Shown piece after piece: positions 1 through 64,000 of a stretch of DNA of 64,000 nt. The stretch spans positions 971,831 through 1,035,830 of the forward strand of contig CP097973.1 in NCBI GenBank assembly GCA_023703655.1. Reading direction: 5' to 3'. The notes beneath the pieces were generated by a model. It did not search any database. It worked only from the letters and a program-made list of their open reading frames with translations, and was not told where the DNA came from. Position 1 is the stretch's first letter. Each line of letters opens with the position of its first letter. This DNA comes from SAR86 cluster bacterium (lineage in GTDB: Bacteria; Pseudomonadota; Gammaproteobacteria; Magnimaribacterales; D2472). The position numbers were made by a program, and so were the translations under genes.

Positions 1-37
1 TATTTTATTTACCAAAATCAAAACCCTGGAACAACTT

Positions 38-1222
38 ATGAGTGATTTAAAAGCCTTTAGAGATGAAGTTAAAGATTGGTTAGAGCAAAATTGTCCGCCA
101 ACAATGAGGACTCCCCTTGTTGCAGATGAAGAAGTTTGGGGTGGAAGAAATGCTAAATACAAAAATCCTGAGTCAAAATTATGGCTTAAAAGAATGGGCG
201 AAAAAGGCTGGACTGCGCCAGCCATTCCAAAAGAATATGGTGGCGGTGGATTAGACCGTGATCAAATAAAAGTATTAAATGAAGAGCTCTTTGCAATTGG
301 AGCAAGACCCCCTCTGAACAGTTTTGGAATTTGGATGTTAGCTCCTGTGATTATTGAATATGGAAATGAAGTACAGAAACTCGAACATATTCCTAAAATC
401 ATCAAGGGAGAAATTAGGTGGTGCCAAGGCTATTCAGAGCCAGGATCTGGTTCAGATCTAGCATCATTGTCAACAAAAGCTGAAGATATGGGAGATCACT
501 ATTTAGTGAATGGTCAAAAAGTCTGGACGTCTTATGCAGACAAAGCAGACTGGATTTTTGCTCTTGTAAGAACTGGGCCAAAAGAACCTAAACACACAGG
601 AATTAGTTTCTTATTAATTGATATGGCTGATCCTGGTGTAACAACAAAAAAGATAACGCTTATCAGTGGAAAATCACCTTTTTGTGAGACATTTTTTGAT
701 AATGTTAAAGTGCCAAAAGAGAATCTAATTGGAGAAGAAAATCAAGGCTGGACGATTGCAAAAAAACTTCTGCAACACGAAAGGAATTTCATTTCAAACT
801 TTGGCTTAGCTGGTGGCGGTGGATCAGGCACCAAAGGAATTGTTGGAATTGCAAAAAAATATTTAGGGGAAGAAAATGGGATGATTGCTGATTCGGATTT
901 TCGTGCAGCAGTTACCAAGCATAAAATGAAGGAACATGCTTTTGGTCTTACACTGCAAAGAGCTAATGATGAAGGTGCAAAAGCTTCAGCAGCATCTTCA
1001 ATATTTAAATTTTATGGAACAGAACATAACAAGGAAAGATATGAACTTATGATTTCTGCACTTGGAAATAAAGGTGTTGTTTGGTCTGGTGATCAAGCCG
1101 ATGATAATGAAAAGGATATAACAAGAGCTTGGTTACGTACAAAAGCTAATTCCATTGAGGGTGGTACATCTGAAGTTCAACTCAATGTAATAGCTAAAAG
1201 AGTCCTAGATTTACCGACCTAA
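38..1222 (+). CDS. Acyl-CoA dehydrogenase (catalytic-type subunit of a two-gene ACAD pair)
   Basis: WCQGYSEPGSGSDLA, NGQKVWTS, LQHER and SIEGGTSEVQLNVIAKRVL motifs. Confidence 0.92.
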   Translation: MSDLKAFRDEVKDWLEQNCPPTMRTPLVADEEVWGGRNAKYKNPESKLWLKRMGEKGWTAPAIPKEYGGGGLDRDQIKVLNEELFAIGARPPLNSFGIWMLAPVIIEYGNEVQKLEHIPKIIKGEIRWCQGYSEPGSGSDLASLSTKAEDMGDHYLVNGQKVWTSYADKADWIFALVRTGPKEPKHTGISFLLIDMADPGVTTKKITLISGKSPFCETFFDNVKVPKENLIGEENQGWTIAKKLLQHERNFISNFGLAGGGGSGTKGIVGIAKKYLGEENGMIADSDFRAAVTKHKMKEHAFGLTLQRANDEGAKASAASSIFKFYGTEHNKERYELMISALGNKGVVWSGDQADDNEKDITRAWLRTKANSIEGGTSEVQLNVIAKRVLDLPT

Positions 1223-1224
1223 GT

Positions 1225-2364
1225 ATGAAGTTAGTACTCTCTGAAGAACAAGAATACTTGCGAGAAACAGCTTCAAATTTTGCCAAAGAAAAAACTCCAG
1301 TCTCTCATTTAAGGTCATTGCGTGATTCTGAAGATGCTAATTGCTGGGATAAAAAAATTTGGGATGAAATGGTATCACTTGGTTGGTCAGGAATTCTAAT
1401 ACCAGAACAATTTGGGGGCTCCGACTTTGGCCTAACTGGAATAAGTGTTATCTTGCAAGAACTTGGACGGACTCTATCTCCCTCACCATTATTTGCAACA
1501 TCAGTACTTGGAGTAACAGCAATAAACCAGCTTGGCAAAGAGGATCAAAAAAAAGATTTCCTTGGTAAAATAGCTAAGGGTGAAATTACTTGCTGTTTGG
1601 CTGTTGACGAGGGAACACACCACAATCTTTCGAACGTAGAACTCTCAGCGAAAAAAACCAAAGACGGTTGGATTTTAAACGGCAGTAAGGTTTTTGTAAT
1701 TGATGGAGCAAGTGCTGATGTTGCTATAATTATTGCAAGAACATCTGGCATTAAAGGGGATCTGCAAGGCCTCACAGCTTTCATTACAGATACTAAAGCT
1801 AAAGGAATTTCTATAAAAAAAGTTCCAACTGCAGACTCAAGAAATTATGCTAATTTTGAAATTAAAGACTTGAATTTAACTAGTGATGATTTACTCGGGA
1901 ATGTTGATGATGCATCTGATTCCATACAGAAAGTTCTTGATTTTGGTAGAATTGCCCTTGCTGCAGAGATGCTTGGGAATACTCAAGAAGCTTTTGATGT
2001 AACAATTCAATATCTGAAAGATAGAAAACAATTTGGTGTGCCAATTGGTTCATTTCAGGCTTTACAACATAGGGCTGCAAAAATGTTTTGTGAAATTGAG
2101 TTAACTAAATCAGCTGTTATGGCCGCAATGAATGCTGCAGATGAAAGCTCTAATCAAATGGAAAGATTATCATCACTTGCTAAATACCAAGCCGGTCAAA
2201 CACTTCACCTTGTTAGTAATGAATCCATTCAAATGCACGGTGGTATAGGTGTTACAGATGAATATGACATAGGTTTTTATCTTAAACGGGCTAGAGTTGC
2301 AGAACAGATATTCGGAAATACATCATTTCACCAGTCAAGATATTCAGATATAAGCGGTTATTAA
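1225..2364 (+). CDS. Acyl-CoA dehydrogenase (partner subunit, PimD/ChsE-like)
   Basis: RKQFGVPIGSFQALQH and IQMHGGIG motifs; SEP motif degenerate (AVDEG); 2 nt after the upstream ACAD. Confidence 0.9.
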   Translation: MKLVLSEEQEYLRETASNFAKEKTPVSHLRSLRDSEDANCWDKKIWDEMVSLGWSGILIPEQFGGSDFGLTGISVILQELGRTLSPSPLFATSVLGVTAINQLGKEDQKKDFLGKIAKGEITCCLAVDEGTHHNLSNVELSAKKTKDGWILNGSKVFVIDGASADVAIIIARTSGIKGDLQGLTAFITDTKAKGISIKKVPTADSRNYANFEIKDLNLTSDDLLGNVDDASDSIQKVLDFGRIALAAEMLGNTQEAFDVTIQYLKDRKQFGVPIGSFQALQHRAAKMFCEIELTKSAVMAAMNAADESSNQMERLSSLAKYQAGQTLHLVSNESIQMHGGIGVTDEYDIGFYLKRARVAEQIFGNTSFHQSRYSDISGY

Positions 2365-2365
2365 A

Positions 2366-3151
2366 TTGTCTGAAATTGATAAGACACTTCAAATTATGGA
2401 GCAACTAAGAGATCCAGATAGTGGGTGTCCTTGGGATATAAAACAAACACATTCAAGCATTGCAAAATGTTCCATAGAAGAATCATATGAATTAATATCA
2501 TCCATTATTAAAAATGATCCAGAGGGAATCAAAGAAGAGCTTGGCGATTTGCTTCTGCAAGTAATTTTCCATTCTCAGATAGCAAATGAAAAAGGGAATT
2601 TTAACTTTAATGATGTTGTAAAAGGATTAAACAATAAATTAGTTAGGCGACATCCTCACGTATTTGACGAAAAAATAAAGAAGAAAAAAATAACAGCGGC
2701 TGAACAGGAGCTTGTCTGGGATACTATCAAAAGGAATGAAAAAGATACTAACCAAACAGATATTTTTTCAGATTTAAACGACTCTCTGCCCCCATCAAAG
2801 AAAGCAATTGTTATTCAAAACATTGCCAAGACATTTGATTTTGATTGGGAATCGAAAGATCAAGTGATTTGCAAAATAAAAGAGGAAATAGACGAGTTAG
2901 AAGATTCTTTTGAGGACAAAGATAAAACCCTTGAAGAGTTTGGAGATATCTTATTTTCAGTAACAAATTTAGCTAGACACTTGAATATTGATCCTGAGAC
3001 AGCAATTGAATATGCAAATAAAAAGTTTATGGATCGTTTTACACAACTATTGGATTTATTTGCTAAAAAGTCTATAGATATGAAAAATGCTAATATGGAA
3101 CAGCTTAATGATGCATGGGAAGAGGTAAAAAAGAGTGAGGTTGATCTATAA
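2366..3151 (+). CDS. mazG: Nucleoside triphosphate pyrophosphohydrolase MazG
   Basis: LRDPDSGCPWD, EESYE, EELGDLLLQV, KLVRRHPHVF and a second EEFGDILF domain; TTG start. Confidence 0.95.
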   Translation: MSEIDKTLQIMEQLRDPDSGCPWDIKQTHSSIAKCSIEESYELISSIIKNDPEGIKEELGDLLLQVIFHSQIANEKGNFNFNDVVKGLNNKLVRRHPHVFDEKIKKKKITAAEQELVWDTIKRNEKDTNQTDIFSDLNDSLPPSKKAIVIQNIAKTFDFDWESKDQVICKIKEEIDELEDSFEDKDKTLEEFGDILFSVTNLARHLNIDPETAIEYANKKFMDRFTQLLDLFAKKSIDMKNANMEQLNDAWEEVKKSEVDL

Positions 3152-4016
3152 GAATTGTATTGGAGTATTAACTTCAGCTTCTATATTTTCAATACTGACT
3201 GTTGCCTCCATCATTTTGGTATTTATAAGTCTGCCAAGAATTCTGCCAATAAAAGCTGTTAAAAATTTCGTTACAGCGATTTCCAACGAGTTTGGTAATT
3301 TTGTTGTTTTGAGCCTAAAAATTACATTACACCTTCTTCATAGACCAAATTGGGAAGTAGAATTCCCATCTGAAATTAGTAAATACAATTGGTATCTTGG
3401 TATGAGTAATCATATGTCTTGGTCAGATATATTTATTTTACTTTTTATCTCCAATGGAAAGATCCCACTATTAAAGTTTTTTATGAAAAAAGAGTTGAAA
3501 TGGATTCCCATTGTTTATCTTATCCACAGAACTATTGATATGCCATTTGTTAACAGACATACCAAAGAAGAGATTCAAGATAATCCTAAATTAAAGAAGA
3601 TTGATTTTGAAAATTCAAGAATTGCTGCAAAAAAATTTTCAAGATATCCCTCTACCGCATTTAGTTTTGCAGAGGGAACAAGATATTCAAATGAAAAACA
3701 TGAAGCTCAATCATCTCCATATAAGAATTTGTTAATTCCAAAAATCGGTGCCCTTGCAACTGCTTTAAACGGAATGCCAGAGGTAGATACAATTTTAGAT
3801 TTTACAATCATATATAAATCAAAAAAAAGGTCTGCATGGGCTTATGCTTGTGGAGAAATGAAAGATGCAAAAATTATAATTAAAAGCTACCCTATTCCCT
3901 ATATACTCAAAAACAAAGGTTTTGATGAGCAAGCTCAATATCAAGAGGATTTTAAGAATTTTATCGAGGACATCTGGAGAAAAAAGGAACAAATCATAAA
4001 ACAATCAAAGTTCTAG
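3135..4016 (+). CDS. PlsC/YihG-family acyltransferase
   Basis: NHMSWSD (HxxxxD), FFMKKELKWIP, FAEGTR, LLIPKIG. Confidence 0.9.
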   Translation: MRLIYKNCIGVLTSASIFSILTVASIILVFISLPRILPIKAVKNFVTAISNEFGNFVVLSLKITLHLLHRPNWEVEFPSEISKYNWYLGMSNHMSWSDIFILLFISNGKIPLLKFFMKKELKWIPIVYLIHRTIDMPFVNRHTKEEIQDNPKLKKIDFENSRIAAKKFSRYPSTAFSFAEGTRYSNEKHEAQSSPYKNLLIPKIGALATALNGMPEVDTILDFTIIYKSKKRSAWAYACGEMKDAKIIIKSYPIPYILKNKGFDEQAQYQEDFKNFIEDIWRKKEQIIKQSKF

Positions 4017-4481
4017 TTTTTTTCGGCTGATACCCCAAGTTATTTTGTCTGCATACAACCAATAACCTGGTTTAAAAATTAATCCTCCAAATGATATGAG
4101 AATATCCCTTCTACCGATATTATTTTTCTTTGTTTTTTTGAATACTTCTCCTTTTGCTAAAATCTTAATATTTAGTTTATTTATTTCATCTGCATCGCGA
4201 ATAAATCCATTTAAAACAATTCCTTGCCAATTGTTTTCAATTGCCATCGAGGCGATTTCATCTCCAACGATTGATTCATGAGTAACACCATTTGCGTCAA
4301 TAACTAATATTTTATTTTTACCATCTTCTGATAAAGCTTCTTTTATTATTGAATTATCATCTCCACAAAATGCTGTAGAAATTTCTCCACTAATACTATT
4401 CTTGTTTCCAAAAGATAATAATCTCATATATGAGACTTTTAACTCTCTTGGAAATTTATCTGAAAGATCAGCAAGATTCAT
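4005..4481 (-). CDS. rraA: RraA/MenG-family protein (HMG aldolase-like)
   Basis: DDN, ILVID, VGDEIA, NNWQGIVLNGFIRD, PGYWLYAD. Confidence 0.85.
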   Translation of the reverse strand: MNLADLSDKFPRELKVSYMRLLSFGNKNSISGEISTAFCGDDNSIIKEALSEDGKNKILVIDANGVTHESIVGDEIASMAIENNWQGIVLNGFIRDADEINKLNIKILAKGEVFKKTKKNNIGRRDILISFGGLIFKPGYWLYADKITWGISRKKLEL

Positions 4482-5482
4482 GCTTTTTTTAAAAGTTTTA
4501 AAATCTTACTTTGATGCTCAAGATCTGTGTTAAAAAAAGTTGGGGCGATTCGATCTGCGAATTCTTTATATCTTTGTTGTAATGTTTTTGTAACCTCTTC
4601 AGCATTTCCAACTACTCCAACAGTTTCTAAAATTTCGTCACTGATTAGTGTTGGCATATCATTCCAGCTACCTTTTTTTGATAGACGATTTAATTCAAAA
4701 TGAATATGCTCCCATCCATGTTGCTCTAATACTATTTTATATGCCGGTGTTGATCCATAGAAAGCTATTTGGGATCTTAGACCATTTATAGCCTGGTCCA
4801 AAGAATCTTGATCATCTGATGATGCAATCATTACTCCAACTGATATTTCAAAACCATCATTCAAAGAGTTAAGATTGCCTTTTTTTACAGATGGTAATGT
4901 AATATTTTTCATTGACTGAGCTGTATGAAATGGATGCACCATTAAACCATCTGCAACTTCGCCAGCAACTTGGGTCATAACTGGTCCAACACCTGCTAAA
5001 TAGATCTTTGGTAATCCAAAATCAGCTTTTCCAGGATTAAAAAATGGTGTCATCAATGTATGATTATAAAATTCACCTTTAAAATCTAATTTGGTCCCAT
5101 TTTCCCAAGCCTCCCAAATAGCTTTAATTGCTAGCACCATTTCTTTCATTCTCTTTGCCGGACTTGACCATGGCATTGAAAATCGTCTTTCAATGTGTGG
5201 CTTAATCTGTGAACCCAAGCCTAATATAAATCTTCCCTCAGATAATAATTGAAGATCGTAAGCAATGTTTGCCAAAATCATTGGATTTCTTGCAAAAGCT
5301 ACAGCAATGGATGTGATTAATTGGATTTTCTTTGTGTTGAAGGCTGCAATTGAGAGAGGTAAAAAGGGATCGTGTGGACCTTCGAAAGTAAAAAGCCCGT
5401 CATAACCAAAATCTTCAATATCTTTTGATATTGAAGAGGCGTCTTTTGGGTTTCTTGTAATTATTGGAGCATCAAATTTCAT
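4478..5482 (-). CDS. LLM-class (predicted F420-dependent, TIGR03617-like) oxidoreductase
   Basis: EGPHDPFLPL, IAVAFARNPM, GRFILGLGSQIKPHI, IAFYGSTPAY. Confidence 0.88.
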   Translation of the reverse strand: MKFDAPIITRNPKDASSISKDIEDFGYDGLFTFEGPHDPFLPLSIAAFNTKKIQLITSIAVAFARNPMILANIAYDLQLLSEGRFILGLGSQIKPHIERRFSMPWSSPAKRMKEMVLAIKAIWEAWENGTKLDFKGEFYNHTLMTPFFNPGKADFGLPKIYLAGVGPVMTQVAGEVADGLMVHPFHTAQSMKNITLPSVKKGNLNSLNDGFEISVGVMIASSDDQDSLDQAINGLRSQIAFYGSTPAYKIVLEQHGWEHIHFELNRLSKKGSWNDMPTLISDEILETVGVVGNAEEVTKTLQQRYKEFADRIAPTFFNTDLEHQSKILKLLKKA

Positions 5483-5575
5483 GGATACTTATTTATGCAA
5501 TTAAGTTAATATACATTTGAAGATAATACTTAAATAATATAATTTTAGCTTTTTTTTAATGTTCAAGGGAGTTTT

Positions 5576-6709
5576 ATGAATTCAAAAATTTGTGATTTGT
5601 TAGGTATAGAGTTTCCACTTGTAGCTTTTAGTCATTGCAAAGATGTTGTTGCACAAGTATCTAAAGCTGGTGGCATGGGCGTACTTGGAGCAGTGGGAAT
5701 GACACCAGAAATGCTTGAAAATGATCTTAAATGGATAGATGAGAATGTTAATGGCATGCCATATGGCGTAGATGTACTGATTCCAAACAAGTTTGAAGGC
5801 AAAGGAGAAGGTTTAAATCCTGAAGATTGGGCGAATATGATTCCTCAAGAATACAGAGATTTTCGTGCAGATGTACTCAATAAATATAAATTAGATGGAG
5901 AGTCTCTAAGAGAGCAAACTACTCAGAAATCAGGTTTTGGGAAAAATCTTGGTGAAGACGGTGCGCAAAAACTTTTAGACGTAGCTTTTTCTCATCCAAT
6001 TAAATTGATAGCTAATGCTCTAGGAGTGCCACCAAAATGGATGCTGGAAATGGGTAAAAAGAATAATGTTCCAGTAGCTGCATTGGTTGGAGCAAAGGAG
6101 CATGCGATACGTCAGGTTCAAGCAGGAGTGGATTTATTAGTAGTCTCAGGGACTGAAGGCGGCGGGCATGTAGGTAGTGTATCTGGATTGGTACTTGTGC
6201 CTGAAATTCATAAAGCTATTCAACCAATTTCTGATATTCCCATTTTGGCTGCTGGAGGTATTGCGACAGGCCATCAGATGGCTGGTGTAATGGCTATGGG
6301 TGCTTCGGGTGTTTGGTGCGCATCAGTTTTCCTCCCTACTAGTGAAGCAGAAACATCTCCAACTGTTAAAGAGAAAATGATTAATGCTACCTCTAGCCAA
6401 ACAGTAAGATCCAGGAGTAGAACTGGTAAACATTCGCGTCAATTAAGATCGGGCTGGACAGATGCATGGGAATCTAAAGATGCTCCAGAACCTCTTCCAA
6501 TGCCATTGCAAACAATGGTTGGAGAACCAGCATTAGATATTATTGATAAAGCAGCTGAAAATGGTCATCAGGGAGCAAAAGAACTTGCAACATATTGGGT
6601 TGGGCAAGGAATTGGTTTAGTAGATGAAACTATTAGTGCTGGACAAACCGTTCAAAAATTCAAAGAAGAATTTTTAGATGCTTTAGACAGAATGCAAAAT
6701 GTAATCTGA
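5576..6709 (+). CDS. Nitronate monooxygenase / FabK-like flavin oxidoreductase
   Basis: AFSHCKDVV, GTEGGGH, ILAAGGIATG. Confidence 0.88.
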   Translation: MNSKICDLLGIEFPLVAFSHCKDVVAQVSKAGGMGVLGAVGMTPEMLENDLKWIDENVNGMPYGVDVLIPNKFEGKGEGLNPEDWANMIPQEYRDFRADVLNKYKLDGESLREQTTQKSGFGKNLGEDGAQKLLDVAFSHPIKLIANALGVPPKWMLEMGKKNNVPVAALVGAKEHAIRQVQAGVDLLVVSGTEGGGHVGSVSGLVLVPEIHKAIQPISDIPILAAGGIATGHQMAGVMAMGASGVWCASVFLPTSEAETSPTVKEKMINATSSQTVRSRSRTGKHSRQLRSGWTDAWESKDAPEPLPMPLQTMVGEPALDIIDKAAENGHQGAKELATYWVGQGIGLVDETISAGQTVQKFKEEFLDALDRMQNVI

Positions 6710-6743
6710 AGAGTGTTATTACCTCTGAAGTTTAGAACAGATT

Positions 6744-8657
6744 ATGATTAGAAACCTTTTTACTATCTTAATGGCTGTACTACTATTATTTGTAATCAAT
6801 CACATTTATCAACCAATCAGCAGAATAAATTTGTATTTTTCTCAATTTGAAAATGTACAAACAATTTATAAAGATGATTACCTTTTTAGAGATCTAAATA
6901 AAAATCAGCAATTAGACATTTATGAAGATGCAAGAGTTTCTATTGAATTGAGAGTTAATGATGTGCTTAGCCAAATGACTATAGAAGAAAAAGTTGGTTT
7001 AATGTTTCATCCACCTTTTACTGTTAATCCAGGCATAGGGATGCGTATTTATGAGATTTTGATCAGGGGTAATCAATTTACAGAGTCTCATATCATTAAA
7101 AAAAATATAAATCACTTTAATCTTTATGGAAATCCAGATCCTGTAAAGTTGGCTAAAAGGATAAATCAACTTCAAAACTATGCGGCAAGGTCAAGACTTG
7201 GCATTCCTCTAACAATAAGCTCTGATCCCATTCATGAAGTTGAAAGGGGTGGTGGGATTGCGTCATTTTCAGTTCGAGGATTTTCAAAATGGCCTTCTCA
7301 GCTTGGTTTAGCAGCAACACGAGATGTAGAGTTGGTAAAAAAGTTTGCTGATATTGCAAGACAAGAATATCTAGCAGTTGGTATTCGCACTGCTTTGCAT
7401 CCAATGGCGGATCTAGCAACTGATCCAAGATGGGCAAGAAATTTTGGGACTTTTGGGTCAGATAGCAAACTAAGTACTTCGTTAACACTTGCATATATGG
7501 ATGGCTTTCAAGGAGAAAATATTGACTCTCAAAGTGTTTTGACGATGGTAAAGCATTTTCCAGGAGGAGGCCCACAAGAGAATGGGTTAGATGCTCATTT
7601 AATGAGCGGAGAGAATCAAGTATATCCTGGCAAAATGTTTGATTATCATCTAGAGCCTTTTATAGAGGCAATTAACAATAACCTTAAAGTTATCATGCCT
7701 TATTATGGTATCGCAGTTGATCAATCAAATGAGAATATTGCTATAGGCTTTAATAGGTACTTACTTAATGATTTGTTGAGGGAAACACTTAATTATGATG
7801 GAGTGATATGTTCTGATTGGGGAATTATTACAGGCAGGCATTGGGGTGTAACTAATCTCACAATACCAGAAAGGTACATTAAGGCTATAAATGCTGGCAT
7901 TGACCAGTTTGGTGGAGAAATGCATCCTGAAATTGTAGTGCAGCTTGTCAAAGAAAATAAAATCAATGAATCAAGAATTGATCGATCAGCTAGAAGAATA
8001 CTAAAAAATAAATTTGAATTAGGCTTATTTGATGATCCTTTTGTAGATATTGTGAGCGTTGATAAGCGCATTAATACACAACTTACTCAGAAATTGGCCC
8101 TTGATGCACAAAGAAAATCTGTTGTTATGCTTAAAAATAGTAATCTTTTACCTTTAACAGAAGAAACAAAAATCTATGTTGACGGTATGGAATTTAAAGA
8201 TAGTGATATAAATAAAGTAAATACTATTGAGGAGGCTGATGTAATTCTTATGTACCTACATACTGTATTTAATGGTAATCAAGAGCCAGGTACTGACAGA
8301 TTATTTGATAGATTCTTGAGTAATTTATTTCCAAATACTGACTTAAGATTTAACAATCAAGTAATTAAAAGGGCTAGTGAATATTCACAAGTGAAACCGT
8401 TAATATTAGTGGTTGATTTAAATAGACCAGCGATATTGTCGGAGTTAAATGATCTATCGGATGCTCTAATTGGCACATTTGGCGTTAATGATGAAGTAAT
8501 ACATGAAATTATAAATGGTAAAACTAATCCAAGTGGAAAATTGCCATTTGAGCTTCCATCATCAATGAGCGAAGTTGAGGAACAATTTGAAGATGTTCCA
8601 GACGACACTGCTAATCCATTATATAAATATGGGTATGGTCTAAGCTTTACTGATTAA
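6744..8657 (+). CDS. Glycoside hydrolase family 3 (beta-glucosidase-like), N-terminal membrane anchor
   Basis: SRLGIP, DPRWAR, VKHFPGGG, ICSDWG nucleophile, PSGKLPFELP, YGYGLS. Confidence 0.93.
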   Translation: MIRNLFTILMAVLLLFVINHIYQPISRINLYFSQFENVQTIYKDDYLFRDLNKNQQLDIYEDARVSIELRVNDVLSQMTIEEKVGLMFHPPFTVNPGIGMRIYEILIRGNQFTESHIIKKNINHFNLYGNPDPVKLAKRINQLQNYAARSRLGIPLTISSDPIHEVERGGGIASFSVRGFSKWPSQLGLAATRDVELVKKFADIARQEYLAVGIRTALHPMADLATDPRWARNFGTFGSDSKLSTSLTLAYMDGFQGENIDSQSVLTMVKHFPGGGPQENGLDAHLMSGENQVYPGKMFDYHLEPFIEAINNNLKVIMPYYGIAVDQSNENIAIGFNRYLLNDLLRETLNYDGVICSDWGIITGRHWGVTNLTIPERYIKAINAGIDQFGGEMHPEIVVQLVKENKINESRIDRSARRILKNKFELGLFDDPFVDIVSVDKRINTQLTQKLALDAQRKSVVMLKNSNLLPLTEETKIYVDGMEFKDSDINKVNTIEEADVILMYLHTVFNGNQEPGTDRLFDRFLSNLFPNTDLRFNNQVIKRASEYSQVKPLILVVDLNRPAILSELNDLSDALIGTFGVNDEVIHEIINGKTNPSGKLPFELPSSMSEVEEQFEDVPDDTANPLYKYGYGLSFTD

Positions 8658-9120
8658 AATACTCTTCGCGCACATATCCTACTCTTGTAGTTTTAAAATG
8701 TTTAAATGGAACACCTAGTGCTGAGACAGCATCGACTGCGTCTGAGGATAAGTTACCATAAACTTCAATTTCAAAGTTAGTCGCTAACTGACCATGTCGT
8801 TGAACATACTCTTGAACGGGCGGGTTATTAATATGCTTTATTAAAGCCTCACTATTTTGGTAGACCTCGCTCCAAACAAAGCCAAGAGGATTATTAGGAT
8901 CTGCATCAAAGTTATGAAAAAGCATTCCTGGTTCACTAGCCTCGACTGCCTTATCAGCAAAGTCTGCAAGATCAAGATAATCCTCAACCATATTAGGTTT
9001 TACTTCAATTCTTGCAATTAATATAAATGGGTTTGAACCATTAATATTTGTTTTATGATGCATTGCATCTAGAGGATAAATAATAATAAATCCGACCAAA
9101 ACAAATAATAAATTTCTCAT
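8647..9120 (-). CDS. ABM (antibiotic biosynthesis monooxygenase)-fold protein with signal peptide
   Basis: EPGML...WSEVY..S.A...H pattern; hydrophobic N-terminus ending LDA. Confidence 0.75.
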   Translation of the reverse strand: MRNLLFVLVGFIIIYPLDAMHHKTNINGSNPFILIARIEVKPNMVEDYLDLADFADKAVEASEPGMLFHNFDADPNNPLGFVWSEVYQNSEALIKHINNPPVQEYVQRHGQLATNFEIEVYGNLSSDAVDAVSALGVPFKHFKTTRVGYVREEYFNQ

Positions 9121-9134
9121 TTTAATTCTCCTAT

Positions 9135-9752
9135 CTAATCTTCATGTCTTAGTGAAATTGCCTTTTTGAAGGCTTCTCTTTCAAAGAGCATGTTTGTCCA
9201 TCGAACAATATTAGGCTTAAATGCCTTTTCTATATTAAGACATTTAGCAAGATAAATCGCATAACCTACACAAATATCTGCAAGAGTAAGTCTGTTGCTA
9301 CAAAGATACTCTTTTTCTTCAAGTGTCTTTTCAAGCAATTTTAATCTTGCAACAAACCATCTTTTATAACCCTCTGCTGCATTATCAGCGACACCGATTT
9401 CCTGAAAAGCATAACGAAGATAAACTGTCTGAGGAAAAGTTAGTGTTGCATCGGAATGAGCCATCCAATTTAAATAAGCTGGGAAATCATCCTCATCTGG
9501 ACTAACTTTTAAGTCAGTAGGCCCATATTTTTCTGCAAGGTACTGACAAATCGCAACAGATTCAGTCATCTCAATATCGCCATCTATTAAATATGGAACC
9601 GTACCAAGAATATTTGTATCTAAATATTCTTTTTGTAAAAATCTTGGTGGAAATGGCATCATCTCTAGTTGATAGTCCAGATTCATTTCCTCAGCAGTCC
9701 ACAAAACCCTTACGTGACGTGAATCATTGCAACCGAATATCTTTAATTTCAT
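9135..9752 (-). CDS. Glutathione S-transferase family protein
   Basis: SRHVRVLW, NILGTVPYL, TESVAICQYL, LTLADI. Confidence 0.92.
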   Translation of the reverse strand: MKLKIFGCNDSRHVRVLWTAEEMNLDYQLEMMPFPPRFLQKEYLDTNILGTVPYLIDGDIEMTESVAICQYLAEKYGPTDLKVSPDEDDFPAYLNWMAHSDATLTFPQTVYLRYAFQEIGVADNAAEGYKRWFVARLKLLEKTLEEKEYLCSNRLTLADICVGYAIYLAKCLNIEKAFKPNIVRWTNMLFEREAFKKAISLRHED

Positions 9753-9805
9753 ACAGATTTAAGTAATTCGATTTATACTAATATCGCAGATTAATTAAAT
9801 CAATC

Positions 9806-11458
9806 ATGAAAAACATTGCACCTTCTATAAGATCAAGCATCGATAAAGATTCTCAAGAATTTAAAAGTAACAAAAAAATGATGGAAGAAAAATTAAATTT
9901 TCTTGAGAAGCTGCTTGATAAAGCTGAATTAGGAGGTGGATTGCATCATCATGAGCGCCTTGCAAAGCGAGGCAAAATGCCTGTAAGAGAGAGGGTATTT
10001 AATCTACTGGATCCTGACACACCATTTTTAGAAATATCACCGTATGCAGCTTATGGAACAGAATTTACTGTAGGTGGTGGTTGTGTCTCAGGAATTGGTG
10101 TAGTTGCTGGGACAGAATGTGTTATTTTTGCAAATGATCCCTCTGTTCTTGCAGGTGCTATGACGGTCTATGTTGGTGAAAAATGGAATCGTGCAATTGA
10201 AATTGCTAGGGTAAACAGGTTGCCTTATATAAACTTTGTTGAATCTGCAGGAGGAGATCTTAGGATGGGAACTGGCAATAAAGGAGATCAGCCACCTATT
10301 GCACCCACTATAGGACATTCACATTTTGCTGCATCTGGAAGATTCTTTTATGAAATGACCGAGCTTTCAAAAATGCGAATTCCTGTTATTTCAGTTGTCT
10401 TTGGTTCATCGACTGCTGGAGGAGCCTATCAGCCTGGAATGTCAGACTACAATATTTTTGTGAAGGACCAAGCCAAAGTTTTTCTGGCTGGGCCTCCGTT
10501 GGTGAAGATGGCGACTGGTGAAGAATCGGATGATGAGACACTTGGAGGCGCAAAGATGCATTCAGAAATTTCAGGATTATCAGATTATCTTGCAGATGAT
10601 GAAATGGATGCTATTAGGATATGCAGAAATGTAGTGTCACATCTTCATTGGCAAAAGGATGGATTTATACCAATTCATAACGGTGACAATCCAATACTTG
10701 ATCAGGAAGATTTACTCGGGCTTGTTGACGAGGATTTAAAAAATGCGCTTGATATTAGAGAAATTATTGGTCGAGTTGTTGATGGCTCAAGATTTGAAGA
10801 ATACAAACCACTTTATGGGGCGAGTATGGTATGCGGCTGGTCTATGATACACGGATATCCAGTTGGAATATTAGGAAATAATGGTCCAATTTATCCAAAA
10901 TCAGCTGAGAAAGCAGCAACTTTTATACAGTTATGTAATAAAACTAATACGCCATTGATCTTCCTTCAAAACGTCACGGGATTCTTAGTTGGTAAAGATT
11001 TTGAAAGACAAGCAATTATTAAAAAAGGATCACAAATGATCAATGCATTATCAAATTCTACCGTACCACATATCACAATAATCATAGGTTCTTCATATGG
11101 AGCAGGTACTTATGCTATGTCTGGAAGGGCATATGATAATAGATTCACTTTCCTATGGCCCACCGCAAAAATTGCTGTAATGGGACCAAAACAAATTGCT
11201 GGTGTTATGTCTATAGTGCGACGCGCACAAGCGCTAAGAAAAGGTGAGAAATTTGATGAAAAGGCTGATAAAGCTATTGTTGAAATGGTAGAGCAAGCTG
11301 CAGAACAGATGTCACTTGCATTGGTGGCTAGTAGCATGCTGACTGATGATGGCATTATCGATCCCAGAGATACACGAACTGTTTTAGGGCTTTGTCTTTC
11401 ATTAGTGAATAATAAAAAGGTTGAGGGTGCGTCTGAATTTGGAGTATTTAGATTATGA
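9806..11458 (+). CDS. Acyl-CoA carboxylase carboxyltransferase subunit (AtuC/AccD2-like)
   Basis: STAGGAYQPGMSD, FLAGPPLVKMATGE, SYGAGTYAMSGRAY, DDGIIDPRDTR. Confidence 0.93.
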   Translation: MKNIAPSIRSSIDKDSQEFKSNKKMMEEKLNFLEKLLDKAELGGGLHHHERLAKRGKMPVRERVFNLLDPDTPFLEISPYAAYGTEFTVGGGCVSGIGVVAGTECVIFANDPSVLAGAMTVYVGEKWNRAIEIARVNRLPYINFVESAGGDLRMGTGNKGDQPPIAPTIGHSHFAASGRFFYEMTELSKMRIPVISVVFGSSTAGGAYQPGMSDYNIFVKDQAKVFLAGPPLVKMATGEESDDETLGGAKMHSEISGLSDYLADDEMDAIRICRNVVSHLHWQKDGFIPIHNGDNPILDQEDLLGLVDEDLKNALDIREIIGRVVDGSRFEEYKPLYGASMVCGWSMIHGYPVGILGNNGPIYPKSAEKAATFIQLCNKTNTPLIFLQNVTGFLVGKDFERQAIIKKGSQMINALSNSTVPHITIIIGSSYGAGTYAMSGRAYDNRFTFLWPTAKIAVMGPKQIAGVMSIVRRAQALRKGEKFDEKADKAIVEMVEQAAEQMSLALVASSMLTDDGIIDPRDTRTVLGLCLSLVNNKKVEGASEFGVFRL

Positions 11459-13383
11459 CAATCCGTTCAATATTGATTGCAAATCGAGGAGAAATAGCTT
11501 GTCGAGTTATGCGAACAGCACACTCAATGGGAATTAAGACTTTTGCTTTATATATCGACGAGGATAAAAAATCACCACATGTTAATTTTGCTGACCATGC
11601 TATCAAAATACAAACTAATTACATGGATATGGACGCTATTATTAATATAGCAAAAAGTTATAGCATTGACGCAATACATCCTGGCTATGGTTTTTTGTCT
11701 GAAAATGCTTCATTTGCCAGAAGAGTTCAGTCAAATAAAATTATATGGATCGGTCCTACTCCAACCGTTATAAAAAAAATGGGGGATAAGTTGCAAGCAA
11801 AAGAGATAGCAAAGAAAGTTAATATTCCAACTCTTGATACCGTTGAAAAAGTTTCGCTTGCAAAAAAAATTGGCTTTCCATTGATGATTAAAGCTGCTGC
11901 AGGAGGTGGTGGTAAGGGAATGAGGATTGTAAAGGATTCTGCAAGTTTAAAAGATGCTGCTTCAGCAGCAAAAAGAGAAGCACTATCTGGATTTGGAGAT
12001 GACAGAATATTTTTTGAGAGATACATTGAAAAATCAAGGCATATTGAAGTTCAAATCTTAGGAGATGATAAAAATGTTGTACATCTTGGAGAGAGAGAAT
12101 GTTCAATTCAAAGGAGACATCAAAAAATTATTGAAGAATCACCATCGAGGAGATTATCGGAGGAGCTTAGATTAAATATATGTGAAGATGCAAAACGAAT
12201 AGCTCAGGCAATAAAATATACATCTGCTGGCACAGTTGAATTCTTGCTTGATGATAAAACTGGTGAATATTGGTTTCTGGAAGTAAATACAAGATTACAA
12301 GTTGAGCATCCTGTAACAGAAGAAGTAACTGGAGTAGATATCGTCCAAGAACAAATTAATATTGCTAATAAAAAATCTATTTCATTTTTAAATAATGATG
12401 CCGCTGACCTTGGTCATTCATTTGGACATTCTATTGAGGTTAGAATTTATGCAGAAAATCCGGAAAATGATTTTTTACCTGAAACAGGAGAAATATTTAT
12501 TTATCAACCCTCTGAAATCGATGGAATAAGATGGGAATCAGGCATTAATTCTGGTACTAAAATAACAACAAATTTCGACCCAATGCTCTCAAAAGTAATA
12601 AGCTGGTCAGAGACAAGAGATGAGGCTGCTGCAATTCTAGCTAATGCTCTAGAAAAAACAATCATAGGTGGTGTTAAAACCAACAAAGATTTCCTTATAA
12701 ACTGTTTACGTAATAAAGATTTTATTGACGGCAAAACTACCTCAGATTTTATTAGCAAAAGTAAGCCATCAAGAAGTAAAGTACTACTTGAGGAGGATGA
12801 AAGAAAATTCCTAATTATTGCTGCAATATCCAATGCTCTTAATAATCAAAAAAAATTAGGTGTTTTAAACTTTGTTCCTGCTGCTTGGACAAATGGTCGA
12901 ATTCCCAAGCAAAGAATAAAATTAGAGTTAAATGGAAAAGAAACAGAGGTAAGCTACAAATACCTTAAAGATGGCTCAATAGATATCTTAGATACAGTTT
13001 CAACAGTAATATCTGTGGAGGAAAATAAACTTATAATTGAGATTGACAGTGAAATTATAGTTTCGTCTATATATACCAAAGAAAATAAAATTGTAATTGG
13101 AAATAGTTATGGCTCGATCGAAACAAATATACTTCCAAGATTCAAAATTCCGGGAGCTAATCTACAGGAAGATGGTCTTGTTGCGCCAATGCCTGGAAAA
13201 GTGATTGATATACAAGTTAAAAAGGGCCAAAAAATTAAAAAGGGGCAGTCCATATTGATAATTGAGGCCATGAAAATGGAGCAAACTATTAAATCTCCCA
13301 AAAATAGTATAGTAAAGCAAGTTTTGGTCTCTAAATTACAACAAGTTGAAAACGGTGAGTTGTTGGTTATTTTAGATGACTGA
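11455..13383 (+). CDS. Acyl-CoA carboxylase biotin carboxylase/BCCP subunit (AtuF/AccA2-like)
   Basis: IANRGEIA, HPGYGFLSEN, RECSIQRRHQK, EVNTRLQVEHPVTE, biotinylation motif EAMKM. Confidence 0.95.
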   Translation: MTIRSILIANRGEIACRVMRTAHSMGIKTFALYIDEDKKSPHVNFADHAIKIQTNYMDMDAIINIAKSYSIDAIHPGYGFLSENASFARRVQSNKIIWIGPTPTVIKKMGDKLQAKEIAKKVNIPTLDTVEKVSLAKKIGFPLMIKAAAGGGGKGMRIVKDSASLKDAASAAKREALSGFGDDRIFFERYIEKSRHIEVQILGDDKNVVHLGERECSIQRRHQKIIEESPSRRLSEELRLNICEDAKRIAQAIKYTSAGTVEFLLDDKTGEYWFLEVNTRLQVEHPVTEEVTGVDIVQEQINIANKKSISFLNNDAADLGHSFGHSIEVRIYAENPENDFLPETGEIFIYQPSEIDGIRWESGINSGTKITTNFDPMLSKVISWSETRDEAAAILANALEKTIIGGVKTNKDFLINCLRNKDFIDGKTTSDFISKSKPSRSKVLLEEDERKFLIIAAISNALNNQKKLGVLNFVPAAWTNGRIPKQRIKLELNGKETEVSYKYLKDGSIDILDTVSTVISVEENKLIIEIDSEIIVSSIYTKENKIVIGNSYGSIETNILPRFKIPGANLQEDGLVAPMPGKVIDIQVKKGQKIKKGQSILIIEAMKMEQTIKSPKNSIVKQVLVSKLQQVENGELLVILDD

Positions 13384-15151
13384 TCTTATTAAAATTGGAA
13401 ATTGTAGTGGCTTTTATGGAGATAAACTCTCTGCTGCTAAGGAAATGGTTGAAGGTGGAGACTTAGATGTTTTAACTGGAGACTATCTTGCTGAACTCAC
13501 TATGACCATTTTGTTCAATCAGCAAATTCAAAGAGGAGAGGATAAAGGTTACGTAGGAACTTTTTTAAAGCAAGTCAAAGAAATAGTCCATACATGCAAA
13601 AATAAAGATATAAAGATAGTCACAAATGCGGGCGGATTGAATCCTTCGTCAATGGCAAATGAAATTGAAAAAATATTAAAAGAAGCCGAATTAGATTTAA
13701 AAGTGGCATATATAACTGGTGATAATTTAATGCCAAAACTCGAAGAATTAAAAAATAAAGGTGAAGATTTTATAAATATTGATAAAAATATTTCTTTGGA
13801 TGAATCAGGCCTAGGAGTACTTACAGCTAATGCATATTTAGGTGCATGGGGCATAAAAGAGGCATTAGATCAAGGAGCAGATATAGTTGTATGCCCGCGT
13901 GTAACTGATGCTGCTGTTGTTATTGGTCCAGCTGCCTGGAAATTTAATTGGCAAAGAAATGAATATGACAAATTAGCTGGCGCTTTAGCGGCGGGACACA
14001 TTATTGAATGTGGGTGTCAAGCAACTGGTGGAAATTATGCTTTTTTTAGAGAAGTTGATAGTTTTGATAATGTTGGTTATCCCATAGCAGAAATTCAAGA
14101 AGATGGTAGCTTCTTTATAACAAAACATCCGCATACTGGTGGATTAGTTTCTATTGGAACTGTTACTGCACAAATTCTCTATGAAATTTCGACACCTGCT
14201 TATATTAATCCAGACGTTATTGCTCATTTTGATACTCTTGAAATTAAACAAGTCGCCAAAGATAAAGTATTTGTTTCAGGTTGTAGAGGCAGTTCGCCTA
14301 CAGATACACACAAAGTATGCATGAATCTCGCTGGTGGTTACAGAAATGGGATGGAATTAATCTTAACTGGTCTTGATATTGAAGAAAAAGCAAAAGTTTT
14401 TACGGATACATTATTTAATTCGATTGGGGGTAAAGATCAATTTGATGAGGTGTCTATTTGCTTAGATAGAAACGATAAAGAAGATCCTAATACAAATGAA
14501 GAAGCGATGGCATTTTTAAGAATAAATGTAAAATCTAAAAATCAAGAATTAGTTGGTAGACTTTTTAGTGCAAAAATTATAGAACTTGCTCTTGCGAACT
14601 ATCCTGGATTTACTGCGAGTGGTGGCTCAAAACCTGGTGGACCGATTTTAATTTACTGGCCAGCACTTATTGATTCAAAGCATATTAAAGAAAAAATTCA
14701 TTTTGCTGGCAAAGAAACTGAAGTAATTCCTACCAGTCAACTTGATTTAGATGAAGTCTATTATCAAAAAACAAAGGTTGATATACCCCCTGCTCCCAAA
14801 GGAAAAACAACATTAAAGCCACTTGGATTAGTTTTTGGTGCAAGATCCGGAGATAAAGGAGGTTGTGCCAATCTTGGGCTGTGGGCAAAAACCTCAAAAG
14901 CTTACTCATTTTTGAGCGAATTCTTAACTACTAGCAAATTAAAAGAACTTCTTCCTGATTTGAATGAATTTGAAATAGATAGATATGAGTTACCAAATAT
15001 TCTATCCCTTAATTTTTATATTCATGGAATTCTCGAGGATGGAGTTTCTTCAAATTCACGAAAAGATGGTCAAGCTAAATCATTAGGAGAATATATCAGA
15101 GCGAAAAAAGTAAAGATGCCTATTGAAATAATGGAGGATCAAGTTGAATAA
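13376..15151 (+). CDS. atuA: Acyclic terpene utilization AtuA-family protein (DUF1446)
   Basis: GNCSGFYGD, DYLAELTM, AGHIIECG, ARSGDKGG, DGQAKSLGE. Confidence 0.9.
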   Translation: MTDLIKIGNCSGFYGDKLSAAKEMVEGGDLDVLTGDYLAELTMTILFNQQIQRGEDKGYVGTFLKQVKEIVHTCKNKDIKIVTNAGGLNPSSMANEIEKILKEAELDLKVAYITGDNLMPKLEELKNKGEDFINIDKNISLDESGLGVLTANAYLGAWGIKEALDQGADIVVCPRVTDAAVVIGPAAWKFNWQRNEYDKLAGALAAGHIIECGCQATGGNYAFFREVDSFDNVGYPIAEIQEDGSFFITKHPHTGGLVSIGTVTAQILYEISTPAYINPDVIAHFDTLEIKQVAKDKVFVSGCRGSSPTDTHKVCMNLAGGYRNGMELILTGLDIEEKAKVFTDTLFNSIGGKDQFDEVSICLDRNDKEDPNTNEEAMAFLRINVKSKNQELVGRLFSAKIIELALANYPGFTASGGSKPGGPILIYWPALIDSKHIKEKIHFAGKETEVIPTSQLDLDEVYYQKTKVDIPPAPKGKTTLKPLGLVFGARSGDKGGCANLGLWAKTSKAYSFLSEFLTTSKLKELLPDLNEFEIDRYELPNILSLNFYIHGILEDGVSSNSRKDGQAKSLGEYIRAKKVKMPIEIMEDQVE

Positions 15152-15955
15152 TCAGTCAGAAAAATTATCACTCAAAGGGCTAAAATTTGGAGCAATTCAG
15201 GTTGATATTAGCAACTATATTTTAAAGCTCACATTAAATAGACCAGATAAAAAAATGCAATTAATGAAATGATGGGCAATGAACTTGCATATTGTCTAGC
15301 CTTTGCAAAACAAGAGAAAAGCATAAGGGTTGTTGTTATTCAAGCAAAAGGTGATGTCTTTTGTTCTGGTGGCGATCTTAGAACAATGTCAGGAGAGGAT
15401 GAAGCTAAATCAAATGTTCCTAAAATTGGTGGTGGCACTGAAGAAATTAGTCTTAGAATAAGAAAGCTCAACAAACCTGTAATTTGTAAGATTCAAGGAT
15501 CTGTTTATGCTGGAGCCTTGCTTATGGTCACAAATTCAACTCATGCAATTGCAGTAAAAGATGCAACGTTTTCAGCACCCGAAATAAAGCGGGGAATTTG
15601 GCCATTTATGGTGATGGCAGGATTATTTAGATTGATGCCTAAGAGACAAGGATTGGATTTCATTATGAGAGGAAAGCCAATAGATGCAATTGCTGCCAAA
15701 GAATATGGCTTAATAAATGAAGTTGTAGTTTCTGATGAATTAGATGAAACAGTTGCAAAGTATGCCAATGAATTAGCTAATCTAGCTCCATCCACAATGC
15801 AGATTGGATTAAATGCATACAATGCACAAGAAGATATGGACTTTGAGGATGCAATTCCTTTTTTAAAGGAAGAGTTAGCAAAGTGTTTAAGTAGCGAGGA
15901 TGCAAAAGAAGGGATCACAGCCTTTCTTGAAAAAAGGAAACCCAATTGGAAATAA
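15144..15955 (+). CDS. Enoyl-CoA hydratase/crotonase, frameshifted at the A7 run 15249-15255 (ORF track shows only 15269-15955)
   Basis: TTG at 15144 after GGAGGA gives ...LTLNRPDKK; one extra A restores NRPDKKNAINE into FCSGGDL...PEIKRG...DAKEGITAFLEKRKP. Confidence 0.88.
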
Positions 15956-15956
15956 A

Positions 15957-16644
15957 AATTTATGAATCTTGACTATAACGAAGAATATAAAAGTTTTGAG
16001 AAAGAAGTCCAAGATTTTTGCAAACAGTATAAAGATATTTCATTTTCTGACAGAGCAAAAATTCCTTTTTCAGCTAAAGGTGGTAGGAACAAAAATACAA
16101 TTAAAAGATCTGATTGGCAGAAAATCCTTATTGAAAAGGGTTACTTTGCTAGATCTGTTCCAAAAAAATATGGTGGTTATGGTGGTGAGACTGATATTTT
16201 AAAGAGTAGGATAATTGCATCTGAGTTCTCAAAATTTAAAATCCCAACACCCATGGGTGGTCAAGGAATAGATATGTTGGTTCCAACTTTATTAGAACTT
16301 AATTTATGAATCTTGACTATAACGAAGAATATAAAAGTTTTGAGAAAGAAGTCCAAGATTTTTGCAAACAGTATAAAGATATTTCATTTTCTGACAGAGC
16401 AAAAATTCCTTTTTCAGCTAAAGGTGGTAGGAACAAAAATACAATTAAAAGATCTGATTGGCAGAAAATCCTTATTGAAAAGGGTTACTTTGCTAGATCT
16501 GTTCCAAAAAAATATGGTGGTTATGGTGGTGAGACTGATATTTTAAAGAGTAGGATAATTGCATCTGAGTTCTCAAAATTTAAAATCCCAACACCCATGG
16601 GTGGTCAAGGAATAGATATGTTGGTTCCAACTTTATTAGAACTT
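15957..16644. repeat. Exact tandem duplication, 2 x 344 bp (15957-16300 and 16301-16644)
   Basis: Both copies run AATTTATGAATCTTGAC...TTATTAGAACTT; identical translations in the ORF track. Confidence 0.97.
15962..16309 (+). pseudogene. Truncated duplicate of the 5' end of the downstream acyl-CoA dehydrogenase
   Basis: First 113 aa identical to 16306..17529, then NL-stop at the junction. Confidence 0.85.
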
Positions 16645-17529
16645 GGAACCGAGCAACAAAAAGAAAAATATATAAAACCAACTCTTTACGGAGAAATGAT
16701 ATGGTGTCAAGGATACTCTGAGCCTAATGCAGGTAGTGATCTTGCCTCATTACAAACAAAAGCTGAGTTAATTGATGGAGAATGGGTTATCAATGGTCAA
16801 AAAATTTGGACTTCAACAGCACAATATGCTCATATGATGTTTTGTTTAGTAAGAACAGAGCCTGATGCAAGCAAACATGCTGGAATTAGCTATTTACTTA
16901 TTCCAATGGATACACCTGGTATTGAAATTAGACCACTCGTTGATATGACTTTAAAGGCAGGTTTTAATGAAGTTTTCTTTACGGATGTGAAGATTCCTGA
17001 AACTAACATTGTAGGTAGTCGTGGTGAAGGTTGGGCTGTTGCAAATGCAACTCTTGGGCATGAAAGAGGCTCTTTAGCTCCACCAGATGCAATTATGAGT
17101 AGATTAAATATGCTCTTAGAGCTCATGCAACAGGAAACTCTTGATGGAAAACCGCTTTCTGATGATGCAATTTATAGAGATCGATTGATGAAAATCCAAG
17201 CCAAAGTTATGGCATTTCAGTCACACGCACTTAGGATCTTATCTGCAAAACTTAATCCAGGTCAGGATGTAAAAATTGGCAAAATGATTCAAAAGTATGT
17301 TGGTACAGAATTAAGACATGAACTTGAGGGGCTTGCTATTGATGTAATGGGTGAAATTGGAATCTTGTATGAAGATAGTCCATATCTTAGAGACAAAGGA
17401 ACTTGGCAATTCATTTATATGTATTTTCTAGGGCTAATCATTGGTGGAGGCACGAGTCAGATTCAAAAAAATATTATTGCTGAAAGAGGACTTGGCTTAC
17501 CAAAAGAACCTAAGGTGAGTAATAAATAA
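16306..17529 (+). CDS. Acyl-CoA dehydrogenase (catalytic-type subunit of second pair)
   Basis: WCQGYSEPNAGSDLA, LGHERG, GGGTSQIQKNIIAERGLGLP. Confidence 0.92.
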   Translation: MNLDYNEEYKSFEKEVQDFCKQYKDISFSDRAKIPFSAKGGRNKNTIKRSDWQKILIEKGYFARSVPKKYGGYGGETDILKSRIIASEFSKFKIPTPMGGQGIDMLVPTLLELGTEQQKEKYIKPTLYGEMIWCQGYSEPNAGSDLASLQTKAELIDGEWVINGQKIWTSTAQYAHMMFCLVRTEPDASKHAGISYLLIPMDTPGIEIRPLVDMTLKAGFNEVFFTDVKIPETNIVGSRGEGWAVANATLGHERGSLAPPDAIMSRLNMLLELMQQETLDGKPLSDDAIYRDRLMKIQAKVMAFQSHALRILSAKLNPGQDVKIGKMIQKYVGTELRHELEGLAIDVMGEIGILYEDSPYLRDKGTWQFIYMYFLGLIIGGGTSQIQKNIIAERGLGLPKEPKVSNK

Positions 17530-18611
17530 TGTATTTTGGTTTATCAGAAGAGCAAGTGTTTTTTCAAGATAACATAAAAAAGTTCTTATTGGAGCAGCTC
17601 ACGATAGATTCAATAAGAAATATCTCTAATGGTGATAAAAAATTAAAAATGGAGATTCATAAAGGATTATTGAATCTTGGTATTAATTCTTTAATAGTAC
17701 CAGAGAAATATGGTGGCCTTGGTTTAGATTTGTTATTTGGTGCAGCAGTATCAGAAGGTTTGGGATATGGAGTTGCAACATCTCCATTCATCGGTTCATA
17801 TGTAATGGCTCCTCTTATAATTAACTATGGTGGAAATGAAGAACAAAAAGAAGCCTATTTACCAAAGATAACTAGCAATGATTTAACTTTTGCGGTCGGC
17901 CTTTCCGCATATACAGGGGCTCGTGATAATGCAACAATCCATATCAATAAGAATAAAATCACTGGAAGATCTTTATTTGTTTATGATTCGACATATGCAA
18001 CTCATTTTTTAATAGCAGACGCAAATGGATTGATTGGTGTTATTGATGGATCATCTAAAGGTGTTTCAAAGATTCATTTAAAAACAATTGATAAAACTCG
18101 AGATTTAATTGAGGTTTGTCTTGATAAGGCAGATGTTAATATTCTTGAAAATACAACGAATATTGATGTAATTAATAAGGTTGTTGATGCTGGAAGAATA
18201 ATGCTAGCTGCAGATACGCTTGGATGTGCTCAATCGATGATAGATAAGTCAGTTGATTATGCTAAAGAAAGGCAGCAATTTGGTAGGCCGATAGGATCCT
18301 TCCAAGCTGTAAAACATATGTGTGCTGAAATGTGCTCAGATTTAGAGCCTTGCTATTCACTAGTTTGGCACGCTGCACATAGCTATTCAGATTTCTCAGA
18401 TGAATCTAGAATTATGGCATGTCATGCTAAATCACACTTAAGTGAAGTGGGAAAAGTCATCGCAAAGAAATCAGTTGAGGTGCATGGAGGAATGGGATTT
18501 ACTGATTTATTGGGCTTACATTATTGGTTTAAAAGAATTGGTCTAAATAGGCAATTGTTAGGGTCACCTGAAGTGACTAGAGAGGTTGCCGCAAAGATAC
18601 AGCTTAGTTAA
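17529..18611 (+). CDS. Acyl-CoA dehydrogenase (short partner subunit, ChsE-like)
   Basis: RQQFGRPIGSFQAVKH, VHGGMGFT; no SEP motif; 360 aa. Confidence 0.9.
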   Translation: MYFGLSEEQVFFQDNIKKFLLEQLTIDSIRNISNGDKKLKMEIHKGLLNLGINSLIVPEKYGGLGLDLLFGAAVSEGLGYGVATSPFIGSYVMAPLIINYGGNEEQKEAYLPKITSNDLTFAVGLSAYTGARDNATIHINKNKITGRSLFVYDSTYATHFLIADANGLIGVIDGSSKGVSKIHLKTIDKTRDLIEVCLDKADVNILENTTNIDVINKVVDAGRIMLAADTLGCAQSMIDKSVDYAKERQQFGRPIGSFQAVKHMCAEMCSDLEPCYSLVWHAAHSYSDFSDESRIMACHAKSHLSEVGKVIAKKSVEVHGGMGFTDLLGLHYWFKRIGLNRQLLGSPEVTREVAAKIQLS

Positions 18612-19203
18612 TTAATGATTCTAAAAGTGGGATTCTATCGTTCCCAAAAAACATCATGTTCTTATAAAAAAATGTAGGCGATCCAAAACCACCTCTTTTG
18701 ATCAAAGTATTTGTATTAAGCTTTAGTTGTTCTTTTGCTCCACTAGAATTAATAAATGAATCAAATTTCTTGGCATTGAATCCTAGCTCTTCAACAATTT
18801 GAATTAAATTGCCAGAATCTGAAATATCAATCCCCTCCTTCCAGTAACTTTCAAAAATTTTTTGTGTGTAAGCTTTTTGTTCATTTAAATCCTTAAAAGA
18901 AAGGCATCCTCTCATTGCTTTCACAGAATTTATAGGAAAAATATTTGGCCAATTAATCTCTATATTTCTAACCTTGGCCCACATTAATAGATCATTTGAA
19001 TAATATTCGTCTTTGATTTTCATTGGATTTTTTCTATATTCATAAACTTGTGGATTTATGGAATTAAATATTCCACCAACTAGAATAGGTACTAATCTCA
19101 ATTCAATACCACATCTTTCAGTTAACTCTTGAATACCAATGAATCCTAAATACGTCCAAGGACTTGAACAATCAAAGTAGAATTCGATATAGTTATCATT
19201 CAT
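18604..19203 (-). CDS. 2-hydroxychromene-2-carboxylate isomerase / kappa-GST (DsbA-like) family
   Basis: FYFDCSSPWTY, GGFGSPTF, FFGNDR. Confidence 0.9.
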   Translation of the reverse strand: MNDNYIEFYFDCSSPWTYLGFIGIQELTERCGIELRLVPILVGGIFNSINPQVYEYRKNPMKIKDEYYSNDLLMWAKVRNIEINWPNIFPINSVKAMRGCLSFKDLNEQKAYTQKIFESYWKEGIDISDSGNLIQIVEELGFNAKKFDSFINSSGAKEQLKLNTNTLIKRGGFGSPTFFYKNMMFFGNDRIPLLESLIN

Positions 19204-19223
19204 TCAAATAAATTTTATTCTAA

Positions 19224-21284
19224 GTGAAAAGATATTTATACATTCCAGTAATACTTTTGTCTCTGTGTATAGCTAAAGTAGATGCAAAGTATGAGTTTCT
19301 AAACATATACATCGATAAGGACAAATTAGAGTTACAAGAAGAAATAATTTTAAAAATTACTTCAGAGCATTTTTTTGAATACAAAGATATAACAGAGATT
19401 AATAGCAATTTTCAAAGAATCTTAATTGAAAGCTTAGATCCGAATAAGACATACTTTACAAATGACGAGCTTAATATTTATGCATCAAGCAATAATCAAG
19501 AAAAAATCTTTGATTTAAATCAATCTTTTAAAATTTTAAATTTCTATTTCAATAGGCTTATTGAAGCAACAAACTTTCAAATTGAAACCTTGCAACATGA
19601 GGACTTTAACTTTTACAAAAATGACTTTTTAGACATATTTGCTGAAGATAATGATTGGCAGTTATCTAAAGATGAATTAAAAAATAATTGGTACCTGACA
19701 ACAAAGAGCGATTTACTTAATGAGATTATTTCTGATACAGATGATATTGATATTGATGAAAAAAAATCTGCATTGATCAAAAGATATGAGAGTAGAATTA
19801 AAATGATTCTTCAAAGAAATAATGAAGATTTCTTTTCATTGGTAATGAATACCTATACAAATCAATTTGACCCACATTCAGCTTACCTTTCACCCCAAAA
19901 CGCAGAAGATTTTGACATGCAAATGAGCTTAAAACTTGAAGGTATTGGGGCATTATTGGGAATTGAAGATGACTTTGCTAAAGTTGTCAGCCTGATTCCT
20001 GGAGGTCCTGCAGAAAAATCCAAAGAGATTTTTGCTGATGACAAGATTGTCTCAATTAGACAATATGGCGAAAAAGATAAGGTTGAAGTAATTGGATGGA
20101 GGATAGATGAAATTGTAAAACTAATTAGAGGAGATGCTGGGAGTAAAGTTGAGTTAGAAGTTATATCATCTAAATCTGATTCGCCCGAAAGAAAAATAGT
20201 TACTCTAACAAGAGAAGAGGTAAAACTTGAGGAACAGGCTGCAAAAAGCAAAATATTCAATCTTCAAAATAATGAAAAAAATATAAAATTAGGTGTTATT
20301 GAGCTTCCGGCATTTTATATAGATTTTAATGCTTGGAGAGATAGGGATCCTGATTTCAGAAGTAGCTCCAAAGATGTTGAAAAAATATTAGTGGATTTTA
20401 ATGAGCAAAATGTTGATGCTCTAATTGTTGATTTAAGAGGTAATTCTGGTGGTTCAATGTATGAAGCAAATAGGCTCACTGGATTATTCATAGCTTCTGG
20501 AGCAACCGTACAAGTAAAAGAAAGTTCTGGCAGCATCAGACCGTGGGGAGATGGAAGAGCGGTACAAGTTTGGAAAAAACCATTAGGAGTGTTGGTGAAT
20601 AGGTATTCAGCATCTGCTTCAGAAATTTTTGCAGGCGCTATTCAAGATTATAAGCGAGGCATTATTATTGGACACAGAACATTTGGAAAAGGTACAGTTC
20701 AAAGGCTTGATGATTTAAGTAATGGTCAAATAAAAATTACAGAATCTAAATTTTACAGAGTAAATGGCTCAAGCACTCAATCAAGAGGTATTACCCCAGA
20801 CGTAATGCTCCCGTCAACATGGGATATTGAAGAAACTGGTGAAAGTTCACTGGACCATGCACTTCCTTGGGACAATATCAAACCCATAAGGCACAGAACT
20901 TATAATGTTGATAATTACACCATAAATAATGTTCTTGATTCATTTAATTTAAGAATGAAGATGGATCCTAATCTACAATATCTTCTTAGGCTTAGGGAAA
21001 GATATGAAGAGCAAAAAAATAAAAAAAAGCTTTCCTTAAACATAAAGCAAAGAAAAATTGATAAAGAAGAACGCAAAGAATGGTTACTGCAAGTAGAAAA
21101 TACGAGACGCTCTCTCCTAGGAATTGATACATTTAATAACTATGAAGAGCTTGAAAATTTCAGAGATGAAATAGATCAAAGCATTATTAATCTTGAAAAT
21201 GATCATCTTTTAAACGAATCAACCAAAATTATGAAAGATTTTATTAATCATGAAAAGATGTTTCTCATCTCAGGCGCAGCTTAA
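19224..21284 (+). CDS. prc: Carboxy-terminal processing protease (Prc/Tsp)
   Basis: FDPHSAY, PDZ LEGIGA, DLRGNSGG, SASASEI, TFGKGTVQ. Confidence 0.95.
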   Translation: MKRYLYIPVILLSLCIAKVDAKYEFLNIYIDKDKLELQEEIILKITSEHFFEYKDITEINSNFQRILIESLDPNKTYFTNDELNIYASSNNQEKIFDLNQSFKILNFYFNRLIEATNFQIETLQHEDFNFYKNDFLDIFAEDNDWQLSKDELKNNWYLTTKSDLLNEIISDTDDIDIDEKKSALIKRYESRIKMILQRNNEDFFSLVMNTYTNQFDPHSAYLSPQNAEDFDMQMSLKLEGIGALLGIEDDFAKVVSLIPGGPAEKSKEIFADDKIVSIRQYGEKDKVEVIGWRIDEIVKLIRGDAGSKVELEVISSKSDSPERKIVTLTREEVKLEEQAAKSKIFNLQNNEKNIKLGVIELPAFYIDFNAWRDRDPDFRSSSKDVEKILVDFNEQNVDALIVDLRGNSGGSMYEANRLTGLFIASGATVQVKESSGSIRPWGDGRAVQVWKKPLGVLVNRYSASASEIFAGAIQDYKRGIIIGHRTFGKGTVQRLDDLSNGQIKITESKFYRVNGSSTQSRGITPDVMLPSTWDIEETGESSLDHALPWDNIKPIRHRTYNVDNYTINNVLDSFNLRMKMDPNLQYLLRLRERYEEQKNKKKLSLNIKQRKIDKEERKEWLLQVENTRRSLLGIDTFNNYEELENFRDEIDQSIINLENDHLLNESTKIMKDFINHEKMFLISGAA

Positions 21285-22090
21285 TGAAAATAGTATCTTT
21301 TAACATTAACAGTATTCGGGCTCGACCTCATCAATTAGAGTTTATTAGAGATACCATAAAACCTGACATAATCGGCTTACAAGAAACCAAAGTGCATGAC
21401 GACGAATATCCTATTGATGTTATTAATGATATTGGTTATCACTCTGAATATTGGGGGCAAAAAGGTCACTATGGTGTTGCGCTTCTCAGTCTTAATAAAC
21501 CAGTTGAAGTTGTAAAAGGTTTTAAAAATGATACTGATGAAGATCAAAAACGATTCATACAAGCTAAGTTTAAGTACGGTAGTGAAGAAATTATTGTTAT
21601 GAATGGATATTTTCCGCAAGGTGAAAATAGATCTCATGAAACAAAATTTCCAAAAAAAATAAAATTCTATAAGGATCTTAAAAAACATATATTTGAAACC
21701 AGAACAAAAGAAAAAAATCTTATTGTAATGGGTGATTTTAATGTTGCTCCTCAAGAAATAGATATTGGCATAGGAGAGAATAATAAGAAAAGATGGTTAC
21801 GAGATGGAAAATGTGCATTCTTGCCAGAAGAGATTGCACTTTGGGAGTCTATTAAAGATATTGGTTTTGTTGATACATGGAGAGAGTTTTATCCTGAGGA
21901 AAATAGCGTATATTCATGGTTTGATTACAGATCAAGAATGTTTGAGGATAATCCAAAAAGAGGACTTCGTATTGATCATATTTTACTTTCAAACAATCTT
22001 AGCAGTAAATTGAAAAGTGCAAATATTTGCTATGAGGCCCGTGCACTCATAAAACCTTCGGATCATTGTCCAGTATGGATTGAATTGTGA
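21284..22090 (+). CDS. xthA: Exodeoxyribonuclease III
   Basis: SFNINSIRAR, GLQETK, MGDFN, GLRIDH, SDHCP. Confidence 0.97.
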   Translation: MKIVSFNINSIRARPHQLEFIRDTIKPDIIGLQETKVHDDEYPIDVINDIGYHSEYWGQKGHYGVALLSLNKPVEVVKGFKNDTDEDQKRFIQAKFKYGSEEIIVMNGYFPQGENRSHETKFPKKIKFYKDLKKHIFETRTKEKNLIVMGDFNVAPQEIDIGIGENNKKRWLRDGKCAFLPEEIALWESIKDIGFVDTWREFYPEENSVYSWFDYRSRMFEDNPKRGLRIDHILLSNNLSSKLKSANICYEARALIKPSDHCPVWIEL

Positions 22091-22101
22091 TTACAAAAGA
22101 T

Positions 22102-23351
22102 CTACTTTCTCTTTGTTAAAAAACCGATCATCCCGGTTGATTCGCCATTGAAAACGACAATATTTTTATTTGGCATATATTTCATGTCCCTTATTCTTTC
22201 TCCAAAAAAGATTTTAGTATAAGAATTTTGGTTGGTATTGTATGCAAATATAGACTTTTCATTTTTCAATCCATGAATCCCCATGGATGAAAAAAGTAAA
22301 TTAACGTTTTTATCAATAAATTCACTTTTCACTGATGCAATTGCAGAAATTCCAATTGATGGTGTAAAAAATAATTTAGGCTCTTCAAAACCAAACTGAT
22401 CATGCGATTTGTGAAGTGGTGCTTTATTATAGAACTCATGATCTAAATCAGAAATAATTGCTCCCTCGATATTAACCTCACTGGACGCGTAGTGATAACC
22501 ATATGATGAAATTGGCCAACCAAAATTAATCGGATCAATAGATCTAAATTGATTGAGATTAATTTCATCTCCTCCATTTGGTCCATGCTCTGTAGACCAG
22601 ATTTGTTGTTCATCCTGCAAGTACACAATTCCTTGAACATTTCTATGACCATATGACAAAACTCTTGATATGCCAGTGGATTTTTCTATGAGAAGGATTT
22701 TTCCAAGCTCACTTTCCAGATCTTGCGCATGATCTCTGTATCTAAACGTACCAGTGCTAAACAAAAAATTATCCTTATCATATTCCGCTAAATATCCACC
22801 TGAATCTGAAGCATTATACTCACCATAATCATTATTTATTTCAATACATTCATTGGGGATAAAGAACTTCTCAAAATTAAGATAATCTAAATTAAAAGGT
22901 GCCTTTAGAATAGAAACGTTGAAGCACTCATCAGAAACTTGATTTGAAAAAGCAACATATATATTTTCCTCATCTACCAAAAAACCCTTAATGCCATATT
23001 GTCCTTGGCCATAAAAATCATAGTATCTAATGAGATTAAAGATGTTTGATCGTATATGATTCACCTCAATAAAATCTTCGCTCAGAGCAAGATCTTCTTT
23101 ATTAATTTTGAAAAATAAACCATTCTCTTGAACTAAAAAAATATAATTTTGGTTGATTGAGATATATGAGGTGCAATTGCCTGATCTTTTGGAATAAATT
23201 TTAGGATTTTTTCATTATTTAGTTCATTAATGTAGCTTTTCGTATAAATTGGGAGGTAATCTCGCAACAAACCTTTTATAGGTGTTTGATAAATATATAT
23301 AAGAATTAGTCCAAGCAATATGAATACTGACATTATTAATATTCTTTTCAT
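22102..23351 (-). CDS. Membrane-anchored PQQ-type glucose/sorbosone dehydrogenase-family protein, split by a frameshift near 23187-23190 (track ORFs 22102-23064 and 23133-23351)
   Basis: GHRNVQG, EHGPNGGDEIN, NFGWP; joined reading ILKFIPKRSGNCTSYISINQNYIFLVQENGLFF aligns with paralog 26490-27917. Confidence 0.82.
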
Positions 23352-23400
23352 ATGCGAATTGTAATTTTTTTTAATTTAAAATGCTTAAGTTATTATATAA

Positions 23401-24963
23401 ATGAAAACAAGTAAAAAGATTTTTTTAGAAGATTTTACAGTAATCATATTAATCTGTCTGAGTTTATTCTCAATTTTTCATTTCAAAGAATTTCTAGTTT
23501 ATCGAGACTTTTTAATAATTTGGGATGGAATTCAAGAAATAAGGGGCGGAAGATCGTTTTATGAGAACATTATTATTCCGATTGGAGCATTTACTTTTCA
23601 TTTTACATATGTTTTTTTAGAAATTTTTGGCAATAGTTGGTATGTCCTTCAAATAAGCCAAATATTCTTAAATTGCATAATGCTAATAACTGCTTACTTA
23701 ATTCTTCGTAAACATGAAAATAATAAATATGTTACATATATAGCATTAATTATTTTTGCATTTATCTATTTAATTTTACTAAATCACCCTTGGTATAATA
23801 ATTTAGCTGCATTGCTTACACTTCTAGTTTTCTACTTCATAGATTTTAAAAGTAAAACTATTATCATTCTGGCTGGAGTAATGAATGGACTATTATTTAT
23901 TACCAAATATGATTTTGGTGCTTATACATTCATGGCAGCAACTATATATTTATTTATTAATTCAAATAGATCTTTTGTTGGTTTTTTCAAAAAATTTCTT
24001 CTTTTTACGTCTGCTAACTGCTTAATTATCTCAATTGAATACATGTTTTACTCCAAAGAAATAATTGATCAGATCCTAAAACTAGTGTTTTTGAATGCTG
24101 ATTCACGTTCCTACAGATTTTTTGAATCAATAAATTTCCTAAATATCTGTAAATTTTATCTTTCTTTATGGTGTTTATTCTATGGATGGGGTGGGAATAA
24201 AATATTTTTGTTGGCAGGCTTGATAATGTTAGTTAGCCTACTGAGTGACTTGACCGGAGGAATATTTTATACACATTATTATTATCTTTTCATACTGCCC
24301 TCTATGCTCAATCAGATTAGATTAAAACATAATCTAAGAAAACATTTTTTAATTAATTCATTGCTTGTCATCATTATAATTTTGCCCTCAATGCGCTTAG
24401 CATTCTTTTCATATGAAAACTTACTGAGAGGTTATGCTGATCAAGAATATTTTAATTACCGAGATCTGAATACTGAGATAGAAATTATCGATTTAGGAGA
24501 ATGCTTTCCAGAACTCAAAAGATTATTAGGACCGGCAAATATATGCTCACTAAAAAGTAGGCTCGATAGATTAGCTAAATTAAATAAGCAAATTAAAATC
24601 CTGAATCTTACAGAATTAGGGTTTATAGATAATCAAAAATACTTTGAAAAAGATTCTCAATTTCCACTATGGTTGAAAAATGGTGTGACATTATCAAAAT
24701 CACTTGAAACTGAATTGATATCAAACGTGCAATCAAATTACTATGACATAGTGTTGATAGAATCGATTGATGAAAGTCTATCTAGTTATGCTTTTAGAGA
24801 TTATTTGAAAAAAATTGCTAAAAATAACCCAGCACTTGAGTTAGTTGCCTCAGATATTCATTCCTCAACCTGCCTCAAAAGGCAATCTTTGCGAAACTGC
24901 AATATTCATGTTTACTATAGTAAAGATTTAATTTCTCTTCTTGATAAAAAAGTTTTGCAGTAG
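23401..24963 (+). CDS. Polytopic membrane protein, probably GT-C/ArnT-like glycosyltransferase
   Basis: About 10 hydrophobic segments, early loop D..IIWD, PWYN, TKYD, soluble C-terminal domain; very AT-rich. Confidence 0.5.
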   Translation: MKTSKKIFLEDFTVIILICLSLFSIFHFKEFLVYRDFLIIWDGIQEIRGGRSFYENIIIPIGAFTFHFTYVFLEIFGNSWYVLQISQIFLNCIMLITAYLILRKHENNKYVTYIALIIFAFIYLILLNHPWYNNLAALLTLLVFYFIDFKSKTIIILAGVMNGLLFITKYDFGAYTFMAATIYLFINSNRSFVGFFKKFLLFTSANCLIISIEYMFYSKEIIDQILKLVFLNADSRSYRFFESINFLNICKFYLSLWCLFYGWGGNKIFLLAGLIMLVSLLSDLTGGIFYTHYYYLFILPSMLNQIRLKHNLRKHFLINSLLVIIIILPSMRLAFFSYENLLRGYADQEYFNYRDLNTEIEIIDLGECFPELKRLLGPANICSLKSRLDRLAKLNKQIKILNLTELGFIDNQKYFEKDSQFPLWLKNGVTLSKSLETELISNVQSNYYDIVLIESIDESLSSYAFRDYLKKIAKNNPALELVASDIHSSTCLKRQSLRNCNIHVYYSKDLISLLDKKVLQ

Positions 24964-25383
24964 TGTTTTGGAGTCTATTGCACGCATCCCATGCTCGTAT
25001 TTAACCTTATGATTTAAATAATTATGATCAAAAAAATTATCATTGGTAACAACTGCTCCAGACTTAGGTTCTGTAAGCGAGAAAAAAACTTTTTTGATTC
25101 TTGCGTGAACTATTGCCATGCAACACATATGACATGGTTCTAATGTTACAAACATTATATGATCCATTAGTCTGTAGTTTTTTGCTTTTTTGCATGCAAT
25201 TTCAATAGCATTTACTTCAGCATGTCTTAAAGGAGAATTATCTTTGATACACGAATTGCCAGCTGACGCAACAATTTCATTTTCGTGAACTATCACACAG
25301 CCGACAGGTACTTCTCCTGATTGACCAGCTTTTTTGGCTTCAGCTAATGCGCAACACATAAAGCTGTCAAACAAATTATTCAT
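24928..25383 (-). CDS. tadA: tRNA adenosine(34) deaminase
   Basis: GEVPVG, HAEVNA, VTLEPCHMC, LNH, LLQNFF. Confidence 0.93.
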   Translation of the reverse strand: MNNLFDSFMCCALAEAKKAGQSGEVPVGCVIVHENEIVASAGNSCIKDNSPLRHAEVNAIEIACKKAKNYRLMDHIMFVTLEPCHMCCMAIVHARIKKVFFSLTEPKSGAVVTNDNFFDHNYLNHKVKYEHGMRAIDSKTLLQNFFIKKRN

Positions 25384-25396
25384 GAAAATAATTAAT

Positions 25397-25483
25397 TGGT
25401 GCCCAGAGCCGGACTTGAACCGGCACGAAGTTGCCTTCGAGGGATTTTAAGTCCCTTGTGTCTACCAATTCCACCACCTGGGC
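25397..25483 (-). tRNA. tRNA-Leu(UAA), CCA encoded
   Basis: GCCCAGGTGGTGGAATTGGTAGACAC AGGGA-CTTAAAA-TCCCT, long variable arm, GGTTCAAGTCC, ends CTGGGCACCA. Confidence 0.97.
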
Positions 25484-25489
25484 ATAAAT

Positions 25490-26476
25490 TTATTCTTTGC
25501 TAAATTTAGACTGTGTATCTAGTTTAGTATAGTTTTTGCTATCAGCTCTTAAAATCTTTTCTTTAAAAAGCTGTTTGATACTGGCTGGAATAAAATCCTT
25601 GATAGATAATTGTTTCTTTACTAAACTTCGATCACAAGATAAATCTAAATTTTCCCACTCAATAGTCTTTAATGTTAACTTTTTTTTGTACCAAAAATTG
25701 CCATAAATTTGAGTCCTCTGTCCATGTAAATGTTGATAATTAGCTCTGACTGCATGGATTGTATCGTTATTTGGTGAAAATACTACGATAGAATTATTTT
25801 TATTTTGAACAAATTTTGTTTCACACCAATCCCATGGAAGCCAACACCTTTCAAAATCTTTGTTATGCTCCCAAAATTTTTGAATATATTGATACTTATC
25901 CTTTAACTGAAGATAATGGGTATGTATATCTGCATTCTCAGAATTTTTGAATGGATTAATATTAACCATATAAGTTAACGATTTTCTTCTAATATCTGGA
26001 TGAGGGCTTATCTCATATCCATCAAAATATTTTTGTATTCCATTATCAAAATAAACATTATTTAAATCGATGGAAAATTTTTCAGCAAGTGCCTCTTTGA
26101 ATTTATTTGAGTTAAAAAAATCATCTACTGATTGAAGAAACTCACTCTTATTCTCTAAAAGCCTAACAGTAAGACCAAAACTCTCACAAGCGGAATTTGA
26201 CCTGGAATCAAGTGATTTATGATTATGCCAATTTATATACTCTTTCTCACTGGATATACATCCCGGAAAATCAATAATTTTATACCCATTCTTAAAAACC
26301 TCATCAAATAAAGATTGATCATCAGACGTCTTATTTAAATTGATAGCTTTATCATTGATGATTGCATCAAAATGTTCGCCCGAAAAAAAATCCTCGATAT
26401 AAATCGCATCAAAAGGCATTGCCTTTATAGATGATGAACTTATCTTTTCTAATAAATAATCGAACATTTGCGTCAT
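25490..26476 (-). CDS. 2-oxoglutarate/Fe(II)-dependent oxygenase-like protein
   Basis: PFDAIYIEDFF N-terminus, HxD (PHPD), distal His (TIHAV), Arg (QRTQIYGN). Confidence 0.72.
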   Translation of the reverse strand: MTQMFDYLLEKISSSSIKAMPFDAIYIEDFFSGEHFDAIINDKAINLNKTSDDQSLFDEVFKNGYKIIDFPGCISSEKEYINWHNHKSLDSRSNSACESFGLTVRLLENKSEFLQSVDDFFNSNKFKEALAEKFSIDLNNVYFDNGIQKYFDGYEISPHPDIRRKSLTYMVNINPFKNSENADIHTHYLQLKDKYQYIQKFWEHNKDFERCWLPWDWCETKFVQNKNNSIVVFSPNNDTIHAVRANYQHLHGQRTQIYGNFWYKKKLTLKTIEWENLDLSCDRSLVKKQLSIKDFIPASIKQLFKEKILRADSKNYTKLDTQSKFSKE

Positions 26477-26489
26477 ATTTTAATTGGAA

Positions 26490-27917
26490 TTACTCCAATA
26501 AACCAATTAATGCATTTGATTCGCTTGTAAAAAATACCTTTTCTTTGATAATCTCAAAATCTCTTACCCTCTCACCAATAGGAATAGTTTGAAAATCATC
26601 AATTTCATTTTGTTCCCATTTAAAAAATGATAATGACATGTCTTGATCGGTTGAGTTATCTGGTCTTCCCAATGCCCCAACAATGTAGAAACTATCTGAA
26701 AATTTTGAAGAATTGTTAATTTTTATAATATCTGAAATTCCTATTGATGGGACAAAATATTTCACTGGTTCAATAAAGCCATAATTTTGATGAGATTTAT
26801 ACAATGGGAATTTTTTATATATTTCCCTAGTTCTTATTTCATAGAGATTTCCATCTTTGTCAATTCTTGAATTGCCATAGTGTCCTCCATATGATGCTAT
26901 TGGCCAACCAAAGTTTGTATTTTGATCATTTAGATTTAACAAATTAATCTCATCTCCACCTTGAGGTCCATGCTCAGTTAACCAAATTTTGTCATTTTCT
27001 TGATCAACATATATACCTTGAGCATTTCGAGTGCCTTTGGCAAGAACACTAACTGCTGCGTCAATTAAATTAATTTTTAGGATTTTACCAAAATAGGATT
27101 CTGAATCTTGAGCTAACCATCTACTTCTAAAATCACCTGTTGTGAAAACAATATGATTCTCGTCTAGGAGTGCCATCTTTCCACCAGTCTGATGAGCATT
27201 AAACTCATCAGATTGATATTGATTGATGCATTCATTTATTGAAAAAAACTCCTCAAAATTTAGCTTATTGCCAATCTGAGCCACTAATATACTGTTTGTA
27301 AAGCATCTAGGTTCTTTTTCAATAATAATTGACGCATACAATTTACTATCTGCTACTAATATGTCTTTTAAACCAAACTTGCTCATCGAGAAAAATTCCA
27401 AATATGAGATGAAGTCAATGATGTTTGATTCCAGATGTTCAACTGGCACTTTAAGAAAATCAATTCCTAGATCTGCTTCATGAAAATCTGAAGAGACTGA
27501 AAAAAATAACCCATTTTCTTGAGCAATAAGAAGTGTATCTTGGAAGCTATCTATATAGCTATTACCCAACTCAAGAACGTTTCCCTTGTATTTTAAAAAT
27601 GGGGCTTTGAATAAAGTAATATTGAATGGAGTATTGTTATACTCGAAAGGAATTTCCTTATAAAAAAGCATATCAAGATCGCTGTTTTTTACATTCAGGT
27701 ATTTTATCGCCTCGAGAGCATTCAGTGAAACTTTGTTTTTTTCTTTTAATTTTTTAAGATTTGAGTCGTTAGAGGTATATGTAGGAATATACGTTTCAAT
27801 TAGTACCTTAAAATATGTCTTAAAGAGATTTCTTTCTTCTGCTAGTGATTGTATTGCTATATATAAGCAAACAACAAAAATTATCAAGATTATGAAGAAA
27901 GTCAGTACATTTCTCAT
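26490..27917 (-). CDS. Membrane-anchored PQQ-type glucose/sorbosone dehydrogenase-family protein
   Basis: HQTGGK, TTGDF, GKILKI, GTRNAQG, EHGPQGGDEIN, NFGWP; N-terminal TM. Confidence 0.85.
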   Translation of the reverse strand: MRNVLTFFIILIIFVVCLYIAIQSLAEERNLFKTYFKVLIETYIPTYTSNDSNLKKLKEKNKVSLNALEAIKYLNVKNSDLDMLFYKEIPFEYNNTPFNITLFKAPFLKYKGNVLELGNSYIDSFQDTLLIAQENGLFFSVSSDFHEADLGIDFLKVPVEHLESNIIDFISYLEFFSMSKFGLKDILVADSKLYASIIIEKEPRCFTNSILVAQIGNKLNFEEFFSINECINQYQSDEFNAHQTGGKMALLDENHIVFTTGDFRSRWLAQDSESYFGKILKINLIDAAVSVLAKGTRNAQGIYVDQENDKIWLTEHGPQGGDEINLLNLNDQNTNFGWPIASYGGHYGNSRIDKDGNLYEIRTREIYKKFPLYKSHQNYGFIEPVKYFVPSIGISDIIKINNSSKFSDSFYIVGALGRPDNSTDQDMSLSFFKWEQNEIDDFQTIPIGERVRDFEIIKEKVFFTSESNALIGLLE

Positions 27918-29248
27918 AGCTTATTTTTGATATATTTTAATCCTTTATAAATAATGGTATCTGCAGAGATGTGTGATCTTAGAAAATTTTCTGTATTAAT
28001 TGAGAGTAAATCTCTCCAATAGTCTGCTGAATTGAGTTTATAGTACTTGAAATAATTTTTTAATTCTAATTGTGACTTTGCCAATCCATTATCACCATAT
28101 TTAGCAACATATGGAGAAAAATTTGGATACAAGCTCTCACAATTTATTAATTTTGTTTTCATAAAATTTCCAATCAGCATGTCATCAAAAATTTCATGTT
28201 TAATTGAGGTTATCAAAGAGTGCCTAGGTGCTTCAAAATAAATAAGCTCATCTCTGTCTGATAACTTAATTGAAATCTCCTCTCCTCCAACTTTGAAGAC
28301 AATGCAGCCAAAAAAATTTTTCAAATGCTCAAAGGAGCTGAAGTATTTTTTAAGCAAGAGTTTTTCATTATTGTCTAACTGGTCAGAATAGTTATCGCCA
28401 AAATCTTCAGGCTTTGCTAACATAATTTCAGTATTTCTTGGATTAGTTGGAGTGTAATCACCTTTTATGCTGTCCCAGAAGCCATGAGCTTGTAAGATTG
28501 TTTTATTTTCATTGAAGAAGTTTTCATCATGGCTATCAATAGGCGTTATGAATTTATTCATTTTTTCTGAGTCGGTTCTGTTATATCTATGAAATGTTGA
28601 AAAAGGAATTGCAAAGTTACAACCCATATCATTCATATGATACTCATACGATGGGCCAAGAGGTACTCTTTTGGATGCTTCTGGTTTTATAAAATTATCA
28701 TTCTCATCATATAAATTGATCATATCTGCATCACCCCAATTCATAAGTCTAAGTAAAAATCTATTTGGATAATTTTTTATTAATTTTTTTACAGTTGGTT
28801 TCCAACCAAGCAAATTGCCATCATTCATATTACATATGCAGTCTTTTTTTTGTATTTCAACAACCAAAGCTGCATCCTGATTCCAATCAGCAAAGCTTTT
28901 GATTCTCACATTTTTTGATATCTCAAACCAGGTATTGGATTTGATTTTAATGCATTCAAAATGCTTATCAAAGTAGTGAAATATACGATCACCAAAATGA
29001 TCTGGAATAAGAATTATTGCATTGTGCAAATATTTATAAGATTTGCTATCAATATGATCAGGATGTCCATGTGACAGCCAAATATATTTTGAATTGATAA
29101 TATTTGAAATGTTAGCCTCAGATATCTCATAGGGGTGTGTCCAACTTCCAAAATATGGCGTGCCGTCAATCCATGGATCTGTTGACAGTACAGGACCATC
29201 ATCAAACACTGTTAATGTTGCATTTCCAACTGTTTCAAAGCCAAGCAT
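27914..29248 (-). CDS. Metallo-beta-lactamase-fold protein, CMAH/UlaG-like
   Basis: TDPWIDG.PYFGSW, YIWLSHGHPDH (HxHxDH), NMND, IPFSTFH. Confidence 0.75.
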   Translation of the reverse strand: MLGFETVGNATLTVFDDGPVLSTDPWIDGTPYFGSWTHPYEISEANISNIINSKYIWLSHGHPDHIDSKSYKYLHNAIILIPDHFGDRIFHYFDKHFECIKIKSNTWFEISKNVRIKSFADWNQDAALVVEIQKKDCICNMNDGNLLGWKPTVKKLIKNYPNRFLLRLMNWGDADMINLYDENDNFIKPEASKRVPLGPSYEYHMNDMGCNFAIPFSTFHRYNRTDSEKMNKFITPIDSHDENFFNENKTILQAHGFWDSIKGDYTPTNPRNTEIMLAKPEDFGDNYSDQLDNNEKLLLKKYFSSFEHLKNFFGCIVFKVGGEEISIKLSDRDELIYFEAPRHSLITSIKHEIFDDMLIGNFMKTKLINCESLYPNFSPYVAKYGDNGLAKSQLELKNYFKYYKLNSADYWRDLLSINTENFLRSHISADTIIYKGLKYIKNKL

Positions 29249-29262
29249 AGAAATTATTTATT

Positions 29263-30876
29263 GTGAAAATCTCAGTTTTTAAAAATAATATTAATGTAAT
29301 AATTGATATTATAAATAAAAAAATAAATAAAATTTTGAGAGCATCACAAATATCTATCTATCTTATTGTTGGCCTTTGTTTTGTCACTGGACTTTTTTTG
29401 CATATTGAGTGGAATGACTTATCAATCCTGCAAGCAAGAAGTTTAGATGAATATGCTTTTGTTGAGCCTTTGATAAATATTTCTGATGGAATTAAAGTTT
29501 CCTCTCTTGAAAAAATATTTAGCTTTATTTTCTATTCTTATGGATTTCTCTACTTCTTTTTAAATTTTTTATCTACATTTCTATACCTAGATGAAATTAT
29601 GAATCCTGCTTTCATTAGCTCTATTAGGGTTTTAGCAGTTAGCATTTTTTGTGCAAATCTTTTAATTTTTTATAAGATTATTGATCAAAGCATAATCTCG
29701 TTGCTTGAGAGGGTCGTGTTGATGTTTATATTGGTCACTATGCCTGCGATTTGGACATTTAGTGGATATATTCATCCTGACTTTCTAATGATGTGTTCAT
29801 TTCTAGCATCTGTCATGTCTATGATTAAGGCTGATAAACAAATAAATAAATTCTATTGGTTTTCTTTGGCTCTTTATGGTTTTGCTATATCGATAAAATT
29901 TCAAGCACTTATATTTTTTCCATTTTATATATGGGTTTGGCTAGCATATCTTTCTGATAAATCTTTAAAAAAAGTATTTTTTTTTCGTTCAATTGTTAAG
30001 TCATTATTTTTGATCTTGTTTATCTTCATAGCTACAAATCCCTATGTTTTGTCCTCTCATGGTTTTGATGCTTGGGTGGCAAGCATTAATGCAGATTTTT
30101 TAAGTAACAAAACTAACCACGGAAATGATGAGAGGATTCTCTTAATGGATAAATTAAATTTTTCATTATTTGAGTTTTATTATGATAAGTTTGTTTTGGC
30201 GGTGCTATTGTTTTCCTCAATATTTATGGTGCTGAAAGAAAGTTATAAAAAGTCTTTCTCAGTTTATGGAGGGATAGCAATTTTCTGTATTTTATATTTT
30301 TGCTATTTAATGTTTTTTGTAAATAAGAGCTGGGCATTATATTTCTTGCCTTTTGGTATAGCCTCAATAATTGTTTTAATTAACTTGCCTGAGATGGTTC
30401 AATTCAAATTTTTTAAAATTAAAAGATTTCGATTAATATTATTATCAACGATCTTACTTTCTAATGTGCTTAGTAATTTTGCTCTAAATAAGGAGATATT
30501 CCTCAATCACTTTAATGGTAATTCTATTAGCTATGATGCAATTAATAAAAATGAAATTGTATTTGTGAACCCACAAAATGAATTAATTAAGTCGAGAGAA
30601 CTAGCTGATATATTAAGAAATTTTTCAAATCAATCTAAAATAATAACTACTCCCTATGTAAATTTTCCATTTAAGCAACTCAATAGAACCTATATGGATG
30701 TAAGGATTATCTATGATTTTGATAAAATCTTAAATATTTCTGATTTGTCAGGAGAAGATTTAATTTTCATAATTAACAAAAGATATGAGTCTGAAATAAA
30801 AAAAATTCTTGGTAAAACTAATGCAAGTTTACTTGGCACTACAAATGACTATCTTTTATTTGATTTGCAGACTTAG
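29263..30876 (+). CDS. GT-C (PMT/ArnT-like) membrane glycosyltransferase; true start may be TTG at 29335
   Basis: DE motif after TM1 (SLDEY), YSYG, HPD, AISIKF, NPY; multiple TM segments. Confidence 0.68.
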   Translation: MKISVFKNNINVIIDIINKKINKILRASQISIYLIVGLCFVTGLFLHIEWNDLSILQARSLDEYAFVEPLINISDGIKVSSLEKIFSFIFYSYGFLYFFLNFLSTFLYLDEIMNPAFISSIRVLAVSIFCANLLIFYKIIDQSIISLLERVVLMFILVTMPAIWTFSGYIHPDFLMMCSFLASVMSMIKADKQINKFYWFSLALYGFAISIKFQALIFFPFYIWVWLAYLSDKSLKKVFFFRSIVKSLFLILFIFIATNPYVLSSHGFDAWVASINADFLSNKTNHGNDERILLMDKLNFSLFEFYYDKFVLAVLLFSSIFMVLKESYKKSFSVYGGIAIFCILYFCYLMFFVNKSWALYFLPFGIASIIVLINLPEMVQFKFFKIKRFRLILLSTILLSNVLSNFALNKEIFLNHFNGNSISYDAINKNEIVFVNPQNELIKSRELADILRNFSNQSKIITTPYVNFPFKQLNRTYMDVRIIYDFDKILNISDLSGEDLIFIINKRYESEIKKILGKTNASLLGTTNDYLLFDLQT

Positions 30877-32062
30877 TTTGATATGGGTATGAATTTGTGA
30901 ATGCTAGCATTAAAAGAAAAATTAGAGAGTCATAGGAATCCCAAAGCAACGACTCAACTACTAATAATATAAATAGTATAAAAAAATTCATTTCAATAAA
31001 GCCTTTATCTTTAATCGCATTAATGGATTTTTTCAAAGCATTTAAAATTAAAAGGATCAGAGCAATAAGAAAAATTATTCCACCAAAAAAATATGCAGAA
31101 ATAAAAAGATTATGTGGCTCCGAGTGATTCAAAAAGATAATTAAATTATTTAAATTTGGTCTTAATAGGTCAATGCTAACCAAAAAATCAAATGATTTAT
31201 GTTTAAGCTCACTAAATAAACTTAAATAAACAGAGAAATTTTCATTTTTAAAAATTGTCAGATAATAATATTTATCATCTAGTTGTAATGAGTTACCAAG
31301 TCCAACAGATATGTGTGAAAATACAATATAGAGGATTATAGCTATACCTAATAAAATAAGAAATGACCTTCCATTTGATCTATTTAAGAGATTTACTAAC
31401 ACAATAGATGCTATGAATAGATATGCAAATTTTGCCTGAGTTAGAAACAACATTATTAGGGTTATTCCCTCTAAAAATCTTTTATATTTATAGCTAATCA
31501 ATAAAAAAGATATTGAGCAATAAAAAAAAGCTAACGAATATGCTGTTGCGTTATAGGAGTAGTAAAACCCTTTGCTATGATTAAAAAGTTTAGCTATAGG
31601 ATTAGGATAATTTGCTACACTGATGGAACTGAAAACATTAGTTTTTAGAGAAAGTATCTCAATAAATCCCAAAAATACAGAAAATAATAAAAAAAAACCG
31701 AAAATCATTATTGCATTTATAATTTTTATTTTTTCTTCAGGCACTCTAAATTGCATCCAGATTAATCTCGATAAAAAGTAGATTATTAGAAAACTTAACG
31801 CAAAGACATTAATACTTTGTGAGACCATAAAGTGAAATATTATTGAAGCAAAAATGACAACATCGATGTCAATAAATTTGCGTGCATTGAGATCTTTAAA
31901 ATACTGAATTAATGGTGTTCTCAAATAAATTAGATTTAAAGTTATAACAAATACAATAAGTATATTCGCCTGAAAAAGGTTTAAATCTATCCATCCTTTT
32001 GAAGGAACTAGTATGAGCAAAAATAAAAGTGGGTAAGATATTTGCTTAATGATTTTGGTCAT
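30839..32062 (-). CDS. O-antigen ligase / Wzy_C-like membrane protein
   Basis: About 11 TM segments, YNATAY, LTQAK, EPHNLFI...GGI motif. Confidence 0.65.
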   Translation of the reverse strand: MTKIIKQISYPLLFLLILVPSKGWIDLNLFQANILIVFVITLNLIYLRTPLIQYFKDLNARKFIDIDVVIFASIIFHFMVSQSINVFALSFLIIYFLSRLIWMQFRVPEEKIKIINAIMIFGFFLLFSVFLGFIEILSLKTNVFSSISVANYPNPIAKLFNHSKGFYYSYNATAYSLAFFYCSISFLLISYKYKRFLEGITLIMLFLTQAKFAYLFIASIVLVNLLNRSNGRSFLILLGIAIILYIVFSHISVGLGNSLQLDDKYYYLTIFKNENFSVYLSLFSELKHKSFDFLVSIDLLRPNLNNLIIFLNHSEPHNLFISAYFFGGIIFLIALILLILNALKKSINAIKDKGFIEMNFFILFILLVVESLLWDSYDSLIFLLMLAFTNSYPYQTKSANQIKDSHL

Positions 32063-32098
32063 TCCAAATTGATAATAGCATATTAGATTTTTTAAAAT

Positions 32099-32758
32099 TT
32101 ATGACTGTCTTAAAGTTCTAAAAAATAAAATGATGCCTGTAATTGAGCTTACCAATGCTAGCAATGAAAAAACCTGAAGAAAGATATTATTAATATTATC
32201 ACGCTCTTTCCAATCAATTATATGAAGCCCCCACAAAAAATCCCAAACTCGCCATGATAAAGTCCTGATTGCCTCTACTTTGCCAGAAAACGGATTGAGA
32301 TAAACGTTAATTTCCTTGCCATCTTTATCAAAAGAGGAGATCTTATACAATGGAAGCTTTCTTCCGCGATACTCTGAACCTGCATAATCTTCATTGATTT
32401 CAGTAACAGCAACAGGATTAAGACTTGTAACACTCCTTACAATTTCTTGTGATTCTCTGAAATCTAATTTAGGTATATTTTGTCCCTTGGAGTCTAGGTA
32501 GCTCACGTTATCATCATTTTGAATCATAAATACAGTCTTATCTAAACGCTTTAATATAATTACACTGTCTGAAGAACGAATTTCAAATTCAGGATTCTCA
32601 AAAGAAACTGATGCATCTTGGTTGACTAAATATCCTTCACCTCTAATCAATTCAATTTTATTAAAAGCAAAAAATATTCCTGAAATGGTCCATAACATTA
32701 GTTGCACAGAAACAATTAAGCTGAAATATTTATGTAATACTCTCACGTTTCTTTTCAT
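32099..32758 (-). CDS. PepSY-associated TM protein
   Basis: LHKYFSL..Q..LWTISG, SEYRG, VYLNPFSG, WRVWDFLWGLHIIDW. Confidence 0.8.
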   Translation of the reverse strand: MKRNVRVLHKYFSLIVSVQLMLWTISGIFFAFNKIELIRGEGYLVNQDASVSFENPEFEIRSSDSVIILKRLDKTVFMIQNDDNVSYLDSKGQNIPKLDFRESQEIVRSVTSLNPVAVTEINEDYAGSEYRGRKLPLYKISSFDKDGKEINVYLNPFSGKVEAIRTLSWRVWDFLWGLHIIDWKERDNINNIFLQVFSLLALVSSITGIILFFRTLRQS

Positions 32759-32765
32759 AAGCTAA

Positions 32766-33335
32766 TTATTCTTTTTTTGAAGTAATGACTTTGTCTATAA
32801 GGTCATTTAATTCCGGTTTATGATTTCTTATTTCATCTATGGAAAGGCCCTCAAGCTCATGAGGAAAAACAAGCCACTTATCAGTTTTATGTAAATAATA
32901 ATCTGGCTCAAAGTTTGTCTTGTTGTTGGAGGGTTTGAAGTATGGTGTGGCAATGCGAATTTCCGGTGTATTTTTTTTGCAAGCAGATCTTAAATCCTCA
33001 ATTATTTTAGTTACCGATAATCCTGTATCGAATACATCATCAACGATTAATAAAGAATCTTCTGAATGTAGTTTACGAATTACATAATTTAATCCATAAA
33101 CCTGTATGTAATCCTCGCGTTTATTTATGCCTGAATAAGAGGAAGTTCTTATTGCTATGTGATCTGATTGTACATCTAAAAAATCAAGAAACTCCTGTAC
33201 TGCTATACCTACAGGCGCTCCTCCTCGCCACACACCTATAATATAGTTAGGTCTGTACCCACTTTCGTACACATTCCATGCAATTTTAAACGCATCCTTA
33301 AGTAATTCTCCGGAATTAATGAAAAGCTTTTCCAT
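32766..33335 (-). CDS. Purine (hypoxanthine/xanthine-type) phosphoribosyltransferase
   Basis: IGVWRGG, PRPP loop LLIVDDVFDTG, PDYY, WLVFPHE. Confidence 0.88.
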   Translation of the reverse strand: MEKLFINSGELLKDAFKIAWNVYESGYRPNYIIGVWRGGAPVGIAVQEFLDFLDVQSDHIAIRTSSYSGINKREDYIQVYGLNYVIRKLHSEDSLLIVDDVFDTGLSVTKIIEDLRSACKKNTPEIRIATPYFKPSNNKTNFEPDYYLHKTDKWLVFPHELEGLSIDEIRNHKPELNDLIDKVITSKKE

Positions 33336-33341
33336 CAATAT

Positions 33342-33347
33342 ATTATA
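33342..33347 (-). promoter_or_regulatory. Putative -10 box (TATAAT) 6 nt upstream of the PRTase ATG
   Basis: Minus strand TATAAT-ATATTG-ATG; no Shine-Dalgarno. Confidence 0.45.
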
Positions 33348-33391
33348 AGATTTTTAAACAAATGAGATTTAAAAAACTAAAGAATTTTTAA

Positions 33392-35677
33392 CTAGAGCGA
33401 CATTTGGACACGTAGCATTATCTGTCTAGGTCCAATAAGTTCAACTCCAGTAGCGCCCACGCCAAAAACGTCTGTGAACCTCGCATTTGTTCCATCCTCA
33501 TCTGTAAGGTTTTTTGCTACAAACTCAAATCTTAAATCATTATTCGACTGAGGAGTAAAGCCTAAAACAAAATCAAGGACCTCGTAATCAGGAACCATAT
33601 CAGTTAGAGGGTTATTAAACATTCTATGTTTGAAATCCCCTCTGTAAATGTACTGAAGTGAATTAGTTAGCTCCCCCCAATTTTCGACATAACCCTCCCA
33701 TGTCAATGCAAGGTTGGCTGTAAAATTAGGAGTTTTTGCTAATTCGTTACCTTTAACATTTGTGATTTCAGCTGCACGAGCAATTTGCACCTGATCACTA
33801 AATTGATTAACTCCTTGAGCTAACAAAGCATTTGTTGCTATATCAGACTGCACATTATCCAGAGCAAAGTGATCTGCAGTAATCTCTGTTTCAATCCATG
33901 ACAGATTTGCATCTAAAATCATGCTATCAGTTAAATAAGTAGAAAATTCAACTTCTGCACCATAAATTTCTGATTCAGGTATATTGCTTACACCTCCTTG
34001 AAATAATTCTGGATCTGTTGCCTGATACTGAAGACCTTCATAGTTATAGAAGAAAACTGCAGAGTTTATCCTAGTTCTTCCTCCAGCAAGATCTGCCTTT
34101 AATCCAAATTCATACGCATCAACAACTTCTTCCTCAAAGGTTGGTAGAACCACAATTGGTGCAACTATATCTTCTCTTCCATACGTTAGATTAGAGCCAC
34201 CTGGCTTATATCCTTTTGTATATGAAACGTAAAACATTCTGTTTTCATCAATATCTTTTTCAATTACAAATCTGCTTGTAACTTTACTACCATCTACTTG
34301 GAGTATATCTGTGCCTTGTCTTCCAAAGAAGTTTGTAACTTCGCTATAAACTTCATCATCAGTATATCTGAGTCCAAACACGGATCTTAAGGTATTACTA
34401 TGGTTCCATGTACCTTGTCCATATACAGACATAGAATCTCTTTCTGGAGTCGAATCAGATATAAAACCAACATCACCACCATAGGCAAGCACTTCACTAA
34501 CAACTATTGGATCAAAACCATCCCAAGCAAAATCCAACCTTTCTCTAATACTAATATCTATTTCTGTATCCAAATAGAAAAAGCCTGCTATCCAATCCAG
34601 CTTTCCCATATACGGTTGTGCTGAAACAATATTGAATTCCTGAGTAATTGTTGTTTGCTTGTTGGTCTCAGGATCATACTCGCTTGGAAGTTGTGCAAAT
34701 GGAGGTAAGTAAGCAGCATCATTTCTATCATTATCTCTGCGGACAAGTATGTCATCAACTTGATGACTGGTCAGAGATTTGATGCTAAATGCATCGTAAT
34801 CCCATTCTAATACCATACTGTAAAGAGAAGCCTCTAGCTTATGCTCAGTCTTGGAATTTTGTCTTAATTTTCTCGGATCGGTTGTAGTGTCGAGTAGGCC
34901 CTTTTGTGCTGAGCCATTCCGATTCTCATCAAATATTTGAGCAGTAAAATTCGCCCTGAATGCATCAGATGGTTGATATAAAAAACGTACTCTAGCAGAA
35001 ATGCTATCGGCATCATCTAAATCCTGCCCAGTACTAAGATTATCTGTAAAACCATCCCTTTTATGGGTAATAAATGAGGCCCTTAATGCAACAGTTTCGC
35101 TTAGAGGTCTGTTAAATGATGCTCTTGTCTTCACAAGACTGTAATCACCTATTGTTATATCACCATATGTTGAACTTTCGTTTAAAGATGGTGCAGCTGT
35201 AATAACATTTATTGCACCACCGGTTGAGTTTTGACCAAATAAAGTACCTTGAGGTCCTCTTAAGACTTCTATTCTTTCTAAATCCATGAATTCTGTTTGT
35301 AAGGAGTAAGGCGAGGCAATGTAAATTCCATCAAGATGATACGAAACAGATGGTGTTGCAATTGCGTTCTGATTGGTTTCGTAGCCAACACCGCGAATAG
35401 TTATTACAGTTTTAAATCCTTCATTCTTTGCAACGTTTACACCCGGCGCAATTGCACTAATATCTACAAATGTTGAAATCTGTTTTTTATCTAAATCATC
35501 GGAACTTAAGACTGTTACTGCTTGAGATAGATCTTGAAGACTTTCAGTTCTTTTTTCGGCAGTAACAATAATATCCTCAATAACAGCACTGGTTTCTTGA
35601 GCATAAATTGTCTGAGATAAAAAAGAAGTTACTAATATTAAAGAAAAAGTTTTTAATAAATAGTTTACAGTTTTCAT
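33392..35677 (-). CDS. TonB-dependent receptor
   Basis: Signal peptide, TonB box EDIIVTA, plug motif RIEVLRGPQGTLFGQNSTGGAIN, beta-barrel, KNLTD...PRQ C-terminus. Confidence 0.96.
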   Translation of the reverse strand: MKTVNYLLKTFSLILVTSFLSQTIYAQETSAVIEDIIVTAEKRTESLQDLSQAVTVLSSDDLDKKQISTFVDISAIAPGVNVAKNEGFKTVITIRGVGYETNQNAIATPSVSYHLDGIYIASPYSLQTEFMDLERIEVLRGPQGTLFGQNSTGGAINVITAAPSLNESSTYGDITIGDYSLVKTRASFNRPLSETVALRASFITHKRDGFTDNLSTGQDLDDADSISARVRFLYQPSDAFRANFTAQIFDENRNGSAQKGLLDTTTDPRKLRQNSKTEHKLEASLYSMVLEWDYDAFSIKSLTSHQVDDILVRRDNDRNDAAYLPPFAQLPSEYDPETNKQTTITQEFNIVSAQPYMGKLDWIAGFFYLDTEIDISIRERLDFAWDGFDPIVVSEVLAYGGDVGFISDSTPERDSMSVYGQGTWNHSNTLRSVFGLRYTDDEVYSEVTNFFGRQGTDILQVDGSKVTSRFVIEKDIDENRMFYVSYTKGYKPGGSNLTYGREDIVAPIVVLPTFEEEVVDAYEFGLKADLAGGRTRINSAVFFYNYEGLQYQATDPELFQGGVSNIPESEIYGAEVEFSTYLTDSMILDANLSWIETEITADHFALDNVQSDIATNALLAQGVNQFSDQVQIARAAEITNVKGNELAKTPNFTANLALTWEGYVENWGELTNSLQYIYRGDFKHRMFNNPLTDMVPDYEVLDFVLGFTPQSNNDLRFEFVAKNLTDEDGTNARFTDVFGVGATGVELIGPRQIMLRVQMSL

Positions 35678-35710
35678 AAATTTTTCCCTATTCGATGTTT
35701 ATATATATCA

Positions 35711-35726
35711 TGCAAATTTTATGCCA
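35711..35726 (-). promoter_or_regulatory. Sigma-54 (-24/-12) promoter facing the TonB receptor
   Basis: Minus strand TGGCATAAAATTTGCA matches TGGCAC-N5-TTGCW with exact GG-N10-GC spacing, 33 nt from ATG. Confidence 0.72.
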
Positions 35727-35784
35727 TCTTGTAAACATACTTTTTGAATAATACACTTAATTTTGAAATAAGGTCATTGCATTT

Positions 35785-37074
35785 ATGCTCGAAAAAATAT
35801 TCGAATTAAGATTAAATAACTCTTCTGTAAAAAAAGAGTTGCTTGCAGGCTTCACAACATTTGTGACAATGGCGTACATAATTTTTGTCAATCCTCAAAT
35901 GATGGCAATTAGTGGAATGGATCAAGGAGCAAGTTTCGTTGCAACCTGCATTGCTGCTGCAGTTGCATGCATTTTTATGGGATTGTATGCAAATTGGCCT
36001 GTAGGACTTGCACCAGGAATGGGATTAAATGCTTTTTTTACTTTTACAGTAGTTGGTGAGTTAGGCTACTCATGGGAAATTGCTTTGGGGGCAGTATTTC
36101 TTTCTGGAATTTTATTTGTGATCATGAGTGTAACGAATTTGCGCAAATGGATGTTAGAAAGCATCCCTCTTAATCTGAGAATTGCAATGGGTTGTGGGGT
36201 AGGTCTTTTTGTTGGGTTTATAGGCTTAAAAAGTGGAGGTCTAATAGTATCTAATGAAGCAACATTCTTATCCTTAGGTAACTTCGCTCAAATTGAAACA
36301 TTATTATCTGCACTAGGATTCTTAATCATTTCAATTTTAGCTGTCAGAAAAGTGCCTGGTGCTATAATTCTTGGAGTACTAATCATTACTCTCATAGGTA
36401 TTATTTTTGGACTAATTGAATTTAATGGCTTGGTGTCGATTCCACCAAATATTGCACCAATATTTTTAAAGATGGATATTTTGGGTGCATTGGATGTTGC
36501 CATGATAAGTATTATTTTTTCATTTTTATTTGTAAACCTTTTTGATACAGCCGGTACCTTACTTGGTGTTGCTAACAGAGCAAATTTAGTTGATAAAAAT
36601 GGCGAAATCATTGACATTGACAAAGCACTAAAAGCTGACAGCAGCTCAAGTGTAATAGGAGCATTTTTTGGTTGTTCTCCAGTAACAAGTTATGTGGAAA
36701 GCTCAGCAGGTGTAGAAGCTGGAGGAAGAACTGGATTAACTGCAGTAATAGTGGGCATTCTCTTTCTTTTTTCGATCTTCTTTTCTCCGTTAGCATCAAT
36801 TATTCCTACTTTTGCGACAGCAGGAGCATTAATCTATGTTGCAATATTGATGCTTAGTGGAATGGAAAAGCTAAATTGGTCAGATATGACAGAGCTTTTA
36901 CCTGCATTAGTTATCATTGTGATGATTCCACTGACTTTCTCAATTGCAAATGGAATAGCGCTCGGATTTATTGCCTACATAGCTTTAAAAGTTTTTACAG
37001 GTGGATTAACTAATATTTCCTATGGTGCTTGGTTTTTGACATTGATCTTTATCTCAAAATTTGTCTTCTTATAG
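35785..37074 (+). CDS. NCS2/AzgA-family adenine-guanine-hypoxanthine permease
   Basis: TMAYIIFVNP, APGMGLNAFF, LFDTAGTL, TSYVESSAG..GGRTGLT, PLTFSIANG. Confidence 0.95.
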   Translation: MLEKIFELRLNNSSVKKELLAGFTTFVTMAYIIFVNPQMMAISGMDQGASFVATCIAAAVACIFMGLYANWPVGLAPGMGLNAFFTFTVVGELGYSWEIALGAVFLSGILFVIMSVTNLRKWMLESIPLNLRIAMGCGVGLFVGFIGLKSGGLIVSNEATFLSLGNFAQIETLLSALGFLIISILAVRKVPGAIILGVLIITLIGIIFGLIEFNGLVSIPPNIAPIFLKMDILGALDVAMISIIFSFLFVNLFDTAGTLLGVANRANLVDKNGEIIDIDKALKADSSSSVIGAFFGCSPVTSYVESSAGVEAGGRTGLTAVIVGILFLFSIFFSPLASIIPTFATAGALIYVAILMLSGMEKLNWSDMTELLPALVIIVMIPLTFSIANGIALGFIAYIALKVFTGGLTNISYGAWFLTLIFISKFVFL

Positions 37075-37602
37075 ATGTTCAACTTTATAGCCCTGTTGTT
37101 TGATAAGATTACTTCCCCCAAGATTGGGTAAGTCAATGACAGCGAGAATTAAGATATTTTCTTTGGTTATATCAAAATTCTCAGTAATAAGTTCTGCGCA
37201 CGCTATGGCGGTTCCGCCAGTTGCTACTAGATCATCCACAATTACAACACGATCAGTTTTATTCAGTATTGTATTTTTCTGAATTTCAATTGAGGTACTG
37301 CCATACTCAAGATCAAAGTCTCTTGTGAAAGTTGGATTAGGAAGTTTTCCAGGTTTTCTGGCTAAAATAAAAGGCAAGGATAAGTCTTTAGCAATTGAGC
37401 CAGCAAAAATGAAACCTCTGCTTTCAATACTAGCAATTGCATTCGCATCAAATAACTTAGCCAATATTGTAAGTTCCTCGCAAGTGGTAACAAAAGCTTC
37501 TGGGGTTTCTATTAAACTAGTAATATCTCTAAATACAATTCCTTCAATGGGAAAGTCATCAACTTTTCTTATAAATTTCTTTAGTTTAAACTTGTCTGAC
37601 AT
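37069..37602 (-). CDS. apt: Adenine phosphoribosyltransferase
   Basis: DFPIEGIVFRDIT, ESRGF, RKPGKLP, LEYG, VDDLVATGGT. Confidence 0.95.
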   Translation of the reverse strand: MSDKFKLKKFIRKVDDFPIEGIVFRDITSLIETPEAFVTTCEELTILAKLFDANAIASIESRGFIFAGSIAKDLSLPFILARKPGKLPNPTFTRDFDLEYGSTSIEIQKNTILNKTDRVVIVDDLVATGGTAIACAELITENFDITKENILILAVIDLPNLGGSNLIKQQGYKVEHL

Positions 37603-37603
37603 T

Positions 37604-38326
37604 TTATGGTCTTATAAAGAAAGCATCAAATTGCAATAATTGGCCTGTTTGAGGATTGGAAAAACCAGCCTCGATATCAAAAAGTTTGTATCCCAATTCT
37701 TCAAAATAACTAAAGTAGTATTCATAAGTTTTGTCGCCATGATACAAGGAAACAGTAGAGCATTCTAATTTAACCGCACTCACTCTTTGCAAGGTTCTTA
37801 ATGCTCCACCTAAAACTTTGTCTTCATAACCCTGAACATCAATTTTTAAGAGACACTTATCATCTATTGCAAAGTAATTATCAAAAATCGAGTCGAGAGT
37901 AATTAACTTTGTTTCTTCAGAACCAATATAAATTGACGAGGGTGCATTTTGTTTATGAATATGGCCCATTTCTAAAATTGAAGAACTCGCTGCTTCATTG
38001 CCTGCAATATTTATCTTTGCTCTTCCGCATTCGTCTCCGACTGCGGCACGCTCGTGAATTATCCAATTTCCAAAACCTTCAGAATTCTTTTTTAATAAAT
38101 TATAGGCTGACGATGTTGGCTCAAAGCTAACTATTCTGCCTTTGAATCCATTACTTAAAAGAGATGATGCGAATTGTCCACTGTTTGCTCCAATATCAAG
38201 AACAAGGTTAATCCCAAGACTTTCTACAGCTTTGATGTACCTTGGACGGCCATCATTGATGTAATTTATTTGCAAATTAAATTTTTTGAATAAACCTTGG
38301 ACGATATATTTGAAAGCTTGGAACAT
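37604..38326 (-). CDS. FkbM-family SAM-dependent methyltransferase
   Basis: LDIGANSGQ, SFEP, SSSIL, LKIDVQGYE, QFDAFF. Confidence 0.92.
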   Translation of the reverse strand: MFQAFKYIVQGLFKKFNLQINYINDGRPRYIKAVESLGINLVLDIGANSGQFASSLLSNGFKGRIVSFEPTSSAYNLLKKNSEGFGNWIIHERAAVGDECGRAKINIAGNEAASSSILEMGHIHKQNAPSSIYIGSEETKLITLDSIFDNYFAIDDKCLLKIDVQGYEDKVLGGALRTLQRVSAVKLECSTVSLYHGDKTYEYYFSYFEELGYKLFDIEAGFSNPQTGQLLQFDAFFIRP

Positions 38327-38350
38327 CTAATATTTCTGTGTAATTATATT

Positions 38351-39931
38351 TTACTCCCACTCAATGGTTGCAGGTGGTTTGCCAGTAACATCATAAACGA
38401 CCCTACTAATGTCAGCTATCTCGTTCACTATTCTATTTGAAACTTTGCTAATAAATTCATATGGTAGATCTGCCCACCTAGCAGTCATGAAGTCTACGGT
38501 CTCTACTGCACGCAGCGCAATAACATCAGCATACCTTCTCTCATCTCCAACAACACCAACAGTTTTAATTGGTAGATATACACAAAATGCTTGGCTTACA
38601 TCATCATATAAATCTGCCTTTATCAGCTCATTTATAAAGATTGAATCTGCTTCTTGGAGCAATCTTATCCGATCAGGATTAATTTCACCCATAATCCTTA
38701 CTCCAAGTCCAGGACCAGGAAACGGATGCCTATTTAAGATATCACTTGGTAGATCAAGTTTAGCACCAAGTTTCCTTACTTCATCTTTAAACAGATCTCT
38801 TAAAGGTTCTACTAACTCCATTTTCATCTCATCAGGAAGACCTCCAACATTATGGTGAGATTTTATGATTCTTGCCTCGTTTGATTCTGATTCGGACGAT
38901 TCAATTACATCAGGATAAATCGTACCTTGGGCAAGAAATTTAATTTCTTCTTTTGTTTTTATATTGACAGACTCATTATCAAAAATATCAATAAATGTTC
39001 TACCAATAATTTTTCTTTTTTGTTCAGGATCTTTTACTCCATTTAAGTGTCTATAAAAAGTTTTTTTTGCATCAACAACTTCAAGATTTAATTTGATATT
39101 TTCTTTAAATAGACTAACAACTTCTTCAACCTCATTTTTTCTTAATAACCCATTATCGATAAATACGCAGATTAAATTTGATCCAATCGCTTTATCTAGC
39201 AGCATTGCTGTGACAGATGAATCAACTCCACCTGACAGTCCTAATAATACTTTTTCATTGCCAACTTGTTCTTTAATTTCATTTACTCTTTGTTCAATTA
39301 AGTCTCCAATATTCCAGTCTTTTTTACATTTACAAATTAGAGAAACAAAATTACCCAAAATTTCAAGACCAAAATTAGTATGTGATACTTCAGGATGAAA
39401 TTGTAATGCGTAGTATGGCAATTCTTTGTGTTCCATAGATGCAATTTGAGCAGATTCAGTTGAGCCAGTTAATACAAAATTATTTGGGAGGCTAGAAACT
39501 TTATCTCCATGACTCATCCACACCTCTATTTCTTTTGTATTAATTCCTTTAAATAAAAGAGATTCTTCTTCAATTGAAAATTTTGAATAGCCAAATTCTT
39601 TTTTTCTTGAAGTTGTAACTTTTCCATCATTTTGTTCTGCAAGCGTTTGCATGCCATAACATATTCCTAAGATTGGAACGGATAATTCAAAAATTGAGTT
39701 ACTAATTCTTGGAGTATTAGTTTTCGTTACTGATTCAGGTCCACCAGAGAGAATCACGCCTTTTGGATTAAGGTATTGTAATTTTTCTGAAGAAATATCC
39801 CAAGGAAGAATCTCAGAATAAACTCCTATTTCTCTAATTCTTCTAGCAATTAGTTGAGTGTATTGTGAACCAAAATCTAGAACTAATATGGTGTCAATAT
39901 CTTTATCAGCAATTGACAGCTTTTTCATCAT
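38351..39931 (-). CDS. guaA: GMP synthase (glutamine-hydrolysing)
   Basis: LDFGSQY, GICYGMQ, QFHPEV, SGGVDS, IKSHHNVGG, KPPATIEWE. Confidence 0.98.
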   Translation of the reverse strand: MMKKLSIADKDIDTILVLDFGSQYTQLIARRIREIGVYSEILPWDISSEKLQYLNPKGVILSGGPESVTKTNTPRISNSIFELSVPILGICYGMQTLAEQNDGKVTTSRKKEFGYSKFSIEEESLLFKGINTKEIEVWMSHGDKVSSLPNNFVLTGSTESAQIASMEHKELPYYALQFHPEVSHTNFGLEILGNFVSLICKCKKDWNIGDLIEQRVNEIKEQVGNEKVLLGLSGGVDSSVTAMLLDKAIGSNLICVFIDNGLLRKNEVEEVVSLFKENIKLNLEVVDAKKTFYRHLNGVKDPEQKRKIIGRTFIDIFDNESVNIKTKEEIKFLAQGTIYPDVIESSESESNEARIIKSHHNVGGLPDEMKMELVEPLRDLFKDEVRKLGAKLDLPSDILNRHPFPGPGLGVRIMGEINPDRIRLLQEADSIFINELIKADLYDDVSQAFCVYLPIKTVGVVGDERRYADVIALRAVETVDFMTARWADLPYEFISKVSNRIVNEIADISRVVYDVTGKPPATIEWE

Positions 39932-39937
39932 TGCAGT

Positions 39938-41401
39938 CTAACTTCTTTGGTAATTTGGTGCTTCTTTTGTAATCATTACATCATGAACATGACTTTCTGT
40001 CATACCTGCATTTGTAACTTCAATGAATTCAGTTTGTGTTTGCATCTCCTCAATTGTTTTGCAACCAACATAACCCATACTTTGTCTTAGTCCACCTTCA
40101 AATTGATCTAATACTTTTACAACGACTCCTTTATAAGGAACACGGCCTTCTACTCCTTCAGGAACTAGTTTATGTGTTTCAACATCTTCTTGAGAATACC
40201 TATTGGCATCATTTCTCTCTGCCATTGCTCCCAATGAACCCATACCGCGGTAAGTTTTAAAGCTTCTTCCTTGATAAAGCTCGACCTCGCCTGGCGCTTC
40301 TTCCGTCCCAGCAAGTGCACTGCCTAGCATTACCGAAGATGCTCCGGCAGCAATTGCCTTAGCTAAATCGCCCGAAAATCTTATCCCACCGTCAGCAATT
40401 AAAGGTACAGATAATTTTTTAATAGCTTCTCTTATCTTCATAATTGCAGTGACTTGAGGTACGCCAATACCTGCAATAATTCTAGTAGTGCAAATAGAAC
40501 CAGGACCCATTCCGATCTTAACTGCATCAGCACCAGCTTCAATTAATGCAAGCGCTCCATCAGGTGTGGCAACATTACCTCCTACGACTTGAATATCACT
40601 AAAGGTTTGCTTGATAAGTTTTACGGTATCGATAACATTTTTTGAGTGACCATGAGCGGAATCTACTACCAAAACATCTACACCGGCTGCCCCTAAAGCT
40701 TCTGCTCGTTCAATAGTTTGTGTTTCGGTTCCAATTGCTGCGGCCACTATAAGTTGACCGGAGGAATCTTTGGTTGCTAGTGGAAAAGCTGCAGATTTTT
40801 CTATATCTTTCATAGTCATCAAACCTGACAAGTTTCCTGCTTTATCTAAAACAAGAACTTTTTCGATACGATTTTGATACATTAGTTTTTTCACTGTGTC
40901 TTGATCGGTTCCTTCGCTTACGGTAACTAAATCTTCATAACTAGTCATAATGCTGGCAACCTTTGCATTCATGTCGTCTGCATATCTAAAATCTCTAGCA
41001 GTTACTATTCCCCTCAACTTACCATTATCAACCACCGGCATGCCTGAAATATTTAGCTCGCTAGTGAGCTGCATCAATTCATCGATTGTTTTAGTGGAAG
41101 AAATAGTTATAGGATCCTTTACAATGCCGCTTTCGTATTTCTTAACTGTTTTCACTTGTTGAGCTTGTGCATCGATATCATTATTCTTATGAATGACACC
41201 TATCCCCCCGCTTTCAGCAAGCGCTATGGCCATTTTTGATTCGGTAACAGTATCCATCGCCGCAGACACTATCGGTAAATTTAGACTGATTTCTCTAGTA
41301 AAGGCAGATTTGAGAATTGCATCGTTAGGAGCAAAGTCAGAAAAACGTGGAAGTAAGAGTACATCGTCAAAAGTAAGAGACTTGAATTTGATCTTTTCCA
41401 T
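39938..41401 (-). CDS. guaB: IMP dehydrogenase
   Basis: [42 protein letters not shown]. Confidence 0.98.
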
Positions 41402-41406
41402 ATGGA

Positions 41407-41412
41407 ATTATA
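41407..41412 (-). promoter_or_regulatory. Putative -10 box (TATAAT) 5 nt upstream of guaB ATG
   Basis: Minus strand TATAAT-TCCAT-ATG; no Shine-Dalgarno. Confidence 0.45.
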
Positions 41413-41460
41413 CTTATATGAAATAGAAAAAAAAAGTGCAGACAAAATTGTTATTAAAAA

Positions 41461-41799
41461 TTAACCACTTTTTAGCTGGTCTGTTTTAGCTGCGCATATA
41501 AAATCATTCATATGAAGTCCTTTGATTTTATGGGACCACCAAGTAACTCTAACGCTGCCCCACTCGAGTAAAATTGCTGGATGATGATCTTCAATTTCTG
41601 CCATTTCTGCAACATTGGTAGCAAAATTAATTGAATCTTGGTAATTACTAAATGTATATACCTTAACAAGCTTATTTATTTCTTCTTTCACTATCTCCCA
41701 ACCAGGCAAGTCACTCATCAATTCACTATATTCAGCTTCATCAACTAAGGGCGCATCTATCGTGCACGCAACACATTTTTGCCCTTTTAAATTTTTCAC
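41461..41799 (-). CDS. phhB: Pterin-4-alpha-carbinolamine dehydratase
   Basis: CVAC, EDHHPAI, WWSHKIKGLHMNDFICAAK. Confidence 0.93.
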   Translation of the reverse strand: MKNLKGQKCVACTIDAPLVDEAEYSELMSDLPGWEIVKEEINKLVKVYTFSNYQDSINFATNVAEMAEIEDHHPAILLEWGSVRVTWWSHKIKGLHMNDFICAAKTDQLKSG

Positions 41800-43184
41800 T
41801 TGAGTCCGCCCTTAGTAAGATTGGCTGGATTCAATATTGATTTAAGTTTTTTTATTTGAATACCAGTAATCTCATGAGCAACTTCAATAACTGATCTATT
41901 TTCTTTGTATGCTTTTTTTGCAATTAAGGCTGCCTTCTCATATCCGATCTCGCGGTTAAGCGCAGTTACTAAAATGGGATTCTTTGAAACTGATAAAGAG
42001 ATATTTTCTTTATTTACTTTAAAGGTTCGTATGCCCTTCTGTGCAAGAAATTCACAAGAATTAGCCATAAGGGTGATTGATTTCAAAAGATTGTAGGCGA
42101 TGACTGGAAGCATTACATTGAGTTGAAAGTTTCCAGATTGATTTGCATAAGATATAGTTAAATCATTTCCCATAACATCTGCAGCAGCCATCATTACAGC
42201 CTCAGATACAACTGGATTCACTTTGCCTGGCATAATGCTACTGCCTGGTTGTAAAGCCTCAAGCTCTATTTCACTTAAGCCATTCATTGGACCGCTATTC
42301 ATCCATCGCAAATCATTAGAAATTTTTAGAATAACCAAAGAAAGATTTTTTACTGCGGTTGATAGATTTGTAGCAGCATCCTGGCTGCTAAGAGATTTAA
42401 AATAATTTGAAGAGGTTCTGAATCTAAGTTTTGTGAGCTTTGAGGCTTCCTCTGCAAAAATCTTTCCGAACTGTTTTGGTGCATTAATTCCCGTTCCAAT
42501 TGCAGTGCCTCCTTGAGGAAGACTAAGGACGGGGTTTAGTGCTAGTTCTATGTATTTCTTTTGATCCTCTAATTGAGCGATCCATCCCGACAACTCTTGA
42601 GAGAAGTTAAGAGGCATAGCATCCATTAAATGCGTTCTACCGGTTTTAGTAATTTTCGCAACGGCAGATTTTTTCTTCTGCAATTCTTTAAGCAATAAAT
42701 TTAATTTGGGGAGCAGAAGTCTAGAAATATCAATTGCAGCCGATATGTGGATAGCAGTTGGGATTACATCATTACTACTTTGACTCATGTTCACATGATC
42801 ATTTGGATGAATTTTTACTCGCGCTCTCTTTGTTGCAATATTTGCAATTACTTCGTTGGCATTCATGTTGGTGCTAGTCCCTGATCCAGTTTGAAAAATA
42901 TCTAGTGGAAATTGATCATCATATTTACCTTCAAGAACTTCTCTTGCTGTTTGTTGAATAAATTTAGCTTTTTTAGTGTCAAGTAATTTTAGTTTTTTAT
43001 TTGTAATTGCAGCAGAGTACTTAATAATGCCAAGTGCCTCTATGAATGACCTACCAAATGGAAAAGCAAATTTTATTCCACTAATTTTGAAGTTTTCCAA
43101 AGCGCGTTGTGTTTGAGCTCCCCACAATGCATCTTTTGGCACTTGAATCTCGCCAAGTGAATCTTTTTCTATTCGATATTTCAT
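41796..43184 (-). CDS. fumC: Class II fumarate hydratase
   Basis: WGAQTQR, QTGSGTSTNMN, GRTHLMDA, GSSIMPGKVNP. Confidence 0.97.
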   Translation of the reverse strand: MKYRIEKDSLGEIQVPKDALWGAQTQRALENFKISGIKFAFPFGRSFIEALGIIKYSAAITNKKLKLLDTKKAKFIQQTAREVLEGKYDDQFPLDIFQTGSGTSTNMNANEVIANIATKRARVKIHPNDHVNMSQSSNDVIPTAIHISAAIDISRLLLPKLNLLLKELQKKKSAVAKITKTGRTHLMDAMPLNFSQELSGWIAQLEDQKKYIELALNPVLSLPQGGTAIGTGINAPKQFGKIFAEEASKLTKLRFRTSSNYFKSLSSQDAATNLSTAVKNLSLVILKISNDLRWMNSGPMNGLSEIELEALQPGSSIMPGKVNPVVSEAVMMAAADVMGNDLTISYANQSGNFQLNVMLPVIAYNLLKSITLMANSCEFLAQKGIRTFKVNKENISLSVSKNPILVTALNREIGYEKAALIAKKAYKENRSVIEVAHEITGIQIKKLKSILNPANLTKGGLK

Positions 43185-43232
43185 AAATTTTGCAATTTGG
43201 TTAAACTATTTTACACGCTTGAGGGAAAAAAG

Positions 43233-44042
43233 ATGTCAAAAGTTGTACCTTTAAAAATTGATACTGATTTAGGTAAATTGCCTTTAAAAGAAAAAGGCTT
43301 AGATATGATTGATTTTAAATCGACCGAGGAGCTTAGAAGAAATCAGTTAGAAAAATTAGTTGCGGGATTTAGATTGTTTTCATATTTTGGATATGATGAA
43401 GGTGTTGCAGGACATATCACGTTTAGAGATCCTGAATTTGATGATCATTTTTGGGTAAATCCACTTGGTGTTCATTTTGGACAAATCAAAATATCTGATT
43501 TATTGCTTGTTAATCATGATGGAGAGGTTGTTCAGGGCGATAGGCCAGTAAATGTAGCAGCATTTGCAATTCATTCAAGACTTCATAAAGCAAGACCTGA
43601 TGTAAATGCCGCCGCTCACTCACACTCTTTATACGGCAGAACCTTCTCATCTTTGGGCAAAAAAATTGATCCAATCACACAAGATGCATGTGCATTTTAT
43701 GAGAGACAAGCTATTTATGAGGACTTTTCAGGCGTTGTTGAAGAAACTGATGAAGGAGACAGAATTGCCTCTGCACTTGGTGACAAACAAGTACTCATTC
43801 TTAAGAATCATGGGATTTTAACAACAGGTAGTTCTGTAGATATTGCTTTGTGGTACTTTTTGTCGATGGAAAAATCATGTCAAGCACAACTTATGGCAGA
43901 AGCAGCAGGCACTCCAGAACTTATACCTCACGAAACCGCTATCAAAACACGTGAATTTATAGCAAATGAAGTTGCCTTGTGGGCAAGCTATCAGCCTATG
44001 TTTGATATGATTGTTGAAAAGCAGCCAGATCTTCTTGATTAA
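43233..44042 (+). CDS. Class II aldolase/adducin-family protein
   Basis: EGVAGHIT, AFAIHSRLH, HSHS, LKNHG; ATG 43233 follows GAGGG. Confidence 0.9.
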   Translation: MSKVVPLKIDTDLGKLPLKEKGLDMIDFKSTEELRRNQLEKLVAGFRLFSYFGYDEGVAGHITFRDPEFDDHFWVNPLGVHFGQIKISDLLLVNHDGEVVQGDRPVNVAAFAIHSRLHKARPDVNAAAHSHSLYGRTFSSLGKKIDPITQDACAFYERQAIYEDFSGVVEETDEGDRIASALGDKQVLILKNHGILTTGSSVDIALWYFLSMEKSCQAQLMAEAAGTPELIPHETAIKTREFIANEVALWASYQPMFDMIVEKQPDLLD

Positions 44043-45463
44043 TTTCCAATAATAGCTTTTGTTTCAAGACATTCATGAAGCCCAAGCATGCCATGCTCGC
44101 GACCATTTCCAGAAGTTTTAAATCCACCAAAAGGTGCTGATGGTCCTCTACTTCTTCCGCCATTAATAGAAATTTGTCCAGCTCGTATCTTATTAGCTAC
44201 TTGTTTTGCTCTTTCAGGGTTTCCAGACTGAACATAGCCAGCCAAACCATATGGCGTATCATTGGCAATCTCTACAGCCTCATCTTCAGTTTCATACTTA
44301 AGAATACTTAACACTGGTCCGAAAATTTCTTCTCGTGCAATAGTCATATCATTCGTTACATCAGAAAAGATTGTTGGCTTTACAAAAAAACCCTTTTCAA
44401 AACCATCAGGTAATTCTGAACCTCCAGTGACCAGTTTTGCGCCCTCCTCAACTCCAAGATCAATTAATCTCTTAACCTTTTCGTATTGCGTTCTATTTGA
44501 TATTGGACCAATTTTAGTGCCGTCCTCATTTGGATAACCAACTACTGTGGCTTCTGCAGCAGCTTTAGCAATTTTAACTGCATCATCGTATTGTGATGCA
44601 TGAACAAGCATTCTGGTAGGTGCATTACATGATTGTCCTGTATTTAAGAAACATAAATTTACTCCCGCTGATACAGCTTTTTCAAGATCAGCATCATCTA
44701 GGATAATATTTGCAGATTTTCCACCTAGTTCTTGTGCTACTCTCTTTACAGTGGGAGCTGAAGACTGAGCTACAGCAATTCCAGCTCTGGTAGATCCTGT
44801 GAAATGCATCATATCAACATCTGGATGAGTAGAAAGTGCATCACCAACAACAGGTCCAAGGCCATTTACAAGGTTAAAGACACCATTTGGTAGATCTGAT
44901 TTCTCAATCACTTTAGCAAGATGAATACCACAGAATGGAGATATTTCACTTGGCTTTAGAACCATTGTACAGCCAGCTGCAATTGCTGAAGCAACCTTTG
45001 TACTCATTTGATTCATTGGCCAATTCCAAGGAGTGATCATGCCAATTACACCAATTGGTTCTTTACGTATGAGAAATGATTCGCCATCTTCCTCAAAATC
45101 AAATTCTTTTAAGACTTCTAAGGTATCTTTAAAATGTTGAAGCCCTGAGGTAACTTGAGCAACTTTTGAAAGCCATAATGGTGCTCCCATTTCTTCACTG
45201 ATGATCGCAGCAAGTTCTTCAGATGAGTCCTCATAATTTGTAATAATTGATTCTAGAAGTGCGATTCTTTCATCTTTAGATGATGACCCAAATGTTGCAA
45301 AAGCATTTTTTGCTGCTTCAACAGCATCTGAAATATCTTCTTTAGATCCAGCTGCAATGGTTCCAATAATTTCTTCTGTGGCCGGATTTTCAACTTCAAT
45401 GATTTCAGTGGATGAAGGATCAACCCACACTCCATTTATAAAAAATTTATGTTCTTCTTTCAT
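44039..45463 (-). CDS. Aldehyde dehydrogenase
   Basis: ITPWNWP, FTGST, QELGGKS, GQSCNAP, EEIFGPV, PFGGFK. Confidence 0.95.
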   Translation of the reverse strand: MKEEHKFFINGVWVDPSSTEIIEVENPATEEIIGTIAAGSKEDISDAVEAAKNAFATFGSSSKDERIALLESIITNYEDSSEELAAIISEEMGAPLWLSKVAQVTSGLQHFKDTLEVLKEFDFEEDGESFLIRKEPIGVIGMITPWNWPMNQMSTKVASAIAAGCTMVLKPSEISPFCGIHLAKVIEKSDLPNGVFNLVNGLGPVVGDALSTHPDVDMMHFTGSTRAGIAVAQSSAPTVKRVAQELGGKSANIILDDADLEKAVSAGVNLCFLNTGQSCNAPTRMLVHASQYDDAVKIAKAAAEATVVGYPNEDGTKIGPISNRTQYEKVKRLIDLGVEEGAKLVTGGSELPDGFEKGFFVKPTIFSDVTNDMTIAREEIFGPVLSILKYETEDEAVEIANDTPYGLAGYVQSGNPERAKQVANKIRAGQISINGGRSRGPSAPFGGFKTSGNGREHGMLGLHECLETKAIIGN

Positions 45464-45483
45464 AGTCTTATTTGTTTTTTTGA

Positions 45484-46899
45484 TTATACCCTGTTGCTCT
45501 TAAATGCATCAATCGCTCTTATTCGTGATGATTTTAAATCAACAATAGGATTATGATAATCAATATTATTTAAAAGATCACTCTTTGGAAGATGAATATT
45601 CTTGTTGTCAACTGAATTCAGTGAAGGAATAAATTTTCTTATAAATTCTCCATCTGGATCAAAATTTTGTGATTGAGTCACTGGGTTGAATATTCTGAAA
45701 TATGGTGCTGCATCTGTCCCAGTAGAAGCACTCCATTGCCAACCTCCATTATTTGACGAAAAGTCACCATCTATAAGATTATTCATAAAATGTGCTTCTC
45801 CAATTCGCCAATCATGAAGAAGATTTTTTGTAAAAAACATAGCAACTACCATTCTCAATCGGTTATGCATCCATCCCTCTTGAGTTAGTTGTAACATTGC
45901 TGCATCAATGAAAGGGAACCCAGTTTTTCCATTTTTCCAAGCGTGGATTTCGTCTTGATTATTTCGCCATGCAATCGTTTCTGTTGAGAGGTTAAAAGGT
46001 TTGTTTTTGCTCACGTGCGGGAAGTTGTGCATGATGTTTCTGTAAAATTCTCGCCATACAATTTCATCTACCCACTTACAAATACCATTATTACCTGCAT
46101 CCAATTCAAAATTATTTTCTTTAATTGCCTCATAGATACATCTTCTTGGTGAAAGAATTCCAAGAGCTAAATATGGCGACAGTCTGCTTGTGGCATCCAA
46201 AAATGGATGGTTTCTATTCTTAGAATATAAGGTTATTGACTTTTCTATGAATAATTCCAGTCGCTTTCTAGCTTCAACCTCACCGGCTGGCCAAATTTCC
46301 ATATTTACTTGATGTGTTTGATTAAAAGAAATATTTTTTTTATCTTTGGGGTTTACTAATGCAAACTTATTTTTCTTTTTTGGGGCTTTATTGAAGTCAA
46401 ATAAATCTAACGAAAAGTTCTCGATCCATTTTTTTTTAAATGGGGTAAATACAGAAAAAGGTTTATCTTGTCCTGTTCTAAGGCTTCCTGGTGAAAAAAT
46501 TACCTGATCATGATATTGATGAAAATTTATATCTTGCTTTTGAAGGTATGCAATTAATTTTTGGTCACGATTATTCTCGTCGTATCCAAATTCGTTGTTC
46601 CAAAAAATTGCCTTGAACGCATTGATTGCAATATATTCTTTGATGAGTTCAACAGAGTCATCAAAAGTATCAACCTCAAATGAACAAAGATCTATGTTTA
46701 GCTGCTGTAACTCATTTTTAAGTTTTGCTAAATTTTCTAAGACAAAATGCTCTTTAACATTAGAGTTATTATTTTTGTACCATGTTTTTCTGGAGAAAAT
46801 ATATATACAACTAACCTCATCATATGCTTCGCATGCATTTAAAAATGCTGGATTATCATCAATCCTGAGATCAGATCGTAACCATACAAGCGCTTTCAA
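45484..46899 (-). CDS. phrB: CPD DNA photolyase
   Basis: WLRSDLRIDDN, TSRLSPYL, WREFY, GWMHNRLRM, NNGGWQW, PYFRIFNP. Confidence 0.96.
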   Translation of the reverse strand: MKALVWLRSDLRIDDNPAFLNACEAYDEVSCIYIFSRKTWYKNNNSNVKEHFVLENLAKLKNELQQLNIDLCSFEVDTFDDSVELIKEYIAINAFKAIFWNNEFGYDENNRDQKLIAYLQKQDINFHQYHDQVIFSPGSLRTGQDKPFSVFTPFKKKWIENFSLDLFDFNKAPKKKNKFALVNPKDKKNISFNQTHQVNMEIWPAGEVEARKRLELFIEKSITLYSKNRNHPFLDATSRLSPYLALGILSPRRCIYEAIKENNFELDAGNNGICKWVDEIVWREFYRNIMHNFPHVSKNKPFNLSTETIAWRNNQDEIHAWKNGKTGFPFIDAAMLQLTQEGWMHNRLRMVVAMFFTKNLLHDWRIGEAHFMNNLIDGDFSSNNGGWQWSASTGTDAAPYFRIFNPVTQSQNFDPDGEFIRKFIPSLNSVDNKNIHLPKSDLLNNIDYHNPIVDLKSSRIRAIDAFKSNRV

Positions 46900-47882
46900 C
46901 TTATTAACTCCATAATTTGTTCCTTAAGAATTTGTCTATTTGAACTGACTAAATCACTAGAGTTATTTCTATGATCAATATCAAAATTTTCAATACTTAA
47001 TCTTTTGATGAATCCTAGTTTTTCGTATTTTTTTATATGATTCTTGAATCTAATAGGCGCATTTATCCTTTTAGGGTAAATAGTCGATACTGGTCGACCA
47101 CTAGATATAGACTCAGATATCATCATAGCACTATCTTCAGTTACAAAGATATGTGCTGAAATGGAAAATGCATTTGATAGATCAAAATTTGAGGATCCTG
47201 CATGAAATAAACCACTTTCCTTATGGTCAATGAAAGCGTCTAATGCAAGTGCTAACTTCCTCTCTACATTTGGATTGGTTCGCCTTGATGTAACCAAACA
47301 TATTTCTTTTTCATGTTTGTTTGCAATCTTTTTAACATTGTTTATAAAGCTATCCCATTCAGTATCTGAATATTCATAACCAATTCCCTTTCCTCCAATA
47401 CAAAATAAGATATGACTATCTTTGTTAGAAAGCTGATTGATTGTATTAGGAGAATATTTATTTGGAGTAATATCAGCAACTACATTATTTTCACTATCAA
47501 AATATCTCTCTGAGGTAACAATGGCTGTAAAGTTTGATGCCGGCAAACCCCTAGGAGAGCCTAATTGAATGCTTTTGGTGACTTGAAGGAATTGTATTGC
47601 AGAACATACAGCAGCTGTATTTCCACCTGACGCAATAATTAAATCATATTTATCAAGCAGATTAATAGAATATGTCCAAAGTATAAAATTTGCTTTCGTT
47701 TTACTAATATTTTTTGACAACAATCTACAAAGAAATCGTGTTATCGATCTCAAAAAATGTATTCTTGGCGTTACATAAATGACAGAAAAATTACTGTATG
47801 ATCTTCCAAAAAGTAGATGCATCATTCCAAAAGATTGATTGAAATGTCCTGGAATGTTGTCGCTTAATATACAAATTTTCAT
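46896..47882 (-). CDS. ELM1/GtrOC1-family putative glycosyltransferase
   Basis: LSD..PGHFNQS, IGG, VTSRRT, VTEDSAMMISE. Confidence 0.88.
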   Translation of the reverse strand: MKICILSDNIPGHFNQSFGMMHLLFGRSYSNFSVIYVTPRIHFLRSITRFLCRLLSKNISKTKANFILWTYSINLLDKYDLIIASGGNTAAVCSAIQFLQVTKSIQLGSPRGLPASNFTAIVTSERYFDSENNVVADITPNKYSPNTINQLSNKDSHILFCIGGKGIGYEYSDTEWDSFINNVKKIANKHEKEICLVTSRRTNPNVERKLALALDAFIDHKESGLFHAGSSNFDLSNAFSISAHIFVTEDSAMMISESISSGRPVSTIYPKRINAPIRFKNHIKKYEKLGFIKRLSIENFDIDHRNNSSDLVSSNRQILKEQIMELIS

Positions 47883-47891
47883 GATTATTCA

Positions 47892-48644
47892 TTATAAATA
47901 TTTACTTTGGTATTTTTTAAATAAGAGATCATGTGCGAGCTTTTTTTCTACATCTAAGATGTCATCATGTCGATCGACTCCAATAATTTTTTCTTTCGAA
48001 AGAAGTCCTGTAATAGGAATATCATTTTCAAGAAATCTCATCATATCAATTGATTCGAGTTGCTCGCATAAGGTCGTCTCTAGAGATACATATTGTTTTA
48101 GCATGAAACTTGTAAAACCGATAATGCCAAGTTGGCGATAGAATTTTTCAGCATTGTTTGGAATTACTGATCGTGAAAAATAAATGATTTCATTCAATTT
48201 ATTCAATATTACTTTCACAACATCTTCGCTAGTTGCTTCAGCTTTATTGATTTCAATCACTTGATTCACAATCTCTGCACCCTCAGTTAATTTTTTGATC
48301 ACAGAATTTATCTCTGAAGGCAAAACTAGTGGTTCGTCGCCTTGAATGAGAATTGTATGTGAATATGTTTCACCCTGATCAGCTTCCAACATTCTAAGGG
48401 TCTCTTCAGCTCTTTCAGATGCTCTTTCATGCAAATTACTAGTAATAATAGCGGGAATATTTCTTTCAAAACACCAATCACGAATCACAGTATTTGGTGT
48501 AGAAATAACTAATTCGTCACAATCTGACATTGAGGCCCTCTCATAACAATGAGCTATCATGGGTATTCCCAGAATATTTTCTAATGGTTTGCCAAAGAAC
48601 CTTGATGATTCCATTCTGGCTGGAATAACTCCCAATACTTTCAT
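47892..48644 (-). CDS. kdsB: KdsB-like CMP-ulosonate synthetase (divergent)
   Basis: IPARMESSRFFGKPL, IQGDEP, YFSR; RQLG and ESIDMMR replace canonical HIG and EKLEQLR. Confidence 0.82.
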   Translation of the reverse strand: MKVLGVIPARMESSRFFGKPLENILGIPMIAHCYERASMSDCDELVISTPNTVIRDWCFERNIPAIITSNLHERASERAEETLRMLEADQGETYSHTILIQGDEPLVLPSEINSVIKKLTEGAEIVNQVIEINKAEATSEDVVKVILNKLNEIIYFSRSVIPNNAEKFYRQLGIIGFTSFMLKQYVSLETTLCEQLESIDMMRFLENDIPITGLLSKEKIIGVDRHDDILDVEKKLAHDLLFKKYQSKYL

Positions 48645-48650
48645 AATTGT

Positions 48651-49379
48651 TTACTTGAAAGGTGATCTAGCCATCACATCCAGCATTCTAAAATCTACAC
48701 TGTATGCGATCATTGAAAAACCCTTTTTTGAAAGAGCATCGATGCTCTTTGGCTCAGGTTCAACTTGATGAAAGCCACAATAAATTTTATATTTTTTTGT
48801 ATAATCAATTACCTTTTTTTCAGCTTTCTTAAATTCTCTTGAATTGAAGTTTCCAGGATCACCAAAAGATAATGAAAGGTCATATGGACCAATGAAACAT
48901 CCGTTTATAGGTAAGCTGAAGATCTCATCCAAATTATCGAGAGCAATCTTGGATTCTATTTGAAAGAACACTTCTATTTTTTTAGATTGCGTTTTTATGT
49001 ATTTATTTTTGACAATTTTTTCTCCAAAACCTTGGGCTCTATAAAGGCCCATGCTGCGCTTGCCCCTTGGAGGATAAAAGCAAGCGTCGATAATTGCCTT
49101 GCCTTGTTGAAAAGTCTCAATCATTGGAGCAATAATCCCTGATGCTCCAGCATCAAGCATTCTTTTAATCTGATCTGTGCTATCAGATGTAATTCTCACA
49201 TAGGATTTTTTCTTATTTGCATCTATGATTCTGATCAGATTTTCTGCCTGATCAAGACTCATAGTTGAGTGCTCTAAATCAATGACAATCCAATCATAAG
49301 GAGATTTTGCAATGATCTCTGTAATTTGTTCATTTGGAATGGTAATCCAAGTTCCAATTGATATTTTTTGTTTAGGCAT
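48651..49379 (-). CDS. HpcH/HpaI-family pyruvate aldolase
   Basis: IDLEHS, VRI, KRMLDAGA, YPPRGKRS, QIES, IGPYDLS. Confidence 0.9.
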   Translation of the reverse strand: MPKQKISIGTWITIPNEQITEIIAKSPYDWIVIDLEHSTMSLDQAENLIRIIDANKKKSYVRITSDSTDQIKRMLDAGASGIIAPMIETFQQGKAIIDACFYPPRGKRSMGLYRAQGFGEKIVKNKYIKTQSKKIEVFFQIESKIALDNLDEIFSLPINGCFIGPYDLSLSFGDPGNFNSREFKKAEKKVIDYTKKYKIYCGFHQVEPEPKSIDALSKKGFSMIAYSVDFRMLDVMARSPFK

Positions 49380-49382
49380 ATG

Positions 49383-50321
49383 CTAGTCTCCTAAGCCATT
49401 TATGGCTGCTATCCCCATTGATTGTATGCCCTGCTCAGTCAGACTCGCCCTGTGTGATGAGGCAAAGAAATTATCTAATTTGAGCAGTGGGGATTTGAAT
49501 GCTGGTTCATGTTCAAAAACGTCAAAAGATGCAAAAGCTAAATTATTATTTTTAAGAAATTTATATAATTCCACCTCATCAACAATACCTCCTCTTGAGG
49601 TATTAATCAAAATTATGGATTCTTTCATTTGCTTAAAAGCATCCTTATTGATCATATTTTTGGTACCTGAGCTCAAAGGTACGTGAATGCTGACGATGTC
49701 CGACGTTGAAAGTACTTCTGAGATTGATGCTTGTTTTAAATTCTTATCATTAAATTTATCTATTTCAGCTGAAGAAAATTTCCTCTCATCAAAAAATAAA
49801 ATCTTATTACCAAATGGTTTCAATAAGCTTACTAAACAAGATCCAATATTTCCAAATCCAATAATTCCAATTTTTTTACCTTTTAGCTCTTGCCCTTTTG
49901 CTTGAGTCCAATTTCCCTCAATGATCTCTGTTTTATTATTATGAACTTGTCTAAGGGAATTCAGCATTAATAAGAGAGTAAATTCTGCAACGGATTGTTT
50001 ATTACTGCCTGGTTGAAATTTAATCTGAATATTTCGTTTCTTGCACTCACCAAGATCTAAGTTATTCAATCCTACTCCATATTTGCTAATGAGTTTTAAT
50101 TTTGGAAGTTGGTCCAAAATATCTTTATCGATGATCTCTATCCCCACAATAGCTTTATCGGCATTGGCTAAAAATTTCACAAGTTCATTTTCTTTTAAAG
50201 TCTTACCAGTCAAATTCAGCGATACGTTTGGATATGATTCTTTTAATTTTTTTACAAGAAACTGGTTGGTTGAAAATGATCTAGAGGTAACAGCCACCAG
50301 ACTGTCATCAAACTTTGCCAT
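49383..50321 (-). CDS. D-isomer-specific 2-hydroxyacid dehydrogenase (SerA-like, no ACT domain)
   Basis: SKYGVG, GIIGFGNIG, HVPL, INTSRGG, DVFEHEP. Confidence 0.9.
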   Translation of the reverse strand: MAKFDDSLVAVTSRSFSTNQFLVKKLKESYPNVSLNLTGKTLKENELVKFLANADKAIVGIEIIDKDILDQLPKLKLISKYGVGLNNLDLGECKKRNIQIKFQPGSNKQSVAEFTLLLMLNSLRQVHNNKTEIIEGNWTQAKGQELKGKKIGIIGFGNIGSCLVSLLKPFGNKILFFDERKFSSAEIDKFNDKNLKQASISEVLSTSDIVSIHVPLSSGTKNMINKDAFKQMKESIILINTSRGGIVDEVELYKFLKNNNLAFASFDVFEHEPAFKSPLLKLDNFFASSHRASLTEQGIQSMGIAAINGLGD

Positions 50322-51045
50322 TTGTGAACTCTGCGTCTAGTCTAAATTTATTATCTGCAGTTGACATACTGATTTTGCCACCAGCCTCCTTAACAATTAT
50401 TGCACCAGCGGCAATGTCCCATAAAAAAATACCTTCCTCTCTATATATTTCAGCTTTTCCTGCGGCAACAAATGTGTTGGCAATTGCAGCAGACCCAATC
50501 ATTCTCACTTTTTTCCAACATTTGAAGTCGTCAATCATTCTTGAGAAATACTCCTTTGAGTATTCCTTTTTAGATGGAATTCCAGTTACGATAGTACCTT
50601 TGGAATGTTCAGATATATTTGAAACAGTTATTCTTTTATTATTTACAAATGCTCCTTTTTCCTTGGATGCAAAATAAAGATTCTCACTAAAAAAATCGTT
50701 AATAACACCAAGAATCGGCTCATTATTATGCATAAGTGCTATTGAAACTGCGCAGATCGGAATATTTCTAAAATAGTTTGATGTTCCATCTAAAGGATCA
50801 ATTACCCAAAAAGCTGATCCAAGATTACCTTTATGGCCAAATTCTTCTCCAAGAATTGGCAAATTTGATCTTGTGGAAATATATTCAGTGATTAGGTTTT
50901 CAGCATCTTGATCAATTTGAAGTTTTATATCCCTGCCATCGTCTACTAAGATTTTTTGGGCATCATTGTTTGCGGAGATTAAAAATTTACCAGCAAGTAA
51001 AGCAGCATCTTTTGCAATCTCAAGACTTTTATCAATATCAATCAT
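50308..51045 (-). CDS. Inositol monophosphatase-family sugar phosphatase
   Basis: GEE, WVIDPLDGTSNY, WDIAAG; likely start MIDIDK at 51045. Confidence 0.92.
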   Translation of the reverse strand: MIDIDKSLEIAKDAALLAGKFLISANNDAQKILVDDGRDIKLQIDQDAENLITEYISTRSNLPILGEEFGHKGNLGSAFWVIDPLDGTSNYFRNIPICAVSIALMHNNEPILGVINDFFSENLYFASKEKGAFVNNKRITVSNISEHSKGTIVTGIPSKKEYSKEYFSRMIDDFKCWKKVRMIGSAAIANTFVAAGKAEIYREEGIFLWDIAAGAIIVKEAGGKISMSTADNKFRLDAEFTNGKV

Positions 51046-51622
51046 TTGAATCTTTGAAGATGGCACGAAAATAGGAACCAACTAAACCACAAATTACCAT
51101 GTGAAGATCTTCAGCAGGACCATACTCTCCAATCTTTGTAGGTACATGAATATTCAAATCTGTGTTCTGTTTAAGATATCCCCCATCAAATGCTGTTAGA
51201 GATACCGTGAAAATGTTGTGTTTTTTTGACCAATCAATAGCTTTAATTAGATTTTGCGAATTACCGGATGCAGAAATGCATACTAAAGTATCACCAGCAT
51301 CAGCTTGAGTTTGCAATTGCTGCAAAAAAATATTTTCATATCCATCATCATTAGCTATGGCTGTGATTACAGCTTGATTATCACATAAACTAATTGCCTT
51401 AAATGGATTTTCAAACTGTCTGCTTCCTAAAGATATGTCATTAACGAAATGACTTGCAGTTGAAGCACTGCCACCATTTCCAATAAAAAAAATCTTTCTA
51501 TTATTCTCTCTAACATCTAATATTTGATTAATAAATCTTGCAATGTCCTCATTGCTTAGTTTCTCCAACAATGAAGATAAATATTTCAAATAATCTGCCG
51601 AAAATTCTTTTGGTGAATTCAT
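51038..51622 (-). CDS. GmhA-like SIS-domain phosphosugar isomerase
   Basis: GNGGSASTASH, TAIANDDGY, ISASGNSQN, AEDLH. Confidence 0.9.
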   Translation of the reverse strand: MNSPKEFSADYLKYLSSLLEKLSNEDIARFINQILDVRENNRKIFFIGNGGSASTASHFVNDISLGSRQFENPFKAISLCDNQAVITAIANDDGYENIFLQQLQTQADAGDTLVCISASGNSQNLIKAIDWSKKHNIFTVSLTAFDGGYLKQNTDLNIHVPTKIGEYGPAEDLHMVICGLVGSYFRAIFKDSND

Positions 51623-52647
51623 TCAAAAACTCTCTCTGCCCATTTTGAATCAGATTCATATATCTTTTCAATTAATTGCATGATTTTCATAGCGTCATCT
51701 ATATTACTAGTTTTGATTGGCTTATCGTTAGTAATTGCATGAAGGAAATAATTTATTTCTTTGTCCCATGATAAATCATTTTTGAAAGTCTCGATTTTCT
51801 CGTCTAATGAGGTATCTCTTGAATCTGGATTATGTCTAATAATAATTAATTCCTCCTCTCCATAGCTTTTTGATCCACTCAAAATTCCTTGCATAATGAT
51901 TGAACCCTGTTGCAATGTAATTTCTAAATTAAATTTATGTCTCCATTGAGTAGCAGATGAGTGTATTTGTGCAACTATACCTTCATCGGACCTCATGATT
52001 GCAAAGGCATTATCTTCTACGTCATGACCCCAAAATGCATTATCTACGAAACTATGAATTTCTGTAAATTCCTGATTTGAAAAATAACTTATTAAATCGA
52101 GCATATGAATGCCTTGATCTAACAAAATTCCTCCTCCCGCTTGATTACGTTTTGATCTCCAATCAGTTTGATCAAAAGTGATAATCTTTGATTTGCCGTA
52201 TGTGCCTTTCAAATTTACTATTTTTCCAAGTTGCATAGAATCAATAACTTGCTTTGCTAAAATTGCGGATTCATGAAATCGATGATTAAATCCGTACATA
52301 AGCTTAAGTGACGGATTTGCTTTAGATATTGATATTATTTCGTTTAATTCAGCGGAAGTTCTAGCTGGTGGTTTTTCGCAAAAAACATGTGAACCTTTCT
52401 TGAGAGCCCTTGCGGTTGCATCTTTTGCATACAAATTAGGTAGGCTTACAAATGCAACGTCAAAGTCAATGGTTTCAATTAGAGTAATGTAGTCATCAAA
52501 CAAAGCAATACTCTTGTCTAGACCAACTAGATTTTCTTTTTTTTGATCAGAAACTGCAACTATTGAAAGATTGGGTATATTTTTAAGGATATCGAATCGT
52601 CTCGATCCAACTACACCAAAACCAAGAATACCAATTTTTAGTGGCAT
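51619..52647 (-). CDS. Gfo/Idh/MocA NAD(P)-dependent sugar oxidoreductase
   Basis: GFGVVG, HVFCEKP, GFNHRF, GGGILLDQGIH. Confidence 0.92.
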   Translation of the reverse strand: MPLKIGILGFGVVGSRRFDILKNIPNLSIVAVSDQKKENLVGLDKSIALFDDYITLIETIDFDVAFVSLPNLYAKDATARALKKGSHVFCEKPPARTSAELNEIISISKANPSLKLMYGFNHRFHESAILAKQVIDSMQLGKIVNLKGTYGKSKIITFDQTDWRSKRNQAGGGILLDQGIHMLDLISYFSNQEFTEIHSFVDNAFWGHDVEDNAFAIMRSDEGIVAQIHSSATQWRHKFNLEITLQQGSIIMQGILSGSKSYGEEELIIIRHNPDSRDTSLDEKIETFKNDLSWDKEINYFLHAITNDKPIKTSNIDDAMKIMQLIEKIYESDSKWAERVFE

Positions 52648-52652
52648 GTTAA

Positions 52653-53759
52653 CTATGACTTTTTATATGTAACCCTATAAATCATATTTGCTTTATCATC
52701 AGAAATAAGGAGGGTACCATCAGACATCTCAAAAGGTGCTGCCGGCCTTCCAAGAACAGTCTCTCCCTCTAAAAAACCAGTAAGAAAATCTTTGCTATCA
52801 ACAACATTCCCATCGTTATCAAACATTACTCTTATAACTTTGTAGCCAACTTTGGACGATCTATTCCATGATCCATGCAATGTAATGAATGCATTATTTC
52901 TATATTCTTTTGGAAAATGATTGCTTTCGTAAAACTCAATTCCTGTTGGAGCGACATGGGCACCAAGTTCAAGAATAGGATCCTTGTATGCAAATCCATG
53001 CTCATAATCTCCAAATTCTGGATCATCAACATTCATGGCATGACGGTAAGGAAAACCAAAAAATTCGCCTTTGAAGTCTAAAACGTTTAGTTCGCAATCT
53101 GGTGAATCATCCCCTAACCAGTCTCTTCCGTTATCTGTAAAATATAATTTTCCATTTGTCGGATGCCAATCAAATCCAACCGAATTCCTCACCCCATTAG
53201 CTTCAATTTGCCAACTACCATTTTCAAATCTCATTATGGAAGCAAATCTTTTATCATCTTTTAAACACACATTGCACGGCGCACCTACATTTACGAGAAA
53301 ACTGCCATCTTTATCAAATTTTATCCATTTACGCCCATGCCAACTGTCGTTAGGTAATTCATCAGTAATTAATTGAAGTTTAAATTCTTCAATTTGATTT
53401 TTATCAAGCATGGTTTCAATATCTTCAACTTTCCAAATCTTGCCTACTTCTGCTATGTAAAGATTTCCATCATGGAATGCGACGCCAGCAGGATCATTCA
53501 AGTTATCTGCAATCAGGATATTTTGATCAATAGTTCCATTTTTATCTGTATCTTTAATAGCGTGTACTTGACCCGATTTAGTGCCTACAAAAATGTAACC
53601 TTTGTTTCCCTCTGACATCTGTCTGGGTGTATTAATTCCATCAGCAAAGACGGAAATTTCAAAGTTATCATCAATAATAAGATTGTTAACAACATCGTTG
53701 TTGGCTCTTAATTGGAAAGGTGTAAAAATAAGTAAAATTATTAAAATGTAATGTATCAT
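52653..53759 (-). CDS. Secreted glucose/sorbosone dehydrogenase-family beta-propeller
   Basis: Signal peptide, GAPCNVC, GVRNSVGFDW, TDNGRD, HVAPTG, HGSWNR, ISDD. Confidence 0.9.
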   Translation of the reverse strand: MIHYILIILLIFTPFQLRANNDVVNNLIIDDNFEISVFADGINTPRQMSEGNKGYIFVGTKSGQVHAIKDTDKNGTIDQNILIADNLNDPAGVAFHDGNLYIAEVGKIWKVEDIETMLDKNQIEEFKLQLITDELPNDSWHGRKWIKFDKDGSFLVNVGAPCNVCLKDDKRFASIMRFENGSWQIEANGVRNSVGFDWHPTNGKLYFTDNGRDWLGDDSPDCELNVLDFKGEFFGFPYRHAMNVDDPEFGDYEHGFAYKDPILELGAHVAPTGIEFYESNHFPKEYRNNAFITLHGSWNRSSKVGYKVIRVMFDNDGNVVDSKDFLTGFLEGETVLGRPAAPFEMSDGTLLISDDKANMIYRVTYKKS

Positions 53760-53779
53760 CGTTATAAGCCTTATATTTT

Positions 53780-55150
53780 ATGAATATCAGTATAGCAGTC
53801 GTAATATTTCTTTTAACCGTTTTTGCATCAATTAGTTTAAATGGAATTATGAGAAATATAGCAAAAAATAATAGATGGCTTATTGATATTCCTGATAAAA
53901 ATAGAAAATTTCATTTAACGCCCACTCCAGTCACTGGTGGTATTGCTATTCAAATTGCGATGCTGACAGGATTTTTGGCCTTATTTTTTCTTGCAGACTT
54001 TACCATTCAGAGTGAAATCAGAAATCTACCACTAACAAGCAACAGCATTAATGATGGTGACTTCCATAAAAAGAGTCTTAAACTTGAAAATAGCGATCAG
54101 AATGAAATATTTGACTTGCTCATAAGTGAAACTCAGTCAAATAATGAATCAGACTTTGAAGTTCAGCTCCAAGGCTCTGATGAGGTAGTTGAAATCAAGA
54201 TGCTTGAAAATGGAGTCTTCAGAGTAAATAACAATGGCAATTTTTCAGACTATGTCATTGAAAATGGCAACGTGGTTAGCTTGGCAGGTGATGTTAGTGA
54301 AAGCTATAAATTTTCAGGCTCAAAACCATTTGAAATAAATAAATTTGTTATTCTCTTCATAATATTTGGCTTGCTTCTGCAAGCTTTTACATTGGTTGAT
54401 GATGCTTGGGGTGTTAATCCAAAAATTAGGATTACCTTTCAAGTTCTTTTAAATTTATTATTTTGTCTTGCAAGTGGAATTTACGTTAATGACATTGGAT
54501 TTGGGATTGGTAATGAAAATATTCAATTAGGTTTTCTTGGAATACCATTTACTGTATTTTGCGTAACTGGGATCATTAACGCATTTAATATGATTGATGG
54601 AATAAATGGACTATGCGCATCAATGGTTATTTCTGCATTAATTGGATTCATAATCATCACGGGATTGGACGTTGTGAATTATGCTTTTGTAATTGCATTT
54701 GGGGGTATTTTTGGTTTTCTTATCTACAATTTAGGTGTAGTTGGTGAAAAAAGACGTGTTTTCTTAGGAGATAATGGTTCATCATTTCTTGGGTTTTTTG
54801 TTGCATGGGCATGCATATATTTATCATCGGCAGAAAATAACTTTTTTAACCCTGTTACAGCATTATGGTTAGTGTTTATTCCCTTCTTAGATTGTATGAA
54901 TGTAATATTGCAAAGAATGAGACGTGGCAAAAAACTTTTTAGTCCAGATAGAAACCATTTACATCATTTGCTAATGAAACGTGAAATAAATCCTTTGACT
55001 GTATTAAGTTATATTTTTCTGATATCTCTCTTTTTTGTTTTCATTGGAATTTCGCTAGATTATTTTGGAATTAGTGCATCAATATCTTTATTATTATTTT
55101 TAATCTCTGGTTCAATTTATTTATACTTTACTCAAAGGCTATCAGAATAA
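53780..55150 (+). CDS. wecA: WecA/MraY-family UDP-HexNAc:polyprenyl-P HexNAc-1-P transferase with large insert
   Basis: DIP..RKFH..PTP..GG, VDD, NAFNMIDG, FLGDNGS, DRNHLHH. Confidence 0.9.
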   Translation: MNISIAVVIFLLTVFASISLNGIMRNIAKNNRWLIDIPDKNRKFHLTPTPVTGGIAIQIAMLTGFLALFFLADFTIQSEIRNLPLTSNSINDGDFHKKSLKLENSDQNEIFDLLISETQSNNESDFEVQLQGSDEVVEIKMLENGVFRVNNNGNFSDYVIENGNVVSLAGDVSESYKFSGSKPFEINKFVILFIIFGLLLQAFTLVDDAWGVNPKIRITFQVLLNLLFCLASGIYVNDIGFGIGNENIQLGFLGIPFTVFCVTGIINAFNMIDGINGLCASMVISALIGFIIITGLDVVNYAFVIAFGGIFGFLIYNLGVVGEKRRVFLGDNGSSFLGFFVAWACIYLSSAENNFFNPVTALWLVFIPFLDCMNVILQRMRRGKKLFSPDRNHLHHLLMKREINPLTVLSYIFLISLFFVFIGISLDYFGISASISLLLFLISGSIYLYFTQRLSE

Positions 55151-55581
55151 TGTTTTCATTCTTTAAAAGAGATAATGTTCAAAAAGAATTGGATGATAAT
55201 ACTAATTCATTTCAAGAAGTCATTTCTGTTATTTGTATAATGCTGGAAATAAGTAGATTGGATGGAAAAGTAGATGAAAGTGAAATTGAGGAAATTAAGA
55301 AATACTTTGATAAGAACTTTGATGATACAAATTTTGAAGAAACTCTTGCTGAACTTCAACAAAAGTCATCTGAGGAAACTTCATTTCATCCATATGTGGA
55401 ATCGATCAATAGTAATTGTGTGAAAGAGGAAAAAATTGAAATTATGAAAATAATTTGGAAATTAATTTTATCTGACGGAGTCATTGATCCATATGAAGAT
55501 AATCTTTTCATGCAAATTGGCGATCTTTTATTTATTAAAAGATCTGAATTAATGAAAATCAAAAATTTAGGGTCTAGCTAA
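55150..55581 (+). CDS. TerB-family protein
   Basis: LDGKVDESE and LSDGVIDPYE repeats typical of TerB. Confidence 0.85.
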   Translation: MFSFFKRDNVQKELDDNTNSFQEVISVICIMLEISRLDGKVDESEIEEIKKYFDKNFDDTNFEETLAELQQKSSEETSFHPYVESINSNCVKEEKIEIMKIIWKLILSDGVIDPYEDNLFMQIGDLLFIKRSELMKIKNLGSS

Positions 55582-57738
55582 ATATATTGGGGAAGACCAA
55601 GCTCTCTCATTGATTAGTGACAAACAGTCATCTTCAAGAGAAGTCTTAAAGCTGCCTTTGCAAATTTTTACCTCACCATTTTCAATTGTAATATTTTTTC
55701 CGTTAATTGCTGGAGTTTCTTCTTGAATGGCTCTGACATAGTAAGAACTATCACGATTAAAATCTGGATCTTCGAATTCCACAGTACATCCACTATTATT
55801 TTTTTTACATTCAACAACAAGCCATGGATCTTGGATTAAATTCTTAATTTCTTCACCCTGATATTCTTGAGGTGTAACCTTTATTACTTCAATTCTCTCA
55901 ATAAGGTATCTTTCGTTTGATGGGTTATAGCACTCACCAGCACATAAATAATCTAATCTCTCAGGTGATAAAGAATCAACAGATACCGAAGGACATCCTG
56001 GCTTTTGTTTAAAACTTCCGGCAGCCCTCACTTTAAATTTAGGTGCTTGATTCATGATCACTTTTTGTCCCATATGGACTTTTTGCTCGCCAAAATTTAT
56101 CAATTCAAACCAAAGTAACATTCTCGGGCCGGATGTTCCATAGACTCTTTTTTGTTTCAAAGCCTCCCAAATATCATCCTTTGATCTAGACTTTGCATGT
56201 ACTGCAACGATTCCACCAGGATATACAAAACTAGAATTGCGTTCATTATCTGGTAACGAATCTCCAGCATTAATGCCAGGCAATTCAGGAAAATTTGGAT
56301 CTTCGGCATAGTATTTATAGTCAAAAAAGGATGATTTAACTCCTGATGCAAAAGTCATTTTTCTTCTTTCGTATTGTTTGTAGCCAGTACCAGGTCTTGC
56401 AGTATGATCATCAGTTGATGCTATAAATCCAAATTCATATCTTTGTGGATCTTCCATATCAAAATTTGTAATAGCTAGTGCATATTGTGCAGATTGTTTT
56501 GGTCTATAGCTAAAAGATGGTTTGAAACAATCATTGCATTGATTACAATTTAGCCATTCTTCTGGTTCTGCCTCAGGGAAAACTTCATTTGAATAGGGCC
56601 CAGCTTCGATAGTATATTGTTTTGCCAATTCGACTCTTGATGCACATTCTTCATCGCTTAAACCTTCACACCTTTTTTTCATCATTTCGCCTGCCTGCCA
56701 ACAACATGGCAAAAAATCTTCAGTTGGAGCAGGACAAAACTTTGTACCGTCTGGATTTATTCCAACGCCGGCAAAATCTCTAAACTCCTCACCATTTCCA
56801 TGACCTGACATAATCTCAAGCAAAATTTGCTTGCTTCTATCATGGCCCTCATTATTTAGTCGATTATCCCAAGAAGTATTATAAGGAACATGTAATCCCC
56901 ACGTGGTTCCATGAGGAATCACAATTGAATCAAATCCCCACTCATCAATCTTCCTAAAAAGCTCTCTTGGGCTTTCAGCATATTCATAACAATCGTTTGG
57001 CAAATCATTAGTATTAAGAGAATTATTGCAAAATGGAATGCTTTCAACACGATCTAATAACCAAGTCAAATCTGAATATCTTTTGAAATTAAGTGGATCA
57101 ACCCATTTTGCAGATGTTGCTTGTCGAGTTGTAGAAAATATTCCTAATCCAGTTTCAGGAGTTCGTGCACCTATTGGTCTTTTGGGCAAATTATTTACAT
57201 CTTTGAAAATAACATTTCTATGACCCCAATTATTTTCAGGAGTGGTACCAATCTGAGTCCACTCCCAGCCTGGAAAAACAGTTAAATCTCTAGCATTCTC
57301 TACTTCATTACTTATATTGCATTGTTCAACAATTTTGTTTTGCTCTCTCCAATGTTCTGGAGTAAGGCTTTCTGCATGATCATTAAAACTAAAAAAATCA
57401 AGGTTTGCACAATATCGTGCAAAATCACATGCCATAGAACTATCATGAATGCCTTGAAGCCCCATCATTGGAAGTTCAAGTGTAAAGGCATCAATAGAGT
57501 AAGTTGTATGAACATGCAAATCTCCAAAAAGTATCAGATGTTCGTCAGTCAAATCCTTGCTATCTTGAAACAAATTATCTTTTGCTTCATAGAACTTTAA
57601 GTCATTTTCATGAATATATTGAGAACTTTTAGGAGGTCCCTCAATCTTGCCTGGAGGAACATCAGAGCCACAAGAATAAATAAAAAATAAGCTAGCAAAA
57701 ATTGCAACTTTTACTCTAAAAAATTGTAAGCTCACCAT
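55567..57738 (-). CDS. DUF3604 (PHP-like metal-binding) lipoprotein
   Basis: Lipobox-like IYSC, GDLHVHTTYSIDA, NDHAE, GWEWT, GHRNV, STDDH, YGTSGPR, RAWSSPI; Cys-rich. Confidence 0.82.
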   Translation of the reverse strand: MVSLQFFRVKVAIFASLFFIYSCGSDVPPGKIEGPPKSSQYIHENDLKFYEAKDNLFQDSKDLTDEHLILFGDLHVHTTYSIDAFTLELPMMGLQGIHDSSMACDFARYCANLDFFSFNDHAESLTPEHWREQNKIVEQCNISNEVENARDLTVFPGWEWTQIGTTPENNWGHRNVIFKDVNNLPKRPIGARTPETGLGIFSTTRQATSAKWVDPLNFKRYSDLTWLLDRVESIPFCNNSLNTNDLPNDCYEYAESPRELFRKIDEWGFDSIVIPHGTTWGLHVPYNTSWDNRLNNEGHDRSKQILLEIMSGHGNGEEFRDFAGVGINPDGTKFCPAPTEDFLPCCWQAGEMMKKRCEGLSDEECASRVELAKQYTIEAGPYSNEVFPEAEPEEWLNCNQCNDCFKPSFSYRPKQSAQYALAITNFDMEDPQRYEFGFIASTDDHTARPGTGYKQYERRKMTFASGVKSSFFDYKYYAEDPNFPELPGINAGDSLPDNERNSSFVYPGGIVAVHAKSRSKDDIWEALKQKRVYGTSGPRMLLWFELINFGEQKVHMGQKVIMNQAPKFKVRAAGSFKQKPGCPSVSVDSLSPERLDYLCAGECYNPSNERYLIERIEVIKVTPQEYQGEEIKNLIQDPWLVVECKKNNSGCTVEFEDPDFNRDSSYYVRAIQEETPAINGKNITIENGEVKICKGSFKTSLEDDCLSLINERAWSSPIYLARP

Positions 57739-59539
57739 ATTTTGCAAGTAGCCTATCCTCTAATGCTTTCTGCTCTTTTTGGATATCATACTTTCTACAA
57801 TAACCGTTGTTCCAGTCTAAAAAATCATCATAAAGACGATCACCTATATTTGTAAAGACTTCATATACCAATACGCATTTTTCAAGATCAGTTCCGGAAA
57901 AATCATCAAAATTTAAAATAGATAATAAATCTTTTTCTGCATCAGAAATATTTTGCATATCTCTATCTTTATCAAGCTTGAGAAAAGATCTTGAGTTTGA
58001 GTCAAACTGCAACCAATCTATGCTTTCGATACTTGGTTTACCATTTTGTGCAAATGTTGACCATGCTTGCATCATTGTCTCTTGCATCTGATAACGTGCA
58101 TCGTTATTTGGATAAACATATTTTGTAACTGGCCCATATTGAAAGTCACCTGTAAGAAATGCAATTTCAACTCCATGAGAAGCACCCAATAATTTTGGAG
58201 TATTTGCATAAAAGCTTCTTCTCTGATCATCCCAATCAAACCTATAAGCAAATAATTCGCTATAACCTGCTTTTTCAAGTGCTATGAGTGGCTCATCAAC
58301 ACCTCTGTATTTCCATGCATCTGATCGAATTTTTACCCATGATGCATAAAGATTTGGATCTAATATTTTTATTCTTGGGATAGGAATCAACCTAGTAAAA
58401 GGATAAATGATTTTAACAAAATACCTATGTACTCCCAACCATAAAGATAACTCATCTTTATTTGATCCAAGAATTACTGGAATATCTTTCGATAAATTTG
58501 AATCCGCTAAATCCTTTAAAAGACCATTAGACGTAATAACAATATCATCTCTGTTGAGAAGAGGCATGTAGTCTCTTGTATTTTTTTCTACATCTAAATA
58601 AATCTGCATAATTGATTCTGCAGATAGTGATTTAAGCAATTGTCTTTGAATTTCTAAATCTTCACTATTAAAATTTTTAATATTACCTTTAGTTAGAGAA
58701 CTTACATTACTATCACTGAAAACACTTAACGAACCTAAATCATTAAGTTGCTGAACATTATTTTTTCCCAAAGCCTCTTCTTTTGTATATGAAGTTGTAT
58801 AACCAGATTGTGAAATAGCTTTTTGAAAAAGATTTTTGGCTTGAGGTGCAGCTAATAAACTTAAAACATTATGTCCACCTGCAGATTCACCAAATATGGT
58901 TATATTATTAGCATCTCCACCAAATTTGCTAATATTATTTTTTACCCATCTCAAAGCTTCAATGATATCTAAAGTTCCAAAGTTTGATGTTTGATCAATG
59001 CCGGTTTGGAGATTTTGTATGGCAGGGTGTCTGAACCAACCAAATGGGCCAAGTCTGTAATTTATTGTTACTACAACAACCTGCTTTTTTCTAACAAATT
59101 CAGTAAAATCATAATAATCCTTGTACCCTGTAGTGTTACCGCCACCGTGAATCCAAAACATTACTGGTAGTTTCTTAACCTTTGAAGAAGAGACTAAAGT
59201 TAGTGCATCCTTTGGACTTTTAATATCTAAATATAAGCAATCTTCTGAACCAACTATATTTTTACCACTCATTCCAGCATATCTTGATGGTTCTTGAACA
59301 CATCCATTAGGCTTCAGTTGATCTATAACAATGCTCGAATCATTGATTGGTTGTGGAGCCATCCATCTTAAGTCTTTAATGGGAGGCATTGCATATGGAA
59401 TATTTTTCCAAGTTATGACCTCATCTTGTTCAATACCTTCAACTACACCTGAAGAAGTAATTATTGATCCCTTTGAAAAAATAGGTAAAATGCACATATA
59501 AAACAAAAATATTCGAGAACTTGTTTTACAAAATTTCAT
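57716..59539 (-). CDS. Type-B carboxylesterase/lipase, secreted
   Basis: IPYA, SEDCLYL, WIHGGG, NYRLG, FGESAGG, HGVEI. Confidence 0.93.
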   Translation of the reverse strand: MKFCKTSSRIFLFYMCILPIFSKGSIITSSGVVEGIEQDEVITWKNIPYAMPPIKDLRWMAPQPINDSSIVIDQLKPNGCVQEPSRYAGMSGKNIVGSEDCLYLDIKSPKDALTLVSSSKVKKLPVMFWIHGGGNTTGYKDYYDFTEFVRKKQVVVVTINYRLGPFGWFRHPAIQNLQTGIDQTSNFGTLDIIEALRWVKNNISKFGGDANNITIFGESAGGHNVLSLLAAPQAKNLFQKAISQSGYTTSYTKEEALGKNNVQQLNDLGSLSVFSDSNVSSLTKGNIKNFNSEDLEIQRQLLKSLSAESIMQIYLDVEKNTRDYMPLLNRDDIVITSNGLLKDLADSNLSKDIPVILGSNKDELSLWLGVHRYFVKIIYPFTRLIPIPRIKILDPNLYASWVKIRSDAWKYRGVDEPLIALEKAGYSELFAYRFDWDDQRRSFYANTPKLLGASHGVEIAFLTGDFQYGPVTKYVYPNNDARYQMQETMMQAWSTFAQNGKPSIESIDWLQFDSNSRSFLKLDKDRDMQNISDAEKDLLSILNFDDFSGTDLEKCVLVYEVFTNIGDRLYDDFLDWNNGYCRKYDIQKEQKALEDRLLAKYGELTIF

Positions 59540-59586
59540 AACGATATAAATATAAGATTTATTAAGAAAACCTTTGAGGACTTATT

Positions 59587-60789
59587 ATGACATATAAAAT
59601 TGCACATGCAGAAAGAACAAATCAAAAGCTCCATGATGAAATGATTCAAAGGGCTGAGGATTTAATCCCTGTACTTAGGGAACGTTCAGAGGATGCAATA
59701 AAAGATAGAAGAATTCCAAAAGAAACAATCGAAGATTTTAAAAAGGCTGGATTTTTTAAGATATTACAATCAAAAAAGTATGGCGGTTACGAACTTGATC
59801 CGCATACCTTCTCTGAAGTTCAAATTAGGGTAGCTCAAGGTTGTATGTCTACTGCATGGGTATTAGGCGTGGTCGGAATTCATCCATTTCAATTAGCTCT
59901 TTATGACGAAAAGGCCCAAGAAGAAGTTTATGGTGATGATCCTGATACTCTAGTTTCATCTTCTTACGCTCCGCTCGGAAAAGTTGAGCATGTCAATGGT
60001 GGATTCAAACTTTCTGGTCATTGGCAATGGTCAAGTGGCTCTGAACATTGTGAGTGGGCACTTTTAGGCGCGCTCGTATTTCCACCTGAAGGTGGAGCTC
60101 CCGAGTATAGAACTTTCCTTCTGCCTCGTGAAGACTATGAAATCAAAGATACTTGGTATTCAATGGGTTTAAAAGCTACAGGAAGCCAAGATGTCATCGT
60201 AAAAGACGTGTTTGTACCAGAATATAGAACACATAAGCAGTCTGATGGTTTTAACCTTACTAATCCAGGTTATTCGATTAATAAAAATGATTTATTTAAA
60301 ATTCCATGGGGTCAATTATTTGTTAGGGCCGTGTCAACACCAGCTTTAGGTGCAACCAAAAGAATGCTTGAGCTATTTATAGAAGGTGCAAACAATAAAG
60401 CATCGAGTGATCCTTCAAAACTAGCAGGCGATACTCATTCTCAAGCACTTGTTGCAGATGCAGCAGTTGAACTAGATTCAATTGAAACCATTATGTTCAG
60501 AAATTATGATGTGATGGTTGATCAAGCTGGAAACCAAGGTGGAATTCCAATGATTGATAGAGTTAAATTTAGATATGATGCTTCATTAGTCTTAGAGAAA
60601 TGTTTGGGTGTTGCTGATAAGCTTTTCTCGAATGCTGGAGGAGCTTCAGTATTTGCAGGAAGTGAAATACAAAAACTTTTCCTTGATGTCCATACTGCAA
60701 GAGCACATGTTGCTAATAATCCTGTAAACTTCAGTAGAAATTATGGCGCAATGCAGCTTGGTGCTGAAAATACTGACTATTTCGTTTAA
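59587..60789 (+). CDS. HsaA-like flavin-dependent monooxygenase oxygenase subunit
   Basis: GCMSTAWV, SSSYAP, WSSGSEH, GLKATGS, ARAH. Confidence 0.85.
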   Translation: MTYKIAHAERTNQKLHDEMIQRAEDLIPVLRERSEDAIKDRRIPKETIEDFKKAGFFKILQSKKYGGYELDPHTFSEVQIRVAQGCMSTAWVLGVVGIHPFQLALYDEKAQEEVYGDDPDTLVSSSYAPLGKVEHVNGGFKLSGHWQWSSGSEHCEWALLGALVFPPEGGAPEYRTFLLPREDYEIKDTWYSMGLKATGSQDVIVKDVFVPEYRTHKQSDGFNLTNPGYSINKNDLFKIPWGQLFVRAVSTPALGATKRMLELFIEGANNKASSDPSKLAGDTHSQALVADAAVELDSIETIMFRNYDVMVDQAGNQGGIPMIDRVKFRYDASLVLEKCLGVADKLFSNAGGASVFAGSEIQKLFLDVHTARAHVANNPVNFSRNYGAMQLGAENTDYFV

Positions 60790-60801
60790 TTCAAATAGTA
60801 T

Positions 60802-62766
60802 TTAGTCTTTTTTAATTTGGTATTCTTTGTACCATGCCTGAAACATGAGTACTCCCCATATTTTTGGGGTCCAATCATGTTTTCCTGACAAATGTTCATC
60901 CCAAACTGTTTTAATAGGTTCATAGTTTAGAAATCCCTGCTCTTCAATAAAGTCTTTTCTAATAAGGTCTTCGGCCCATTCTTTTAACGGTCCCCTTAAC
61001 CATTCGCCAATTGGTATAGCGAAACCAGATTTTGATCTTTCAGTAAGATTTTGCGGTACGTACTTTTTAAGTATATTTCTCAATGGCAATTTACCTTTCC
61101 TTTTAGATATGTTGAATTTAATGGGCATTCGAGATGCAACAGATATAACATCTGGATCAAGAAAAGGAACTCGGGTCTCAAGGCTAATAGACATTGCAGC
61201 CCTATCAACCTTGCACAAAATGTCATCAGGTAGATAAGTTAATGAGTCAACAGCCATCATTCTCTTTGTTTCCGAATTAATAAAGTGGAAGGATAATGAT
61301 AATTGATCAAAATCATCTTCATTATGTGTTTCCATATCTTTCACTAATTTACTAGGATCTTGCCAGATAGTGGCTAAACTCATAGAAAATTCTCCAAGAG
61401 TATTAATTTTTTTTAGCTTTTCTGCAATTTTATGAACTTTTGATCCAAATTTTGGAATAGGTTTAAAAAAGAGAAGCTTTTCTCCAATAAAATCAAGGGT
61501 TCTTATGTTAATAGAACTCAAAACTTTTCCAATCAATTTTCTTAAAGGGAATGGAATAATTGAAATAATATTCCAAATTTTTGGTACATGTGTATATCTG
61601 TTATATCCTCCAAATAATTCATCACCTCCATCGCCACTCAGAGCAACGGTTACTCCAGATTTTGCTATTTCAGAAACTAGTACAGTTGGAATTTGGGAGG
61701 AATCTGCAAAAGGTTCGTCATAAATTTCAGGTAACCGTTCTATAACTTGGATAGCTTCTTGTTCATTTAAAATCATTTCCGTGTGATCAGTTCCTAAATA
61801 GTTTGCAATGTCTTTTGCATAGATAGACTCATCATAGTTTCTGTCTTTAAATCCGATTGTAAATGTTTTAACTGGAGTGTTAGAAAAGCTCTGTAGCAGC
61901 GCTGTAATCAGTGTTGAATCAATTCCACCACTCAGAAAGGTGCCGAGTGGAACATCAGAAATAAGCTGTGACTTTATGGAGCGTGTCAAGGAATGCTCAA
62001 CTGCAGCATCTGCTAAATGTATATCTTTAAATGGCTCCACTTCCCCCTTTCTAAAGACATCATGAAGCTTCCAATATGATTTTATTGATGGTTTTGAAAA
62101 TGAAAAATAATCTTTTGAGACTTTAAACTGTATAAATTTTCCAGGCTCAAGCTTGTACAAATCTTTAAAAATACAGTGTGGGGAAGGTATATAATTGTAC
62201 TTAAAATATTTAACGAGTGCTTTTTTGCAAATCTCGTTATTAAAATCATTAAATTGCATTATTGATTTAAGTTCAGACGCAAAAACTAAATTATCATTTA
62301 CATATCCATAATAAAGGGGCTTTTCGCCCATCCTATCCCTTGCTAAAGTAATCGTTTCTTCTGTTGAATCCCACAAACATAACGCAAACATTCCTTTTGC
62401 TAACTTTAGAGTTTCTTCAATTCCCAATGTTTCAAATGATTTAAGTATGGTTTCGGTATCAGAATGACCATTCCAATTGATTTTAGTCTTATTTATATTT
62501 TGAAGTTTTTCTCTAATTTCAAAATGATTATAAATTTCTCCATTAAAAATTAAGGTTAGTTCTTTTGAGCCTGATTGCATGGGCTGATTACCTGCAGATG
62601 AGAGATCTTGAATCGCAAGTCGCTGATGCCCCAAAGCAATACCATATGATTCATCAATCCATGATCCTGAGGAATCTGGGCCTCTGTGAGAAAGACTCAA
62701 CCGCATGCTATCAATTGTTGATTGCATATCATTCACTTTAGCTACAAATCCAGTAATTCCACACAT
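60802..62766 (-). CDS. asnB: Asparagine synthase-family glutamine amidotransferase (glycan-amidating type likely)
   Basis: MCGI, HRGPD, FNGEIYN, LSGGIDS, SGDGGDELFGGY, KVDRAAM. Confidence 0.93.
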   Translation of the reverse strand: MCGITGFVAKVNDMQSTIDSMRLSLSHRGPDSSGSWIDESYGIALGHQRLAIQDLSSAGNQPMQSGSKELTLIFNGEIYNHFEIREKLQNINKTKINWNGHSDTETILKSFETLGIEETLKLAKGMFALCLWDSTEETITLARDRMGEKPLYYGYVNDNLVFASELKSIMQFNDFNNEICKKALVKYFKYNYIPSPHCIFKDLYKLEPGKFIQFKVSKDYFSFSKPSIKSYWKLHDVFRKGEVEPFKDIHLADAAVEHSLTRSIKSQLISDVPLGTFLSGGIDSTLITALLQSFSNTPVKTFTIGFKDRNYDESIYAKDIANYLGTDHTEMILNEQEAIQVIERLPEIYDEPFADSSQIPTVLVSEIAKSGVTVALSGDGGDELFGGYNRYTHVPKIWNIISIIPFPLRKLIGKVLSSINIRTLDFIGEKLLFFKPIPKFGSKVHKIAEKLKKINTLGEFSMSLATIWQDPSKLVKDMETHNEDDFDQLSLSFHFINSETKRMMAVDSLTYLPDDILCKVDRAAMSISLETRVPFLDPDVISVASRMPIKFNISKRKGKLPLRNILKKYVPQNLTERSKSGFAIPIGEWLRGPLKEWAEDLIRKDFIEEQGFLNYEPIKTVWDEHLSGKHDWTPKIWGVLMFQAWYKEYQIKKD

Positions 62767-62795
62767 TTTAATTTTAGGAAGACGTAAGCATTTAT

Positions 62796-63560
62796 TTACA
62801 AGTGATATCCACCATCAACTGGTATGCAATGACCAGTAACATATGCTGCATGCGAGGATGCCAAAAATAATGCTGTATTAGATACTTCTTCTGCCGCACC
62901 AAATCTTTTAATTGCTAAGTTAGCCATCACTGCTTCATGCCATTTTTCGTCAAAGAAAGTATTCTCTTCATTCAGCAGCCTATGAAATATTCCTGCATCA
63001 ATAACACCAAGCGCAATTGAGTTTGCTCTAACTCCATTTACACCCTCCTCCTTTGCTATACCTTTGATTAATTGTTCAACTGTAGCCTTTGGTGCAACTG
63101 ATAAAACATCTCCCGGTGGATATTTAAATAGCCCAGCGCTACTTATGAAAACAAGAGATCCTTGTGACTCCCTCAATATTTTGATGCTATGAGAAACTAA
63201 ATTAAAAAATCCATTAATATCAGAATCAATAACTCGCCTCCATGTTTCAGGATCAATTTCAGAAATATATTTTTGCGGAATGTTAAAACCAGCAGCATTA
63301 ATAATAGTATTTATTCCTTGATTACTCTCATTAATCTTGGATAAAGATGTCTTTACAGAATTCTCATTGGAAAGATCGAGCTGAATGGCGCTAACTTTTC
63401 CATTTAATTCTTCAACTATCTTAGTAGCTTCGTCTTTATTTGAATTATATGTAAAGACAACCCTCGCACCATGATTATGGAAAGTCCTTACACATTCTGA
63501 ACCAACTCCACCTGTACCTCCTATGACTAGGACACATCCATCTTTAAAGTTTTTATCCAT
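62796..63560 (-). CDS. Short-chain dehydrogenase/reductase (atypical active site)
   Basis: GGTGGVG, NAAG, SVAPK in place of YxxxK, VDGG. Confidence 0.88.
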   Translation of the reverse strand: MDKNFKDGCVLVIGGTGGVGSECVRTFHNHGARVVFTYNSNKDEATKIVEELNGKVSAIQLDLSNENSVKTSLSKINESNQGINTIINAAGFNIPQKYISEIDPETWRRVIDSDINGFFNLVSHSIKILRESQGSLVFISSAGLFKYPPGDVLSVAPKATVEQLIKGIAKEEGVNGVRANSIALGVIDAGIFHRLLNEENTFFDEKWHEAVMANLAIKRFGAAEEVSNTALFLASSHAAYVTGHCIPVDGGYHL

Positions 63561-63562
63561 GT

Positions 63563-64000
63563 TTATCTCTCAAATGTGCTTATTGAGGTCATTATATCAT
63601 CTAGTTTATTAAGGAACTTTACAGCATAAACTCCATTAATGATTCTATGATCATATGATAGTGACACAGGTAATATTTCGGTCTCCTGCGGATGCTCATC
63701 AATCATTTTGACTGATTTAAAAGTCTTTGAGACCCCTAAGATTGCTACCTCAGGTAGATTAATTATTGGTGTGAAAAATTTACCCTTGAATCCACCCAAT
63801 GATGATATGGTGAAAGTACCACCTTTTAATTGATCGGGCCCTAACCGTCTTTTTTGAGCTTTATCAGCCAAACTTCTTATTTCATCTGAAATTTGCTCCA
63901 CTGACAATTCACTTGCTGACTTAATGTTTGGAACAACTAATCCATAATCAGTGTCTACAGCAATTCCCATATTAATAAATTTCTTTTCATAATAGCCGTC
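63563..64000 (-). CDS. aceF: Pyruvate dehydrogenase E2, C-terminal part (gene runs off window)
   Basis: Frame open to 64000; GIAVDTDYGLVVP, FTISSLG, PIINLPEVAILG, LSYDHRIING. Confidence 0.9.
   Translation of the reverse strand, partial: DGYYEKKFINMGIAVDTDYGLVVPNIKSASELSVEQISDEIRSLADKAQKRRLGPDQLKGGTFTISSLGGFKGKFFTPIINLPEVAILGVSKTFKSVKMIDEHPQETEILPVSLSYDHRIINGVYAVKFLNKLDDIMTSISTFER

Follow-up and report, generated by a model that had tools for sequence, protein, structure and literature searches.

A probable surface-glycan precursor module with an HpcH/HpaI aldolase and a KdsB paralogue in a SAR86 cluster bacterium

Introduction

The canonical CMP-Kdo pathway (KdsD, KdsA, KdsC, KdsB) consists of an isomerase, a PEP-dependent synthase that forms the carbon-carbon bond of a 2-oxo-4-hydroxy acid, a HAD-type phosphatase and an activating cytidylyltransferase. 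The locus described here offers the same slots, with a SIS isomerase, a carbon-carbon bond-forming enzyme that would give the same type of acid, a phosphatase and a KdsB-family activator that keeps the CTP and Mg motifs. Unlike the Kdo route, however, it would condense with a metal-dependent HpcH/HpaI aldolase instead of KdsA, its isomerase is GmhA-like and its phosphatase of the IMPase type, it has two extra oxidoreductases, and its cytidylyltransferase stays below the KdsB equivalog cut-off and does not have the residues that contact Kdo.

Group 2 capsule systems (kps region 1/3; KpsF, KpsU, KpsC, KpsS) likewise have a further KdsB paralogue, dedicated to the glycan, next to isomerase and transferase genes, but KpsU retains the canonical residues at the sugar site and depends on KdsA, aldolase and dehydrogenases are absent, and the transferases are KpsC and KpsS rather than an ELM1 protein. 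Nonulosonic acid pathways (NeuB/PseI/LegI with NeuA/PseF/LegF) also provide CMP-activated 2-ulosonic acids for surface glycans. Their synthase is a PEP-dependent member of the NeuB family and their cytidylyltransferase is of the NeuA type, whereas the activating enzyme here is KdsB-type and NeuB was not found in a search of the genome.

The aldolase shares its Pfam family and catalytic residues with the HpcH/HpaI class II enzymes (HpaI, YfaU/RhmA, GarL, SwHKA). To our knowledge, these are catabolic enzymes or biocatalytic tools, and none has been described beside a cytidylyltransferase. Hydroxypyruvate is accepted as a donor within this family by SwHKA, according to excerpts of the report (PMC10099721). 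Finally, Acinetobacter baumannii GtrOC1 and other ELM1 proteins of LOS outer-core loci, which belong to the same PF06258 family and GT-B clan as the last protein of our locus, are predicted glycosyltransferases of lipooligosaccharide loci; the excerpted text (PMC4172580) describes such loci without an aldolase and cytidylyltransferase module. No description of a module like the present one was found in a literature search that covered only a minority of subscription journals.

Results

The window, that is, the whole stretch of 64,000 nucleotides analysed, contains the following genes:

51619-52647, minus strand: Gfo/Idh/MocA NAD(P) oxidoreductase (Gfo), 342 aa; PF22725 4.6e-25, PF01408 4.5e-14
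51038-51622, minus strand: GmhA-like SIS sugar-phosphate isomerase (SIS), 194 aa; PF13580 4.9e-17
50308-51081, minus strand: IMPase-family phosphatase, 257 aa; PF00459 8.1e-51; TTG start uncertain
49383-50321, minus strand: D-isomer-specific 2-hydroxyacid dehydrogenase (2HADH), 312 aa; PF02826 6.2e-51
48651-49379, minus strand: HpcH/HpaI class II (metal-dependent) 2-oxoacid aldolase, 242 aa; PF03328 2.2e-30
47892-48644, minus strand: KdsB-like cytidylyltransferase (KdsB paralogue), 250 aa; PF02348 9.5e-32
46896-47882, minus strand: ELM1-family GT-B fold protein (ELM1), 328 aa; PF06258 6.7e-23
44039-45463, downstream of the seven-gene run: aldehyde dehydrogenase

A sequence-only reading had taken positions 46896 to 52647 for a seven-gene operon. 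All seven minus-strand ORFs are present there, in the families it had named, and they abut or overlap (intergenic distances of -44 to +9 nt from the ORF coordinates), but the limits of the unit are not fixed by this. Ten genes (44039-53759) make up the co-directional, tightly packed run: downstream, the end of ELM1 and the beginning of the photolyase gene share 4 nt, and upstream a GSDH-like gene ends 5 nt from the Gfo gene. Since close packing is genome-wide (the window has a coding fraction of 98% and a median same-strand gap of 2 nt, with at most 10 nt between the two genes in 26 of 37 same-strand pairs), spacing alone does not define operon limits. A promoter and terminator scan of the locus gave no signal above shuffles. 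As a weak indication, contigs from four marine RNA libraries (four studies) match each of the seven genes over part of its length, with an identity of at least 95%, and span the SIS/Gfo and 2HADH/IMPase junctions, although such matches do not demonstrate transcription.

The operon had also been said to be without a PEP-dependent synthase. In agreement with this, no DAHP_synth_1 (KdsA-type) or NeuB gene lies within the seven-gene run, and both DAHP_synth_1 genes of the genome are distant from it. A separate canonical set is present elsewhere: KdsA (NF003543, 385 bits vs a cut-off of 242) and KdsB (TIGR00466, 226.6 vs 155.2) are encoded in housekeeping contexts (pyrG-kdsA-eno and lpxK-kdsB-murB), and WaaA is also encoded away from the module. 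The KdsB-like protein is therefore not the only KdsB of the genome but a paralogue, and, given the canonical Kdo genes and the lack of NeuB, only the aldolase is left as a candidate for making a second ulosonic acid.

The KdsB paralogue is 30% identical to the canonical KdsB of the same genome. It scores below the cut-off of TIGR00466 (135.4 vs 155.2), passes that of the Kdo cytidylyltransferase subfamily NF003952 (198.1 vs 193) and reaches only 22.5 bits against the PseF model. In a quick tree, 65 aldolase-linked KdsB-like proteins with 13 phylum labels were separated by one branch (SH-aLRT 99) from 29 canonical KdsB, all of these from a single class, the Gammaproteobacteria. The linked clade retains the CTP and Mg motifs (PAR..SR..K, QGDEP, GVD). 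In contrast, the His and Tyr of the sugar site and the LEQL motif, each found in 29/29 canonical KdsB, are changed: His to Gln in 64/65, Tyr to Ile in 57/65, LEQL to [VI]DM and, in addition, SG to R[AC]. As motifs, KH.G.Y.Y becomes [KR]Q...I.F, E.LEQLR becomes ES[VI]DM.R and H.SG.DR becomes H.R[AC].DR. The altered C-terminal motifs noticed earlier in the window's protein, RQLG and ESIDMMR, are both there. For E. coli KdsB, an excerpt of the structural report (PMC12199768) has the C5-OH of Kdo hydrogen-bonded by Q98 and Y185. As judged from the alignment, the module protein is a diverged paralogue with its Kdo-contacting residues replaced, and it presumably activates a ulosonic acid other than Kdo with CMP.

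The aldolase is the only HpcH-family protein of the genome and is encoded in 13 of 61 related genomes, a count that includes the genome of the window. Its clade falls below the cut-off of every curated NCBIfam equivalog (for example HpaI, 137.3 vs 368.8), and the nearest solved structures are YfaU, HpaI and GarL. All 10 orthologues compared share H37, R62, E142 and D167, which we equate with the catalytic His, Arg, Glu and Asp residues of HpaI, and an H-x-V-E-P stretch particular to this clade is likewise invariant. The aldolase is presumably the carbon-carbon bond-forming step and a core member of the module. The 2HADH, found in 9/9 relatives' loci, is a core member too; its best NCBIfam match is PGDH (209.9 bits vs a cut-off of 454), and among solved structures it is closest to short phosphoglycerate dehydrogenases and to glyoxylate reductases.

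Searching 185,579 species genomes, we confirmed 234 relatives of the aldolase and examined the best 80 loci, which include four close kin of the window. All counts out of 80 refer to this best 80 of 234. A KdsB-like gene was found within 8 kb of the aldolase in 64/80 loci, on the same strand in 62 of the 64 and directly adjacent in 35. Among the 16 loci without one, nine stop no more than 3 kb away from the aldolase, leaving seven full-length loci with an aldolase but no KdsB-like gene. The 2HADH was present in 62/80, Gfo in 37/80 (homologues 45-50% identical across phyla), SIS in 24/80 and IMPase in 14/80; ELM1 was seen in only 4/80, all close kin. In loci L045 and L048, the order Gfo-SIS-IMPase-2HADH is identical. 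Cultured carriers include Polynucleobacter and Bacteriovorax strains (L045 and L083). Neighbours among the best 80 include Wzy/O-antigen ligase, GT2, flippase and sulfotransferase genes, as well as AT3-SGNH acyltransferases and FkbM and other methyltransferases. Proteins of TIGR04326, TIGR04331 (LIC12162 family transferase) or TIGR04396/BFO_1060 occur in 25/80, and NeuB genes are co-resident in 10/80. In excerpts of PMC5420450, genetic evidence links the Tannerella BFO_1060 family with the transfer of CMP-pseudaminic or CMP-legionaminic acid derivatives, and, as far as these go, TIGR04331 and TIGR04396/BFO_1060 are families that the aldolase loci share with nonulosonic acid transfer. KdsA above the cut-off was absent from two module-bearing Chloroflexota MAGs, whose completeness is not known.

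Aldolase and cytidylyltransferase are thus strongly co-conserved across phyla in glycan loci, as the sequence-only reading would lead one to expect for this core. Its extension to all seven genes does not hold: they occur together in one of nine relatives' loci and in one further MAG.

Gfo is far below all NCBIfam equivalog cut-offs (for example IolG, 104.9 vs 355), is the sole copy in the genome by tblastn, and is an accessory member of what we call the type A form of the module (7/9 relatives' loci). SIS, a variable member (3/9), is the only GmhA-like gene of the genome; its best NCBIfam match is TIGR00441 gmhA, phosphoheptose isomerase (100.4 bits vs 209.45), and residues 37-175 align to solved GmhA. 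The IMPase resembles module-embedded IMPases from other phyla (134-182 bits) more than either paralogue in its own genome (87 and 50 bits) and is likely the dephosphorylating step, albeit separable from the module in this lineage: it is kept between the GSDH-like gene and the photolyase in 7/7 module-less relatives examined. ELM1, for which there was no NCBIfam match, occurs in 6/9 module-bearing and 1/7 module-less relatives; neither it nor the IMPase is therefore dedicated to the module here, contrary to the earlier view of both. Its AlphaFold2 model (pLDDT 96.4) has a GT-B fold with no outstanding structural match. The fold is generic and gives no sign of the donor, and so does not bear out the suggested CMP-dependent transferase; ELM1 is a possible glycosyltransferase, loosely tied to the module.

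Discussion

Taken together, our data suggest that the region is probably a surface-glycan precursor module with a conserved core of aldolase, 2HADH and KdsB paralogue, and likely provides a previously uncharacterised, aldolase-dependent route to a CMP-activated ulosonic acid other than Kdo. The GmhA-like isomerase and Gfo would prepare a sugar phosphate, and the aldolase would join the sugar aldehyde to a 2-oxo acid, either pyruvate or hydroxypyruvate made by the 2HADH from glycerate or 3-phosphoglycerate. The resulting 4-hydroxy-2-oxo acid would be a Kdo-like 2-ulosonic acid, but not Kdo; the Kdo-, Kdn- or Dha-like product and the order of reactions put forward in the sequence-only reading are likewise inferred. 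As the counterpart of KdsC, the IMPase-family phosphatase may take off the phosphate before the KdsB paralogue attaches CMP and a glycosyltransferase, in this lineage perhaps the adjacent ELM1 protein, consumes the CMP-sugar. The functional pairing of aldolase and cytidylyltransferase is the best-supported step and transfer by ELM1 the weakest. If correct, a Kdo-like acidic sugar would be built and activated with a pyruvate-type aldolase taking the place of the customary synthase, by a core set that recurs in surface-sugar clusters of many bacterial phyla with no described function.

As a counter-point, a route to a 2-ulosonic acid offers no firm position for the 2HADH. Proteins of the 6-phosphogluconolactonase family (TIGR01198 above cut-off) occur in 14 of the best 80 of 234 loci and adjoin the dehydrogenase in L043 and L097, which hints at other chemistry, from aldose phosphate through aldonate phosphate to 2-oxo-aldonate; the aldolase would then be hard to place.

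The product might instead be ordinary Kdo, with the aldolase joining D-arabinose or its 5-phosphate to pyruvate and the cytidylyltransferase acting as a capsule-specific CMP-Kdo synthetase of the KpsU kind. Capsule loci are known to encode a second enzyme of this type, and a kpsFEDUCS cluster has been found on a plasmid; the NF003952 cut-off is passed, and the isomerase and phosphatase parallel KdsD and KdsC. We nevertheless consider this quite unlikely: the sugar-site His, Tyr, LEQL and SG that KpsU and 29/29 canonical KdsB keep are replaced in 57 to 65 of the 65 linked proteins, the TIGR00466 equivalog is failed, a full KdsA and KdsB route already exists in the genome, and the two extra oxidoreductases would have no role. 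Very improbable, in our view, is a catabolic or salvage route in which Gfo oxidises an aldose, the aldolase cleaves a 2-keto-3-deoxy acid, the 2HADH processes the fragments and the cytidylyltransferase recycles free ulosonic acid. Gfo-type aldose dehydrogenases and HpcH-family aldolases do cooperate in non-phosphorylative sugar oxidation, the closest solved aldolases (YfaU, HpaI, GarL) are catabolic, and an aldehyde dehydrogenase lies downstream. However, this gene and the photolyase are syntenic in relatives with or without the module, Pfam and NCBIfam profiles found no aldonate dehydratase, transporter or regulator in the seven-gene run, and the cross-phylum partners are glycan-assembly genes, with the cytidylyltransferase gene on the aldolase strand in 62/64 and abutting in 35.

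It is also conceivable, though rather unlikely, that only 2HADH, aldolase and cytidylyltransferase form a functional unit, with Gfo, SIS, IMPase and ELM1 doing other jobs, such as that of a housekeeping phosphatase or of a transferase that adds to the core oligosaccharide from a common nucleotide sugar. Retention of the IMPase in all seven module-less relatives and of ELM1 in one fits this, as do the absences among the nine module-bearing relatives (ELM1 from three, SIS from six, Gfo from two), a second ELM1 in the genome that adjoins a GT4 gene, and the abutting genes found throughout the genome. Against it, distant phyla also have homologues of Gfo, SIS and IMPase alongside the trio, in unchanged order (as in L045 and L048), Gfo identity is maintained across them, the window's IMPase is nearer to their module IMPases than to its own paralogues, and SIS and Gfo have neither a second copy nor another evident pathway in the genome. 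In line with the module as proposed, alternative enzymes occupy its phosphatase position: among 44 strictly clustered loci, the IMPase pairs with Gfo (11/13), and a HAD phosphatase pairs with the Gfo-less type (14/15).

A packed gene module at a constant chromosomal site

The stretch 46896–52647 holds seven ORFs on the minus strand, each abutting or overlapping its neighbour, and Pfam matches bore out all seven gene families that a sequence-only reading of this DNA had assigned to them.

Genes of the module and their Pfam matches (all within 46896–52647, minus strand)
Gfo/Idh/MocA oxidoreductase (Gfo): PF22725, 4.6e-25
SIS isomerase: PF13580, 4.9e-17
IMPase-family phosphatase: PF00459, 8.1e-51
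D-2-hydroxyacid dehydrogenase: PF02826, 6.2e-51
HpcH/HpaI aldolase: PF03328, 2.2e-30
CTP_transf_3 (KdsB-like) cytidylyltransferase: PF02348, 9.5e-32
ELM1 protein: PF06258, 6.7e-23

The first five proteins each scored below every curated NCBIfam equivalog cut-off. The seven genes had been called an operon, which holds as far as abutting genes on one strand go; however, the packed co-directional run comprises ten genes (44039–53759), and close packing prevails throughout the window, which is 98% coding, with a median same-strand gap of 2 nt and spacings of ≤10 nt in 26 of 37 same-strand pairs. A class I photolyase gene (NF007955, 494 bits versus a cut-off of 506) begins at a TTG that overlaps the ELM1 stop by 4 nt (46896–46899), so that the packing runs on into an unrelated housekeeping gene. 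A consensus scan of 44000–56000 did not give an operon boundary: promoter-like sites numbered 46 (57.3 ± 9.0 in shuffles) and terminator-like sites 8 (5.7 ± 2.3 in shuffles). Four marine RNA libraries, each from a different study, yielded contigs (≥95% identity) that cover portions of all seven genes and span the SIS/Gfo (51472–51748) and dehydrogenase/IMPase (50114–50346) junctions, although in some runs parts of the stretch had no contig; such a contig is no proof of transcription or of a single transcript, and the gaps are likewise uninformative.

Of 61 related genomes, counting that of the window, 13 gave a match to the aldolase; the share is 9 of 36 within the family and two of eight among the remaining genus members. 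Across the nine loci from the family the site of the module is constant, with a GSDH-like beta-propeller gene on one side and the photolyase and an aldehyde dehydrogenase gene on the other. IMPase, dehydrogenase, aldolase and cytidylyltransferase are present in all nine, Gfo in seven, ELM1 in six and SIS in three, and all seven genes occur jointly in one. Module-gene identities among these loci (44–73%) equal those of the flanking genes, and vertical descent with gene loss would fit this pattern. The IMPase gene is kept between the same flanks in all seven aldolase-lacking relatives examined, and the ELM1 gene in one of them (G009); thus, both are separable from the other module genes in this lineage. 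The end of the GSDH-like gene (52653–53759, minus; PF07995 1e-09, DUF7133) lies 5 nt upstream of Gfo, and this gene keeps its position in relatives with or without the module.

Aldolase and cytidylyltransferase are linked across phyla

A profile built from ten aldolase orthologues was searched against 185,579 species, one genome each, and gave 234 confirmed relatives, of which the best 80 loci, four being close kin of the window, were analysed. These include Prochlorococcus, Pelagibacteraceae, Rhodobacteraceae, Polynucleobacter, Legionella, Leptospira, Bacteriovorax, Nitrospina, Elusimicrobiota, Acidobacteriota and Chloroflexota, among others.

Partners of the aldolase in the best 80 of 234 loci (tblastn with window proteins, ≤8 kb from the aldolase)
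KdsB-like cytidylyltransferase: 64/80 (35 directly adjoining the aldolase, 62 on the same strand)
2-hydroxyacid dehydrogenase: 62/80
Gfo: 37/80 (45–50% identity even between phyla)
SIS: 24/80
IMPase: 14/80
ELM1: 4/80 (close kin only)

Since a genome carries roughly one cytidylyltransferase gene, the association with the aldolase is far beyond chance. The KdsB-like gene was not found in 16 of the best 80 loci, nine of which end less than 3 kb from the aldolase and seven of which have full flanks. The gene set was expected to be co-conserved, and this holds for the core trio of aldolase, dehydrogenase and cytidylyltransferase, whereas Gfo, SIS, IMPase and ELM1 follow it only in part. The module is likely both real and widespread.

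Against module IMPases from other phyla the window IMPase reaches 134–182 bits, compared with 87 and 50 bits for the two paralogues encoded elsewhere in its own genome; by these scores its descent is that of a genuine module gene, although relatives keep it alone. An inositol reading, in which the IMPase would act with an IolG-like Gfo, was set aside, as inositol-1-phosphate synthase was not found in the single-contig genome.

The cytidylyltransferase is a diverged paralogue of KdsB

The host genome is one contig of 1,325,892 bases (G+C about 33%) and carries a separate canonical set: KdsA about 690 kb away in a pyrG-kdsA-eno context (NF003543, 385 bits versus 242), KdsB in an lpxK-kdsB-murB context (TIGR00466, 226.6 versus 155.2), and WaaA. 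The module cytidylyltransferase, 30% identical to this canonical KdsB, is therefore a paralogue, and the possibility that it is the only KdsB of the cell, activating plain Kdo, falls away. It scored under the cut-off of the KdsB equivalog TIGR00466 (135.4 versus 155.2) and narrowly above that of the looser Kdo subfamily model NF003952 (198.1 versus 193).

We set 65 aldolase-linked sequences against 29 canonical KdsB sequences from the host genome (G000) and 28 genomes of its class. The alignment has 94 rows, 90 of them distinct, with three linked rows representing contigs reached twice; the locus of an unpublished genome (G099) was excluded. A single branch (SH-aLRT 99) separates linked from canonical sequences in a quick IQ-TREE tree. 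Both sets retain the CTP and Mg motifs PAR..SR..K, QGDEP and GxD, which are present in 64–65 of the 65 linked sequences, and they diverge at the signature positions:

Signature positions in 29 canonical and 65 aldolase-linked sequences
KH.G.Y.Y: canonical, His 29/29 and Tyr 29/29; linked, Gln at the His position 64/65, and Ile 57/65 and Phe 62/65 at the two Tyr positions
LEQL region: canonical, LEQL 29/29; linked, Ser 65/65 preceding [VI]-Asp (62/65)-Met (62/65)
H.SG.DR: canonical, Ser 25/29 and Gly 28/29; linked, Arg 65/65, then Ala or Cys 61/65

The His, Tyr, LEQLR and SG.DR residues of the Kdo site are substituted in the window protein, as they are in 57–65 of the 65 clade members. A search of plasmids with the KdsB-like protein returned 69 records, none above 36% identity. 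The one plasmid locus inspected encodes KpsU, a known second CMP-Kdo synthetase, in a kpsFEDUCS capsule cluster without the aldolase; used as a comparator, this KpsU retains every canonical Kdo-site residue.

The His, LEQLR and SG.DR positions of the signature are presumably Kdo-site residues of KdsB. Residues Q98 and Y185 of E. coli KdsB hold the C5 hydroxyl of Kdo (PMC12199768), and the C-terminal domain of KdsB is known to bind Kdo (PMC3149649). On the simplest reading of the substitutions, the substrate would be a pyranose acid resembling Kdo but distinct from it around C5 and further on. As a speculation, the extra Arg, being invariant, may point to an additional negative charge on the substrate.

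Glycan context and two architectural types

Pfam annotation of eight loci and of representatives of the commonest ORF clusters showed that the neighbours of the module are glycan-assembly genes, encoding Wzy/O-antigen ligase, GT2 proteins, Polysacc_synt flippases, an ABC exporter, sulfotransferases, AT3-SGNH acyltransferase, FkbM and other methyltransferases, and DegT aminotransferases. NeuB is co-resident in 10 of the best 80 loci, and large proteins (about 600 aa) of the TIGR04326, TIGR04331 or TIGR04396/BFO_1060 families are found in 25. NCBIfam names TIGR04326 a "surface carbohydrate biosynthesis protein" and TIGR04331 a "LIC12162 family transferase", and the titles of the partner families read "hypothetical equivalog" or "surface carbohydrate biosynthesis protein". 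Genetics in Tannerella tie BFO_1060-family proteins to the transfer of pseudaminic or legionaminic acid derivatives (PMC5420450), and in Herbaspirillum a LIC12162-family gene adjoins neuABC (PMC6679464).

Two types could be drawn from the 44 loci in which aldolase and cytidylyltransferase both fall in strict clusters. Type A (n = 21) has Gfo and holds 9 of 11 SIS loci and 11 of 13 IMPase loci; the window module is of type A with IMPase. The Polynucleobacter bastaniensis locus L045 and locus L048 have the same Gfo-SIS-IMPase-dehydrogenase order as the window, with the aldolase-cytidylyltransferase block on the opposite side. In other type A loci, IMPase is replaced by an AroB-related "sugar phosphate phospholyase (cyclizing)" (TIGR04425, 450–470 bits versus 400). 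The AroB-like gene (in L037, L043, the Bacteriovorax locus L083 and others) usually comes with a FabG-like SDR gene and adjoins the 2-hydroxyacid dehydrogenase gene. Within the 44 loci IMPase and the AroB-like gene are mutually exclusive, which suggests two alternative fates of one phosphorylated intermediate.

Type B, without Gfo, has a HAD phosphatase (14 of 15 HAD loci) and an extended-SDR "epimerase", often together with a true 6-phosphogluconolactonase-family protein (TIGR01198, 183 and 152 bits versus 124); examples are L097, L043, L072, L082 and L107, among others. L097 additionally encodes hexapeptide acyltransferases and an FkbH-domain protein. The type B product is probably a different sugar, perhaps acylated.

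The phosphatase slot, taken by IMPase, HAD or the AroB-like phospholyase, argues by analogy with the step from KdsA to KdsC that a phosphorylated intermediate would be made and then freed.

Candidate chemistry of the core trio

Residues H37, R62, E142 and D167 of the aldolase are invariant in the ten orthologues and presumably correspond to the His, Arg, Glu and Asp that serve catalysis in HpaI. The protein fell well below the named equivalogs (HpaI 137.3 versus 368.8, RhmA 120.8 versus 441, GarL 107.8 versus 393), and its nearest solved relatives by profile were YfaU, HpaI, GarL and the hydroxypyruvate-using SwHKA (E 1e-47 to 1e-40). Solved-structure searches for Gfo, dehydrogenase, aldolase and SIS gave distant relatives only. 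SwHKA is described as an HpcH/HpaI-family enzyme for which hydroxypyruvate is a usable donor (PMC10099721). Donor preference could not be read from residue F210 of SwHKA; the position is poorly placed, and the pyruvate user YfaU also has a Phe nearby.

The dehydrogenase has its Pfam domains and most resembles glyoxylate reductases and the short, archaeal-type phosphoglycerate dehydrogenases; for phosphoglycerate dehydrogenase and glyoxylate reductase alike it scored below the equivalog cut-off (209.9 versus 454 and 180.5 versus 455, respectively). It could supply the donor, oxidising glycerate to hydroxypyruvate or 3-phosphoglycerate to 3-phosphohydroxypyruvate, in which case the product would be a 3-hydroxy (Ko-type) acid. 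Alternatively, its substrate could be an aldonate phosphate, oxidised at C2, that Gfo or an SDR forms together with the lactonase-like protein. Lactonase-like genes adjoin the dehydrogenase gene in L043 and L097, a hint in favour of the aldonate phosphate, and enzymes of this dehydrogenase family that act on 2-keto-6-phosphogluconate exist. Both placements are chemically sensible, and we prefer neither. The SIS protein scored under the GmhA cut-off (TIGR00441, 100.4 versus 209.45), aligns with solved GmhA and retains the SxSGNS stretch. A second GmhA-like gene and a second HpcH-family gene were looked for in the host genome and not found.

The ELM1 protein has a generic GT-B fold

The module was proposed to end in a CMP-dependent ELM1 transferase. 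The protein scored 81.7 bits against PF06258 (gathering cut-off 27) and had no match in NCBIfam; a profile search recovered 3214 relatives at E ≤0.001. Its structural model, built from 135 sequences (pLDDT 96.4), has the two Rossmann domains of a GT-B fold. Foldseek and a Foldseek-independent search both placed it as a plain GT-B protein, with matches from Z 15.4 down to 12.2 without a gap. UDP-GlcNAc 2-epimerases, NeuC, MGD1 and MurG tie at Z 15.4–14.2, BshA and heptosyltransferase II also tie (Z 15.4 to about 13), and WaaA appeared only at Foldseek rank 39 among generic GT-B matches, so that the donor is unreadable from the fold. Kinship with the TIGR04326 proteins of about 600 aa was not supported (hhalign probability 3.7%). 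Acinetobacter GtrOC proteins of the ELM1 family are described as predicted and unassayed transferases (PMC4172580). Given the generic fold, the lack of TIGR04326 kinship, the predicted-only status of GtrOC and the patchy linkage to the aldolase, a role of ELM1 as the CMP-dependent transferase of the module is possible but weak.

A second ELM1-family gene (G000:C1:754734-755429; L007:1468-2385), whose product is 20% identical to the module ELM1, lies directly upstream of a GT4 glycosyltransferase gene, in what is probably the LOS core region.

A possible aldolase-based route to CMP-ulosonic acids

To our knowledge, a PEP-dependent synthase opens every textbook route to a CMP-activated 2-ulosonic acid, be it Kdo or sialic, pseudaminic or legionaminic acid. 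As anticipated, KdsA and NeuB were not found among the ten co-directional genes of the locus, nor was NeuB found in the host genome. The Kdo pathway has the same slots for isomerase, condensing enzyme, phosphatase and cytidylyltransferase, but in the module the condensing enzyme comes from another superfamily and the activating enzyme lacks the defining Kdo-site residues, which places the module outside that pathway. KdsA was above cut-off in three of five module-bearing genomes searched (Prochlorococcus, Pelagibacteraceae and Leptospira). Kdo8P synthase was not found above cut-off in the other two, the Chloroflexota MAGs G140 and G141 (L047, L087), whose completeness is unstated and both of which have the aldolase-cytidylyltransferase pair.

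In full-text literature that largely leaves out subscription journals, we found no account of joint action between an HpcH-type aldolase and a KdsB-like enzyme. New CMP-linked C10 acids from Magnetospirillum are described in a 2026 preprint on the mining of nucleotide sugars; the portion available to us mentions neither aldolases nor KdsB.

We therefore put forward, as a tentative proposal to which we give rather less than an even chance, that the module represents a third, aldolase-based route to CMP-ulosonic acids beside those of KdsA and NeuB. The route would occur in at least a dozen phyla and in at least two types and would yield undescribed sugars, for example a 3-hydroxy Ko-type acid from hydroxypyruvate or a heptulosonic or heptulosaric acid; in this marine lineage, transfer of such a CMP-sugar would be shown for an ELM1-family protein for the first time. 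If true, joining a class II aldolase to a diverged KdsB in one conserved module would amount to a new biosynthetic logic, probably leading to new acidic cell-surface sugars. Carriers include abundant ocean bacteria (Prochlorococcus, Pelagibacteraceae and the streamlined gammaproteobacterium of the window) as well as members of freshwater, soil and host-associated groups, and such sugars affect phage attachment, grazing and particle stickiness. Systematic mis-annotation is likely, because the paralogues pass an NCBIfam model named after the Kdo enzyme. The module also gives a practical entry point to the ELM1, TIGR04326 and TIGR04331 proteins, which are uncharacterised.

Other observations

A metagenomic protein of 335 aa (P0001) that shares 98% identity with the KdsB-like protein is additionally annotated with PF04191 (phospholipid methyltransferase); its gene lies on a 1.5-kb contig, and either a fusion or an artefact of gene calling may explain it. 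Several genes near the module were also noted:

41796–43184, minus: fumarase/aspartase-type lyase, under both equivalog cut-offs, adjoining the next gene
43197–44042, plus: class II aldolase/adducin family protein (NF004855, 382 bits versus 255)
53780–55150, plus: WecA-like phosphoglycosyl transferase (456 aa), divergent from the cluster
55567–57747, minus: DUF3604 protein (726 aa)
57716–59539, minus: carboxylesterase-family protein (607 aa), overlapping the DUF3604 gene by 32 nt

The GT4 domain of the WecA-like protein begins only at residue 192, leaving a long N-terminal extension, and its gene is syntenic in many relatives.
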